Shown: positions 1-37,554 of the stretch, piece by piece
How the letters are laid out: each line of letters starts with the position of its first letter
Position numbering within the stretch: the stretch's first letter is position 1
Position numbers and translations under genes: made by a program
The notes under the pieces: model-generated
Told to the model about the DNA's origin: nothing
What the model saw: only the letters and a program-made list of their open reading frames with translations
Databases searched by the model: none
Source of the DNA: a virus
Strand: one strand, 5' to 3'
DNA length: 37,554 nt
Virus record (IMG/VR): IMGVR_UViG_3300027903_000005

Positions 1-99
1 GTTACATTGCATCACAACGCTTAATGGCTGAAACTAAACGCTGGCATATGAGTAAACTTAACCCTACATTCTTTGGAGATAGAAAGGTTGTAGAGCAAC
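1..99. repeat. 99-bp terminal direct repeat, copy 1 (identical to 37456..37554). Either a circular-assembly overlap or a terminal redundancy.
   Basis: Read directly: bases 1-99 (gttacattgcatcacaacgc...aaggttgtagagcaac) recur exactly as the last 99 bases of the window. Confidence 0.95.
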
Positions 100-182
100 T
101 GCAAGGTGAGAACGAAAGCATTAAGGCTGAGCTTATGGCTCTAAAAGCTCAATTGGCATTAGTAAATAAGAAGGAATACTGA
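1..182 (+). CDS. C-terminal end of the small-terminase-like protein; continues 37008..37554 across the circular junction.
   Basis: The frame of the right-edge ORF continues from base 3 (tac att gca tca caa...) to TGA at 180-182. Translation: ...YIASQRLMAETKRWHMSKLNPTFFGDRKVVEQLQGENESIKAELMALKAQLALVNKKEY. Confidence 0.7.
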   Translation, partial: YIASQRLMAETKRWHMSKLNPTFFGDRKVVEQLQGENESIKAELMALKAQLALVNKKEY

Positions 183-367
183 TGGAAGACAGAATAGCTA
201 AATTTATTGAAGATTTCGAATGGATGATGAAATGTACTAGCATGGATTTCCCTTTCGATGTTGAATTAGAAGAAGCTGTTTGTTTGGTTAAAGATTTAAA
301 AGAAAAATTAGACAAGAATAAGAAACATAACAGATGTATGAACAGTTCAGATAGGACAAAAACATGA
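182..367 (+). CDS. hypothetical protein (61 aa)
   Basis: ATG overlaps the upstream stop (TGATG) and is preceded by AAGGAA. No recognisable motif. Confidence 0.5.
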   Translation: MEDRIAKFIEDFEWMMKCTSMDFPFDVELEEAVCLVKDLKEKLDKNKKHNRCMNSSDRTKT

Positions 368-402
368 TAGAACGTTGGAATGATGAATAAGAAGGAATAT
401 TG

Positions 403-858
403 ATGGGCGATAAAAAAGAATTTAAAAAGAAACAGTTTCATATAGATTCAATGAAATTCAAAGATATAGAATGGGATGAAGAGCGTTGGGGAATTAATTT
501 GAAACTATACGAAAAAGATGGAAAGAATAGTATTGCTGTTCCTATGTTGGACACATTAAATTATGCCATGTCAAAACTGGAAGATCTTTATAACTACCTA
601 GGTAAATGTATTGATAGCTCAACTGGCAAATCAAATGGGTACCAACTAAAGAATCTTAGATATTTAACAGAATCAATTCAAGAAACCATCGACGAAGCGT
701 ATCAAATTCCAAGCAAACAAGACCTTATAGATACTATAAAGGAATGCCTTGATACTCTTGATTCGGTAGATGAAGAAAAAGAAAGATGGCAGAAACGAGC
801 TTTTGACTTAGAGCGTAAATATGAACCAGATGATGATTTAGAAGACGAAGATGACTAA
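403..858 (+). CDS. hypothetical acidic protein (about 151 aa)
   Basis: ATG at 403 follows AAGGAA. The track starts at TTG 400. The C-terminus is acidic (DDDLEDEDD). The stop overlaps the next ATG (ATGACTAA). Confidence 0.7.
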   Translation: MGDKKEFKKKQFHIDSMKFKDIEWDEERWGINLKLYEKDGKNSIAVPMLDTLNYAMSKLEDLYNYLGKCIDSSTGKSNGYQLKNLRYLTESIQETIDEAYQIPSKQDLIDTIKECLDTLDSVDEEKERWQKRAFDLERKYEPDDDLEDEDD

Positions 859-1190
859 AAGGGATATAAGTAAGTCAAAAATAAGAATTCAAGAGAACCA
901 TGAGACTGAAGATGTAGTTGAAGTCCTTTTAGGGATAAGAAAAATCCTTACTGTTAGAGACAAGAAAGAACCGACGGATATATATTCTCGATTTTTGTGG
1001 CCTTACAGATAGAGAAATAAAAATTTATTATGCGCGCCTATTTGACAATAGGACATTTAAATCAATAGGAGAAGAAATTGGAGTTGCTCCTAATCATGTA
1101 AGTGAAATATTAAGTAAATCTCTTAGGAAAATACGGGGTTTCTGGGCAAGAAATTATGAGTGGGATCAAAAAGAGATAAAGAATCTATGA
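851..1190 (+). CDS. sigma-70 region-4 / LuxR-type HTH protein, split over two reading frames (frameshifted or non-ATG start)
   Basis: Frame A runs from ATG 851 to TAG 1010-1012. Frame B is open from 939 to TGA 1188-1190 and encodes LTDREIKIYYARLFDNRTFKSIGEEIGVAPNHVSEILSKSLRKIR, but has no ATG/GTG/TTG before the HTH. A T5 run at 992-996 lies in the overlap. Confidence 0.5.
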
Positions 1191-1196
1191 AAGAAA

Positions 1197-1421
1197 ATGA
1201 CTGACAAAGAAAAGGCAATCATGGACTACAAAGAGCTTTGTAGATTTCTAATAAAAGAGGCTGTTAATTTGAGCGATGATTTTTTTGAGATTTTAAATGA
1301 AAACGCTGGAGAATACCCTTTTTCTTTTAGTGGCCCAGAGAGGGTAATAGAGGTACACGATAGAATCAGGGAATATTTAAAATATGCTTCTATAGCTTAT
1401 GAGTTAATTGATACAGAATAA
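1197..1421 (+). CDS. hypothetical protein (74 aa)
   Basis: ORF in a tightly packed same-strand series. No motif recognised. Confidence 0.6.
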   Translation: MTDKEKAIMDYKELCRFLIKEAVNLSDDFFEILNENAGEYPFSFSGPERVIEVHDRIREYLKYASIAYELIDTE

Positions 1422-1438
1422 TAAAAAAGGAATAAAGA

Positions 1439-1825
1439 ATGACTAAAGAAGAAAAGATTGTAGCTTTACACAAAGAATTAAACGAAGAGTACGCAAAACT
1501 ATCCGCTACTTCTCTCAGTGATATTGATGAATATGCCAATGAAGACTGGAAGACATTGCGTATAGAGTGCGCCAGTGATAAAGATGTTATTCCATCATTT
1601 ACATGGGCTAATAGAACGATTACAGACCATTTATCCGGAGTATTTAACAAACCAGGAGTATACGACATACTTTTCTGTGTTAGCCATAGAGGAGAGTTTG
1701 ATAACTCAGAAGAGGCTAATCAGAATAGAGCCAAGATAAGGGAAGCTCAGGAATTGATTAGCAATAAAGCTAAAGTTGAGATGGCAAAGATTGAGTCTGA
1801 GTATTCCGAAACGGAGCGTCATTAG
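1439..1825 (+). CDS. hypothetical protein (128 aa)
   Basis: AAGGAATAAAGA precedes the ATG. The next ORF starts 1 nt after the stop. Confidence 0.7.
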   Translation: MTKEEKIVALHKELNEEYAKLSATSLSDIDEYANEDWKTLRIECASDKDVIPSFTWANRTITDHLSGVFNKPGVYDILFCVSHRGEFDNSEEANQNRAKIREAQELISNKAKVEMAKIESEYSETERH

Positions 1826-2131
1826 ATGCCTATAGACTTCCAAGAGAAGATATTCCCATGCTTTAAACGTTTCATTGAGTCAAAAGACAAAGAACGACTC
1901 GGGGTTGAGATAAAAAAGATAATAGAAGAGACTCCAACCGCAGACAAACTGGATTTTGTTGTTCAACTTAGATCTTTCCTTGCCATTATAACTGCTGTCA
2001 ATGAAGGCCAAAGTCTTGGTTCAGACCAGATGCAGGAACTTTATAATGGGCCAATGATGACTATGATGACCATGGCGTTAGCACAACAGGCTGAAGATGC
2101 TTCAAAAGAAGAAAAAAAGGTGAAACCATAA
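1826..2131 (+). CDS. hypothetical protein (101 aa)
   Basis: Abuts the previous stop. Its own stop overlaps the next start (TAATG). Confidence 0.7.
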   Translation: MPIDFQEKIFPCFKRFIESKDKERLGVEIKKIIEETPTADKLDFVVQLRSFLAIITAVNEGQSLGSDQMQELYNGPMMTMMTMALAQQAEDASKEEKKVKP

Positions 2132-2337
2132 TGAAAATGACAGAATCAGAAATTGATAAAAAAAGAGAAATACTAAGGGATATAGCATTCAATCTAGAAG
2201 CTATTAAGCTTGATGTTCAAAGAGAGATTTTAAATATTGGTTATGATGGCTCATTCTTTAGAGACTCCTCGTATTATGAGGAAGACATACAAGAATTAAA
2301 AAAACAGTTTAAGGACTTATTTAAAGGATGCGTTTAA
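2131..2337 (+). CDS. hypothetical protein (68 aa)
   Basis: Overlapping stop/start coupling on both sides. Confidence 0.65.
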   Translation: MKMTESEIDKKREILRDIAFNLEAIKLDVQREILNIGYDGSFFRDSSYYEEDIQELKKQFKDLFKGCV

Positions 2338-2558
2338 TGGAAAAGGATACCAAAGAAGAGATTAAAGAAATACTTTTGAGAATAAAGCATTGGTCGGAAA
2401 AGGTTTCTGAATCAACTATTTCTAGGTTAAGACAACTAGAAAACGACAATGTTATAGATGGCGAGGCCATAATGGACAGATATCGACCACTACAGGATTG
2501 TATTGAGGACTTAAAGGAAAAAGGAATGATTCATTATTTTGGAAAGAACAATGAATAA
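2337..2558 (+). CDS. hypothetical protein (about 73 aa)
   Basis: ATG 2337 overlaps the upstream TAA (TAATG) and follows AAAGGA. The track offers an alternative ATG at 2328. Confidence 0.6.
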   Translation: MEKDTKEEIKEILLRIKHWSEKVSESTISRLRQLENDNVIDGEAIMDRYRPLQDCIEDLKEKGMIHYFGKNNE

Positions 2559-2790
2559 AATAGAAGACCAAAGTGTAGATGGAATAATTAGACTGCTTCT
2601 CGGGATGGTAATTTTATATCAATCTGATAAAGGTACAGATTTAGATTTAGATAGATTAGTTAATGAACTAGAGAGTGCAACAAAAGATGACTTTAGCGTT
2701 TATTCCGTAAGAGGAAACATATCTCATGCTATAAAATTATGTCCTTATCACACGATTGTTGATTTTTTTAAGTTAAAAATAGAAGGATAG
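2551..2790 (+). CDS. hypothetical protein (about 79 aa)
   Basis: ATG 2551 follows GGAAAG. The track begins at TTG 2539. Confidence 0.6.
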   Translation: MNKIEDQSVDGIIRLLLGMVILYQSDKGTDLDLDRLVNELESATKDDFSVYSVRGNISHAIKLCPYHTIVDFFKLKIEG

Positions 2791-2794
2791 TCGA

Positions 2795-3187
2795 GTGGCA
2801 ACTGTAAAAAAGCCAAAAATAGACCCGTTTCACATGAATCCCATTGAATATCTTGGTTTCCCTAAAGATATATTGGATTTCTTAAAAAAGGCAAACATAA
2901 TACTTATTGGTGACCTGCTCATTCATAGAAAAAGAGAGGTACTTAGGATTCCGGGTATAGCAGACACTAGATTTAAAAAGATTGAAATAATTCTAAGTGT
3001 TCACAAGCTAGCGTTGACAGAATCATATGAAAATGGAGCGGGAAGATTTGGATATATACACCCAGAGTATCATACATGGGACCATTCGGTAACTGTAGTA
3101 TGGCCTCCAGACATACCAGGACGAAAAAGAACATTTAAAGAAATATATGTCGATTGCGTTATAGAAGGCATAGTAAATTATGTATGA
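2795..3187 (+). CDS. protein with an RNA polymerase alpha-subunit C-terminal-domain-like helix-hairpin-helix region; sits in the position usually held by the small terminase
   Basis: GTG start 7 nt after GAAGGA. IEYLGFPKDILDFLKKANIILIGDLLIHRKREVLRIPGIADTRFKKIEIILSVHKLAL aligns by eye with E. coli alpha-CTD [55 protein letters not shown]. The stop overlaps the terminase ATG (ATGA). Confidence 0.6.
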   Translation: MATVKKPKIDPFHMNPIEYLGFPKDILDFLKKANIILIGDLLIHRKREVLRIPGIADTRFKKIEIILSVHKLALTESYENGAGRFGYIHPEYHTWDHSVTVVWPPDIPGRKRTFKEIYVDCVIEGIVNYV

Positions 3188-4746
3188 AGGTTGACTTAGA
3201 TAGAGAAACCTTGGTTGCAGAGCTTCAAGGCAGCCTTCTAGAATTCTGTAAAGTATTTTATCCTCTTCTCACGGGACGAGATTTTATAATATCAGTTCCA
3301 ATTGGGAGAGAGCCGCATGCAGTCACGATATCACGTGCGCTTACAAGAGCCGCAAGACTTCAAATTCCTACGCAAAGACTCATTATCAACGTGCCCCCAG
3401 GTCATGGTAAGTCGACTTTCTTATGTATGTGGGTGGCTTGGACTCTCTCTAAGTATCCTGATAGTCGGTATTTATATATTTCTTACTCTAAATCACTCGC
3501 TGCAAAACACACTGAAACCATTAAACGTATTATTGGATTGCGCCATTATAAATATTTATTTAATGTTAGCATTCGTTGGGACTCTAAAGCCAAAGAGTTT
3601 TTTCAAACTACAGCAGGCGGTTCGATTGCTGCTTTTGGTTCAGCTGGCGCTATCGTTGGTCAGGATGGCGGGTTACCTGGGCTAGACCGGTTCAGTGGGG
3701 CCGTTATCATGGATGACTCTCACAAAATCGACGAGGCTCACTCAACTACCATACGAGAAGGTGTTATTGAGAACTACAGAGAAACCATTCAGCAACGTGC
3801 TCGTGGCGTTAATGTTCCGTATATATACATAGGTCAAAGAGTTCATGAGGCAGACTTAGCTGCTTACCTTATTGATGGTAAAGACGGCTATGATTGGGAG
3901 AAAGTTATACTTCAAAGCATCGATGTTCATGGTCATGCATTGTACCCTGAGGCATTCCCAATAGAATCCCTTCTTATCAAACAAGACAAAGACCCCTACG
4001 TTTTTGCCAGCCAGTTCCAACAGAACCCAATTCCTGCTGGTGGCGGGTTATTCAAGCCTGATTGGTTCATTACTTTGGATGAAGAACCTGAGATGTTGGT
4101 TACTTTTATTACATGTGACACAGCAGAAACTGACAAGTCTTGGAACGATGCCACCGTATTTAGCTTTTGGGGCGTATATGAAATTATTAACTTTGGAAAG
4201 AAATCAGGCGAGATAGGAGTTCACTGGCTTGATACTATTGAACTTAGAGTTGAGCCGAAGGATTTAAAAGATTCATTTGTAGATTTCTATACCGAATGCA
4301 CAAGACATAGAATGCCACCATTGATGGCTGCTATCGAGAAGAAGTCCACGGGGGTAACGCTGGTTAGTATTTTGAAAGAACTTCGTGGTATTACCATACG
4401 TGAGATAGAACGCACAAGAGCAAGTGGCTCTAAGACCCAACGCTTTCTGGAGATTCAGCCTTATGTAGCCTCAAAGCTTATATCTTTCACTAAAGATGCA
4501 AAACATAAAGATCATTGTATAAAGCATATGACATCAATCACAGCCAATGATAGTCATCGTCATGACGATATTGCAGATACATTTGCAGACGCAATTCGAC
4601 TGGCACTTATAGACAAGACAGTATATAGTATCAATAAGACAGATAACACACGAAGTGAAATACTGAGCAAGTTGAATAGCAAATTCAACGAGCGATTAAC
4701 AGCAGGGAACGCTAAAAACTATGGAAGTCGCGAAAAAATATTCTGA
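3184..4746 (+). CDS. terL: terminase large subunit
   Basis: Walker A is VPPGHGKST. A Walker B-like motif is AVIMDDSHK. The C-terminal nuclease-like half is followed directly by the portal gene. I prefer ATG 3184 (ATGA overlap) to the track start at 3154. Confidence 0.9.
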   Translation: MKVDLDRETLVAELQGSLLEFCKVFYPLLTGRDFIISVPIGREPHAVTISRALTRAARLQIPTQRLIINVPPGHGKSTFLCMWVAWTLSKYPDSRYLYISYSKSLAAKHTETIKRIIGLRHYKYLFNVSIRWDSKAKEFFQTTAGGSIAAFGSAGAIVGQDGGLPGLDRFSGAVIMDDSHKIDEAHSTTIREGVIENYRETIQQRARGVNVPYIYIGQRVHEADLAAYLIDGKDGYDWEKVILQSIDVHGHALYPEAFPIESLLIKQDKDPYVFASQFQQNPIPAGGGLFKPDWFITLDEEPEMLVTFITCDTAETDKSWNDATVFSFWGVYEIINFGKKSGEIGVHWLDTIELRVEPKDLKDSFVDFYTECTRHRMPPLMAAIEKKSTGVTLVSILKELRGITIREIERTRASGSKTQRFLEIQPYVASKLISFTKDAKHKDHCIKHMTSITANDSHRHDDIADTFADAIRLALIDKTVYSINKTDNTRSEILSKLNSKFNERLTAGNAKNYGSREKIF

Positions 4747-6880
4747 TAGAATTACAGACCTAAAGAAAACTGTTGAAGAAGCACAAGAATACTTCTCTCA
4801 TAACGTTGAACGATTTAATGAGTTCATGCGCTTTGTATTTAAATCTTCCATGGAACAGCAAGAAGTTGCCGCCTTAGTTACAACTGGCAAACCAACAATC
4901 GAATTCAACATACTAGAAGCCTATATTTCCAGGTTACGAGGCGAGTTTGCCACCCAACAGCCGGCTCTTAATGTACGAGCTGCAGATGGCGTTCCTCTTT
5001 CATCTTTAACACCAGAATTCATTCATACACTAAAAGTAATAGAAGGATATTTATCTGCAATATTATCTGAATCTGCAGATGACATGCTTGCATATAATGT
5101 ATACACTGATTTGTTGGCTGGTGGGTTTTCTGTTGTAAAGGTTATGACAGAATACATTAATGAAATGTCATTTGAGCAGAATATCTGTTTTACACGAGTG
5201 TTTGATCCAACACTATGCTTTTTTGATCCTTTAGCTAGAGATTCACATAAAGGTGATGGACGATATTGCGGCGAGTTATCTCCAATGACGCGCAAAGCTT
5301 TCGAGGAGACATATGGCAAGGAAGCCACTGAAAAGATGACCTTTACCAGAGAGCTATCTGGATTTAGTTGGTCATTTAAGAACGAATCAGAAGATATAGT
5401 TTTAGTTTGTGATTTCTATGAAAAGAAATGCAAAAGAGAAAAAATTGTTAAGCTTTCAAATGGTCGTGTCATTCCTGAAAAGACTTATAAAAAATTCATT
5501 GAAGTATGGAATGATCAAGGACATATAGAGCAGCCACCAGAAATAGTTGGCGAACCAAGAATGACAACGATAGAAACTATATGTCGCTATCGATTCTGTG
5601 AATCCATGGTGCTAGAATATGTGGAGACAGATTTTAAACACTTACCATTAGTGTTTGTTGATGGTAATTCAGTCAGCATAACTGAAAGTGGCTCTACCTG
5701 TCAGATGACTAGACCGTACGTTTATCACGCAAAAGGGATTCAGCGGTTAAAAAACTATGCCGGCCAATCGCTCGCGAATGAATTGGAAAACACTATTCAA
5801 CACAAATTCATTGTTGCCATCGAGTCGATCCCAGAGGATTATCAAACTGCATACCAAAATGTGCAGAAAGCGGATACTCTTATTTATAATCATTTCCTTG
5901 ACAGTCGTAGTCCAGATGTACAACTCCCTCCCCCTCGCGAGGTTAATCGTACTCCAATTCCCCCCGAAATTAGTCAGACGTTTAGAATGTCAGATGAAAT
6001 GACACAGGCGATATTGGGTTCCTATGATGGAGCAGCAGGGATTAATAGAGATAACATGTCTGGAATAGCTTTTGATAAATCAGCACTACAAAGTAATACA
6101 GCCTCTAAACCATATATAGTTGGGTTCGTAAAAGCACTTAATCGAATTGCTCAAATAATAGTGGATTTGATACCTAAATATTATAGAACACCTAGAACTT
6201 TGCCAGTTATGTTGCCAGATGGGAAACGTTCACATGTAGAGATAAACAAAAAAGGCTCTATCTATATGAACTATGACCCTAATACCTTAGAGGTTAAGGT
6301 AGAAGCCGGCGTTAACTTTAATAGACAAAAAGAAATAGCACTAAATACAATAATTAGCTTAATGCAGGCTTCACCTCTATTTGGTCAGTTTATGAACGAA
6401 CATGGACTTCAAATTCTTCTAGATAATGTTGAGATTCGAGGAATTGAGGGACTAAAAGAGAAAGCTGTCGAGTTTGAGCAGGAACTTGCACAACAACGCA
6501 AACATCAGCAAGAACAAGAAGCTCAACAAGGTCAGGCTCAAGCACAACAAATGCAGCAGCAAGCTCAAATTGAACAACAAAGAGTACAAATTGAAATGGC
6601 TCAAGCGCAGAGATCCTTGGAGAATCCAAGTATTGAGCAACTCGGCTTAATGTCTATTCAAGAGAAGGCAAAGTTAGATGCCGCCAATGTCTCTTTAAAA
6701 GAAAGAGATCTTGAAACAAAGTTTATGGAAGTTATGGCTAAAATTCAGATGCAAGGTTTGGAGCTAGACCAAAAGGCTGCACAACAGGACGCTGAAACTG
6801 CCAGAGAGGTTATAAGAGACTTAACTGAGATGAGTAATAATTTTGAAAGAATAAGTAAGGAGACACATGATGAAAGGTAA
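4721..6880 (+). CDS. portal protein (719 aa) with a long Q/E-rich helical C-terminal extension
   Basis: Lies immediately after terL. The size is close to the P22-type portal. The C-terminal coiled-coil stretch QQRKHQQEQEAQQGQAQAQQMQQQAQIEQQRVQIEMAQAQ recalls the P22 portal barrel. Confidence 0.85.
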   Translation: MEVAKKYSDRITDLKKTVEEAQEYFSHNVERFNEFMRFVFKSSMEQQEVAALVTTGKPTIEFNILEAYISRLRGEFATQQPALNVRAADGVPLSSLTPEFIHTLKVIEGYLSAILSESADDMLAYNVYTDLLAGGFSVVKVMTEYINEMSFEQNICFTRVFDPTLCFFDPLARDSHKGDGRYCGELSPMTRKAFEETYGKEATEKMTFTRELSGFSWSFKNESEDIVLVCDFYEKKCKREKIVKLSNGRVIPEKTYKKFIEVWNDQGHIEQPPEIVGEPRMTTIETICRYRFCESMVLEYVETDFKHLPLVFVDGNSVSITESGSTCQMTRPYVYHAKGIQRLKNYAGQSLANELENTIQHKFIVAIESIPEDYQTAYQNVQKADTLIYNHFLDSRSPDVQLPPPREVNRTPIPPEISQTFRMSDEMTQAILGSYDGAAGINRDNMSGIAFDKSALQSNTASKPYIVGFVKALNRIAQIIVDLIPKYYRTPRTLPVMLPDGKRSHVEINKKGSIYMNYDPNTLEVKVEAGVNFNRQKEIALNTIISLMQASPLFGQFMNEHGLQILLDNVEIRGIEGLKEKAVEFEQELAQQRKHQQEQEAQQGQAQAQQMQQQAQIEQQRVQIEMAQAQRSLENPSIEQLGLMSIQEKAKLDAANVSLKERDLETKFMEVMAKIQMQGLELDQKAAQQDAETAREVIRDLTEMSNNFERISKETHDER

Positions 6881-7058
6881 GAAGAATTTTATCCAGGATG
6901 CGATAAAAAAACCTGGAGCACTTAGAGCTGCAATGCATATAAAAAAAGGTGAAAAAATACCTGAGGATAAACTAGAAAAGGCTGAGCGCAGCAAGTCACC
7001 ATTAATGCGTCGTAGAGCAAATTTAGCTGAAACGTTAAAACACATGAAAAAGAAATAA
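6867..7058 (+). CDS. small basic protein (63 aa)
   Basis: Overlaps the portal stop. The lysine/arginine-rich sequence KKPGALRAAMHIKKGEKIPEDKLEKAERSKSPLMRRRANLAETLK resembles a small protein family I recall as common in phages. Confidence 0.6.
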   Translation: MMKGKKNFIQDAIKKPGALRAAMHIKKGEKIPEDKLEKAERSKSPLMRRRANLAETLKHMKKK

Positions 7059-7069
7059 GGAAGTAAATT

Positions 7070-7222
7070 ATGCCACTCGTAAAAGGACCTAAAGCTAGAA
7101 CTAAGTCCGGAATGTCAGCTAACTATAAAACTGAGGTAGCAACTAAGCCAAAAAAACAGGCGATTGCAATAATGCTTTCCATGGCCGGAAAAAGCAAGAA
7201 AACAAAATCTCATAAAAAATAG
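7070..7222 (+). CDS. small basic protein (50 aa), below the ORF-track length cutoff
   Basis: Own translation: MPLVKGPKARTKSGMSANYKTEVATKPKKQAIAIMLSMAGKSKKTKSHKK. AAGGAAG lies upstream. KQAIAI..S.AGKS is a motif I recall from small conserved bacterial and phage proteins. Confidence 0.5.
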   Translation: MPLVKGPKARTKSGMSANYKTEVATKPKKQAIAIMLSMAGKSKKTKSHKK

Positions 7223-7308
7223 ATTATTATTACTATAAAAACATACAGTTTTGATAACATTTATTGTATAATTTTGGTTCGAAATAACCAGAAAATCCAG
7301 GAGTAATT

Positions 7309-7551
7309 ATGGAAATTTATACACTAAAAGACGCAAGAGATTCGTTTCAAAAAATAGTAAAAGATTGCCAGCAATCATCAGAACCAACATGGATTTTAGG
7401 TAAGGGTTACAAGGCAGTTATCTTATCAGAAGAGCTATATGAATCTATGCAAGAATCAATAGAAGTATTTTCTACTATGTTTAGAGAGGAACGACAACGT
7501 CAGAAAGAAACAGGGGACGAAGGAGAAATAGTAGATTTGGATAATATGTAA
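7309..7551 (+). CDS. yefM: Phd/YefM-type antitoxin
   Basis: 80 aa. The N-terminus MEIYTLKDARDSFQKIVKDCQQSSEPTWILGKGYKAVILSEELYESMQE has the typical YefM/Phd layout. The C-tail is acidic. It lies 1 nt upstream of the toxin gene and is preceded by AGGAG. Confidence 0.75.
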   Translation: MEIYTLKDARDSFQKIVKDCQQSSEPTWILGKGYKAVILSEELYESMQESIEVFSTMFREERQRQKETGDEGEIVDLDNM

Positions 7552-7552
7552 G

Positions 7553-7810
7553 ATGTATATTATCGTTATCAGTCCATGTGCTAAAAAAGATGTAAAATTA
7601 ATAAAATTATCCAAGTATTATGGGAAGTATAAAGAGCTTCTACTAAAGATATCTCAAGATCCGTATGCCCCAGGAGATAATTTTAAGGTAATGAGCGGTA
7701 AAATACCGGAAACATTCTCAAGAAGAATATCCTTAAAGCATAGGCTAGTCTACGTGGTAGATGAGGATATTATTACTATAGAAATAGTCAGATGTTGGGG
7801 TCATTATTAA
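7553..7810 (+). CDS. yoeB: YoeB/Txe-type mRNA interferase toxin
   Basis: FSRRISLKHRLVYVVDEDIITIEIVRCWGHY matches the YoeB C-terminal signature (SRRI..EHRLVY...I..CR.HY), including the terminal His-Tyr. Confidence 0.85.
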   Translation: MYIIVISPCAKKDVKLIKLSKYYGKYKELLLKISQDPYAPGDNFKVMSGKIPETFSRRISLKHRLVYVVDEDIITIEIVRCWGHY

Positions 7811-7835
7811 AGTTATTTCAATATGAAACCATTTT

Positions 7836-7906
7836 GGATATGTAGCTCAGAGAGTAAGAGCAGCAGACACATCTGCAGGTCCTGGGTTCGACTCCCAGCA
7901 TATCCA
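7836..7906 (+). tRNA. tRNA-like gene with a non-canonical anticodon arm; isotype not assignable and possibly a pseudo-tRNA or decoy
   Basis: The acceptor stem GGATATG/CATATCC has 7 bp. The D arm is GCTC-AGAGAGTAA-GAGC, with no GG in the loop. The variable loop is AGGTC. The T arm is CTGGG-TTCGACT-CCCAG and the discriminator is A. The anticodon arm is only 14 nt (GCAGA-CACA-TCTGC). A T8 run follows. Confidence 0.55.
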
Positions 7907-7989
7907 TTTTTTTTGAAAAGCATATATACACTTATTAAAAATAGTGCCATACTTAAATTGATATATTTTTTCCATATGTATATCCTTTA

Positions 7990-8020
7990 CCCCGCTTCTT
8001 GATGCATGAGGCGGGGGTTT
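7990..8020 (+). terminator. GC-rich stem-loop followed by GTTT; candidate terminator of the TA/tRNA-like unit
   Basis: CCCCGCTTC (7990-7998) pairs with GAGGCGGGG (8008-8016), 9 bp including one G-U, around a 9-nt loop. GTTT follows. Confidence 0.4.
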
Positions 8021-8030
8021 AAAAAGAAAG

Positions 8031-8059
8031 TTGACTTTATGTTTATCTAGATATAAACT
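8031..8059 (+). promoter_or_regulatory. candidate sigma-70 promoter for the head/tail operon
   Basis: TTGACT (8031-8036), a 17-nt spacer, then TAAACT (8054-8059). Confidence 0.3.
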
Positions 8060-8182
8060 GAATTATAGAATTAGTGCACGGGCACGATAAAACCGGTCTC
8101 ACTTTTCCAGGTTTAGGTAAAACTTGGCGAACTCATCGTAAGAGGTCTTAACCGCGGTCACACGGGCAATAGTGCGAAGAAA

Positions 8183-8920
8183 ATGGAAGGTATGTACATG
8201 GATGATTTGAATATGAGCGGAGCTCAGCCGGACCAAATTGAACCACCTATGCAACAACAGAAAATGTTGTCGCAAGATGAGGTCAATTCGCTAGTTGCAC
8301 GAGAAAAGCAAAATGCGGCCGCTAGAGCTAGACAAGAAGTTGAAAGGGAGTATCAACAAAAGGCAATGCAAGCGCAGCAACAGCAGCAAATGCAGAGTCA
8401 ACAGCAAGAGCAACAAAGGATGTCGCAAGGCCCCTCTGAAGCAGATGCAGATGCTATCTATCAACAAGTCCAAGAACGCTTTAATAAAGAGATGCAAGAA
8501 CGTCAGTTCCAACAGGAAATGACCAATGTTGCCAACTCTTATCATGCGAAAATGGACTATAGTCGGAAATCTTACGATGACTTTGATGATATTACAAAAG
8601 ATTTTGAACCAACAGCTTTTCCCCAGCTCGTATATTTAGTGAGCGGATTGGAAAATGCGGGGGACATTATCTATGATTTAAGTAAGAATCCTCAAAAATT
8701 AGTCACGCTAGACACTCTCGCTCAACGTTCACCGCGCCAAGCACAAGCCGAGTTATTGAAGTTATCTCAGTCTATATCGCAAAATAGTAATGCGAGAACT
8801 GAGGCAGACCAATACTCTACTTCTGCTCCGCTAAATCCATTACAACCTTCCCGAGTATCTGGGAGCAATGGAAAGCTGACCGTGAGAGACTTAAGAGACA
8901 TGCCTTGGCTTAAAGGTTAG
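8183..8920 (+). CDS. scaffolding protein (positional call)
   Basis: About 245 aa, Q/E-rich and predicted helical. It lies between the portal region and the major capsid gene, as in P22-type modules. The ATG at 8198 is an alternative start. Confidence 0.6.
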   Translation: MEGMYMDDLNMSGAQPDQIEPPMQQQKMLSQDEVNSLVAREKQNAAARARQEVEREYQQKAMQAQQQQQMQSQQQEQQRMSQGPSEADADAIYQQVQERFNKEMQERQFQQEMTNVANSYHAKMDYSRKSYDDFDDITKDFEPTAFPQLVYLVSGLENAGDIIYDLSKNPQKLVTLDTLAQRSPRQAQAELLKLSQSISQNSNARTEADQYSTSAPLNPLQPSRVSGSNGKLTVRDLRDMPWLKG

Positions 8921-8977
8921 TTTCGTCTTAATGTAGGCAAGTAGATTGCTCCTTTGTTTTAACAAAGGGAGATTGAA

Positions 8978-10222
8978 ATGCCTACAAATATCTTGCAACA
9001 GGTTATTACCTATAATGAATCTAACCTTGCGCTTTTACTTAACTCTTTCTGTTTTTTAAGTACATCGAATAAAAAGTTCGTTGGATTTAATGATTCTATT
9101 CCTAAGAACTTGGGTGACACTGTATCATTTGATTTACCACCAAGATTTACCACTACGAACTCACTGGTTGTAACATTCCAGCCTGCTGTTCAGCGTGTTC
9201 AAAACTTGACGGTAGACCAACAAGCCTCAACTGCTTACGAGTTTACTGCACAACAATTTATTTTCAATGTTCGTGACTATATGCCGAAATTCGGTAAATC
9301 AGCTACTGCTGAGCTTGGTACACAAGTTGAATCTAACGTAGCTCAATTGGCTGAGACTAATACATTCCGTTTTTACGGAGATGGTATCAACCCAATCAAC
9401 AGCTACTTGCAATTAGCAAACGCTTTGGCTTTCTTCCGTAACTTTGGTGCAGTTCCAACAGACACTAAAGGCTATCTATCAGATTTAACATTCCCATTGA
9501 TTGTTAACTCCGGTTTAAACCAGTTCACTATGAACAGGGGTAACCGCGAAGCAATGTCATGGGAAATTGGTGATTTTAGTAAGTGCGAATGGTATCAATC
9601 AAACTTGCTTAAAACTCACCTTGCAGGAACAGAAGGAAACGCAGGTTCTACATTGACAGTTGTGTCAACTACATTGGACGCTAATGGAGCCGTTATTGCT
9701 ATTACATTTAGTGGAACAAACGCTGCTAGTGATGCTAATTCAATAAAGAAATATGATAAGTTTCAGTTCAGCGATGGAGTTTCTGGAAAAGCAAATCTTA
9801 GATTCTTAACCTTTATTGGTCATAAGCAATCTCAGTCTCCTGTACAGTTTAGAGCTACAGCTGACGCTGCTTCTACTGGCGGTTCACAAGTAACGGTAAG
9901 TCTTTATCCTCCATTACAAGCAAACTCAGGACAAGACCAAAACTTAAACACTCCAATTGTAGCTGGTATGCAGGTAACTGTTCTTCCTGACCATAGATGT
10001 GGTTTGATTATGTCTGGGAATCCATTGTTCTTAGCTATGCCTAGACTACCGGAAGAGGTTCCATTCCCAACTTCTGTTGCGATGGACCCTGATTCAGGAG
10101 CTAGTATTCGTCAGTATTATGGTTCTCTGTTTGGGCAAAACCAACGTGGAATGGTTCACGATGTTATATGGGGATCTACACTAGTAGACGAATATTCGAT
10201 GATGGTAGCTTTGCCTATATAG
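8978..10222 (+). CDS. major capsid protein (P22-coat-like by position and size)
   Basis: 414 aa, preceded by GGGAGA. It directly follows the scaffold gene. A strong stem-loop lies just downstream. Confidence 0.75.
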   Translation: MPTNILQQVITYNESNLALLLNSFCFLSTSNKKFVGFNDSIPKNLGDTVSFDLPPRFTTTNSLVVTFQPAVQRVQNLTVDQQASTAYEFTAQQFIFNVRDYMPKFGKSATAELGTQVESNVAQLAETNTFRFYGDGINPINSYLQLANALAFFRNFGAVPTDTKGYLSDLTFPLIVNSGLNQFTMNRGNREAMSWEIGDFSKCEWYQSNLLKTHLAGTEGNAGSTLTVVSTTLDANGAVIAITFSGTNAASDANSIKKYDKFQFSDGVSGKANLRFLTFIGHKQSQSPVQFRATADAASTGGSQVTVSLYPPLQANSGQDQNLNTPIVAGMQVTVLPDHRCGLIMSGNPLFLAMPRLPEEVPFPTSVAMDPDSGASIRQYYGSLFGQNQRGMVHDVIWGSTLVDEYSMMVALPI

Positions 10223-10234
10223 ATTAGGTAAGTG

Positions 10235-10263
10235 GCGACGCATTTGCACCGCATTTGCGTCGC
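10235..10263 (+). terminator. GC-rich stem-loop after the capsid gene (attenuator or mRNA stabiliser; no U-tract)
   Basis: GCGACGCA (10235-10242) pairs perfectly with TGCGTCGC (10256-10263). AAAATAAAAG follows rather than a T run. Confidence 0.35.
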
Positions 10264-10291
10264 AAAATAAAAGATTTAAAGGAGACAAAAA

Positions 10292-11038
10292 ATGTCTGTA
10301 AATAGCCCAATCGTAAATGCTCGCGTTAAATACGTGAATGGATTAGAGATTGCTTATGCAACAACAACCACATTAACACTGGCTGCTGGTGCTGCAAGCA
10401 ACTCTACAAATGTAGATGATATTATTTTAAGTGCTCCCGTGACCAACACAATTACTTCTGTTGGTGTGAACGGTGTAGACATTGCAGCTGCTGTATTAAG
10501 CAGTTTTTATGCCGTGTATGTAATCGGCGACTCTACTGGCTACAGAGCGACTGCAAGTTTATTATCCTTAAGTGCAACTGCCCCTTCTTTGCCTTTTGGG
10601 TATGATATGTTTAGGCGTGTTGGTTATGTATTAACTGATGGTTCTGCTCTTTTAGTTAAGTTCTGGCAATATGGCCATGCTAGCTCAAAAGATATGTGGT
10701 ATGACACTGGCATTGCAACACCTGCAATTACAACATCTACTACCTATGTATCTCAATCATTAGCGGCTGGTATTCCTCCATCGTTAGTATGTGAAGCATA
10801 TCTGAAGGTTGATTATACAGCGAACAGTGCGACAAATACTTGTACGATGGCGCCGTACGGCTCAACAGCTTCGGTTGGTATGATTATATTTGGTTATGGT
10901 GTGGCAGCAGCTCAGCAAGGTATGGTAACAGTTCCAACTGCGCTTAATTCTACTGCTCCAAGTATTACCCATAAAGAAACATCAGCTAGTGATGCTCTTG
11001 TGATTCTAGTAGCTGGTTATCAAGATAGTTTAGCGTAA
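10292..11038 (+). CDS. virion-associated protein of unknown role (248 aa, Ala/Thr/Ser-rich)
   Basis: Strong SD (AAAGGAGA). It sits between the capsid and adaptor genes, a slot that is empty in P22. Confidence 0.65.
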   Translation: MSVNSPIVNARVKYVNGLEIAYATTTTLTLAAGAASNSTNVDDIILSAPVTNTITSVGVNGVDIAAAVLSSFYAVYVIGDSTGYRATASLLSLSATAPSLPFGYDMFRRVGYVLTDGSALLVKFWQYGHASSKDMWYDTGIATPAITTSTTYVSQSLAAGIPPSLVCEAYLKVDYTANSATNTCTMAPYGSTASVGMIIFGYGVAAAQQGMVTVPTALNSTAPSITHKETSASDALVILVAGYQDSLA

Positions 11039-11060
11039 TAAACTAAAGGAGAACCCCAAT

Positions 11061-11768
11061 ATGGCGTACACAACTAATGAGCTCATAACAGGTGCTTTTT
11101 ATGCATCCGGCGTAGTTTCACGCGAGTTTGAGACAGTTAGTGGGCAACAGATTGGGGATGGCCTTAGTTGGTTAAATGATATTCTAACTGAGAAAACAGT
11201 TGATGATGGTATGGTTCCTTATGAATCAACCTATACGTTTACTGCTGTTCCAGGACAAGAGATATATTCAATACCTGATTTGATTGCAATTGATACGTTG
11301 GTGTTCTTCAAGCAGTCCGTACGTTTTAGTATGTCATATACAAAGCGAAATGCTTATTTCGGATCTAATCGTGTTGAAAGCATTAGGAGTTTGCCATACC
11401 AATGGTATTTCGAAAGAAAGTTTGGTGGTGGAAACCTATATATATACTTTACTGCTGACCAGAATTACCCAATGGAACTTCATGGAACATTTAGATTAGC
11501 TGAAGTGGCATTAAATCAAGATTTAAGTTTGACGATTGATAAGTTTTATACGACTTATCTGAGATATGCTTTAGCCGATAGAATTTGCGCTGAATACAAT
11601 TATGTTACGCCTCCAAATGTGGTGAAGCAACTTGGAAAATATGAAGGATGGATAGACAAAAAATCTAAACTTATTGACCTTCAGTTAGAGAAGGCATCCT
11701 CTCTTCAGGGGAGTAATGCGACTTATTCTTGGGCATGGATCAATCTTGGGAAGGGGTTTCTTCCTTAA
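11061..11768 (+). CDS. head-to-tail adaptor candidate (gp4 position)
   Basis: 235 aa with SD AAAGGAGA. The call rests on position ahead of the gp10-like gene only. Confidence 0.45.
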   Translation: MAYTTNELITGAFYASGVVSREFETVSGQQIGDGLSWLNDILTEKTVDDGMVPYESTYTFTAVPGQEIYSIPDLIAIDTLVFFKQSVRFSMSYTKRNAYFGSNRVESIRSLPYQWYFERKFGGGNLYIYFTADQNYPMELHGTFRLAEVALNQDLSLTIDKFYTTYLRYALADRICAEYNYVTPPNVVKQLGKYEGWIDKKSKLIDLQLEKASSLQGSNATYSWAWINLGKGFLP

Positions 11769-11807
11769 GTTAATTTTGCTGGTCGATACAGCTTATTTGG
11801 AGTTTGA

Positions 11808-13394
11808 ATGGGTACGGAATTATCAGAACAAATACCAATCAATGTTGCGGGTGCAAGTTCCTTTGGAGTGTGGCCCAAGATAAATCTTGAAAAGACATAT
11901 AATATGTATCTTTCAGATGAATGGATGATTGGTTTCCCTGGCTATAAGAAAGTAGCTTTGGATGGTGCCCCTGGGGAAGGTAGAGCTATATTTCGGTCTG
12001 TTCGCGGAAATTTCCTTCTTGTTGTAGTTGGATCTGCAGTTTATAGATTAAATGAAGCATTGGCTCCTACTTTTGTAGGCACATTATCTACAAGTGCCGG
12101 CGAGGTATTTATAGATGAAAATCTATCGCAGCAATTGTGCTTAGTAGATGGTCTAAGGGCATATATTTATAATTCTACAACTGGAATATTAACGCCTCAA
12201 AATCTTGTAGATGGTACTGTCCCAACGCCATTACCGGTAATTCCAAATTATGTTTCATTCCATGGTGGGTATTTTCTAATTGCATCTGCTTTGAATAGCA
12301 TCAATAATTATCAATGGTTTTCCTATATAAGAAATGATGACAACACCATTAAATGGTCATCTACTCAGACTATATCTACAAAACCTGATGCTGCGATAGC
12401 AGTAAGACGAATTCCAGGTCGAGGTAATAATGTTATAGCATTTGGACGTTCTGTTGCTGAGATACACACGTTGGTTGCACAAACTGGGGCATCTCAATAC
12501 ACAAGAGTATCTTCATATAATATTGATAATGGGTGTATCAGCGTATCAACTATCGCAGCTGGAGAAGATACGGTGGCGTGGTTAGCGGTTAACGAAGCTA
12601 ATAGCCCGGTTATTATGGTTACCAATGGCTCGGAAACAAAGCAAATTTCTACGGATGGGATAGACCATCTCATGGAAAGTATCCAGTTCCCAGAGGACTC
12701 AACGGCATTCTTTTTTAGACAGAATGGACATTTATTTTATCAGCTCACGTTTTTTAATAAGGCAGACAACTTAACTCTTATTCATGATTTTACAGTTGGT
12801 AAATTCTTCCATCTATCAGATGAGAATCTAAACTTTCATATAGCTCGTGATGTGGTTTACTTTAATGAAAAATCTTACCTCGTATCATTGAATGATGCGG
12901 CTATATATGAAATTGGAGATGAGTTTAACACTTATAGTTACAGTAGAGATCCTAACGATATTGGCCAACTTATCCCGAGAATAAGGATATGCAAGACTAT
13001 AAGAAAGAAAGATAGTTCCACATTTAGAGGTGGGATGTTCACATTTTTGATAGAGCAAGGTGTCACTAATTTTAATTTTGGTGCTGATGGCGATAATCAA
13101 ATGATAACCGAGATTACAGAGGATATAATAGTCAGCGAATCTGATATCCCTATAGTAAGTGAAGATAGTTTCTTTTCGGTTGATAATAATAGGCCACGGG
13201 TTGATATGTCTTTCTCAAAGAATGGTAACGAGTCCTTTAGTAATATAGTGGGAAGAGAGCTAAACCCACAAGCACATTTTAGGAATCAAATAAGATGGCA
13301 TAGACTTGGGCAAGCTAATGAACTTACTATTCAGTTAAGATTTTGGGGATTTAATAGATTCGTAGTAACAGAAGGGACGATTGAGACATACTGA
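11808..13394 (+). CDS. packaged-DNA stabilisation / tail hub protein (P22 gp10-like)
   Basis: 528 aa. The C-terminal end RPRVDMSFSKNGNESFSNIVGRELNPQAHFRNQIRWHRLGQANELTIQLRF resembles, from memory, the C-terminal end of P22 gp10 (...DGINYGRE...VLWKRVGRIRRLIGFKLRV...). The position is syntenic. Confidence 0.55.
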   Translation: MGTELSEQIPINVAGASSFGVWPKINLEKTYNMYLSDEWMIGFPGYKKVALDGAPGEGRAIFRSVRGNFLLVVVGSAVYRLNEALAPTFVGTLSTSAGEVFIDENLSQQLCLVDGLRAYIYNSTTGILTPQNLVDGTVPTPLPVIPNYVSFHGGYFLIASALNSINNYQWFSYIRNDDNTIKWSSTQTISTKPDAAIAVRRIPGRGNNVIAFGRSVAEIHTLVAQTGASQYTRVSSYNIDNGCISVSTIAAGEDTVAWLAVNEANSPVIMVTNGSETKQISTDGIDHLMESIQFPEDSTAFFFRQNGHLFYQLTFFNKADNLTLIHDFTVGKFFHLSDENLNFHIARDVVYFNEKSYLVSLNDAAIYEIGDEFNTYSYSRDPNDIGQLIPRIRICKTIRKKDSSTFRGGMFTFLIEQGVTNFNFGADGDNQMITEITEDIIVSESDIPIVSEDSFFSVDNNRPRVDMSFSKNGNESFSNIVGRELNPQAHFRNQIRWHRLGQANELTIQLRFWGFNRFVVTEGTIETY

Positions 13395-13717
13395 TGACAA
13401 TCCCAAATTTACCACCATTCTTCAATATGATTTATACTAAAGAGAATGGAGAATTAACACCGAATGCTCAGCTGTACAATGATTTAATGTACCAGGTATT
13501 AAATGAATTGCTTAACAGTTTCAATAATAACTTTGACAATGGATTGCAGGTACCAAATAAAACAACTGCAGAAATAACAGTTTATAGAGACGATCAGATA
13601 ACGCCATTAGGAACGACATGGTATAACACGAATTTAAATAAGCTCCAGGTTAAAACAAAGATGGCAATAATAATCCCTCCTACTCCTGGAACAATAGAAA
13701 CCGTAACAAGCACATAA
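13394..13717 (+). CDS. hypothetical tail-associated protein (107 aa)
   Basis: The start overlaps the upstream stop (TGATG). Confidence 0.6.
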   Translation: MTIPNLPPFFNMIYTKENGELTPNAQLYNDLMYQVLNELLNSFNNNFDNGLQVPNKTTAEITVYRDDQITPLGTTWYNTNLNKLQVKTKMAIIIPPTPGTIETVTST

Positions 13718-13728
13718 GGGAATATGAA

Positions 13729-14394
13729 ATGGATCCATATAAAAATCAGCCATACAATAATCAGCCAAATCCTTTCCAAGGGCTCTCAAAGTATAATGGT
13801 CCATCTACACCTTATACTGGCCAAGCTTTAAATGAAGTAAAAGGCTACTATGACCCATACACAGAATATGCACGTAATCCTGAAGATTTCCTATCTAGGA
13901 TCTCACAGAGCTTTAAACAGAACCCAGGACAAATAAGAGCCAATGATATCCGGATGAAAGAGCATACTGGCGCAGCTGCTGCATCAGGAAGAATAAATAA
14001 TCCACAATATGAAGAAGAGCATGGCGATTTAGCTAGTGCTCTATATAATCAGGATATGCAACAATATATCGACAATATAATGAAGCAACAAGGCTTAGGT
14101 TTTCAGGCTGCACAAGGCGCTGCTGGGGATGTTTCTAATATCCTAGGGGAAGAAGGCGCATATGCTGAAAGAGCTTCAAGACAAAAACAACAAGATGAGA
14201 ATGCTCAATGGCAAGCCATAATTAAAGCTATCGGAATGATGGGTGGTGCTTATCTTGGAGGCCCCGCTGGCGCTGCAGCAGGCGGTCAATTAGCCGGTCA
14301 ATTTGCGCCGGGTGGAGGAAATGAGCCGGAACAGGGTTATGGATATAACAATCCTAACTATTCAAACCGTAATAGCAGATGGACTACGAGGTAA
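13729..14394 (+). CDS. internal/ejection protein candidate (221 aa, Gly/Gln/Asn-rich)
   Basis: Contains the Gly-zipper-like stretch IGMMGGAYLGGPAGAAAGGQLAGQFAPGGG. Size and position match P22 gp7. Confidence 0.5.
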   Translation: MDPYKNQPYNNQPNPFQGLSKYNGPSTPYTGQALNEVKGYYDPYTEYARNPEDFLSRISQSFKQNPGQIRANDIRMKEHTGAAAASGRINNPQYEEEHGDLASALYNQDMQQYIDNIMKQQGLGFQAAQGAAGDVSNILGEEGAYAERASRQKQQDENAQWQAIIKAIGMMGGAYLGGPAGAAAGGQLAGQFAPGGGNEPEQGYGYNNPNYSNRNSRWTTR

Positions 14395-14400
14395 CAGATT

Positions 14401-15405
14401 ATGCCATTTCAAAGAAGCAATGTGGGTGGAATTCCGTTACTAAAAAGCCCATGGGACATGGATTTTGCAGACATGCTCCAAAAAGGCATCGCGCTTCGTC
14501 ATGAACCTCAAAGGTTGATGCGGGAGAAAGAGAAGGAGCTACTTGCTAATTCACTTAAACAGAATGAATTAAATTATGCCCCGCAAACATCTGAAGCAGA
14601 TATTAGGCTTAAACAAGGTCACGCTACGCAATATGAGAATATGGCAAAACTTCCATATGGCGGGAATGTTACTGGCGATGTTATGCAAAGCATTATGGTG
14701 CACAACATACTTAATGATCCAAATGCTCCTGCTGAATTAAAGCAGTTGGTTGGCGGTGATAGAAAGGCATTAATTAGACAGAGATTAATGGGTAATACTC
14801 CTGAATCTGCAAAATTGAGAGAAGATGAACAAAGGATTATGAATGATCCAAATTTATCTGACCAGGAAAAAGAGGATGCTATAGGATATAACCGATCAAA
14901 GAATATTAAGAATTCAGTAATACCGGAGTTAGAAGTACAAAAAACCCGGGCTGACATTACATCTGAAGGATTTGAAAAATTATTACAACCAGACATGTTG
15001 GAAGCCTTGACTCAATATTCTGGAGGACCAGGAACGGCTAAACGAGCTGCTGATGAATGGGAGAAATGGCTAACAGGGAAAACACCTGAAAGATTATTAA
15101 AATATGAAGATGCTGAGTCTACTGCAGAAGGCGTTGCCATGAACTTAAGAGCAGCAATTAAAGAATCGGTATCTCCAGCAAAAGGTGAAAAAATATTAGA
15201 TATGATTTCTCCTGCTAATATAAAAAGAAGTCCAGAGCAAGCCATTAGACGACTTCAAGCTGCTGCTGATTTCTTTGAAACAGAAAGAAAAGGAATTTAT
15301 CAAGGAACCGGAAGAACTCTTAAACCAAAAACGCAAAATAATAAAAAAACAAATTATGAAGGGAAGACAAGGAATCTTGATTTAACCACAAGGAAGCTTT
15401 CATAA
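14401..15405 (+). CDS. internal/ejection protein candidate (334 aa)
   Basis: Positional call (gp20 slot). The stop overlaps the next start (TAATG). Confidence 0.5.
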   Translation: MPFQRSNVGGIPLLKSPWDMDFADMLQKGIALRHEPQRLMREKEKELLANSLKQNELNYAPQTSEADIRLKQGHATQYENMAKLPYGGNVTGDVMQSIMVHNILNDPNAPAELKQLVGGDRKALIRQRLMGNTPESAKLREDEQRIMNDPNLSDQEKEDAIGYNRSKNIKNSVIPELEVQKTRADITSEGFEKLLQPDMLEALTQYSGGPGTAKRAADEWEKWLTGKTPERLLKYEDAESTAEGVAMNLRAAIKESVSPAKGEKILDMISPANIKRSPEQAIRRLQAAADFFETERKGIYQGTGRTLKPKTQNNKKTNYEGKTRNLDLTTRKLS

Positions 15406-17258
15406 TGGGTATTCAATATATAAAAGCCTCGAATGGAAAAACATATCCAGTAGATTCAAACTTGTCAGATGATGAGGCTGTTGAATATGTAATAAAACAA
15501 ATTAAGGGGAAAGAATCTAAACCTGCTTCTCAAGGCGATATAGTTAATAAAGTTGCTCAAGATGCAGACCTTATAAGACAAGGCAAAAATCCGATTAATT
15601 CTCAAAGAGGGGCCCCTCCAGAATCTAATGGTCGTATGGCGTTAGATAAATTTCATGATGCATTACGTAATCTAGGCGCTGGAGCTGGGAATTCTCTTCA
15701 AAATGCTGCGCAAGGATTGAAACCAATCTTAGGCATGTCAAATCCTAATCTTTTAAATGCTAAATCTGAAAATAATATTGATTTTGATAAAATGTTTGGC
15801 GTTAAAGAAAAGAATGAAGCAATCCAAAAGATTCCGGAGATCGCAACATCATTTATTCCAGGGATTGGCGCTGGGAAAGCTCTTGGAAAAGCACCAGGGT
15901 TAGTAAAGGCGGCAGGCTTAGCGGCTGAACAAGCGGGAATCCAAGGTGGTTTAGGATACTTATTTAATCCAGAATCTCGAGTGGAAAGCGCAGGAAAGGC
16001 TGGGGGGATAGCTGGAGGAAGTCAGTTAGCTATAGACTCAATGATTTCAAAACATCCAATAGCTAAAGCTTTAAAATATTTGCTACCAAGAGCTGGTGGT
16101 GCTTTCGCTGGTCAAAAAACTGCTGAATTTGCAGGATTGCCAGGATGGGCACAAACAGCAGCTGGGATTGGAGGCGCATTTGCCGGGAATGCTGGTGCTA
16201 ATGCTATACCAAAGTTATTAAGAGGGGCTAAAAACCTTCACGGAAAAGAGTATGCCGAGGATGTTGTAAAGGCTACTGAGAAGATGGACCCTATAGAGCT
16301 GAAACAAGTAATGGAAACGGCGAAAAGACGTGGTGTTAATTTAACACCTGCAGAGATTACTCAGGACCCTGTTTTATTAGCAAAAGAAGCAAAAGCTGGC
16401 GTTAATAAAGAAAATGTTAGATTAAAACATGGCTTGGAAGAAGAAAGAAAAGTAACTGAATCTCAGGTGAATAAAAAATTCAAAGACGAAGTTTATAATC
16501 CTGAAAAGCATGATGCTATTCAAAAACAAGCATTTGATGATGCGAAACATAAGAGGGTTCCACAAGATTTACTTCCCGTAGAACATGATGATCTTTATAA
16601 GAGAGCTATTAAATTTGCTAAATCCAATAATGAGCTTTCCGCTGAATTGGCGAAGTATCCAGGCGGTTCTGTTGGAAGATATGATGTTGTCAGAAGGGCT
16701 TTAGATAAGATGATAAAATCAGAGCCAGCATCAACTTTCAATTTGGTAAATGCTAGAACGTCATTATCTAAGGCTCTTAAAGATTTCTCCCCAGAGTATA
16801 GAACAGCAATGGATCTTTCTGAAAAAGGGAAAGTTTTTAAAACTATAAGCGCATTAGAAAATCAAGGGAAACTTATAGGTGAAGATTTCTTCAAAGGCAT
16901 GGAAGATCAAAAGAAATTTGATAGTCTTGTAAAGCATACTAGAAATGTGCCAGGAGCTGATGAATTCTTGGATGATACACGAAAGTTATATCAATTAAGG
17001 AAATCAGTAGACACGACGGCGCTTGCTAAAAAGCTAACCGATACAATGCTTCCTACTTCAAAAGCTGAGGCGGGGACATTTTTAGCTAAACTATTTAATG
17101 GCAAGTCTGATAAAGCAATGATTGAATTAATGTATGATCCAGAAATAATGAAGAAAGTTCACACAATTGCTGGAATGACAGAACCAGAAAAAGCAATGAT
17201 TGAGTTTTCAAAGGTTCTATCTCGTAAAAAGGCTCAGGATGTAGCCAGAACAAAATAA
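15405..17258 (+). CDS. internal/ejection protein candidate (617 aa)
   Basis: The size is close to P22 gp16 (609 aa). Gly/Ala-rich amphipathic region: AGLAAEQAGIQGGLGYLF...AGGIAGGSQLAI...AAGIGGAFAGNAGANA. Confidence 0.5.
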   Translation: MGIQYIKASNGKTYPVDSNLSDDEAVEYVIKQIKGKESKPASQGDIVNKVAQDADLIRQGKNPINSQRGAPPESNGRMALDKFHDALRNLGAGAGNSLQNAAQGLKPILGMSNPNLLNAKSENNIDFDKMFGVKEKNEAIQKIPEIATSFIPGIGAGKALGKAPGLVKAAGLAAEQAGIQGGLGYLFNPESRVESAGKAGGIAGGSQLAIDSMISKHPIAKALKYLLPRAGGAFAGQKTAEFAGLPGWAQTAAGIGGAFAGNAGANAIPKLLRGAKNLHGKEYAEDVVKATEKMDPIELKQVMETAKRRGVNLTPAEITQDPVLLAKEAKAGVNKENVRLKHGLEEERKVTESQVNKKFKDEVYNPEKHDAIQKQAFDDAKHKRVPQDLLPVEHDDLYKRAIKFAKSNNELSAELAKYPGGSVGRYDVVRRALDKMIKSEPASTFNLVNARTSLSKALKDFSPEYRTAMDLSEKGKVFKTISALENQGKLIGEDFFKGMEDQKKFDSLVKHTRNVPGADEFLDDTRKLYQLRKSVDTTALAKKLTDTMLPTSKAEAGTFLAKLFNGKSDKAMIELMYDPEIMKKVHTIAGMTEPEKAMIEFSKVLSRKKAQDVARTK

Positions 17259-17271
17259 AAGGGAATTTAAA

Positions 17272-19467
17272 ATGTCACTAGACCCACGATACATAACAGA
17301 TGGACCTTTAGAGGAGGGATTTCTTAGTAAGGATTCTGGCTTACCTCTTGCTGGTGGAACCGTGACCTTCTATAGGGATTCATCACGAATAACACTAAAG
17401 ACAGTTTACGAACTTACTGGAGCGCCTCCCAATTATTCTTACGTTCCTCTTCCTAATCCTATAACTTTAAGCTCAATTGGGGTCATCCAGAATGCGGGAG
17501 GAGACAATGTTGTCATATATTATTATCCTTGGCTTGCTGACGGCATCACTCCTGATCTCTACTATGTGGTTGTAAAAGATTCCAATGGAGTAGATCAATT
17601 TACACGCGAAGCATGGCCCAACTCTGCCGCAGGGGAATCTCCAGGAGCAGACACAAGCTTGCCGGTTCAAAACCAGATAAGCAATCCGCAGTTTACGCAG
17701 ATTCTTATAAATGATGTTCCAACGTTAACGCCTTCAACTACCACTTTTTCGGTATCGGCCGAAACAAAGGAATTTGAATTAGCGCCCGACTGGACATTTA
17801 TTATAAGCGGAACAGGGGATGTTACAGTTGAGAGATTGGCATTAGAAGGTCAATTAGCAGCACCAACTAACCCCCCTTATGCTTTAAGCGTATCCACGGG
17901 TTTAAATATAAATAAATGTTATTTAAGACAACGGTTTTATACTAACTCTGGGTTATGGACTAGCACCACCAGCGAACCGCTCTTTTTATCTGCATCTTTA
18001 GTTTTAAAGAATCTTATCAACGCTGCTACGACAATAGATATGTTCTACCAAGCCTCTAATGGTAGCGGGGCAACACCTTTAAATATATTGAGTAAACCTG
18101 TTTCTGCATTATCTGATTACACATCATATACAGGACCAGGTGTCGAGATACCAATTTCTACCGATGCTCTATCAGGAGACGCAGGCTATGTAGATATCTA
18201 TATATCATTTGGGCAAGCATCATCGGTTGCAGTTACGAGCATTCAAATCGTGCCTGTGGTAAACGTTACCTCAGTTCCGGTTATTTCTTATGACATTGCG
18301 AGCTCCAATAGAGCAGAAGCATTGATGGGGGACTACTATTTACCTAGGGTGACATCTTCGACAATACCAAGCCTTCTTACTGCCTGGGATTTTAAACTTA
18401 ACCCTGCGCAATTTGGGGCCGCTGGAGTAGCTGCAGGGCCTGTATCAACAACACCTCAATATATATGGGATCAAACTATATGCGCCACCTCATCAGGGAC
18501 AGCAGTAGTAAGTCGAAATGCAGTAACTGGGGGATTAGTTCTGGCTCCTGATACGGCTAATCAATCATTGTATATGATTCAATACCTAGGGTCTCCGCAG
18601 GCTAAGGAAGTGCTCTTTAGTCGACTAAGCTCAAATATATCAGCATATCTTGCAGCGGGCGGAAGCTCCGTAGTCGCAAGCGTGTATTTATATGTAGCTC
18701 CTGCAGCTACCGTAATACCTATATTGCCTTCATCTTTGGTAACCGTGGCAAGTAATGGCTCCTTGTCTGGCCTTGCGGCTGGATGGTCCATAATCCCAAG
18801 AAGTGGGTTAGATACTCCAAGGGCTGTCTTGTCTGCATCTTTTCCGACGGTAGATGAGGATATTAAGTTTACAGGATGGGAAGTCGTAGAAAGTGCCCAA
18901 TATAATGATTCTAATAAGTTTGCCATTGTTGTTGTGTTCTCATGGACCACAGCTCCGACAATTAATATTGATTCAATATCTTTAAACAAAGGCGATTTGC
19001 CAACACGACCGGCTCCTCAGACGGCATCGGATGTTCTTTCAGAATGCCAGTATTATTATGAGAATAGCTATAACTCTGGAGTTTATCCTGGGGCGGCATC
19101 AACACCAGGTTCATTGGTTACTCAGCAAGCAGTTATTTATAATGCTCCAAACTCCTTTACATGGACCAGGACATTTGGGCTACAGTTTAAAACTAAAAAA
19201 CGAACAAATTCAACTGTTAATATTTATTCTGTAAATGGAGCTATAAATACTGTTCAATTAAATACGTACGACGCTGGCGTTCAAATAGGAACACAACAGG
19301 GGACAATAACATTAGGATGGACGCAATTCTATAATGGAAATTCTGGGGTAGATTTTCAATCTATTTCTACAGTGGCTTTTGCAACGGCAGGAGCTGGCAC
19401 AAGTGAAACCAGAGAAGTCGTTATACAATATCATTATGTCGCTGACAGTAGGTTAGGAGTTGTGTAG
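17272..19467 (+). CDS. tail fibre / tail spike protein (731 aa)
   Basis: A large Ser/Thr/Ala/Gly-rich ORF directly after the ejection-protein block, with SD AAAGGGA. Confidence 0.6.
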   Translation: MSLDPRYITDGPLEEGFLSKDSGLPLAGGTVTFYRDSSRITLKTVYELTGAPPNYSYVPLPNPITLSSIGVIQNAGGDNVVIYYYPWLADGITPDLYYVVVKDSNGVDQFTREAWPNSAAGESPGADTSLPVQNQISNPQFTQILINDVPTLTPSTTTFSVSAETKEFELAPDWTFIISGTGDVTVERLALEGQLAAPTNPPYALSVSTGLNINKCYLRQRFYTNSGLWTSTTSEPLFLSASLVLKNLINAATTIDMFYQASNGSGATPLNILSKPVSALSDYTSYTGPGVEIPISTDALSGDAGYVDIYISFGQASSVAVTSIQIVPVVNVTSVPVISYDIASSNRAEALMGDYYLPRVTSSTIPSLLTAWDFKLNPAQFGAAGVAAGPVSTTPQYIWDQTICATSSGTAVVSRNAVTGGLVLAPDTANQSLYMIQYLGSPQAKEVLFSRLSSNISAYLAAGGSSVVASVYLYVAPAATVIPILPSSLVTVASNGSLSGLAAGWSIIPRSGLDTPRAVLSASFPTVDEDIKFTGWEVVESAQYNDSNKFAIVVVFSWTTAPTINIDSISLNKGDLPTRPAPQTASDVLSECQYYYENSYNSGVYPGAASTPGSLVTQQAVIYNAPNSFTWTRTFGLQFKTKKRTNSTVNIYSVNGAINTVQLNTYDAGVQIGTQQGTITLGWTQFYNGNSGVDFQSISTVAFATAGAGTSETREVVIQYHYVADSRLGVV

Positions 19468-19484
19468 CTTTATCCGCTAGGTTA

Positions 19485-19493
19485 TGGTATAAT
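19485..19493 (+). promoter_or_regulatory. extended -10 promoter element (TGGTATAAT) ahead of the HNH gene
   Basis: TGnTATAAT matches exactly at 19485-19493, 21 nt before the ATG. Confidence 0.4.
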
Positions 19494-19513
19494 CCTTTAT
19501 TTTAGGAAATATT

Positions 19514-20026
19514 ATGGCTAAATTTAGAGATACGAAAACTAAAAAATACATTTTTTGGAGGATGTCAGTTTTAGTAAGAGATAAGAGTGAATGCCAACAT
19601 TGCGGCTCTAAAGATAACTTGCAGGCACATCATATTGTCGAATGGGATGACGATATATCATTAAGATATGATGTTAGTAATGGATTAACGGTATGCGCTT
19701 CTTGCCATTTTAAAATACACCATACCGGTAGAGCGCCATGGAATACCGGGAAAAAAATGACTGACGCTCAAAGAAAAAAGTTGAGCGAGGCGCATATGGG
19801 GCAAATTCCTTGGAATAAAGGAATCCCGCAAACTGATGAGGTTAAAAAGAAATTAAGCCTGAAAAATAAAGGTAGAAAACTTGGGTCTATGTCGGAAGAG
19901 CGGAAACGTAAAATAGGCGAAGCCAATAAAGAAACATTAAGAAAAAATTCTGAATTTAGGAAAGGAAAAACCTGGATTAAATGCGCAGAAACTGGGAAAA
20001 GATTATGGATAGAAAAGGGATTATAG
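19514..20026 (+). CDS. free-standing HNH homing endonuclease with NUMOD3 repeats
   Basis: HNH core: CQHCGSKDNLQAHHIVEWDDDISLRYDVSNGLTVCASCHFKIHH. Three NUMOD3-like repeats follow: PWNTGKKMTDAQRKKLSEAHMG, PWNKGIPQTDEVKKKLSLKNKG and RKLGSMSEERKRKIGEANK. Confidence 0.9.
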   Translation: MAKFRDTKTKKYIFWRMSVLVRDKSECQHCGSKDNLQAHHIVEWDDDISLRYDVSNGLTVCASCHFKIHHTGRAPWNTGKKMTDAQRKKLSEAHMGQIPWNKGIPQTDEVKKKLSLKNKGRKLGSMSEERKRKIGEANKETLRKNSEFRKGKTWIKCAETGKRLWIEKGL

Positions 20027-20058
20027 CTTAACAATATTAATTAAAGGGATTTTAAAAA

Positions 20059-20415
20059 ATGGCAACACCATACATAGCACAACAAACAGTAACAGATTTT
20101 GGCCTTCGGTTTGCCGATTTAAAATATAGCGCCAAACTTGCAATTACGACTGATACATCTCTGACAATACCAGGGAATGCACCACGCTATAAAGCGGTCA
20201 TAAAATGCGTCACCGCAGGGGAAGTGTGGGTAGCAGCTAATGCAACTGCTGCTGCAACTGCAGGAACAACTTTTGCTGCATCTACATCCGAGATGATTAC
20301 TGGGAATTACCCAATTTGCAGGGAAGTGAAAGCGGGAGATGTGCTTCATTTCTTCAGTACAACAGCAACCACAGATGTAAGTGTTATACTATATGCATTA
20401 GGGACAAATAATTAA
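20059..20415 (+). CDS. hypothetical protein (118 aa), likely virion-associated
   Basis: SD AAAGGGA. The composition is Ala/Thr-rich and beta-like. It sits at the head of the fibre array. Confidence 0.6.
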   Translation: MATPYIAQQTVTDFGLRFADLKYSAKLAITTDTSLTIPGNAPRYKAVIKCVTAGEVWVAANATAAATAGTTFAASTSEMITGNYPICREVKAGDVLHFFSTTATTDVSVILYALGTNN

Positions 20416-20430
20416 GAATAGGAGGCCAGG

Positions 20431-20871
20431 ATGGCTAATATTAAATTCAGTCAGTTTACTCCTGGTGGAAACGTTCAATCAGGCGATATAGTTGTTGGGC
20501 TTAGGTCAGGTGATAACGCGCAATTTACCCTAGCTGGTGGTGGAGGCCTTTTTTGGTCTGTCATTCCTGGTTCTTCCCAAACTGCAATAGTCAATACGGG
20601 ACTTATACCTCAAAGCGGAGGCCTGACTACCATTACACTACCATCTACGGCTCCTATTGGCTCTGTAATCTCAATACAAGGAGAAGGCTCAGGAGGATGG
20701 GTAGTAGATGCACCCGGAACTCAGATAATAAGGATAGGAGCTTCTGCAAGTTCAGCAGGAGGATCTATAGCTTCAAGCAATAGATATGATGCTATAACCT
20801 TGATATGTATCGTAGCAGACACCGAATGGGCCATGTACGGTCCCGTTTCCTCAGGATTTGTAATTACTTAA
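20431..20871 (+). CDS. tail-fibre paralog A: short N-terminus plus a diverged X-type C-terminal domain
   Basis: SD GGAGG. WSVIPGSSQTAIVNTGLIPQSGGLTTITLPSTAPIGSVISIQGEGSGGWVV...ITLICIVADTEW aligns with the C-termini of 20884..21870 and 25350..26534. Confidence 0.7.
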   Translation: MANIKFSQFTPGGNVQSGDIVVGLRSGDNAQFTLAGGGGLFWSVIPGSSQTAIVNTGLIPQSGGLTTITLPSTAPIGSVISIQGEGSGGWVVDAPGTQIIRIGASASSAGGSIASSNRYDAITLICIVADTEWAMYGPVSSGFVIT

Positions 20872-20883
20872 AAGGATTTTAAG

Positions 20884-21870
20884 ATGACAACTAATAACAG
20901 TTTAAATAATGCCACCGTTCCATTAACTCCAGGTTTTGGAGGAACAGGCGTAGCAAACACGGGAACAATAACTGTAGGTGGGAATACTGCTTTTTCAGGT
21001 GCTCATACTTTTACAGGAACAATTACTGGTGATACAGCTGTAACATTTCCCACTTCTGGTACTTTGGCTACAACAGCTGGCGCTTCAGGAATAGTTAATA
21101 GTGGAACTGGAAATCAAATTACATATTACGCAACAACCGGAACTACTGTTTCTGGTTTAACTGGGGCTAATGGTTCGGTGTTGGTAACAAGTAATACTGG
21201 TGTGCCTTCTATGTTAGCCAATCCTTCAGCTGATGGTCGACATTTAACGTCTGCTAATGCTGCAATTCCTTTGTGGTCAACATCAAGTTACGCCGATACG
21301 TACGGGGTTTCTACTATTTTATATGCCAGCTCTGCTAATACCGTCACAGGTTTGGCAACGACAAACAGAGCTTCATTGTCAACTAATGCAACGGGTGTGC
21401 CAACATGGCTTGCTTTAACAGATGGTCAGGTTGTCATAGGAAGTAGTGCTGGAGCTCCCGCTGCAGCTTCTTTATCTGCTGGAACAGGGATTAGTATTAC
21501 ACCGGGATCAAATAGCATATCAATTGCGGCAACTGGAGCAGCAGGGATATCATGGGCTAATATTTCTGGGACTACACAGGCTGCAGCTGTTAATACGGGA
21601 TATGTGGTTGGCAATGCATCTCAGACAACTATTACACTACCGGCCACAGCAGCGCTAGGATCTGTAATAACAGTTCAAGGTAAAGGCGCAGCTGGATGGA
21701 TTTTGGCAGCAAATACAGGACAAACTATTCAAGTTGGACAGACTGCTTCAAGTACAGCAGGTTCAGTTACATCTGCAGCAGCTTTTGATTCGATTCAAGT
21801 TGTCTGTATTACGGCCAATACTAGTTGGGCCACGATTAGCGTTTTAAGTAGTGGTGTAACCGTAGCATAA
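20884..21870 (+). CDS. tail-fibre paralog B: NT-rich N-terminal motif, Gly/Thr repeats, X-type C-terminal domain
   Basis: N-terminus: MTTNNSLNNATVPLTPGFGGTG. C-terminus: SWANISGTTQAAAVNTGYVVGNASQTTITLPATAALGSVITVQGKGAAGWIL...IQVVCITANTSW. Confidence 0.75.
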   Translation: MTTNNSLNNATVPLTPGFGGTGVANTGTITVGGNTAFSGAHTFTGTITGDTAVTFPTSGTLATTAGASGIVNSGTGNQITYYATTGTTVSGLTGANGSVLVTSNTGVPSMLANPSADGRHLTSANAAIPLWSTSSYADTYGVSTILYASSANTVTGLATTNRASLSTNATGVPTWLALTDGQVVIGSSAGAPAAASLSAGTGISITPGSNSISIAATGAAGISWANISGTTQAAAVNTGYVVGNASQTTITLPATAALGSVITVQGKGAAGWILAANTGQTIQVGQTASSTAGSVTSAAAFDSIQVVCITANTSWATISVLSSGVTVA

Positions 21871-21880
21871 AGGAATAAAT

Positions 21881-22549
21881 ATGGCCATAACAACTCAATT
21901 AAATACAGGAACTACCCCTTTAACGGTTGCTGAGGGTGGAAGTGGTGTATCAACACATACAACCGCGTACGCTCCATTAGCAGCCGGAACAACGGCTACG
22001 GGAGCTACACAAGTATGTTCTACAGGGCTTTCTACTTCAGGATTTGTGCTGACATCAACTGGAGCAAGTAGTCTCCCATCTTTCCAAGCTCCAACAGGAC
22101 CTACAGGAAGCCCAATATTAGTAAGCGTTCCTTTAACGTTGGCTCAATTTTTAGCTCTAAAGAATACACCAATACAAATTATAGCAGCGCAAGGAGCCCA
22201 TACTCTTGTTGTGCCAATCAGCATAGTTGTTGAACTTGTGATGGCTGGAGTTGCATTTTCTAATTTAGGAATAACAGGACTTCAATATGGAAGCACAACT
22301 AATTTTGCTGGACAGCGTATAGCAGAAATTCCAGCCGCAAATATTCAAACTGTCACAGTAGATACAATATTAAATGTGCCAATTCAATACAGTGCCAGCA
22401 CATTATATCCTACAATGGTAGTTTATACGGGTTCAACGTCTATAAATGCAGCTGTATATATGAGTAGCACATCAACTACGCCACTTGGTGGGACTGGAGC
22501 AACAGTCAATGTAAATGTAGTATATTCAGTTATTACAACAAGCGCATAA
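21881..22549 (+). CDS. tail-fibre paralog C: N-terminal motif, Y module, Z-type C-terminal domain
   Basis: N-terminus: MAITTQLNTGTTPLTVAEGGSGV. Y module: TTAYAPLAAGTTATGATQVCSTGLSTSGFVLTSTGASSLPSFQA. Z domain: PIQIIAAQGAHTLVV...LQYGST...VVYSVITTSA. Confidence 0.75.
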   Translation: MAITTQLNTGTTPLTVAEGGSGVSTHTTAYAPLAAGTTATGATQVCSTGLSTSGFVLTSTGASSLPSFQAPTGPTGSPILVSVPLTLAQFLALKNTPIQIIAAQGAHTLVVPISIVVELVMAGVAFSNLGITGLQYGSTTNFAGQRIAEIPAANIQTVTVDTILNVPIQYSASTLYPTMVVYTGSTSINAAVYMSSTSTTPLGGTGATVNVNVVYSVITTSA

Positions 22550-22571
22550 AACATATAAAAGGATTTAATAA

Positions 22572-23927
22572 ATGCCCGTTTTAAATTATCAAGTTAACGC
22601 ACCAGGTTATGGCGGAATAAATCCTAAATTAGTTTATATTTTTACTAATGATCCAATTGCAGTTGTTACAACAACAAATTATATAGATTGGTTAGCTAAC
22701 CCTAATGGAATATATGCTGGAGATGTTGCATTAATTGTTACCCAAGAAACGCCAACATCAAATCTTGGGGTTGGTTTTTATGAATTTGAAAGAGTTGGAA
22801 CGACAAATCATTGGAATTTAATTCCTATAACTAATAGTCCAGTTTCTGTTAATTCAGTAACAGGGACTATTAATGAAATAATTGCCACTCCTACTATGGG
22901 TGATGTTATTGTATCCATTTATCCTAATCCTCAAATTCCAGGAATTGCATCTATAGGTCTTCCTCATGGAACTACAGCACAACGAGCTGGAATTATAGGA
23001 AGTATTAGATTTAATACTGACACAGGCCTTTTTGAGGGAACACCAGATGGAACAACGTGGATTGCATTTGCTTCTGGAAGTTCAGGTGTCAATAGTATAA
23101 CAGGAACCACAAACCAGATTGTTGTTTCATCTCCAACTGGAAATGTTAATATATCAATTGATCCTGATCCAATCTTGCCTGGAAATGCAGCGGTTACTAT
23201 CCCATCTGGAACAACTGGTCAAAGGGGCAATATTGCTGGGTCTCTTCGTCTTAATACGACAACTGGTTTTATAGAACTGACAAATGATGGTACAAATTGG
23301 TACACCATTCTTAATACTAATAATGGTGTTTCAAGTATAGCCGGAACAGCCAACAGAATCACAGTAACAGGAACAACAAATGCAGTAGTTGATATAGCAG
23401 CAACATACATTGGTCAAACAAGTATTACTACATTAGGAACGGTAACTACAGGGACTTGGCATGGAAGCACAGTAACAGTTCCATTTGGTGGTACGGGAGA
23501 TGCTAGTTTTTCTGCCTTTGCTCCAGTTTGTGGAGGGGTAACAACAACTTCTGCATTACAATCTGCCACTACAGGAATTGCTACTGCTGGATTTGTTTTA
23601 ACATCTAATGGAAGTGCAGCTCTTCCTAGTTTTCAGGCAGCTCCAGGAGCCGGAAGAAGTGCAGTATTTCTAGCTGCTGTTACAGGAGATGGAACTACAT
23701 TATTTTCGTCTTTTAATGTTTCCAGTATTATAGATGTAGGAACTGGAAATTTAACAGTTAATCTTACATCAGGAACCGCAACATTTCCATTTATAAGTAT
23801 TATTGGTATAGCAAATGGATATTTTGGAACAATAGGAACAAATTCTGGATCATCTGTTAATTTTCATTGTTCTCAAGGTGCCAGTAATTTTAATGACGCT
23901 GGAATTTACTATGTTGGAGCATTTTAA
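22572..23927 (+). CDS. tail-fibre paralog D: W-type N-terminal domain, about 76-aa tandem repeats, Y module, unique C-terminal domain
   Basis: W domain: MPVLNYQVNAPGYGGINPKLVYIF. The repeats start VNSVTGTINEII... and VNSITGTTNQIV..., each with a P.GTT.QRG.I.GS.R.NT.TG motif. Y module: FAPVCGGVTTTSALQSATTGIATAGFVLTSNGSAALPSFQA. Confidence 0.75.
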   Translation: MPVLNYQVNAPGYGGINPKLVYIFTNDPIAVVTTTNYIDWLANPNGIYAGDVALIVTQETPTSNLGVGFYEFERVGTTNHWNLIPITNSPVSVNSVTGTINEIIATPTMGDVIVSIYPNPQIPGIASIGLPHGTTAQRAGIIGSIRFNTDTGLFEGTPDGTTWIAFASGSSGVNSITGTTNQIVVSSPTGNVNISIDPDPILPGNAAVTIPSGTTGQRGNIAGSLRLNTTTGFIELTNDGTNWYTILNTNNGVSSIAGTANRITVTGTTNAVVDIAATYIGQTSITTLGTVTTGTWHGSTVTVPFGGTGDASFSAFAPVCGGVTTTSALQSATTGIATAGFVLTSNGSAALPSFQAAPGAGRSAVFLAAVTGDGTTLFSSFNVSSIIDVGTGNLTVNLTSGTATFPFISIIGIANGYFGTIGTNSGSSVNFHCSQGASNFNDAGIYYVGAF

Positions 23928-23930
23928 TGT

Positions 23931-24146
23931 ATGAAATATTTAATTAAAAATAAAGATGGTTCTGTTCATATAATGACTACTATTTCAGATGAGACAAGAT
24001 GTGAAGATGAGATATTAAAATTATCTCCTAAAGATCGAGATAATGTACATTCTCACAGAGTTATAGAAGAACATGAAATACCAGAAGACAGATCTAAAAG
24101 GCATCTTTGGTGTCATTTAGATGACAAAATAATTATTAAAGATTAA
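23931..24146 (+). CDS. hypothetical protein (71 aa) in an AT-rich islet
   Basis: An ORF 3 nt after the fibre D stop. Its composition is much more AT-rich than the flanks. Confidence 0.5.
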   Translation: MKYLIKNKDGSVHIMTTISDETRCEDEILKLSPKDRDNVHSHRVIEEHEIPEDRSKRHLWCHLDDKIIIKD

Positions 24147-24169
24147 TAGATATATTATAAAAATATAAT

Positions 24170-24418
24170 ATGAAATTGACAAAAATATTCATGGCTCCAA
24201 TAAGCATTGTTGTAACAGGGACTATAATATGTTTATGGGCATCAATAATAGTATATTCAAAAATATTTAATAAAGATGAAACTTTGATTGAAAAGAAAAT
24301 GGAAGAAATTGTAGAGAAAAATATAGAGAACGTTCTGAGTCTTCCTTCAGGTTCTTTACAAGGGAAATTAGATTTTATGGTTCAACCTATAGAGCCTGAA
24401 GAAAATAAAAATAATTAA
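24170..24418 (+). CDS. small membrane protein (82 aa, one N-terminal TM segment)
   Basis: Hydrophobic span: FMAPISIVVTGTIICLWASIIVY. The C-terminal half is acidic. There is no clear SD. Confidence 0.5.
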   Translation: MKLTKIFMAPISIVVTGTIICLWASIIVYSKIFNKDETLIEKKMEEIVEKNIENVLSLPSGSLQGKLDFMVQPIEPEENKNN

Positions 24419-24433
24419 TATAAGGAGATTCAA

Positions 24434-25339
24434 ATGACAATTATAAGTTTTACAGTGAACGAACCAGGTCAAGCCGGTGTTTTTCCAAGCATGATGAGAA
24501 TCCAAACCAATAACACATTAGCTCAAGTTTTAGTAACTGGATTTTTAGATGAAATGTTTGCAGAAAATGTTCCATTACAAAATGGAATGATGGCTCTTGT
24601 TTCTACTAAACCATCTCAAAATTCTTCAGTGGTAAATACCAGCTGGCTTGAGGTTAAGTTTGCCTCTGGTCATTGGACTTTAACTCCTACAGCCGTTGCT
24701 CCAGGATCAATTACACTTCCAACTATTACAAATCATATGGCTGTTTTTACAGATACAGTTGGAACACTTGCAGATGATACAAGCGTGGCGATTAATGGTG
24801 GAAATATTCAAGCTGGACTTTCAGGTACAGCTGGTTATTTAGCTTCATTCCCTGCAACTTCAGCAAAAGGCTCATTGAGATTGACTGCTGTTGCAAATAC
24901 TGGAGATACCTTAGTTACATTATCTAATGTTGCACATGGTCAGGCTACTGTTTATAGCATTCCTGATGCTGGAAATGCGTTAGGTCGTGTATTAGTTGGC
25001 GCTACTGCAACACCGTTTACTACAGGACATATTTTAGCGTCCTCAGGGACTGGTGGCCTTGTTGTTGATTCTGCAATACCTACAACTTCAGTTCAGTTAA
25101 AGACTAATATCAAAGCAGTAACAACAGCTAATATTGGCGGAGCTGGCGCTGGACCTTTAACAGTTACTCAGGCAGCCTGTACATCTAGTAGTGTTATTAT
25201 TTGCCAAGTACAGTCTTCAAGTAACCCTTGTTATGTAATTACCGTTGTTCCAGGAACAGGAAGTTTTACAGTAACTACGAATACGGATCCGGGTGCTTCA
25301 TTGATATTAAGTTATGTTTTATTTGTAGCAGCTCAATAG
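24434..25339 (+). CDS. tail-fibre paralog E: W-type N-terminal domain plus a unique C-terminal part
   Basis: SD AAGGAG. MTIISFTVNEPGQAGVFPSMMRIQTNNTLAQVLVTGFLD...GHWTLTP is parallel to the N-termini of 22572 and 25350. Confidence 0.75.
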   Translation: MTIISFTVNEPGQAGVFPSMMRIQTNNTLAQVLVTGFLDEMFAENVPLQNGMMALVSTKPSQNSSVVNTSWLEVKFASGHWTLTPTAVAPGSITLPTITNHMAVFTDTVGTLADDTSVAINGGNIQAGLSGTAGYLASFPATSAKGSLRLTAVANTGDTLVTLSNVAHGQATVYSIPDAGNALGRVLVGATATPFTTGHILASSGTGGLVVDSAIPTTSVQLKTNIKAVTTANIGGAGAGPLTVTQAACTSSSVIICQVQSSSNPCYVITVVPGTGSFTVTTNTDPGASLILSYVLFVAAQ

Positions 25340-25349
25340 GGAGATTAAG

Positions 25350-26534
25350 ATGCCAATTATAAGTTCTAATTTCAACCAGATTGGAAATTCAGGACAACAA
25401 CCTGGAACATGCTTCATTGAAACTGATGATAGTTTGACAACTATTCAAACAACAGGATATTTAAATACATTAGAACGTCAAGGATTGCCATTAAGTGAAA
25501 ACCTAATGGCATTGGTTGGCATTAATAAAGGTGCTGCAAAATCTACTGTTTGGATGGCAATTCATTTTTCAAATGGAGAATGGAGCTTGGTGCCTAGCGC
25601 TATAGAGCCATCATTAAATGCAAAATATCTTATTCAACAACCCAATGCTACATTGCCAAATGCACAAGCGATGTCTGCATTGGCTACAGGTATTGTAAAA
25701 AACACTACAACAACTGGTGTACAGTCTATAGCGATAGCCAATGTTGATTATCAGCCTGCATTAAGCGGTGAATCCTTAACGGCGGTCACAGTAGCTACTG
25801 ATGACAAAATATTAATTCAAGATACAAGCGATTCTAATAATTTAAAGACAGTTACAACTCAAAGTGTTGCTAATCTATTTGCTGGTGTTACAAGTGTTTC
25901 TGGAACCACAAATAGAATAACCTCCACTGGGGGAACAACTCCTGTTATAGATATTTCAGCAAGTTATGTAGGACAAAGTAGCATAACTACTGTTGGAACC
26001 GTTTCTAGCGGAACTTGGAACGGTACTACTGTAGATGTTTCTCACGGCGGCACAGGTGTAGCTACTATGACTACAGCTTACGCTCCGATTTGTGCGGGAA
26101 CAACAGCAACGGGAGCATTGCAGGTTGCATCTACAGGACAAAGCACATCTGGCTTTGTTCTTACTTCCACCGGAGCAAGCAGTTTGCCCACCTGGCAGGC
26201 AGCAGGCGGTGGGGGCATGTCGTGGGCAAATATATCTGGAACTACTCAATCAGCAGCTGTTAATACAGGATATGTTATCGGTAACGCGAGCCAAACGACA
26301 GTTACACTTCCTACTACTGCAGCATTAGGTTCTGTTGTGGCAATTCAGGGTCAAGGGGCAGCAGGTTGGGTTTTGGCACCAGGCGCCGGACAGACAATAA
26401 AAGTAGGCGGTTCTTCAGCAAGCACCTCAATAACTTCTGCTGCACAATATGACACTATACAAGTAGTTTGTATTGTTGCTAATACAACCTGGTCTACCTC
26501 TTATGTTCTTAGTGCTGGCGTAACAATAGTATAG
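25350..26534 (+). CDS. tail-fibre paralog F: W domain, shaft, Y module, X-type C-terminal domain
   Basis: W domain: MPIISSNFNQIGNSGQQPGTCFIETDDSLTTIQTTGYLN...GEWSLVP. Y module: TTAYAPICAGTTATGALQVASTGQSTSGFVLTSTGASSLPTWQA. X domain: SWANISGTTQSAAVNTGYVIGNASQTTVTLPTTAALGSVVAIQGQGAAGWVL. Confidence 0.75.
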   Translation: MPIISSNFNQIGNSGQQPGTCFIETDDSLTTIQTTGYLNTLERQGLPLSENLMALVGINKGAAKSTVWMAIHFSNGEWSLVPSAIEPSLNAKYLIQQPNATLPNAQAMSALATGIVKNTTTTGVQSIAIANVDYQPALSGESLTAVTVATDDKILIQDTSDSNNLKTVTTQSVANLFAGVTSVSGTTNRITSTGGTTPVIDISASYVGQSSITTVGTVSSGTWNGTTVDVSHGGTGVATMTTAYAPICAGTTATGALQVASTGQSTSGFVLTSTGASSLPTWQAAGGGGMSWANISGTTQSAAVNTGYVIGNASQTTVTLPTTAALGSVVAIQGQGAAGWVLAPGAGQTIKVGGSSASTSITSAAQYDTIQVVCIVANTTWSTSYVLSAGVTIV

Positions 26535-26542
26535 AGGGAAAT

Positions 26543-26998
26543 ATGACTGTTAACACACAATTAGATACGGCAAGAGTTCCATTTCCTATATTTAAAAATG
26601 TAGTTGATATATCTTCTGCAAGTATATTAACAATGTATACGACGCCCGTATTAATTATACCGGCGCAAGGTGCTCACAAGGTGATTTCAATACATGATGT
26701 TTTCTTTGAATATCATTTCAATAGTATTCAATATGCAAACGGAAGTGGTATGCAATTGCAATATGGAAATACTGGATCGGGAGGAGGAACAGAAGTTGTA
26801 GTTAGTGCTAATATCAATGTTAACTCAGCTAGTAGCAATATTGGAACTGTCCCTGCAACTCCTTATACTTTAGTTGGGGTTACATCGGACATGGTAAATC
26901 AAGGTATATACGCAACTACTACTATTAATAATTATACATCTGGAAACGGAACAATTAGAGTTAGTATTTTCTATACTGTTGTAACAACTACTGCTTAA
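26543..26998 (+). CDS. stand-alone Z-domain protein G (151 aa)
   Basis: MTVNTQLDTARVP...TPVLIIPAQGAHKVISIHDVFFEY...LQYGNTGSG...VSIFYTVVTTTA. Confidence 0.7.
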   Translation: MTVNTQLDTARVPFPIFKNVVDISSASILTMYTTPVLIIPAQGAHKVISIHDVFFEYHFNSIQYANGSGMQLQYGNTGSGGGTEVVVSANINVNSASSNIGTVPATPYTLVGVTSDMVNQGIYATTTINNYTSGNGTIRVSIFYTVVTTTA

Positions 26999-27010
26999 AA
27001 AGGGATAAAA

Positions 27011-27466
27011 ATGGCAACGAATACACAATTAAATACAGCCTCTGTACCTATTCCTGTTTTTACAGCTACAATTAGTTTGTCTTCTGCAAATATTCAGGCT
27101 ATGTATGTTACTCCAGTTCTTTTATTAGCAGCTCAGGGAGCTCATACATGTATACTTATTAGGGATGTTTTCAATGAATATATATTTAATAGTTCCGGTT
27201 ATTCAAATGGAGATGCTCCTCAAATACAATATGGAAATGTTGGATCAGATGCTAGCCTGTCCTCATTTGTTTTTTATTTAAACAATATAGTTACTGGATC
27301 TTCAAGTAGTTTTTATTCTATTTCAGGAGAACCAACCGGAAATATTCCTACGACACTTTCTGTTAATGCTGGAATATACATATCAAATCAAAGTGCTTCA
27401 TATACAGGTGGAAACTCAACGTTAAAAGTAACAATAAATTATTCAGTAATAACAACAACTGCTTGA
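27011..27466 (+). CDS. stand-alone Z-domain protein H (151 aa)
   Basis: MATNTQLNTASVP...TPVLLLAAQGAHTCILIRDVFNEY...IQYGNVGSD...VTINYSVITTTA. Confidence 0.7.
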   Translation: MATNTQLNTASVPIPVFTATISLSSANIQAMYVTPVLLLAAQGAHTCILIRDVFNEYIFNSSGYSNGDAPQIQYGNVGSDASLSSFVFYLNNIVTGSSSSFYSISGEPTGNIPTTLSVNAGIYISNQSASYTGGNSTLKVTINYSVITTTA

Positions 27467-27484
27467 TATGGAAGATTAAGGAAC

Positions 27485-27931
27485 ATGACAGTAAATACAC
27501 AAATAAATAGCACTGTTGAATATTTAAAGTCAACGGTTACACTTTCTTCAGCAAACATTAAAGGTATGTATGCTGCTCCTGTTATTTTAATACCAGCTCA
27601 AGGTGCTCATACTATAATAATGATTCATGATGTGCTATTGGAATTAGTTTTTAGCACGCTTGCGTATACAGGTAGCGATGGGAATGGATCTGTTATTATG
27701 CAATATGGAAACACAGTCCATGGAGCTGGCCCATCTGCACTTATTATTAATAGCATTGTTACTGGAGCAGTAAATTCAGTTGGAACGTCAGCAAACGTAA
27801 ACATTTCTGATTCTCCTACTAATTATATTAATGCTGCTATATATGCATCTAATACTACATCAGCTTACGCAACCGGAAGCGGAACTATAAATTGCACAAT
27901 ATTTTATTCAATTATAAATACGATCACATAA
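27485..27931 (+). CDS. stand-alone Z-domain protein I (148 aa)
   Basis: MTVNTQINS...APVILIPAQGAHTIIMIHDVLLEL...MQYGNTVHG...CTIFYSIINTIT. Confidence 0.7.
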   Translation: MTVNTQINSTVEYLKSTVTLSSANIKGMYAAPVILIPAQGAHTIIMIHDVLLELVFSTLAYTGSDGNGSVIMQYGNTVHGAGPSALIINSIVTGAVNSVGTSANVNISDSPTNYINAAIYASNTTSAYATGSGTINCTIFYSIINTIT

Positions 27932-27943
27932 TAGGTAATAAAA

Positions 27944-28126
27944 ATGAATAAACAATCTGGATCGATAGGGTTATGTTTTGTGTTTCTTCTAGCTTGCGTT
28001 GCAGTCTATGCCGTAGGGTATTATGGATGTAATTGCATGGAGGATTTTGATGATTCAGATTTACAAAATGTGGAATCTATACAACTTACAGACATTTATA
28101 ATGATCCATTAGAAAAAGTTAAATAA
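27944..28126 (+). CDS. small membrane or lipoprotein-like protein (60 aa)
   Basis: Hydrophobic N-terminus IGLCFVFLLACVAVYAVGYYG with a possible lipobox (LLAC). The C-terminus is acidic. It is the last gene of the + strand unit. Confidence 0.5.
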   Translation: MNKQSGSIGLCFVFLLACVAVYAVGYYGCNCMEDFDDSDLQNVESIQLTDIYNDPLEKVK

Positions 28127-28164
28127 CTATATTATTTTTATTGAAATTTACTGTATTTAATTAT

Positions 28165-28192
28165 GGTGATTATAGTAATAATCACCCTTTTG
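28165..28192 (+). terminator. candidate intrinsic terminator of the late + strand operon
   Basis: GGTGATTAT (28165-28173), loop AGTA, ATAATCACC (28178-28186), then CTTTTG. Confidence 0.45.
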
Positions 28193-28286
28193 ATAAAACA
28201 TGCTTTGCTTCTGACTTATTTCAGTCTTTTTACTTATTTTTTGTTTTTATTGGTAACTAAGAAAGTTTGGAATTGTATTTTGAGTC

Positions 28287-28303
28287 GGTGACAAATTGTC
28301 ACC
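28287..28303. repeat. perfect 7-3-7 palindrome GGTGACA-AAT-TGTCACC in the non-coding gap
   Basis: Read directly from the sequence. Confidence 0.8.
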
Positions 28304-28423
28304 AGTTGATTTTGATTTGTAACTTATAACGACCTTCCCTCAAACAACAAGGGATTGCCGGCTTTAGTATTATGCCAGGTCAGTTTATCTATGAACGAGC
28401 GAACTGTCAAGGATTACTTGATA

Positions 28424-28456
28424 GTTCAAATGGTTATAAAATGTAACCATTTGAAC
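28424..28456. terminator. perfect 13-bp stem / 7-nt loop hairpin just downstream of the last leftward gene; candidate bidirectional terminator
   Basis: GTTCAAATGGTTA (28424-28436) pairs fully with TAACCATTTGAAC (28444-28456). It lies 33 nt from the stop of 28489..28746. Confidence 0.45.
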
Positions 28457-28488
28457 TTATAACTAATGGTTACTAGTTGATCCATTCA

Positions 28489-28746
28489 TTACCTATCGAC
28501 CTTATTACAAACAGATTGAAACATTTTCAAATTTTTCATAAGTTTCTTATCTAAAATAAATTCGGAAGACTTATACATTTCTTCTACTTCAGGAAGAATT
28601 TCAGTTATACATTCAATTATATAACCCATAGTACAATCTTGTATTTCTTTTTTGTCTTCATTTATCTTATCAGCTAGTCTTCGTAATATATAAATAAGCG
28701 TTTTTTCATCAAATATTTCTATTATAGAATCTATTTTTATATCCAT
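28489..28746 (-). CDS. hypothetical protein (85 aa), last gene of the leftward operon
   Basis: Starts 3 nt after the upstream stop. Looks helical. No motif recognised. Confidence 0.6.
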   Translation of the reverse strand: MDIKIDSIIEIFDEKTLIYILRRLADKINEDKKEIQDCTMGYIIECITEILPEVEEMYKSSEFILDKKLMKNLKMFQSVCNKVDR

Positions 28747-28749
28747 TTT

Positions 28750-28959
28750 TTAATTATTATCCGATAATAATTTTTTCAAATAATCTCTTCTATTTATCAA
28801 ATATTCTCTAGATTTAGGTATTGAATTCATAACATCTGAGCATTGTTCTTTTGTAAAACATTCCTCTTCAATACCCTCTTTGAGGCTTTTCTCAAACTCA
28901 TACATTCTTTTTAGTATATCCAAAATAAGCTGTAATTCTTCTTTTTGTTTGTTGCTCAT
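28750..28959 (-). CDS. hypothetical protein (69 aa)
   Basis: The ATG overlaps the upstream stop (ATGA). Confidence 0.6.
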   Translation of the reverse strand: MSNKQKEELQLILDILKRMYEFEKSLKEGIEEECFTKEQCSDVMNSIPKSREYLINRRDYLKKLLSDNN

Positions 28960-29243
28960 AATATTTGTAAGTATTTCTTCTTATTCTTATCGTACTCTAG
29001 AATACTTAAAGCTTGCTCTAGTTCGCTTCTAAAGAAATCCGATATTGTATTGATTGTCATAGTTGATAAAAGAGCAGTTATTAAAAAATAACTATAATCT
29101 TGATATAGGTTATGTTCAGAAAAATACCATAAACCAAATATTACAGCTGAAATAAACAAGAACCTAACCCTAGAGTTTAGTTTGCTATAGAATCGTATTT
29201 TATCTATTTTATTAATAATATTTCGCGTTAAAGGTATCATCAT
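28956..29243 (-). CDS. small two-TM membrane protein (95 aa); candidate immunity protein, or alternatively a holin
   Basis: I start it at the MM pair (29243/29240), overlapping the upstream TAA (TAATG). The sequence is MMIPLTRNIINKIDKIRFYSKLNSRVRFLFISAVIFGLWYF...YFLITALLSTMTI... The longer track ORF (to 29417) would overlap the upstream gene out of frame. Confidence 0.6.
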   Translation of the reverse strand: MMIPLTRNIINKIDKIRFYSKLNSRVRFLFISAVIFGLWYFSEHNLYQDYSYFLITALLSTMTINTISDFFRSELEQALSILEYDKNKKKYLQIL

Positions 29244-29548
29244 TATTTTTTGTTCTCTTTCCAAGCGTGATAAGCCTCTGAATACATAAATGCAAATGCA
29301 GTTCCGGTTCCCGCTATGCTTCCTCCGGCTATACACCCATAAATGCCACCCGTTCTTGCTCCATTTATGCATCCAAATACAGAAGCATTTCCAGCCAATA
29401 TTGCAGCTAATTTCCAATCGGTATTGCTATATGGGTCTACTCTAGGGGTTGGAACATAATGATTACTATTGTCTACAAATTCACAAGTATAAATATTTCT
29501 TATTGCTCCGGATATTGATTTTAAATATTTATTTTCTAATATTTTCAT
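29243..29548 (-). CDS. class II microcin/bacteriocin-like precursor: 15-aa double-glycine-type leader plus a Gly-rich hydrophobic mature region
   Basis: The leader MKILENKYLKSISGA has L at -12, L at -7, I at -4, G at -2 and A at -1. For comparison, the microcin L leader ends in SGA (recalled from memory). The mature part contains LAAILAGNASVFGCINGARTGGIYGCIAGGSIAGTGTAFAFM. Confidence 0.55.
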   Translation of the reverse strand: MKILENKYLKSISGAIRNIYTCEFVDNSNHYVPTPRVDPYSNTDWKLAAILAGNASVFGCINGARTGGIYGCIAGGSIAGTGTAFAFMYSEAYHAWKENKK

Positions 29549-29802
29549 CCTGTGAACATCTCCGGATATAAAGACTTCATAACATGTAAATGATATTGAT
29601 ATGCCATCATATCAGATTGCATACTTCTAAAGCTTTCTCCAGCATCTATTCTTTTTTGAAACTCTGGTGGTAGGCTTCCATCATATTGCATGGTATATGC
29701 TACATATGAATATTGGCTACTATTGGACTTTGATTCTTCTGTATATGTCATGCTGGCAGAGCCAGAAACAAATTTGGTTTGCTCTATGTTTAGTAAATTC
29801 AT
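29545..29802 (-). CDS. 85-aa protein with a double-glycine-like 15-aa N-terminal leader (MNLLNIEQTKFVSGS)
   Basis: SD AAGGA. L at -12, V at -4, G at -2. The stop overlaps the next ATG (ATGA). Confidence 0.5.
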   Translation of the reverse strand: MNLLNIEQTKFVSGSASMTYTEESKSNSSQYSYVAYTMQYDGSLPPEFQKRIDAGESFRSMQSDMMAYQYHLHVMKSLYPEMFTG

Positions 29803-29883
29803 GATAATCCTTCTTTGTTATATAAGAAAAAGATTACCATGAAGTTACAACAATAGTAATTATTATTTTAATAATCTAGATAA

Positions 29884-30048
29884 CTATCTTTTAGGTGCTA
29901 ACTTAAACTTATATATCTGTCCGTTTCCTGTATCGGCTCTATAGGAGGCCTCTTTTGTAAGATTTACAGAAGAACATCCGAACAGCCATGACAGTATAAA
30001 CAAAATTCCTAAAATTTCTAAAAATGACCATATAGTTTTATGTTTCAT
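29884..30048 (-). CDS. small lipoprotein (54 aa), below the ORF-track cutoff
   Basis: Own translation: MKHKTIWSFLEILGILFILSWLFGCSSVNLTKEASYRADTGNGQIYKFKLAPKR. The lipobox is LFGC. The ATG lies 2 nt after the recT stop, with GGGAGAG supplied by the end of recT. Confidence 0.6.
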   Translation of the reverse strand: MKHKTIWSFLEILGILFILSWLFGCSSVNLTKEASYRADTGNGQIYKFKLAPKR

Positions 30049-30050
30049 TT

Positions 30051-30818
30051 TTACTCTCCCATTCCAGCTAATTTGTCGGCTAATTTATCTGATTGAGTTT
30101 GAATATCTACAATATTATCTTGTTCAGAAAGCATTCCCTCGACTACATCTCCCATTCTTTGGTCACCTCTCTCTGCAGCTTCATCTAAAGCAATAGCATT
30201 ATTAAGAGATATAGATGATGGCACTAATTTTAACAAGCGTCTAATGACTGTTTTTTGTGCCATTTGCTCCATATCAGTAACCCATGGTCCAGATCCACCG
30301 CTTCTAGAGCGATTTCTTATCTTATTTATGTCGCCCATATTCATAAAATCAAACTGTTTATATCCGTTTCTCATAGTAACAACGGAATATACCCCAATCA
30401 TTGGTCCGCGCTCTTCTATGCTTGGCTCATGCTCTATTCCTGGAGAAGTTCCTCTTTTCATAGAAAAAGTATCGTTTTTATAAACACATGCTGCTTCGAC
30501 GGAAGTTATTTTATCTGACCGATGACTTAGTTCTATCATACCTTTGTACCCTAACATTAGTGTTGCCTGTGTTCCATAGGGGACTAAATAGACCATCCCT
30601 GAAATCCCAGGCTCTAATCCTAGTTGAGCGCATGACATAATGGTACCACATATAGATTCTACGGTGCATTTATTTAACATTGCGTTCTTTTTAAGTTCAC
30701 TATAAGCAAGCATTATTAATCGATCAGAACACATATGTACTGGAAGAGCTTTATCTAAATAAGGTTGCATCTCCACTAATCTTTTATAAGCTGGAACTAA
30801 GCTTGAATTAATTGTCAT
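30051..30818 (-). CDS. recT: RecT-family single-strand annealing protein
   Basis: CAQLGLEPGISGMVYLVPYG...LMLGYKGMIEL...IGVYSVV...GPWVTDMEQMAQKTVIRRLLKLVP matches RecT family signatures. Confidence 0.9.
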   Translation of the reverse strand: MTINSSLVPAYKRLVEMQPYLDKALPVHMCSDRLIMLAYSELKKNAMLNKCTVESICGTIMSCAQLGLEPGISGMVYLVPYGTQATLMLGYKGMIELSHRSDKITSVEAACVYKNDTFSMKRGTSPGIEHEPSIEERGPMIGVYSVVTMRNGYKQFDFMNMGDINKIRNRSRSGGSGPWVTDMEQMAQKTVIRRLLKLVPSSISLNNAIALDEAAERGDQRMGDVVEGMLSEQDNIVDIQTQSDKLADKLAGMGE

Positions 30819-30821
30819 TTT

Positions 30822-31745
30822 TTAAAGTCCTTCATTAGGTTGTTTTATTACGAATCGTCTTTGAGACGAGCATGATTTTATATATTTCTTATAAATTTGC
30901 TCATTCTCTTTTTTAAATGTAGGTGCATCAAATCTGCTGGTTTCTCTTGTCTGTTTCCATGTAGCAACTATTTTACCAGATGTGGATAGCAATGTGTCAT
31001 TTTGACCCATATATATTTTTATCTTGTCTTCGATCTTTTGTTTTTTTTCTTCAGATTCTTTTATGGTGATTTTCAATTCCTCTAGTTTGTCTATTTCTTC
31101 TTGTATATCACCATTTGCAATGATGGGTTCTTGGACTGAAGCATATCCGTATAAACTTAATACTTCTTGACCAGTTGAAACTTCCGGAGCTGTTTCTGTT
31201 TTTACCGCATGCCAGAATTTCTCGTATTTTTTCAGCATCATTTCTTCAAGTTTTAAATTTCTATCTATAACATAATGTCTAAAATCACTACCACGAATCA
31301 ATACTGCAACATAAGCTTTTTGCGTATTAGTAACCATCATGTAATGAGATACCTGTAATAGATAATGGTCAGGTATTTTATTCTCTCCTTGTTCTCCCCA
31401 TCCTAATTCGCTTGAAGATGTTTTTGCTTCAAATATTGCATCGTCTTCTACTCTCCCATCAATATTCCCCGCCAAATACGGTATAGTTGGATGCACTATT
31501 AGATTATTATCTATAGTTACCTCTATACCTGTTTCTGATTCAAACCATTTTATAACAGAGGGCTCAAGAAAATTACCAGCCTTAACATAAGGATTATCCG
31601 ATATATCTTTTGGAGTTCTTTGTCTAATTTTCTCCTGCCATAACTCTATGATGTTACCCCATTTTGAAACACCACAGATTACGGCAGAATCAGAACCACA
31701 AATATAATTCAAACGCTCCTCTAGTTGTAATGATGTCAAACTCAT
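30822..31745 (-). CDS. YqaJ-type (lambda Exo-like) recombination exonuclease
   Basis: ICGSDSAVICGVSKWGNIIELWQEK, GNFLEPSVIKWFE, NIDGRVEDDAIFEAKT and HYLLQVSHYMMVT are typical YqaJ/PD-(D/E)XK motifs. It lies immediately upstream of recT. Confidence 0.9.
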   Translation of the reverse strand: MSLTSLQLEERLNYICGSDSAVICGVSKWGNIIELWQEKIRQRTPKDISDNPYVKAGNFLEPSVIKWFESETGIEVTIDNNLIVHPTIPYLAGNIDGRVEDDAIFEAKTSSSELGWGEQGENKIPDHYLLQVSHYMMVTNTQKAYVAVLIRGSDFRHYVIDRNLKLEEMMLKKYEKFWHAVKTETAPEVSTGQEVLSLYGYASVQEPIIANGDIQEEIDKLEELKITIKESEEKKQKIEDKIKIYMGQNDTLLSTSGKIVATWKQTRETSRFDAPTFKKENEQIYKKYIKSCSSQRRFVIKQPNEGL

Positions 31746-31912
31746 CTTGTCCTGTCCTCTGATGTCATATAATCAGCTAAAAAGAAATCCGCATGTTTTC
31801 TTTTTAGGTTAGATATTTTAAAGTTTTTATAGGCGTCCACAATAATATGTTCTAAAATGTTAAAACAAATGTGCATTACAAACATAATCAACATTAAAAA
31901 TATAATAATCAT
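31742..31912 (-). CDS. small hydrophobic protein (56 aa), below the track cutoff
   Basis: Own translation: MIIIFLMLIMFVMHICFNILEHIIVDAYKNFKISNLKRKHADFFLADYMTSEDRTR. SD AGGGG. The stop overlaps the exonuclease ATG (ATGA). Confidence 0.5.
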   Translation of the reverse strand: MIIIFLMLIMFVMHICFNILEHIIVDAYKNFKISNLKRKHADFFLADYMTSEDRTR

Positions 31913-31924
31913 AGTTTTCCCCTG

Positions 31925-32041
31925 TCAGTTAAAAAGATAATTTTTCCAGTTATTCTCTTGCTCAGTCCATATAGCTTCTTTTGATTCAGCTTCTTCTATT
32001 TCAATTTCATCTTCATCTCCATGATAGTATTCAAAACCCAT
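31925..32041 (-). CDS. acidic micro-protein (38 aa)
   Basis: Own translation: MGFEYYHGDEDEIEIEEAESKEAIWTEQENNWKNYLFN. A GGAGGTGA SD is present. The ATG overlaps the upstream TAA. Confidence 0.45.
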   Translation of the reverse strand: MGFEYYHGDEDEIEIEEAESKEAIWTEQENNWKNYLFN

Positions 32042-32172
32042 TACTCACCTCCATGTATATAATCGTCTTGAGCCGCTTGCTCTATTTCTTCCCCTTTTTC
32101 TACTCCAAAAAAGAAATTTATTAATTCGTATTGATAGTCGCTTATCTTTCTGTTTAATTCTGTATCGTTCAT
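32041..32172 (-). CDS. acidic micro-protein (43 aa), first gene of the leftward operon
   Basis: Own translation: MNDTELNRKISDYQYELINFFFGVEKGEEIEQAAQDDYIHGGE. AAGGA lies 8 nt upstream of the ATG. Confidence 0.45.
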   Translation of the reverse strand: MNDTELNRKISDYQYELINFFFGVEKGEEIEQAAQDDYIHGGE

Positions 32173-32224
32173 TTATAAAGTCCTTAATTCGGTTTTTTGT
32201 AGTCAAAATCAACCACATGAAAGA

Positions 32225-32253
32225 ATTATACAAACTTGTGTTACAAGTGTCAA
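32225..32253 (-). promoter_or_regulatory. consensus sigma-70 promoter driving the leftward (early) operon
   Basis: The minus strand reads TTGACA, then cttgtaacacaagtttg (17 nt), then TATAAT. Confidence 0.65.
32234..32248. promoter_or_regulatory. palindromic operator candidate ACTTGT-GTT-ACAAGT inside the promoter spacer
   Basis: A perfect 6-3-6 inverted repeat, nested in the longer AAACTTG...CAAGTTT symmetry (32232-32257). Confidence 0.5.
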
Positions 32254-32272
32254 GTTTTATTTAATAAAAATT

Positions 32273-32314
32273 AACTTAATTAAGTTTGACTATATTTAAA
32301 TTACCATGTAACAT
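32273..32314 (+). promoter_or_regulatory. candidate rightward promoter with an overlapping 14-bp palindrome
   Basis: AACTTAATTAAGTT (32273-32286) is a perfect palindrome. It is followed by TTGACT (32286-32291), a 17-nt spacer and TAACAT (32309-32314), upstream of the RHH gene. Confidence 0.4.
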
Positions 32315-32345
32315 TCCTTTCTAACTTGATTGAAAAGGTGCTTAT

Positions 32346-32540
32346 ATGAACGAAAATAAAGAAAAGAAAGTAACTATGTCTATAAGGCTTACAGAAAGTG
32401 AATTCGCAAAAATCAGAAGGACTTGTTATAGAGATGAAATTAAACCTGCCACTTTTGCATACCAAAGAATGATGGCTGGTATTGAAGAGCTTATTAAGAA
32501 GCAAGAAACCGACGGTTATCAATGCATGAATCCGCTATGA
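32346..32540 (+). CDS. ribbon-helix-helix DNA-binding protein (Arc/CopG/MobC-like)
   Basis: KKVTMSIRLTESEFAKIRRTCYRDEIKPATFAYQRMMAGIEELI fits a beta-strand / helix / helix RHH layout. It lies at the divergent promoter region. Confidence 0.6.
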   Translation: MNENKEKKVTMSIRLTESEFAKIRRTCYRDEIKPATFAYQRMMAGIEELIKKQETDGYQCMNPL

Positions 32541-32767
32541 GGTTTGTCGGAAGAGAAATTATGGTACCTACAAGCGCATATAAGCCATTCCATTGGAACG
32601 CAAAACTGTTCCCCGGTGTCTAGGGCTATATCTAGGTAATTTTCAAATTCTGAAGGTCTTATGTCGAAATAATCCAGGTTCTCTTCTTGCACATAAGATT
32701 CTTCCGAAGCGTTTTCGTCCGGTTCATAATCTGCTGGGTCGCTGCTTAACAGTTTGAAATATGACAT
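32519..32767 (-). CDS. acidic hypothetical protein (about 82 aa)
   Basis: I prefer ATG 32767 (MSYFKLLSSDPADYEPDENASEESYVQEENLDYFD...), which follows GGAG. Its 3' end overlaps the convergent RHH gene by 22 nt. Confidence 0.5.
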   Translation of the reverse strand: MSYFKLLSSDPADYEPDENASEESYVQEENLDYFDIRPSEFENYLDIALDTGEQFCVPMEWLICACRYHNFSSDKPHSGFMH

Positions 32768-32832
32768 ATAAATACACTCCATGTGATTAATACCCAAATT
32801 TTAGTATTACACATATTTTAATAAAAAAATAA

Positions 32833-33096
32833 ATGAGTAAAAATAAAATGCATGCTGATTGTTTTCTTGTTAATTATTTTTTAAGTGCAGATGATGAGAC
32901 TTTGTTTAATAGAAAAACAACTGCACAGCTAATAGGGGAGACTCACGCATGGATGGATCAAAGGGCTATAAGGGGTGGTGGAATACCGTATACAAGGAAA
33001 GGGTGTAGATGTTTCTATAGAAAAATGGATATTTTGAAGTGGTTAGAAGAATTTAGACATAAAAAAGCCGAAGGTAGAAGTATTATCTCTATTTAG
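32833..33096 (+). CDS. AlpA/excisionase-like (MerR-type) HTH DNA-binding protein
   Basis: KTTAQLIGETHAWMDQRAIRGGGIPYTRKGCRCFYRKMDILKWLEEF fits the HTH-plus-wing pattern of excisionase/AlpA-type proteins. Confidence 0.55.
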   Translation: MSKNKMHADCFLVNYFLSADDETLFNRKTTAQLIGETHAWMDQRAIRGGGIPYTRKGCRCFYRKMDILKWLEEFRHKKAEGRSIISI

Positions 33097-33264
33097 AAAA
33101 CCTTGGGAGGACTTTACTCACCCGTAAAAAACTAAATAGAAAAACAAATCTAACTTCGGCAAATATAACGATAAACGATATTTAGTTAAAAGACAAATTA
33201 TTAATTCAAGGATAAATTAACAATTTGATTTTTATTTTCAATAATCTATCGTAATATGTACACC

Positions 33265-33293
33265 TGAAATGTAAATATAAAACTTACATTTCA
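33265..33293. repeat. 10-bp inverted repeat TGAAATGTAA-n9-TTACATTTCA upstream of the initiator-like gene
   Basis: Read directly. It lies in an AT-rich 286-bp non-coding region. Confidence 0.8.
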
Positions 33294-33382
33294 AAATTTT
33301 TCCCTTAAATCAAATTACAAGTTTGACTTAAGGCCTAACAATTGCTCCAACAGCAACACCTTTACAAGGAAAGCATATCTTA

Positions 33383-34537
33383 ATGTACCAATCATCACAA
33401 TGCAATAGTTTTAATCAAGTTTCTAGCTATTTACCTGAAAATAATTCAAAAAACACAGATTTAAAAGTAATATATCGTACTCAAGAATATATAAATACAC
33501 TTGAAGATATTAGATATGCTGTCCTTCAAAATAGAAAAACCCTACGAAAATCATCAGCCTCGGTTCTTTTAAAAATAATTTCATCTCGAAATGAAAAGTT
33601 TGGTAACTGTATAACACGTCAAACAGTTCTTGCCGATGAAATGATTAAATTTGGTTATCACAAGCGTATAACTGAAAAGCAAATATCTAGGATAGCTAAT
33701 AAACTTAGAGATTCGGGCCTTATTACTTTTATTCGAACAATAAAAAAGAATGGTTATAAAGCGACATACAGTTACAAGCTAACAGAATTAGGTAGAGAAA
33801 TTTATTTCTATGTAATTAAAAATAACGAATCAAACCTACAGATAAAAGTTTTAGAGTCTACAACTAAATCTGTGGATAATTGTTCGCCATTAAATAAACT
33901 TTCAGAATATTTATCAAAAATGTCCGGTCCAAAACCAGTCCAAAGTCTATACAAATCAATGGTTGAAAATAAAAATGTCCGGTCTAATATTAATATCCCA
34001 TATTTAAATCTCCATACCCATACGCGCTGGACGCAAAATAAAAATAGTGAGGTAAAAGTGATCGAGGAAGAAAAAAAATACTCGTTTATAGATTTGAAAG
34101 CCGAACCTATCGACATTGACGAACCACCATTTGAATTTTTACAAAAAAATAATTACCCATATCTTGAATCTTTTCAAGAAGAAATAAAGTCAGGCAACAT
34201 AAAAATTTGTTCTTTTTCAGATCCCGATCACTTAACCGTAAAAGATATGATTCGGATAAAACATGAAGAACCGCCAGTTAAAATGTCATCAATACCTATT
34301 AACAAAACTAAATTGTCCCACGAGGTTTATCAGTTTCTTTGGAAAAATTTTAATGGAATACAATTTAATATTGTTTGTGAAATTTTAGAGAATACTAGAG
34401 CTTCTGGAGCTGTTAAGATGAATATAATTGAATCTTTAAAACAATTAGTAGCTAATCTTACAAAAAGAAATAAACCAATTAGGAATTTTTATGGGTTAGC
34501 ATACTCTATAACAAATAAAGTTTTATATGGTGAATAA
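33383..34537 (+). CDS. winged-helix DNA-binding protein; replication-initiator candidate
   Basis: 384 aa. VLLKIISSRNEKFGNCITRQTVLADEMIKFGYHKRITEKQISRIANKLRDSGLITFIRTIKKNGYKATYSYKLTELG reads as a wHTH. DnaA boxes lie inside and just after the gene. Confidence 0.45.
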   Translation: MYQSSQCNSFNQVSSYLPENNSKNTDLKVIYRTQEYINTLEDIRYAVLQNRKTLRKSSASVLLKIISSRNEKFGNCITRQTVLADEMIKFGYHKRITEKQISRIANKLRDSGLITFIRTIKKNGYKATYSYKLTELGREIYFYVIKNNESNLQIKVLESTTKSVDNCSPLNKLSEYLSKMSGPKPVQSLYKSMVENKNVRSNINIPYLNLHTHTRWTQNKNSEVKVIEEEKKYSFIDLKAEPIDIDEPPFEFLQKNNYPYLESFQEEIKSGNIKICSFSDPDHLTVKDMIRIKHEEPPVKMSSIPINKTKLSHEVYQFLWKNFNGIQFNIVCEILENTRASGAVKMNIIESLKQLVANLTKRNKPIRNFYGLAYSITNKVLYGE

Positions 34538-34545
34538 TAGAATTT

Positions 34546-34568
34546 TTATCCACAATTTTTGTGAATAA
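34546..34568. promoter_or_regulatory. inverted pair of DnaA boxes (TTATCCACA, and TGTGAATAA which is the reverse complement of TTATTCACA)
   Basis: Both fit TTATNCACA and are separated by 5 nt. A further perfect box, TGTGGATAA, lies at 33871-33879 inside the upstream gene. Confidence 0.55.
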
Positions 34569-34603
34569 CTCATGTATAAAAAATAATAAGGAAAGTTAAA
34601 TAA

Positions 34604-34861
34604 ATGATTAAAACTCTAATGGATTGGGGTAAAAAAGGTGTTTGTCGTCTAGCACATAATAAAGCTATAGAAACATTAGATAATCCTGGAATAGGACAAG
34701 AAGAGGCAGAATCAATTTACGAAGACATATTCTTTAAGCAAATAAGGATTATACAGAGGAAGCATAGGACAGCAGAGTTAGAAAAGAAGAAGAAACTAGA
34801 AGCCAAAGAAACCTTCCGTTTCAAATTAAGCAATATAAATAAAAAACAGGAGAAACAATGA
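34604..34861 (+). CDS. hypothetical basic protein (85 aa)
   Basis: SD AAGGAAAG. The stop overlaps the next ATG (ATGA). Confidence 0.6.
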   Translation: MIKTLMDWGKKGVCRLAHNKAIETLDNPGIGQEEAESIYEDIFFKQIRIIQRKHRTAELEKKKKLEAKETFRFKLSNINKKQEKQ

Positions 34862-35022
34862 AAATATTATCAAATAAACTTACTTCTTCAATATCAGGTG
34901 GAACAAACGAAGAAGTGCAATACTATGGAAGATACATCATTGAAAATTTGGAGGATGGAAAAGTTAGGATGATTATGTGTTTGGTTGCTGAGGGAGACCT
35001 TAAAGAACCAAAAGCTTATTAA
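34858..35022 (+). CDS. 54-aa peptide with a double-glycine leader (MKILSNKLTSSISGG), below the track cutoff
   Basis: Own translation: MKILSNKLTSSISGGTNEEVQYYGRYIIENLEDGKVRMIMCLVAEGDLKEPKAY. The leader is nearly identical in pattern to that of 29243..29548 (MKILENKYLKSISGA). Confidence 0.5.
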   Translation: MKILSNKLTSSISGGTNEEVQYYGRYIIENLEDGKVRMIMCLVAEGDLKEPKAY

Positions 35023-35043
35023 CTTATATAGAGGAAAAACATA

Positions 35044-36321
35044 ATGACGGTAACTGCGCAAGACTTAGAAGTTTTAGATGTTCCACAACCTTTGCCAACT
35101 ATAAGTTCAGATCCTACATCTGAACAAACGGGGGAAACGTTGCCACCAAGCTATTCTTTTCGAGCTTTACCAGTTGTTGATGTTTCTTCTCCTATACCTT
35201 CACCTAAGAAAATAAAAGAGAATGTAATACGAGACAGACATTTATTAAGGTTCTGCAACGTTATGGGAGTAGAGCCTGAATCAAGAAATCATTTATCTGC
35301 CATGCAGAATATTGGTCATTATTTAAACACCAGAGTAGATGAACTTTCAATACTGAAATTAAAAATCATTTCCGGTGAGATGGAAATAGCATCTACATGG
35401 TATTATTTAAGCTCCTTAACTTTAGCAAATTATACACTTATGAGTGAGGACAATAGAAGTACCGTTGCAGCTTTCAAGGCATGGGTAGCTTCTGATGTTG
35501 AGCTTTTAGCAAATATTAATGTTGAAGACCTTATGATATTAGGTCAAGATGAGAACTATTATAGGTTTGTGTTTGTTACTTTAGTAAGCGAGCACTCTCC
35601 GCAATGCTCTGTAACAATGCGTGGTTTTAACTCTAAGCTAATGTTAGAGGGTACAGCAGAGCAAACATCTAAGTTTGGATTAAACGTCTTTATACGACGT
35701 TGTGAAGAGCTTCCTGTCGAAGCTATTAAACAACTTGGAGATTCAAATCCGAGGATAGCTCGTAATTTACTGATAGACCTACAGGGGCATACATTATTTG
35801 ATGGTATTTCAGAATATTTTTATAACAAACACTGGCCTACTGAAGAGGTCCAAAAGAATCCAAAGCCTAAAGTAACGACACCGCGCTTCCTTTCTAGGAA
35901 AAAGCTTAAAACGCGCTCGGGTCAATCGTATACGGGGAAAGCAAAAAGCTTTGGTCTAAGAGCTCTAGATTTTTGTTTTGGCGCTTTCTCCCTGGCTTCT
36001 GGATATGTTCTTATGACGGTTCCTGCAGCTATGCAACTTGCTATATTTTCTGCGCCATATGTTTTGGTATCCGCCTTCATAATGTTAGCGGCGTATAAAG
36101 CAAAAAATCTTTTTGCAAAAAGAAAAAAGTCTGTTGAGGCAGACGATGATTCTGAGGATTATATTAGCGTTCCACCTCCTCAAACTGCATTGCAAACACA
36201 AGAAGAAGGTTTAGAATCGGAAAATGATATCTCTGAAGAACAATTTCATGATAAAGAACTTGGTTTTATAGACACAATAGAAGAAGAAATCCCACGAAGA
36301 GGAAGCAATGCCAGCCTATAA
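35044..36321 (+). CDS. 425-aa protein with a Pro/Ser-rich N-terminus, a bilobed hydrophobic hairpin and an acidic C-terminal tail
   Basis: The two hydrophobic helices LRALDFCFGAFSLASGYVLMTV and LAIFSAPYVLVSAFIMLAAY are separated by PAAMQ (aa about 303-351). The C-terminus is ...EEGLESENDISEEQFHDKELGFIDTIEEEIPRRGSNASL. Confidence 0.65.
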   Translation: MTVTAQDLEVLDVPQPLPTISSDPTSEQTGETLPPSYSFRALPVVDVSSPIPSPKKIKENVIRDRHLLRFCNVMGVEPESRNHLSAMQNIGHYLNTRVDELSILKLKIISGEMEIASTWYYLSSLTLANYTLMSEDNRSTVAAFKAWVASDVELLANINVEDLMILGQDENYYRFVFVTLVSEHSPQCSVTMRGFNSKLMLEGTAEQTSKFGLNVFIRRCEELPVEAIKQLGDSNPRIARNLLIDLQGHTLFDGISEYFYNKHWPTEEVQKNPKPKVTTPRFLSRKKLKTRSGQSYTGKAKSFGLRALDFCFGAFSLASGYVLMTVPAAMQLAIFSAPYVLVSAFIMLAAYKAKNLFAKRKKSVEADDDSEDYISVPPPQTALQTQEEGLESENDISEEQFHDKELGFIDTIEEEIPRRGSNASL

Positions 36322-36667
36322 GGAATCTATTAGTCAGATACATTTATTAAGATGGTTTAGATTGCAGTATCCCGACTTGGCTGATTTGCTTGTCGGGTAC
36401 CCTGCAGGAAACAATATGAATTTATTGACCGCTGTAAGAATGAAAGCCATGGGACTACGAGTTGGAATGCCAGACTTGCAGCTTTTGGTGCCAAGATTTA
36501 ATCCTAAATTTATTCCTGGATTATTTATAGAAATGAAATCTGAAAGAGGAAGGCTCTCTAAATCCCAAAATGATTTTCATGATAAGTTGAGAAACCAAAA
36601 TTATACCATTGTAACTTCATACAGTTTTGATGAAGCAAAGTATGAAATTCAAGAATATTTAAAATAA
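36308..36667 (+). CDS. VRR-NUC domain nuclease
   Basis: GLRVGMPDLQLLVP...GLFIEMKSERGRLSKSQNDFHDKLRNQNYTIVTSYSFDEAKYEI matches the G.PD...E.K...G.LS..Q VRR-NUC pattern. Confidence 0.85.
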   Translation: MPAYKESISQIHLLRWFRLQYPDLADLLVGYPAGNNMNLLTAVRMKAMGLRVGMPDLQLLVPRFNPKFIPGLFIEMKSERGRLSKSQNDFHDKLRNQNYTIVTSYSFDEAKYEIQEYLK

Positions 36668-36760
36668 CAACGAAATCATTATCAAATAATTTAATTATTT
36701 TATTTAAGAGTCAGCTTTGTGATAAAGTCTTAATACATATATACAAAATAGGGAAATTTT

Positions 36761-37078
36761 ATGGATTTAAGAAAAGGTTCGGAAGTAAAAGAAGGGAAAA
36801 GGCGCTGTATTCGTTGTAGAGGACGAAAAAAACTATATAAGACAAACGGGGCATGGTCCTTCGAAAACTCAGGCGGAACATTAACAGATTGTATATTATG
36901 TCTTGGAACAGGATTAATAGACCTTCCTGATGATGGAGTTGAGTTTGTTTGTGGTGGAGACCTAGTTCCTATTTCTAAAGAAACGAGATTAAGATTGGAG
37001 AAAGAAGATGCCAAAGAATCCAAAAAAAGACGAACAAGAAAAGCCAAAGAAGCCTCTCCGTTCGAAAAAGAGTACTGA
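36761..37078 (+). CDS. zinc-finger protein (CxxC ... CxxCxGxG, DnaJ-type-like) with a basic tail
   Basis: CIRCRGRKK and CILCLGTG motifs. The 3' end overlaps the longest version of the next ORF. Confidence 0.55.
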   Translation: MDLRKGSEVKEGKRRCIRCRGRKKLYKTNGAWSFENSGGTLTDCILCLGTGLIDLPDDGVEFVCGGDLVPISKETRLRLEKEDAKESKKRRTRKAKEASPFEKEY

Positions 37079-37554
37079 TAAGCCTGCGCGCCCATATCCA
37101 CCTAAATTAAAAGAATATAATGACAAGAAAACGGCGGCGTTTAAAGAAATAATGAAGCCTAAAGTTGAGAAAACCATTATGGGAAGACCAACAATATATA
37201 CAGAAGAGCTTGCGGATTATATTATTAGACAGGTGGCCTCTAGTGATATGGGTCTAAAAGCTTTGTGTGCCTCGGACGATAGGATGCCAAATCATCAGAC
37301 GGTTAATGCATGGAGGTGGGATTATCCTGAGTTTTCAGCCCGTTACCTTACAGCAAAACAACATCAAACATACATTATGGGAGAGGTTTGCGAGGAAATT
37401 GCCGCTGATAAGGCATATTATCACGATGCTACAGGTGAGAAGCGTGTTGACCCCGGTTACATTGCATCACAACGCTTAATGGCTGAAACTAAACGCTGGC
37501 ATATGAGTAAACTTAACCCTACATTCTTTGGAGATAGAAAGGTTGTAGAGCAAC
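37008..37554 (+). CDS. terS: small-terminase-like HTH protein; runs off the window and continues at 1..182
   Basis: MGRPTIYTEELADYIIRQVASSDMGLKALCASDDRMPNHQTVNAWRWDYPEFSARYLTAKQHQ...KRWHMSKLNPTFFGD matches a family I know annotated as terminase small subunit (GRPskYtpE....i...).  The ATG at 37008 has the best SD (GGAG). The ATGs at 37152 and 37179 are alternatives. Confidence 0.65.
   Translation, partial: MPKNPKKDEQEKPKKPLRSKKSTDKPARPYPPKLKEYNDKKTAAFKEIMKPKVEKTIMGRPTIYTEELADYIIRQVASSDMGLKALCASDDRMPNHQTVNAWRWDYPEFSARYLTAKQHQTYIMGEVCEEIAADKAYYHDATGEKRVDPGYIASQRLMAETKRWHMSKLNPTFFGDRKVVEQ
37456..37554. repeat. 99-bp terminal direct repeat, copy 2
   Basis: Identical to bases 1-99. Confidence 0.95.

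Follow-up and report, generated by a model that had tools for sequence, protein, structure and literature searches.

The nine fibre genes located between positions 20431 and 27931 of the window, i.e., the whole stretch of 37,554 nucleotides analyzed here, probably encode jointed, multi-tip receptor-binding fibres built from separately encoded, non-covalently joined segments. Comparative data suggest end-to-end, possibly branching, plug-and-socket joints between these segments, rather than nine independent fibres; branching and binding to multiple receptors are plausible.

According to the model we favour, two N-terminal anchors, K (found once, in 20431) and W (in 22572, 24434 and 25350; genes are named by their start positions), would attach the fibres to the virion. 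A C-terminal domain, X, an XD1/T4-gp9-like beta-sandwich that is presumably trimeric, would act as a socket, and the protein encoded next would dock onto it through a conserved N-terminal plug. A first fibre would thus run from 20431 (K-X) through 20884 (plug-M-X) to 21881 (plug-Y-Z0), and a second would consist of 25350 (W...Y-X) bearing the tips 26543, 27011 and 27485 (plug-Z1, plug-Z2 and plug-Z3), while 22572 (W...Y-V) and 24434 (W-U) would each form a single-chain fibre. The distal tips Z0 to Z3, U and V would touch the host surface, with Y as a conserved neck preceding the tip.

Genome and organization of the fibre array

The window represents the complete genome (~37.5 kb) of an uncultivated soil podophage with a P22-like portal and without a cultured relative. 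The portal matched phrog_156 (E=7e-71) and showed 21-25% identity to P22-like portals by tblastn, and the adaptor matched PF24175 (SU10_adaptor) with 30.2 bits (cut-off 27). A match to PF11134 (23.7 bits) was slightly below the cut-off of 25, and phrog_578 was matched with E=1e-40 in the genome ORF scan. The P22-type portal, SU10-type adaptor and P22 gp10-like hub, together with the lack of matches to tail-tube, sheath, tape-measure or other long-tail genes among the ORFs scanned, agree with the initial annotation of this virus as a podovirus.

All nine fibre ORFs (starts at 20431, 20884, 21881, 22572, 24434, 25350, 26543, 27011 and 27485) are encoded on the + strand, each preceded by an AGGA/GGAG-type ribosome-binding site, with gaps of 9-22 nt between ORFs. 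At 7.5 kb of 37.5 kb, the array occupies 20% of the genome, which is the one fifth initially estimated. The block is headed by a conserved 118-aa protein (protein A; 20059..20415, +), encoded directly or nearly directly 5' of the first fibre gene, and is interrupted by two small non-fibre ORFs on the same strand, encoding 71 aa (23931-24146) and 82 aa with an N-terminal membrane helix (24170-24418). A gene for a 60-aa membrane protein (27944..28126, +) closes the operon, with terminator-like hairpins at 28165-28186 and 28287-28303 located 3' of it.

No protein of the array had a match in Pfam, and the sole PHROG tail-fibre match was a weak one for 22572 (phrog_11355, E=0.005). In a relative that BLASTP did not link to the V part of 22572, phrog_11355 was matched over roughly the profile positions hit by V (E=4.5e-7), and distal modules in related arrays include Gly_rich_2, C1q and PHROG tail-fibre domains. 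Assignment of the array proteins as fibres is indirect, through the distal modules of relatives and the weak PHROG match.

Neither an invertase nor a reverse transcriptase was found among the ORFs scanned. The array genes all lie on one strand, inverted repeats are only short and weak, and the best direct repeat shows 71% identity over 210 nt. Invertible segments, a shufflon and a diversity-generating retroelement were rejected given the lack of such enzymes among the ORFs scanned and the weakness of the inverted repeats.

Modules shared among the nine fibre proteins

All-against-all BLASTP among the nine ORFs (E-values of 1e-8 to 1e-40 overall) demonstrated that the four modules proposed in the initial annotation, W, X, Y and Z, are significantly related in the ORFs named there. 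The four modules seem to differ in role, X being a conserved XD1/gp9-like domain that is nearly always C-terminal and regularly precedes a plug gene.

The first gene, 20431 (20431..20871, +, 146 aa), appears to encode a K-X adaptor, identified by the K motif and by BLASTP of X. Its K anchor (MANIKFSQF..GDIVVGLR) covers aa 1-33 (20431-20529) and the putative X socket covers aa 34-146 (20530-20868), with E=6e-29 against the X copy of 20884 and E=9e-25 against that of 25350. Directly 3' of this X-terminated gene, 20884 (20884..21870, +, 328 aa) would encode the middle segment, consisting of a plug (MTTNNSLNNATVPL..GGTG; aa 1 to ~22, 20884-20949), the M shaft (aa 26-215) and a second X (aa 216-328, 21529-21867), which is 70% identical to X of 25350 over 112 aa (E=2e-40). 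The putative distal segment, 21881 (21881..22549, +, 222 aa), defined by BLASTP and AlphaFold, contains the plug MAITTQLNTGT, the Y neck (aa 12-78, 21914-22114) and the predicted jelly-roll tip Z0 (aa 81-222, 22121-22546). Residues 12-73 of this protein are 73% identical to residues 226-287 of 25350 (E=5e-22) and also match Y of 22572 (residues 301-368; E=4e-12).

Among the W-anchored proteins, 22572 (22572..23927, +, 451 aa) was divided by BLASTP into the W anchor (aa 1-95, 22572-22856), R (aa 96-233), pre-Y (aa 234-300), Y (aa 301-366, 23472-23669) and the putative tip V (aa 367-451), the latter having the weak PHROG match. Its aa 96-255 comprise two tandem repeats of 80 aa with 37/80 identical residues. 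In 24434 (24434..25339, +, 301 aa), the W anchor (aa 1-95, 24434-24718) is followed by the distal part U (aa 96-301), and no PDB sequence match was found for this protein. The putative fibre base 25350 (25350..26534, +, 394 aa), a W-L-preY-Y-X protein delineated by BLASTP, AlphaFold and Foldseek, carries W at aa 1-92 (25350-25625), pre-Y at aa 156-225, Y at aa 226-283 and X at aa 284-394 (26199-26531). The pre-Y and Y segments of 22572 (233-363) and 25350 (155-291) are 53% identical (E=9e-36). W matches had E=4.5e-15 for 24434 and 25350, E=5e-9 for 22572 and 24434 and E=9e-4 for 22572 and 25350.

The three stand-alone Z ORFs, i.e., Z1 (26543-26998, 151 aa), Z2 (27011-27466, 151 aa) and Z3 (27485-27931, 148 aa), all on the + strand, consist of a plug of ~17-22 aa followed by the Z jelly-roll. 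They share 38-46% full-length identity (E-values of 1e-28 to 1e-35) and match the C-terminus of 21881 with E-values of 5e-10 to 2e-8.

Beyond these four modules, some parts overlooked in the initial annotation could be distinguished, namely a short N-terminal peptide common to 20884, 21881, 26543, 27011 and 27485, the separate N-terminal anchor of 20431, the tandem repeats of 22572 and, in each of 20884, 22572 and 24434, a distal part.

At the nucleotide level, the X regions at 21544-21906 and 26214-26568 are 68.6% identical over 363 nt; identity between module copies ranges from 66 to 81% and long near-identical repeats are absent. These values, and the presence of a separate orthologue for every paralog in related genomes, uphold the view of old mosaic paralogs rather than fresh duplications. 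A previous comparison of 21541-21600 with 26217-26276, reported as 48 of 60 matching nt, yields 14/60 in that frame and 47/60 when the second stretch is moved by -6 nt (26211-26270).

Conservation and exchange of modules in related arrays

The array was compared with about 50 related arrays, 45 of which provided the anchor counts. The locus order in relatives is the 118-aa protein A, usually one K fibre and usually one to three W fibres. Of the 45 arrays, 34 have the K anchor (MADIKFSQF…) in their first fibre gene after protein A, and 38 contain W-anchored fibres. Orthologues of protein A at the same position are 28-98% identical; searches of Pfam and PHROG gave no match for this protein, which is a candidate for a fibre partner on the tail side. 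Two related arrays (L034 and L038) have homologues of the 82-aa ORF between their W fibre genes, and a third (L033) has a similar ORF there.

Related genomes contain the same modules in other combinations, which demonstrates the cassette exchange that the initial annotation had suggested looking for. In homologues, Y is also followed by C1q and Gly_rich_2 domains. Z1, Z2 and Z3 represent three orthologous groups whose order is kept in four genomes, with 51-79% identity between orthologues and 31-48% between paralogues in these genomes.

With three sockets, five plug genes and three W genes, the array of this phage is the most elaborate of the 45 compared, which could indicate that it is largely redundant, with one or two proteins assembled and the others representing spare recombination cassettes. 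We consider such redundancy quite improbable, as none of the nine ORFs is disrupted, each has a ribosome-binding site and together they form one tightly spaced operon, and as the conserved orthologues of each paralog in several genomes imply purifying selection.

Structure and role of the Z proteins

In the AlphaFold model of 21881, residues 80-220 (pLDDT ~90) form a beta-sandwich, for which the PDB matches were all of a generic jelly-roll/CBM kind; Z is predicted to be a jelly-roll tip. As small proteins (148-151 aa) encoded, like Tfa, immediately 3' of a fibre gene, the stand-alone Z proteins could be Tfa/gp38-like tail-fibre assembly chaperones instead of structural tips. This seems very improbable considering that Z is also the covalent C-terminus of fibres (21881 here, and K431Z of L034 and W610Z of L038 in relatives), that no Tfa/gp38 family match was found in Pfam or PHROGs, that a jelly-roll/CBM-like fold is typical of binding tips and that the plug is common to Z proteins and bona fide fibre segments.

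Genomic linkage of X domains and plugs

The plug consensus is MATNNxLN or MxxTTQLN(T) within ~10-20 residues and is represented by five genes in this array. A strict plug motif was found in 47 of the 114 genes that follow an X-terminated gene, as compared to 31/899 other genes (Fisher p=6.5e-29). More broadly, 122 plug-like N-termini were identified, with 72 directly after an X gene and 26 in tandem runs, each preceded by a further plug gene. At the genome level, of 45 arrays anchored on an upstream 731-aa gene, 20 had both X and plug and 21 had neither, whereas 2 had X without plug and 2 plug without X (Fisher p=1.6e-8); four further genome-derived arrays agree with this rule. Arrays with X and plug and arrays with neither are interspersed among close relatives, and the linkage therefore does not reflect one ancestral event.

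This linkage can also be read as conserved gene order combined with recombination hot spots, in which case nine independent fibres would each attach by their own N-terminus (K, W and plug being anchor types) and X would be a distal glycan-binding tip. Consistent with this reading, about one quarter of the X-terminated genes have no plug gene after them that is recognisable with the regular expressions used, and, beyond what genome relatedness would give, X subtype shows no co-variation with the plug sequence (Spearman 0.06). X-plug pairing is supported by co-occurrence only. Plug-like M-x-x-T/N-N starts are also found on non-fibre genes, i.e., those for coat, adaptor-like and 248-aa proteins, and the motif may be due in part to A-rich codon bias at 5' ends. 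Microcoleus phage My-WqHQDG, the sole deposited phage in which X occurs, lacks a downstream plug gene.

Other observations speak against independent fibres. Only 2 of the 23 arrays without an X-terminated gene have a plug-like start, one of which is a 61-aa false positive, and the 146-aa 20431, the only protein with X directly after the anchor, would be a shaftless fibre. Moreover, close relatives encode one-polypeptide versions of the same fibre that lack exactly X and plug, with the flanking shaft remaining colinear. The single 1064-aa K fibre of L028 is colinear with residues 1-325 of K476X and residues 25-280 of p419 of L027 (75-90% identity), and contains neither the X domain nor residues 1-24 of the downstream p419. 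Similarly, W610Z of L038 matches residues 1-300 of 25350 and then Z1-Z3 from residue 17-23 on. Taken together, nine independent fibres seem unlikely.

Fold and position of the X domain

X (~110 aa) is all-beta in the AlphaFold model of 25350 (pLDDT ~95; all models are single chains). Foldseek searches with this model matched CBA120 TSP4-N (E=5e-7, ~115 columns, rmsd 3.5-4 Å, 18-22% identity) and T4 gp9 (E=7e-3), with Klebsiella KP1 baseplate-cup chains also among the top matches. These matches came without aligned ranges and were assigned to X because the best, albeit weak, match of the X profile among PDB sequences was TSP4 residues 76-125, i.e., the start of XD1 (E=0.3), which has the motif GGGGxxW…GYxIxN…TVxLP…GDxV in common with X. 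X is therefore predicted to have the XD1 fold, a ~100-residue nine-stranded mixed beta-sandwich found in baseplate connector and branching proteins (residues 80-178 in TSP4; PMC8825819).

All 96 local hits have X at the C-terminus, as do ~146 of the best 150 of 5273 representative clusters; such a terminal position resembles that of a tip. CpaA and StcE use the XD1 fold as a module for glycan binding (PMC8825819), and X itself could, by analogy, be a sugar binder, as the reading of independent fibres would have it. Against a role as tip, X is far more conserved than the tips (mean column identity of 58%, 17 nearly invariant positions), and the modules after X vary (Z, Gly_rich_2 and others). 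As a conserved XD1/gp9-like domain that is regularly followed by a plug gene, X is unlikely to be a receptor-binding tip common to three fibres.

For plug-and-socket joints, it is relevant that TSP4 and T4 gp10 bind partners by XD2 and XD3, while XD1 has been viewed as a spacer that is unable to bind an on-axis trimeric partner, having linkers on both faces (PMC8825819). The C-terminal position of X can be argued to leave one face free for a partner.

Attachment of the W fibres

In most arrays, a K fibre is accompanied by one or more W fibres, suggesting two different attachment sites. The W proteins 22572, 24434 and 25350 might hence be capsid fibres (head spikes), with only the K chain on the tail, an arrangement that fits plug-and-socket joints as well. 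The Foldseek matches of the 25350 model, in which W has a pLDDT of 85-90, included the LME-1 capsid chain 9eg4_H (weak, with 87 columns, target TM 0.61 and E=0.09) and the Pa223 capsid spike (E=2e-5). The head decoration protein of LME-1 is a trimer whose distal part was left unmodelled, and gp52 of Pa223, a trimeric fibre anchored to the capsid, has been proposed to assist in adsorption. Nevertheless, the aligned part is unreported for both matches, so that W is perhaps not the matching part; the protein identity of 9eg4_H is not given, the rmsd of the Pa223 alignment is 32 Å and the W profile found no PDB sequence. In addition, the W genes are located within the tail-fibre operon and distant from the coat gene. 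Overall, we regard capsid attachment as rather unlikely.

Comparison with known fibre systems

The proposed assembly resembles the anchor-branch systems SP6/K1-5 (adaptor gp37), G7C gp66/gp63.1, Klebsiella KP32/KP34 RBP1/RBP2 and CBA120 TSP4/TSP2 plus TSP1/TSP3, in which a virion-anchored first protein has a T4-baseplate-related docking domain and other receptor-binding proteins are separately encoded, carry a short conserved N-terminal peptide and have horizontally exchanged tips (PMC6872550, PMC8825819). In K1-5/SP6, KP32/KP34 and G7C, the second receptor-binding protein docks through a conserved N-terminal peptide of 7-11 residues (PMC6872550), and a comparable peptide is present in the five plug genes and enriched after X. 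The docking domains of the anchor-branch systems, however, are XD2/XD3 jelly-rolls located right after the anchor, ahead of the receptor-binding body, and generate side branches. In contrast, X is found at the extreme C-terminus, matches the start of XD1 and T4 gp9 rather than XD2/XD3 (gp10 domains 2 and 3), has no Pfam match and can occur repeatedly in series (X to plug…X to plug…tip), replacing a covalent shaft link. Because X is C-terminal, recurrent and replaces such a link, the joint geometry is probably end-to-end. No sequence family is common to the two beyond the weak XD1 signal.

T4 gp9 and XD1 of T4 gp10 and CBA120 TSP4 have the same ~100-residue fold as predicted for X, and these known examples are trimeric connectors. 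Their domain is internal and regarded as a spacer, whereas X is terminal and the sole conserved part preceding the next segment, which is encoded separately.

Stand-alone tips of ~150-170 aa that dock by an N-terminal segment and have a beta-sandwich head are known from lactococcal phages (TP901-1 BppL and p2 ORF18); these belong to siphovirus baseplates, a different phage type from this podovirus, and no sequence or significant fold match between them and Z was found in the PDB comparison.

A serial fibre of several gene products encoded in order is represented by the T4 long tail fibre (gp34-gp35-gp36-gp37), which has no homology to the array described here. Joints in the T4 fibre are pair-specific, whereas the array would use one reusable joint type, found repeatedly in this genome and in thousands of metagenomic proteins. 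At the borders between modules, the X-plus-plug junction among them, recombination would swap anchors, shafts and tips among phages.

Phage genome and its distance from known phages

The window spans a complete phage genome: positions 1-99 and 37456-37554 are an exact direct repeat of 99 bp at the termini, and the contig represents a complete, circularly assembled genome of ~37,455 bp. Genes were identified for a large terminase (3154-4746), a P22-like portal (4721-6880), a scaffold (8183-8920), the major head (coat) protein (8978-10222), a 248-aa protein after the coat gene (10292-11038), an SU10-type adaptor-like protein (11061-11768) and a P22 gp10-like hub (11808-13394); several further proteins are encoded between the hub and a conserved 731-aa protein (17272-19467), an HNH endonuclease is found at 19514-20026, and a RecT/RecE pair is located on the minus strand. 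The portal, adaptor-like protein and hub bear out the assignment to the podoviruses made in the initial annotation. The portal is only 21-25% identical to those of known phages, which are thus very distant, and no nucleotide match to the fibre array (20431-27931) was found by Megablast among 50,697 phage records.

A tRNA-like gene with an undetermined anticodon (7835-7907, ARAGORN) lies between the portal and scaffold genes. The HNH endonuclease gene, located between the 731-aa gene and the gene for protein A, the conserved 118-aa protein that heads the fibre block, is absent at that position in most relatives, with a partial copy in locus L024, and looks like a mobile homing-endonuclease insertion. 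The fibre operon also encodes two small membrane proteins, one inside it (82 aa, 24170-24418) and one at its end (60 aa, 27944-28126), which have homologues at equivalent positions in L034 and L038; an ORF in L033 resembles the 82-aa protein. Whether these two proteins have a role in lysis or exclusion may be asked.

The relatives, including L046, L195, L197 and L199, were binned with Andersenbacteria, Saccharibacteria, Mucilaginibacter, Planctomycetales, Bacteroidales and Desulfosporosinus; binning thus scatters them over six unrelated phyla and gives no consistent host. Only L196 is found within a long bacterial contig (1.87 Mb, from a Ca. Acidoferrales MAG), which suggests an integrated prophage in Acidobacteriota. 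On the binning, candidate hosts would be Bacteroidota such as Mucilaginibacter, or Acidobacteriota.

Nine fibre ORFs and their modules

The initial description of the nine fibre ORFs, including spacing and ribosome-binding sites, is confirmed. The modules W, X, Y and Z and the segment preceding Y are significantly related between ORFs (BLASTP within the set, E 1e-8 to 1e-40). Copy-to-copy DNA identity is 66-81%, and the longest repeat among the copies measures 210 nt (71% identity). Both values mark the copies as old paralogs rather than fresh duplications, as had been proposed. The 48 matches in 60 nt that had been counted by eye between two X copies were not reproduced in the register given, where 14 of 60 nt match, but a 6-nt shift yields 47 of 60. 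The DNA comparisons also led to the rejection of invertible segments, a diversity-generating retroelement (DGR) and fresh duplication as explanations of the array.

None of the nine fibre proteins or protein A had a match in Pfam, and the only PHROGs match for these proteins was a weak one of 22572 to phrog_11355 (tail fibre); neither database has an existing family for X or for W, Y and Z. Among PDB sequences, the W profile, the profile of K (the second N-terminal anchor), 24434 and 22572 had chance matches only, and all matches in BFVD were to uncharacterised proteins from uncultured phages. The 22572 protein contains two tandem 80-aa repeats (22857-23336; 37 of 80 residues identical) with the motif PxGTTxQR…GSxRxNT, and a third, partial unit runs into the segment before Y.

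Fold and distribution of the X domain

In the structural model of 25350, W (residues 3-82) is an alpha/beta domain with pLDDT ~85-90, and X (residues 284-394) is modelled with pLDDT ~95. A Foldseek search of the PDB with this model matched the N-terminal assembly region of CBA120 tailspike 4 (TSP4; E=5e-7), followed by Klebsiella phage KP1 baseplate-cup chains and T4 gp9. The best PDB sequence for the X profile, a weak match (E=0.3), was TSP4 residues 76-125, the start of domain XD1, with which X shares the motif GGGGxxW…GYxIxN…TVxLP…GD; since the Foldseek output gives no aligned ranges, its match was assigned to X on the strength of this profile match. The W proteins may possibly be attached to the capsid, as weak structural matches to a capsid chain of LME-1 and the capsid spike of Pa223 would have it.

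The closest relative of XD1 is a domain of T4 gp9, and the glycan-binding modules of CpaA (PDB 6o38, a protease with glycan-binding repeats) and StcE share the XD1 fold (PMC8825819). In TSP4 and T4 gp10, partner binding is proven for XD2 and XD3, and XD1 is viewed as a spacer (PMC8825819). Given the use of this fold for glycan binding in CpaA and StcE, X could be a glycan-binding domain instead of a socket that receives another fibre segment. Three metagenomic proteins (P0229, P0252 and P0192) carry three or four tandem X-type stretches rather than one C-terminal copy, an arrangement that recalls the tandem glycan-binding modules of CpaA.

The X family is very large: of 1.84 billion representatives searched, 5273 protein clusters, from uncultivated phages, belong to it at E≤1e-3, and, judged on the best 150 of these 5273 clusters, X is nearly always located at the protein C-terminus. 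By comparison, tblastn with 25350 and the X consensus found X in only one of the 50,697 deposited phage records, Microcoleus phage My-WqHQDG (L130; OR578706.1, 137761-139203), where it ends a 480-aa hypothetical protein; the genes after it are on the opposite strand, and there is therefore no adjacent gene with a plug, the short conserved N-terminal peptide described below.

Linkage of X and plug in related arrays

More than 950 metagenomic homologues of the 25350 protein were found, mostly on contigs of 36-40 kb, and about 190 related loci were gathered by searching with the X domain and with three proteins, namely the coat protein, the 731-aa one and protein A. Related arrays share an order of protein A (~118 aa), usually one K-anchor fibre and usually 1-3 W-anchor fibres. 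The K anchor (~33 aa, MADIKFSQF…GD.VVGLR) opens a fibre gene in 34 of 45 arrays and the W anchor (start MPIIS…) is present in 38 of the 45. A gene starting with a plug (MATNNxLN, MxxTTQLNT) is usually found directly downstream of a gene ending in X, as in the window for 20431 and 20884, 20884 and 21881, and 25350 and 26543.

A strict plug pattern was found in 47 of 114 genes that follow X genes and in 31 of 899 other genes (Fisher p=6.5e-29). Among 122 plug-like N-termini, 72 were directly after an X gene and 26 came after a further plug gene within a tandem series; roughly half of the other 21 are false positives of the pattern. At the genome level, 45 arrays anchored on the 731-aa gene included 20 with X and plug, 21 with neither, 2 with X only and 2 with plug only (Fisher p=1.6e-8); the four discordant arrays were put down to truncation of the block, misses by the pattern or a false positive. 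Close relatives include both split and unsplit arrays, interspersed with one another (L027 versus L028; the window or L038 versus L034), so the correlation reflects repeated events. An X-plug co-variation test was null. Plug-like starts also occur outside the array, on the 248-aa protein (MSVNSPIVNARV) and the adaptor-like protein (MAYTTNELI), where chance, a bias towards A-rich 5' codons or a broader role of the peptide may explain them.

Fused and split fibres

In arrays without X, the K fibre is one long protein (356-1064 aa), whereas in arrays with X a similar total length is divided over two or three shorter proteins. The 1064-aa fibre of L028 aligns, at 75-90% identity, to the 476-aa K-anchored, X-terminated protein of L027 up to residue 325 and then to the downstream 419-aa plug protein of L027 from residue 25; missing from the fused fibre are thus X and residues 1-24 of the downstream protein. 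Likewise, 25350 aligns with a fused 610-aa protein of L038 up to residue 300, and the three stand-alone plug-Z genes, 26543 (Z1), 27011 (Z2) and 27485 (Z3), align with the C-terminus of that protein from their own residue 17-23 onwards. Fused proteins that lack X and plug while their flanks remain colinear are what would be expected if X and plug together replace a peptide bond.

The modules of the window recur in related genomes in other combinations, as the cassette exchange raised in the initial annotation would have it. L038 carries a single W…Y-M-Z protein where the window has W…Y-X and three free Z genes; K…Z is a single 431-aa protein in L034, and in L026 the Z trio comes after W-X. In homologues, Y is followed by C1q or Gly_rich_2 domains, and in relatives Gly_rich_2 tips occur either on plug-bearing proteins or as part of the K fibre.

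Z tips

Z (residues 80-220 of 21881) was modelled as a jelly-roll sandwich with pLDDT ~90, and Foldseek returned only generic jelly-roll matches (E≥0.01), among them cement proteins of phages, coats of plant viruses and Stig cyclases. Since Z is fused to fibre shafts, its reading as a capsid protein was rejected.

Z1, Z2 and Z3 form three orthologous groups, found in the same order in four genomes, with orthologues 51-79% and paralogues 31-48% identical, and the trio travels with X onto different fibre bases, either W-anchored or K-chain. A heterotrimeric knob of jelly-rolls is the logic of C1q heads; to our knowledge, no phage receptor-binding protein has such a C1q-like knob. That X and plug form a universal portable joint on which Z1-Z2-Z3 sit as one heterotrimeric knob on a homotrimeric X socket appears unlikely; such a joint would let this uncultivated phage group segment any fibre and re-plug tips freely. 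Z1-Z3 may instead be alternative homotrimeric tips.

In five loci (L060, L079, L095, L112 and L197), three plug-bearing tip genes in tandem, of families not related to Z, come after an X-terminated gene or are associated with one, and doublets occur in seven (L051, L061, L065, L084, L091, L105 and L106). Pairs and singles are as common as triplets or commoner, and tips do not follow a rule of three, as runs of one, two and three all occur, in counts blurred by the imperfect plug pattern.

A probable jointed receptor-binding apparatus

From gene order and alignments, X and plug probably form a joint between separately encoded fibre segments, and the best-supported reading of the array is a predicted jointed receptor-binding apparatus. 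The adsorption apparatus first proposed, in which fibre parts are combined, is partly supported and is refined to one of plug-and-socket segments. In this apparatus, 20431 would be a minimal adaptor (K anchor and socket), 20884 a middle segment (plug, shaft and socket) and 21881 a distal segment (plug, neck and Z tip), while 25350, anchored by W, would be a base whose socket receives the Z1-Z3 tips, and 22572 and 24434 would be single-chain W fibres with their own tips. Counting against the joint are the null co-variation test, the plug-like N-termini on some non-fibre genes, the spacer status of XD1 in known proteins (PMC8825819) and the alternative that X binds glycans. The candidate joint resembles known anchor-branch systems, which have conserved N-terminal docking peptides (PMC6872550), but departs from them in the domain type used, in placing this domain at the terminus and in using it repeatedly in series.

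The candidate joint stands out for its compactness and its wide spread in uncultivated phages (5273 socket-domain clusters). If real, it would be a compact natural connector for receptor-binding proteins, made of a ~110-aa socket and a ~10-20-aa peptide, and would let annotators read "hypothetical" fibre arrays by the rule of anchor, socket, plug, neck and tip. For phage engineers it would be a candidate plug-and-play part that adds to the T4 gp10-like systems currently used in Klebsiella phages. It would also account for the many specificities carried by small podoviruses and for the frequent splitting of their fibre genes.

Follow-up and report, generated by a model that had tools for sequence, protein, structure and literature searches.

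Organization of the locus

We report on a viral DNA stretch of 37,554 nucleotides (IMG/VR record IMGVR_UViG_3300027903_000005; the whole stretch is referred to as the window) in which five small minus-strand genes, P1 to P5, follow genes for a YqaJ-type exonuclease, a RecT annealase and a small lipoprotein (Table 1). All five open reading frames described in an earlier note on this DNA are present. The translational coupling proposed for them holds for P1/P2, P2/P3 and P3/P4, which overlap by ATGA, TAATG and ATGA, respectively, while P4 and P5 are separated by a 3-nt gap. The segment had also been described as markedly AT-rich, which is true of P3-P5 (24-26% GC, with the lowest GC content, 24-26%, at the P4/P5 end) but not of P1 and P2, whose 35-36% is close to the 37.1% of the genome as a whole.

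Table 1. Positions of the cassette genes and associated features in the window
Feature	Coordinates	Strand	Length	Description and basis
Sigma-70 promoter	32225..32253	-		Perfect consensus TTGACA-17-TATAAT; promoter scan, 12/12 match
YqaJ-type exonuclease	31745..30822	-		Pfam YqaJ 1.6e-24; PHROGs
RecT annealase	30818..30051	-		Pfam RecT 1.5e-46; PHROGs
Small lipoprotein	30048..29884	-	54 aa	Lipobox LFGC; mature part 30 aa
Spacer preceding P1	29803..29883	-	81 nt	
P1	29802..29545	-	85 aa	ORF; 15-aa leader MNLLNIEQTKFVSGS and 70-aa hydrophilic core
P2	29548..29243	-	101 aa	ORF; 15-aa leader MKILENKYLKSISGA ending ...SGA and 86-aa core
P3	29243..28956	-	95 aa	ORF
P4	28959..28750	-	69 aa	Small acidic helical protein at the operon end
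P5	28746..28489	-	85 aa	Small acidic helical protein at the operon end
GG3	34858..35022	+	54 aa	MKILSNKLTSSISGG, then 39-aa acidic core

The perfect sigma-70 promoter upstream of the exonuclease gene probably heads the leftward early operon that includes the cassette. The promoter scan gave no candidate with at least 9 of 12 matches in the spacer between the lipoprotein gene and P1; the cassette is without a strong promoter of its own and lies in the early leftward operon behind the exonuclease and RecT genes. The spacer shows nucleotide identities of 92.6-97.5%, against 71-85% in the neighbouring coding DNA, and its predicted RNA fold (-22.9 kcal/mol, z = -4.4) pairs the Shine-Dalgarno sequence and AUG of P1 with a complementary stretch upstream. 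This hairpin is kept in four phages and, because its pairs are almost all invariant, is without covariation support; lying over the P1 ribosome-binding site, it may gate translation.

A third gene with the same kind of leader, GG3, is located outside the region covered by the earlier note. It belongs to the rightward early/replication operon, where its neighbours are replication and regulatory genes. Its start is preceded by an AGGAG Shine-Dalgarno sequence and overlaps the preceding gene by ATGA. Homologues with GG leaders are present in the related phages L001, L014 and L015, and a divergent one in L012; GG3 had no match in PADLOC.

Leader signals of P1, P2 and GG3

The N-termini of P1 and P2 had been read as double-glycine leaders, and both are as quoted, with the pattern kept in 22 P2 and 40 P1 family members. 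Specifically, all 22 P2 relatives begin with a 15-residue leader, as do 36 of the 40 P1 relatives; in the remaining four either a deletion is present or the start is uncertain. Across these 58 sequences (22 P2 and 36 alignable P1), position -15 is M, -12 is L, I or V and -2 is G without exception, while -4 is V or I (in 21 of 22 P2 sequences) apart from one A, -3 is S in 56 (36/36 for P1) and -1 is A, G or S (A in 22/22 P2 sequences). P1 is aliphatic at both -12 and -4 in 36/36 and has L at -7 in 23/36, a position that is more variable in P2. In the P1 alignment S13 and G14 are invariant, and the sequence is hypervariable from the putative cut site onward. Judged by sequence, the conserved features of the P1 and P2 leaders are those at the positions that define double-glycine signals. 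Such signals are about 15-25 aa long, end in G-[GAS], carry hydrophobic residues at -4, -7 and -12 (and also -15), and are cut after the terminal motif by a C39 peptidase domain in the course of export. Signals of class II microcins are 15-18 aa long and end in GG or GA (PMC10233263), and a GS ending is accepted as well (PMC12219008).

The motifs of a published microcin screen (Motif 1 or Motif 2; PMC12219008) match 21/22 P2 relatives, 22/40 P1 relatives and 3/5 GG3 sequences, that of the window included; Motif 1 is present in 15/22 P2 relatives, and the P2 and GG3 of the window both carry Motif 2. Moreover, the leader part of the P2 family profile aligns to the signal of microcin V, MRTLTLNELDSVSGG, as quoted in PMC12219008. 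In profile searches, none of P1-P5 nor the lipoprotein has a significant match in Pfam, PHROGs, NCBIfam or PADLOC.

Chance was ruled out as the origin of the leader pattern by shuffle and control-locus counts. In its strict 15-residue form the pattern is present in 3 of 272 ORFs of the window, against 0.095 expected from shuffles, and in 3 of 6,824 ORFs across 79 unrelated RecT phage loci. Sec and Tat signals were rejected on inspection, the leaders having no hydrophobic core. AF2 models place a short helix at residues 6-12 of both the P1 and the P2 leader, followed by an unstructured linker, and the pN/pS values of the leaders (0-0.14) indicate a constraint at least equal to that of the whole genes. 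The cores of P1, P2 and GG3 are mutually unrelated, those of P1 and GG3 being hydrophilic and acidic; that a single genome has three unrelated cores behind the same leader, equal in length, points to one shared recognition machine.

Formally, unrelated small proteins with a common short N-terminus and a fixed cleavage-like end also resemble the T4 internal proteins, which carry capsid-targeting sequences. On this reading the 15 residues would be a propeptide or capsid-targeting sequence removed by a prohead protease, with the proteins packaged into virions and injected. We regard this as hardly credible, since the head module looks P22-like and a prohead protease could not be recognised, the genes lie in early and not late operons, no structural protein carries the motif, and the motif matches the signal for peptidase-containing ABC transporters (PCATs) position by position.

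The P1, P2 and P3 families

P1 represents a new, phage-only family of 40 homologues, all on contigs no longer than 39.2 kb, with no fold or sequence match beyond the family itself. Its core keeps DGSLPPEFQxRIDxGES...YPEMF and is modelled by AF2 as two helices (pLDDT 79); a Foldseek search of the model against PDB and BFVD returned a member of its own family alone. Comparison of the P1, P2 and P3 families with PDB sequence profiles gave noise alone.

The P2 family comprises 21 clusters of 94-105 aa. From the leader onward P2 consists of a variable polar N-terminal part, a conserved glycine zipper and a short charged tail, YSEAYHAWKENKK; the AF2 model is a single long helix (residues 45-100) preceded by the leader helix. 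The zipper residues G59, G63, G67, G71 and G75 form an unbroken run of four GxxxG steps. R65 lies inside this run, which may accordingly be read as two shorter zippers, an arrangement also allowed by the criteria of PMC5380434 for Cdz-like proteins. The Gly-rich mature region with three Cys pointed out earlier is confirmed (Cys at 22, 60 and 72), and C60 and C72 are invariant in the family alignment. By these sequence features P2 is a candidate microcin/Cdz-like toxin.

P3 adjoins or nearly adjoins P2 on its downstream side in 9/9 assessable phages, which as regards position bears out the proposal of a two-TM protein in the immunity-gene position. Its two hydrophobic segments (about 28-43 and 52-70) are of moderate hydropathy, under a strict Kyte-Doolittle cut-off of 1.6, and I64 and D69 are conserved ahead of a charged C-terminus. 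In size, segments and placement P3 fits microcin immunity genes as described in PMC12219008, and it is a candidate immunity protein for P2. Values of pN/pS for the cassette genes, calculated against relatives with synonymous sites near saturation, range between 0.07 and 0.26 (0.15-0.17 for P3), which indicates that the genes are real; P1, P2, P3 and the leaders are under strong purifying selection.

The lipoprotein gene begins 2 nt past the recT stop codon. Of 10 related phages, 8 have it upstream of P1, the homologues having in common lipoboxes and the motif KE.s.R...G..Y..K. Together with P2 and P3 it might make up an intracellular lysis or membrane-depolarising set, either a holin/antiholin-like pair with a spanin-like lipoprotein or a Kil-like host shut-off function, in which case the N-terminal motif would not be a cleaved export signal. 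All likely ORFs of the window were scanned and no endolysin, holin, spanin or muralytic domain was recognisable among them, which leaves room for such a set. P3 is holin-like in shape (small, with two hydrophobic segments and a charged C-terminus), the small lipoprotein is encoded directly upstream, glycine zippers are known in pinholins, and the hairpin sequestering the ribosome-binding site suggests a product that needs restrained expression. We nevertheless consider a lysis set improbable. It leaves unexplained why the same leader is present on the soluble P1 and the acidic GG3, in different operons; a position in an early operon beside recombination genes is atypical of lysis genes, holin/antiholin cassettes being expressed late and encoded with an endolysin (and spanins); and the best match of the lipoprotein to a spanin is non-significant (E = 0.38), with no muralytic enzyme associated.

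Distribution in a phage clade

The P1 and P2 families are found solely on phage contigs of approximately 33-39 kb. Exonuclease-RecT synteny is common to all related loci, and the gene order is constant: exonuclease, RecT, (small lipoprotein), P1, P2 and the two-TM P3. P1 and P2 are present together in every sampled locus of the clade and absent from 79/79 other RecT phage loci; the clade carries the P1/P2 cassette invariably, not as a sporadic add-on. The conserved unit differs from the five-gene cassette first proposed, in that it consists of the lipoprotein, P1, P2 and P3, and the cargo downstream varies. P4 and P5 were found solely in the closest relative (L001), and their site is occupied by unrelated ORFs in L014, L007, L010, L012 and L015-L017; they are variable cargo outside the conserved core.

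The head module of the phage looks P22-like and includes a scaffold as well as a P22-type portal; this portal and two proteins without a Pfam match are the ORFs of at least 600 aa in the window. TerL is approximately 30% identical to those of various proteobacterial and cyanobacterial phages, the best RecT identities (at most 48%) are scattered over Bacillales and Proteobacteria, the MCP had no match among 50,697 cultured phage records, and a megablast search with the region matched nothing. The window also encodes a YefM/YoeB pair, given which episomal carriage is possible; in comparisons with plasmids YoeB had no match and the tRNA of the window gave weak matches alone.

Absence of an exporter and of recognisable lysogeny genes

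As stated in the earlier note, the phage encodes no exporter: none of the window ORFs scanned matched ABC_tran or Peptidase_C39, and the gene tables of 13 related phages list neither a PCAT nor an MFP. Since none of these phages carries an exporter, the phage probably borrows a bacteriocin secretion pump of its host. Microcin PCATs are promiscuous toward heterologous leader-bearing cargo (PMC10233263), which makes use of a host exporter plausible.

The suggestion that the phage arms a lysogenic host with the toxin found no support. Neither an integrase nor a CI-like repressor was recognised among the window ORFs, no contig of the family exceeds 39.2 kb, and a search of 185,579 species genomes with a P1 profile gave no relative. 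A lysogenic-conversion moron is expected to be sporadic, to have a promoter and terminator of its own and to reside in a prophage that integrates or is stably maintained. The cassette differs in being present in every sampled member of the clade and in having no promoter of its own at 9 of 12 or more matches, and an early operon with recombination genes is an unusual layout for a lysogenic-conversion toxin. As a whole, the earlier interpretation is partly supported.

Comparison with known systems

Class II microcins such as MccV, MccL and MccH47, products of Gram-negative bacteria with activity against related strains, have a 15-residue GG/GA signal with the same hydrophobic periodicity as in P2. 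Their Cys-bearing cores of 60-90 aa (core range from PMC10233263), or about 5-10 kDa, abound in Gly and hydrophobic residues. With its 15-aa leader, which ends in GA, and a core of 86 aa, P2 has the make-up of a class II microcin pre-peptide, and the small membrane protein encoded adjacent to these microcins may have its counterpart in P3. The similarity of P2 to known microcins is, however, confined to the leader as far as the sequences tell: in hhalign comparisons with approximate microcin core sequences, the leader alone aligned with MccV, whereas with MccL a weak Gly-rich stretch aligned as well. P2 further differs in being phage-borne, in an early operon behind RecT, and in being accompanied by two more leader-bearing proteins that are not bacteriocin-like. 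Whereas class II microcins of Enterobacterales are exported via PCAT/MFP/TolC, the phage cassette is without PCAT or MFP.

Cdz-like proteins have been defined by a length of 60-151 aa, a leader ending in G[GAS], one or two glycine zippers uninterrupted by Pro or charge, and a short charged or polar C-terminus (PMC5380434). P2 shows all four features, and its likeness to CdzC/CdzD of Caulobacter crescentus, bacteriocins that form surface aggregates and kill by contact, is drawn by these criteria alone. The Cdz locus also has two adjacent leader-bearing genes and a small transmembrane protein nearby, as in P1-P2-P3. In contrast, CdzD is zippered while P1 is hydrophilic and without a glycine zipper, and Cdz loci include CdzAB type I secretion and CdzI immunity genes whereas the phage cassette has no secretion genes.

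The system had been thought not to be described for phages, yet a phage-borne double-glycine bacteriocin is known, namely sublancin 168 on SPβ (sunI, sunA, sunT, bdbA, sunS, bdbB). SPβ encodes its own PCAT, SunT, together with modification enzymes, and the locus has a sigma-A promoter; the cassette reported here has neither exporter nor modification enzyme. SPβ is a 134-kb temperate phage of Gram-positive bacteria with expression in the lysogen, as opposed to a phage of approximately 37 kb with a P22-type portal and an early operon, and unlike the sublancin locus the present one involves several cargo families that are kept across a clade. Given this precedent, what is new is the exporterless, multi-cargo and clade-conserved nature of the cassette and its early-operon placement. 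Finally, the orphan peptides of the streptococcal Com/Blp/Rtg systems are, according to PMC7018657, encoded apart from the exporting PCAT and have diverse functions in competition and signalling; they are chromosomal, Gram-positive and served by known transporters, whereas the peptides here are viral and the transporter hypothetical. Neither the other literature searched nor a 2025 survey reporting microcins as ubiquitous mentions phages as carriers of microcin-like proteins.

Possible functions of the putatively exported proteins

We favour, with a confidence a little above even, a model in which a host PCAT, a type I secretion system, handles P1, P2 and GG3 as its substrates, P2 being a membrane toxin and P3 its immunity protein. 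The cassette would be transcribed along with the exonuclease and recT genes from the early leftward promoter. The C39 peptidase domain of the transporter would recognise the 15-residue amphipathic leader, cut after G-A, G-S or G-G, and the cores of P1, P2 and GG3 would be exported. The P2 core, with its glycine zipper, would then insert into membranes as a bacteriocin-like toxin of the class II microcin or Cdz type, its two invariant Cys possibly disulfide-bonded once out of the cytoplasm, and P3, with its two putative TM segments, would be the cognate inner-membrane immunity protein. P1, always with P2 and translationally coupled to it, may be a co-exported partner. P1 and GG3 are hydrophilic and acidic, unlike bacteriocins.

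The leaders might also direct export by a host PCAT of cargo that serves the infection rather than the killing of competitors, with P2/P3 acting in superinfection exclusion or envelope remodelling and P1 and GG3 as pheromone-like diffusible signals; ComC and BlpC are double-glycine pheromones exported by PCATs. Such a role would suit a leader common to three unrelated families, two of which, P1 and GG3, consist of hydrophilic proteins that do not resemble toxins, as well as a set that is fixed in a phage clade, expressed from an early operon and extended by GG3 among replication and regulatory genes; it also agrees with the lack of lysogeny genes in the window and of any sign of integration in family members or reference genomes. 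We find it unlikely, however, given that P2 fits the bacteriocin-like criteria, that the strict P2-P3 pairing is the classic toxin-immunity layout, and that no gene for a signal receptor or response regulator is recognisable.

If the leaders work as predicted, the range of class II microcin-like toxins reaches into viruses, and a phage would depend on and exploit a type I secretion pump of its host for several cargoes. P1, P2 and GG3 are new leader-tagged protein families, to which P3 adds a candidate immunity family. The host would need a PCAT, which would give a clue to the bacteria that this uncultured phage clade infects. A broader reading, possible if rather doubtful, is that a clade of small P22-portal-type phages hijacks the host PCAT to secrete an early three-protein secretome, composed of the zipper toxin with its immunity protein, the obligatory partner P1 and the acidic GG3 as a possible diffusible signal; this would constitute a new route for viruses to affect cells beyond the infected one.

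A common leader on three unrelated proteins

The five minus-strand ORFs P1 to P5 (P1 and P2, leader-bearing precursors; P3, a candidate immunity protein with two hydrophobic segments; P4 and P5, small acidic proteins), the junctions between them (overlaps of ATGA, TAATG and ATGA, with P4 and P5 3 nt apart), both 15-residue N-termini and the stretch rich in Gly and Cys were recovered exactly as the earlier note had described. The AT-richness ascribed to the segment applies mainly to P3-P5 (24-26% GC), while P1 and P2 lie near the genome mean.

Of the 272 ORFs of the window, three fit a strictly defined double-glycine leader of 15 residues, against 0.095 expected from shuffling and an empirical rate of 3 in 6,824 ORFs of 79 unrelated RecT-carrying phage loci; 80 bacterial RecT loci gave no convincing case. 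Besides P1 and P2, the pattern picked out GG3, a gene that does not figure in the earlier note. These counts rule out a chance origin of the leaders. Their assignment to the double-glycine type is borne out by the alignment of 22 P2 and 36 alignable P1 relatives, all of which share one pattern over the first 15 residues. Specifically, numbering back from the putative cut site (-1 being residue 15), the pattern opens with M (-15), usually followed by R or K (-14), and has L, I or V throughout at -12. E is frequent at -8 and L predominates at -7; position -4 is V or I in all but one sequence, -3 is S, -2 is G without variation, and -1 is A or, in some sequences, G or S (e.g. MRTLNLDDLMQVSGA, MRSLSLQEIPSVSGA and MRQLDKIYLEMISGA). 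The microcin V signal is MRTLTLNELDSVSGG (PMC12219008), and class II microcin signals are 15-18 residues long with a terminal GG or GA (PMC10233263), a GS end being likewise accepted (PMC12219008). The two screening motifs of PMC12219008 were matched by 21 of 22 P2, 22 of 40 P1 and three of five sequences of GG3, the third leader-bearing gene, including that of the window; the window P1 misses them solely because its residue 2 is N. Moreover, the P2-family profile aligns with the MccV signal and with no other part of MccV. P1 is hypervariable immediately past the putative cut site, and AF2 models of P1 and P2 have a short helix at leader residues 6-12 followed by a disordered linker.

The occurrence of one leader, constant in length, on three unrelated cores within a single genome argues for one recognition machine. 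For double-glycine peptides such recognition is the work of the C39 peptidase domain of an ABC transporter that contains a peptidase (PCAT), and the leader is probably a PCAT-type signal. A capsid-targeting propeptide is hardly credible, given that no prohead protease is recognizable, that the genes lie in the wrong operons and that the motif is PCAT-like.

Features of the phage genome and of related loci
Feature	Position	Strand	Remarks
Early promoter	32253..32225	-	perfect TTGACA-17-TATAAT; start of short leftward operon
Lipoprotein gene	29884-30048	-	54 aa, lipobox LFGC; begins 2 nt past recT stop
Spacer	29803-29883	-	81 nt, non-coding, before P1
P1	29802..29545	-	
P2	29548..29243	-	
P3	29243..28956	-	
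P4	28959..28750	-	
P5	28746..28489	-	
GG3	34858-35022	+	54 aa: leader MKILSNKLTSSISGG, then TNEEV..., 39-aa acidic core; rightward early/replication operon
YefM-type antitoxin, YoeB-type toxin	7309-7810	+	between portal-side small genes and scaffold gene
tRNA gene	7836-7906	+	
Major capsid protein	8978-10222		
Tandem paralogues	26543-27931	+	end of tail-fibre region
Inverted repeat	28423-28457		between convergent leftward and rightward operons
P22-type portal, SU10-type adaptor, Hc3/P22-gp10-like head-closure protein, HNH endonuclease			recognizable genes
Sf6-type small terminase	across window ends		recognizable gene
VRR-NUC nuclease			recognizable gene
YqaJ exonuclease, RecT			recognizable pair
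L184 insert	653-1003	+	between P1 and P2
L007 insert	9679-10020		between P1 and P2
L015 insert	10252-10623		between P1 and P2
L023 peptide gene	5317-5520	+	downstream of exo-RecT
L012 ORF	9595-9759	+	just upstream of P1

The gene products

For P1, P2 and P3, pN/pS was 0.07-0.26 against relatives with near-saturated synonymous sites (pS 0.5-0.7), and the leader codons (0-0.14) are constrained at least as strongly as the rest of the genes, so these are real genes with a functional N-terminus. None of P1, P2, P3 and GG3 was recognized by any profile library searched (Pfam, PHROGs, NCBIfam and PADLOC; PADLOC for GG3).

P2 consists of a variable polar N-part, a conserved block (NAAxFGCxGGxxxGGxxGCxxGGxxGxxG) and a short tail ending in ..AY.xY..K, with C60, G67, G68, G71, C72 and G82 invariant; in the window P2, Gly occupies positions 59/63/67/71/75. 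AF2 predicts a long helix over residues 45-100 (pLDDT ~85 over 41-90). The 86-aa core falls inside the microcin size range and, in keeping with the toxin-like character proposed for the core, P2 agrees with four of four sequence criteria for the Cdz-like glycine-zipper bacteriocins of García-Bayona et al. (PMC5380434). P3, with two hydrophobic segments of only moderate hydropathy and conserved I64 and D69 in the second, resembles the described microcin immunity genes in being small and adjacent (PMC12219008), as expected of an immunity-like neighbour of P2.

The P1 core (70 aa) is hydrophilic and is modelled by AF2 as two helices (pLDDT >90 over residues 41-80), without likeness to solved or predicted structures outside its own family. 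GG3 overlaps its upstream gene by ATGA; homologues are present in the related phage loci L001, L014 and L015, and a divergent one in L012.

The early leftward operon

The leftward operon comprises, in order, three tiny ORFs, exo, recT, the lipoprotein gene and P1-P5. From the tight gene spacing and a promoter scan that found no strong internal promoter we infer that P1-P5 are transcribed with exo-recT from the early promoter. The lipoprotein gene is kept upstream of P1 in eight of ten related phages; its product is similar in size to colicin release and phage exclusion lipoproteins but has no sequence match to either. Among three phages the spacer is 92.6-97.5% identical, compared with 71-85% for the flanking genes, and in a hairpin predicted for it (z = -4.4, no covariation support) the Shine-Dalgarno sequence and AUG of P1 would be paired with RNA further upstream. 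This conservation and the predicted pairing suggest that the hairpin may gate translation of P1. In L015 an extra GC-rich hairpin is inserted in the hairpin loop.

Distribution and gene order

Apart from P2 itself, a word-indexed search of 5.8 billion proteins returned a single protein, 82% identical; running HMMER in full against 1.84 billion cluster representatives gave seven short P2 relatives, and profile searches gave 21 clusters for P2 (94-105 aa) and 40 for P1 (81-94 aa except one truncated 49-aa entry), one of the latter annotated 'uncultured Caudovirales phage'. No member of either family was found on a contig >39.2 kb, and the P1 profile had no relative in 185,579 bacterial/archaeal species (one genome each). 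All 13 distinct contexts inspected were phage contigs (15.7-38.7 kb, most at least 33 kb) with the same gene order, i.e. exo, RecT, (lipoprotein), P1, occasional insert, P2, occasional insert, P3 and variable genes, and the P1 and P2 HMMs matched in every clade locus and in 0 of 79 other RecT phage loci. P4 and P5 were confined to the closest relative, unrelated ORFs taking their place elsewhere. The conserved unit is thus lipoprotein-P1-P2-P3, not the five-gene unit proposed previously, and by sequence comparison it is a fixed trait of the phage clade and not a sporadic insertion.

The P1-P2 junction tolerates insertions, since unrelated genes lie there in some relatives, though P1 and P2 always co-occur; the L184 insert encodes a Sigma70_r4-domain protein. 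In L023, a more distant phage (IMGVR_UViG_3300021177_000017, 34.2 kb), a similar exo-RecT pair and two small ORFs are followed by a different double-glycine peptide (MKPLSIDEIRQIQGG, then LHIHIGAFIAAIVIGAVTGGPVGVG...) whose Gly-rich core is of the typical class II bacteriocin-like kind; such cargo may recur at this position downstream of RecT. The L012 ORF ends in ...LSKSRLETISGG then AGYERDMAGIL, a textbook leader-like stretch lacking a start codon at -15; the ORF may be what is left of a leader, or encode a short peptide from an unusual start.

The missing exporter, the host and possible functions

Neither the window nor the gene tables of the related loci contain an ABC transporter or C39 peptidase, so what the earlier note stated about the missing exporter is true of the whole clade as far as it was sampled. 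The best-supported reading, and the one towards which we lean, is leader-dependent export by a host PCAT, which would recognize the leaders of P1, P2 and GG3. P2 would then be a membrane-active glycine-zipper toxin, P3 the immunity protein to it and P1 an obligatory partner. What the sequences themselves show is the features described, how they are conserved, their synteny, purifying selection on the genes and the lack of an exporter; cleavage, export, toxicity, immunity and timing we infer.

Pfam and PHROGs revealed no endolysin, holin, spanin, integrase or CI-type repressor in the window; an integrase N-terminal domain does occur in one relative, L007. The proposal that the phage arms a lysogen has lost its footing; with no integrase recognizable, the YefM/YoeB pair hints at plasmid-like carriage. 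Export for infection-related ends (exclusion, signalling) and not for killing is a reading that we consider rather unlikely; it is favoured by P1 and GG3, which do not resemble toxins, by the position in early operons and by the absence of signs of lysogeny. The want of recognizable lysis genes would likewise accord with an internal lysis or membrane-depolarising set whose N-terminus stays uncleaved, but that leaves the leader common to soluble P1 and acidic GG3 unexplained and seems improbable.

Comparisons of TerL, RecT, MCP, YoeB and tRNA, and two species-genome scans, gave no consistent host signal. Shine-Dalgarno sites, the sigma-70 consensus promoter, lipoboxes, the P22-like head module and MR-type 15-residue leaders would fit a host that is Gram-negative and probably one of the Proteobacteria.

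Relation to known systems

A phage-borne double-glycine bacteriocin is already known, contrary to the earlier view that there was no precedent: presublancin of SPβ has a double-glycine leader, and the same phage encodes the PCAT SunT as well as SunI, the immunity protein (PMC4336743). Prophage biosynthetic clusters are overwhelmingly bacteriocins according to one survey (bioRxiv 10.1101/2020.10.01.322628). In its working the cassette would be most akin to class II microcin or Cdz systems, without being a demonstrated member of either: no homology links the core to verified microcins, and the export genes that define both systems are missing. The searchable literature yielded no description of a set of microcin-type leader proteins that has several cargoes and no exporter, of its conservation across a clade of small P22-portal-type phages or of its placement in early operons, and phages go unmentioned in a 2025 survey of microcin diversity. 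That an arrangement with three cargoes and no exporter runs through a whole clade should surprise microcin or phage specialists.

Other features of the genome

The genome, recovered from JGI metagenome 3300010159, is complete and circularly assembled (37,554 bases, 99-bp terminal direct repeat, 37.1% GC). About half of its genes had no match in Pfam or PHROGs, and the major capsid protein had none among 50,697 cultured phage records. The tRNA gene scores 58 bits in Rfam; ARAGORN assigns no anticodon, and the anticodon stem-loop is seemingly abnormal, with a short loop. The inverted repeat (AGTTCAAATGGTTA / TAACCATTTGAACT) is perfect over 14 bp with a 7-nt loop and, having no T-run, is not a canonical terminator. 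Finally, the three tandem paralogues of ~150 aa (MTVNTQL..., MATNTQL... and MTVNTQI...), to which the N-termini of the upstream 301-aa and 394-aa proteins are related, look like a diversified receptor-binding set.
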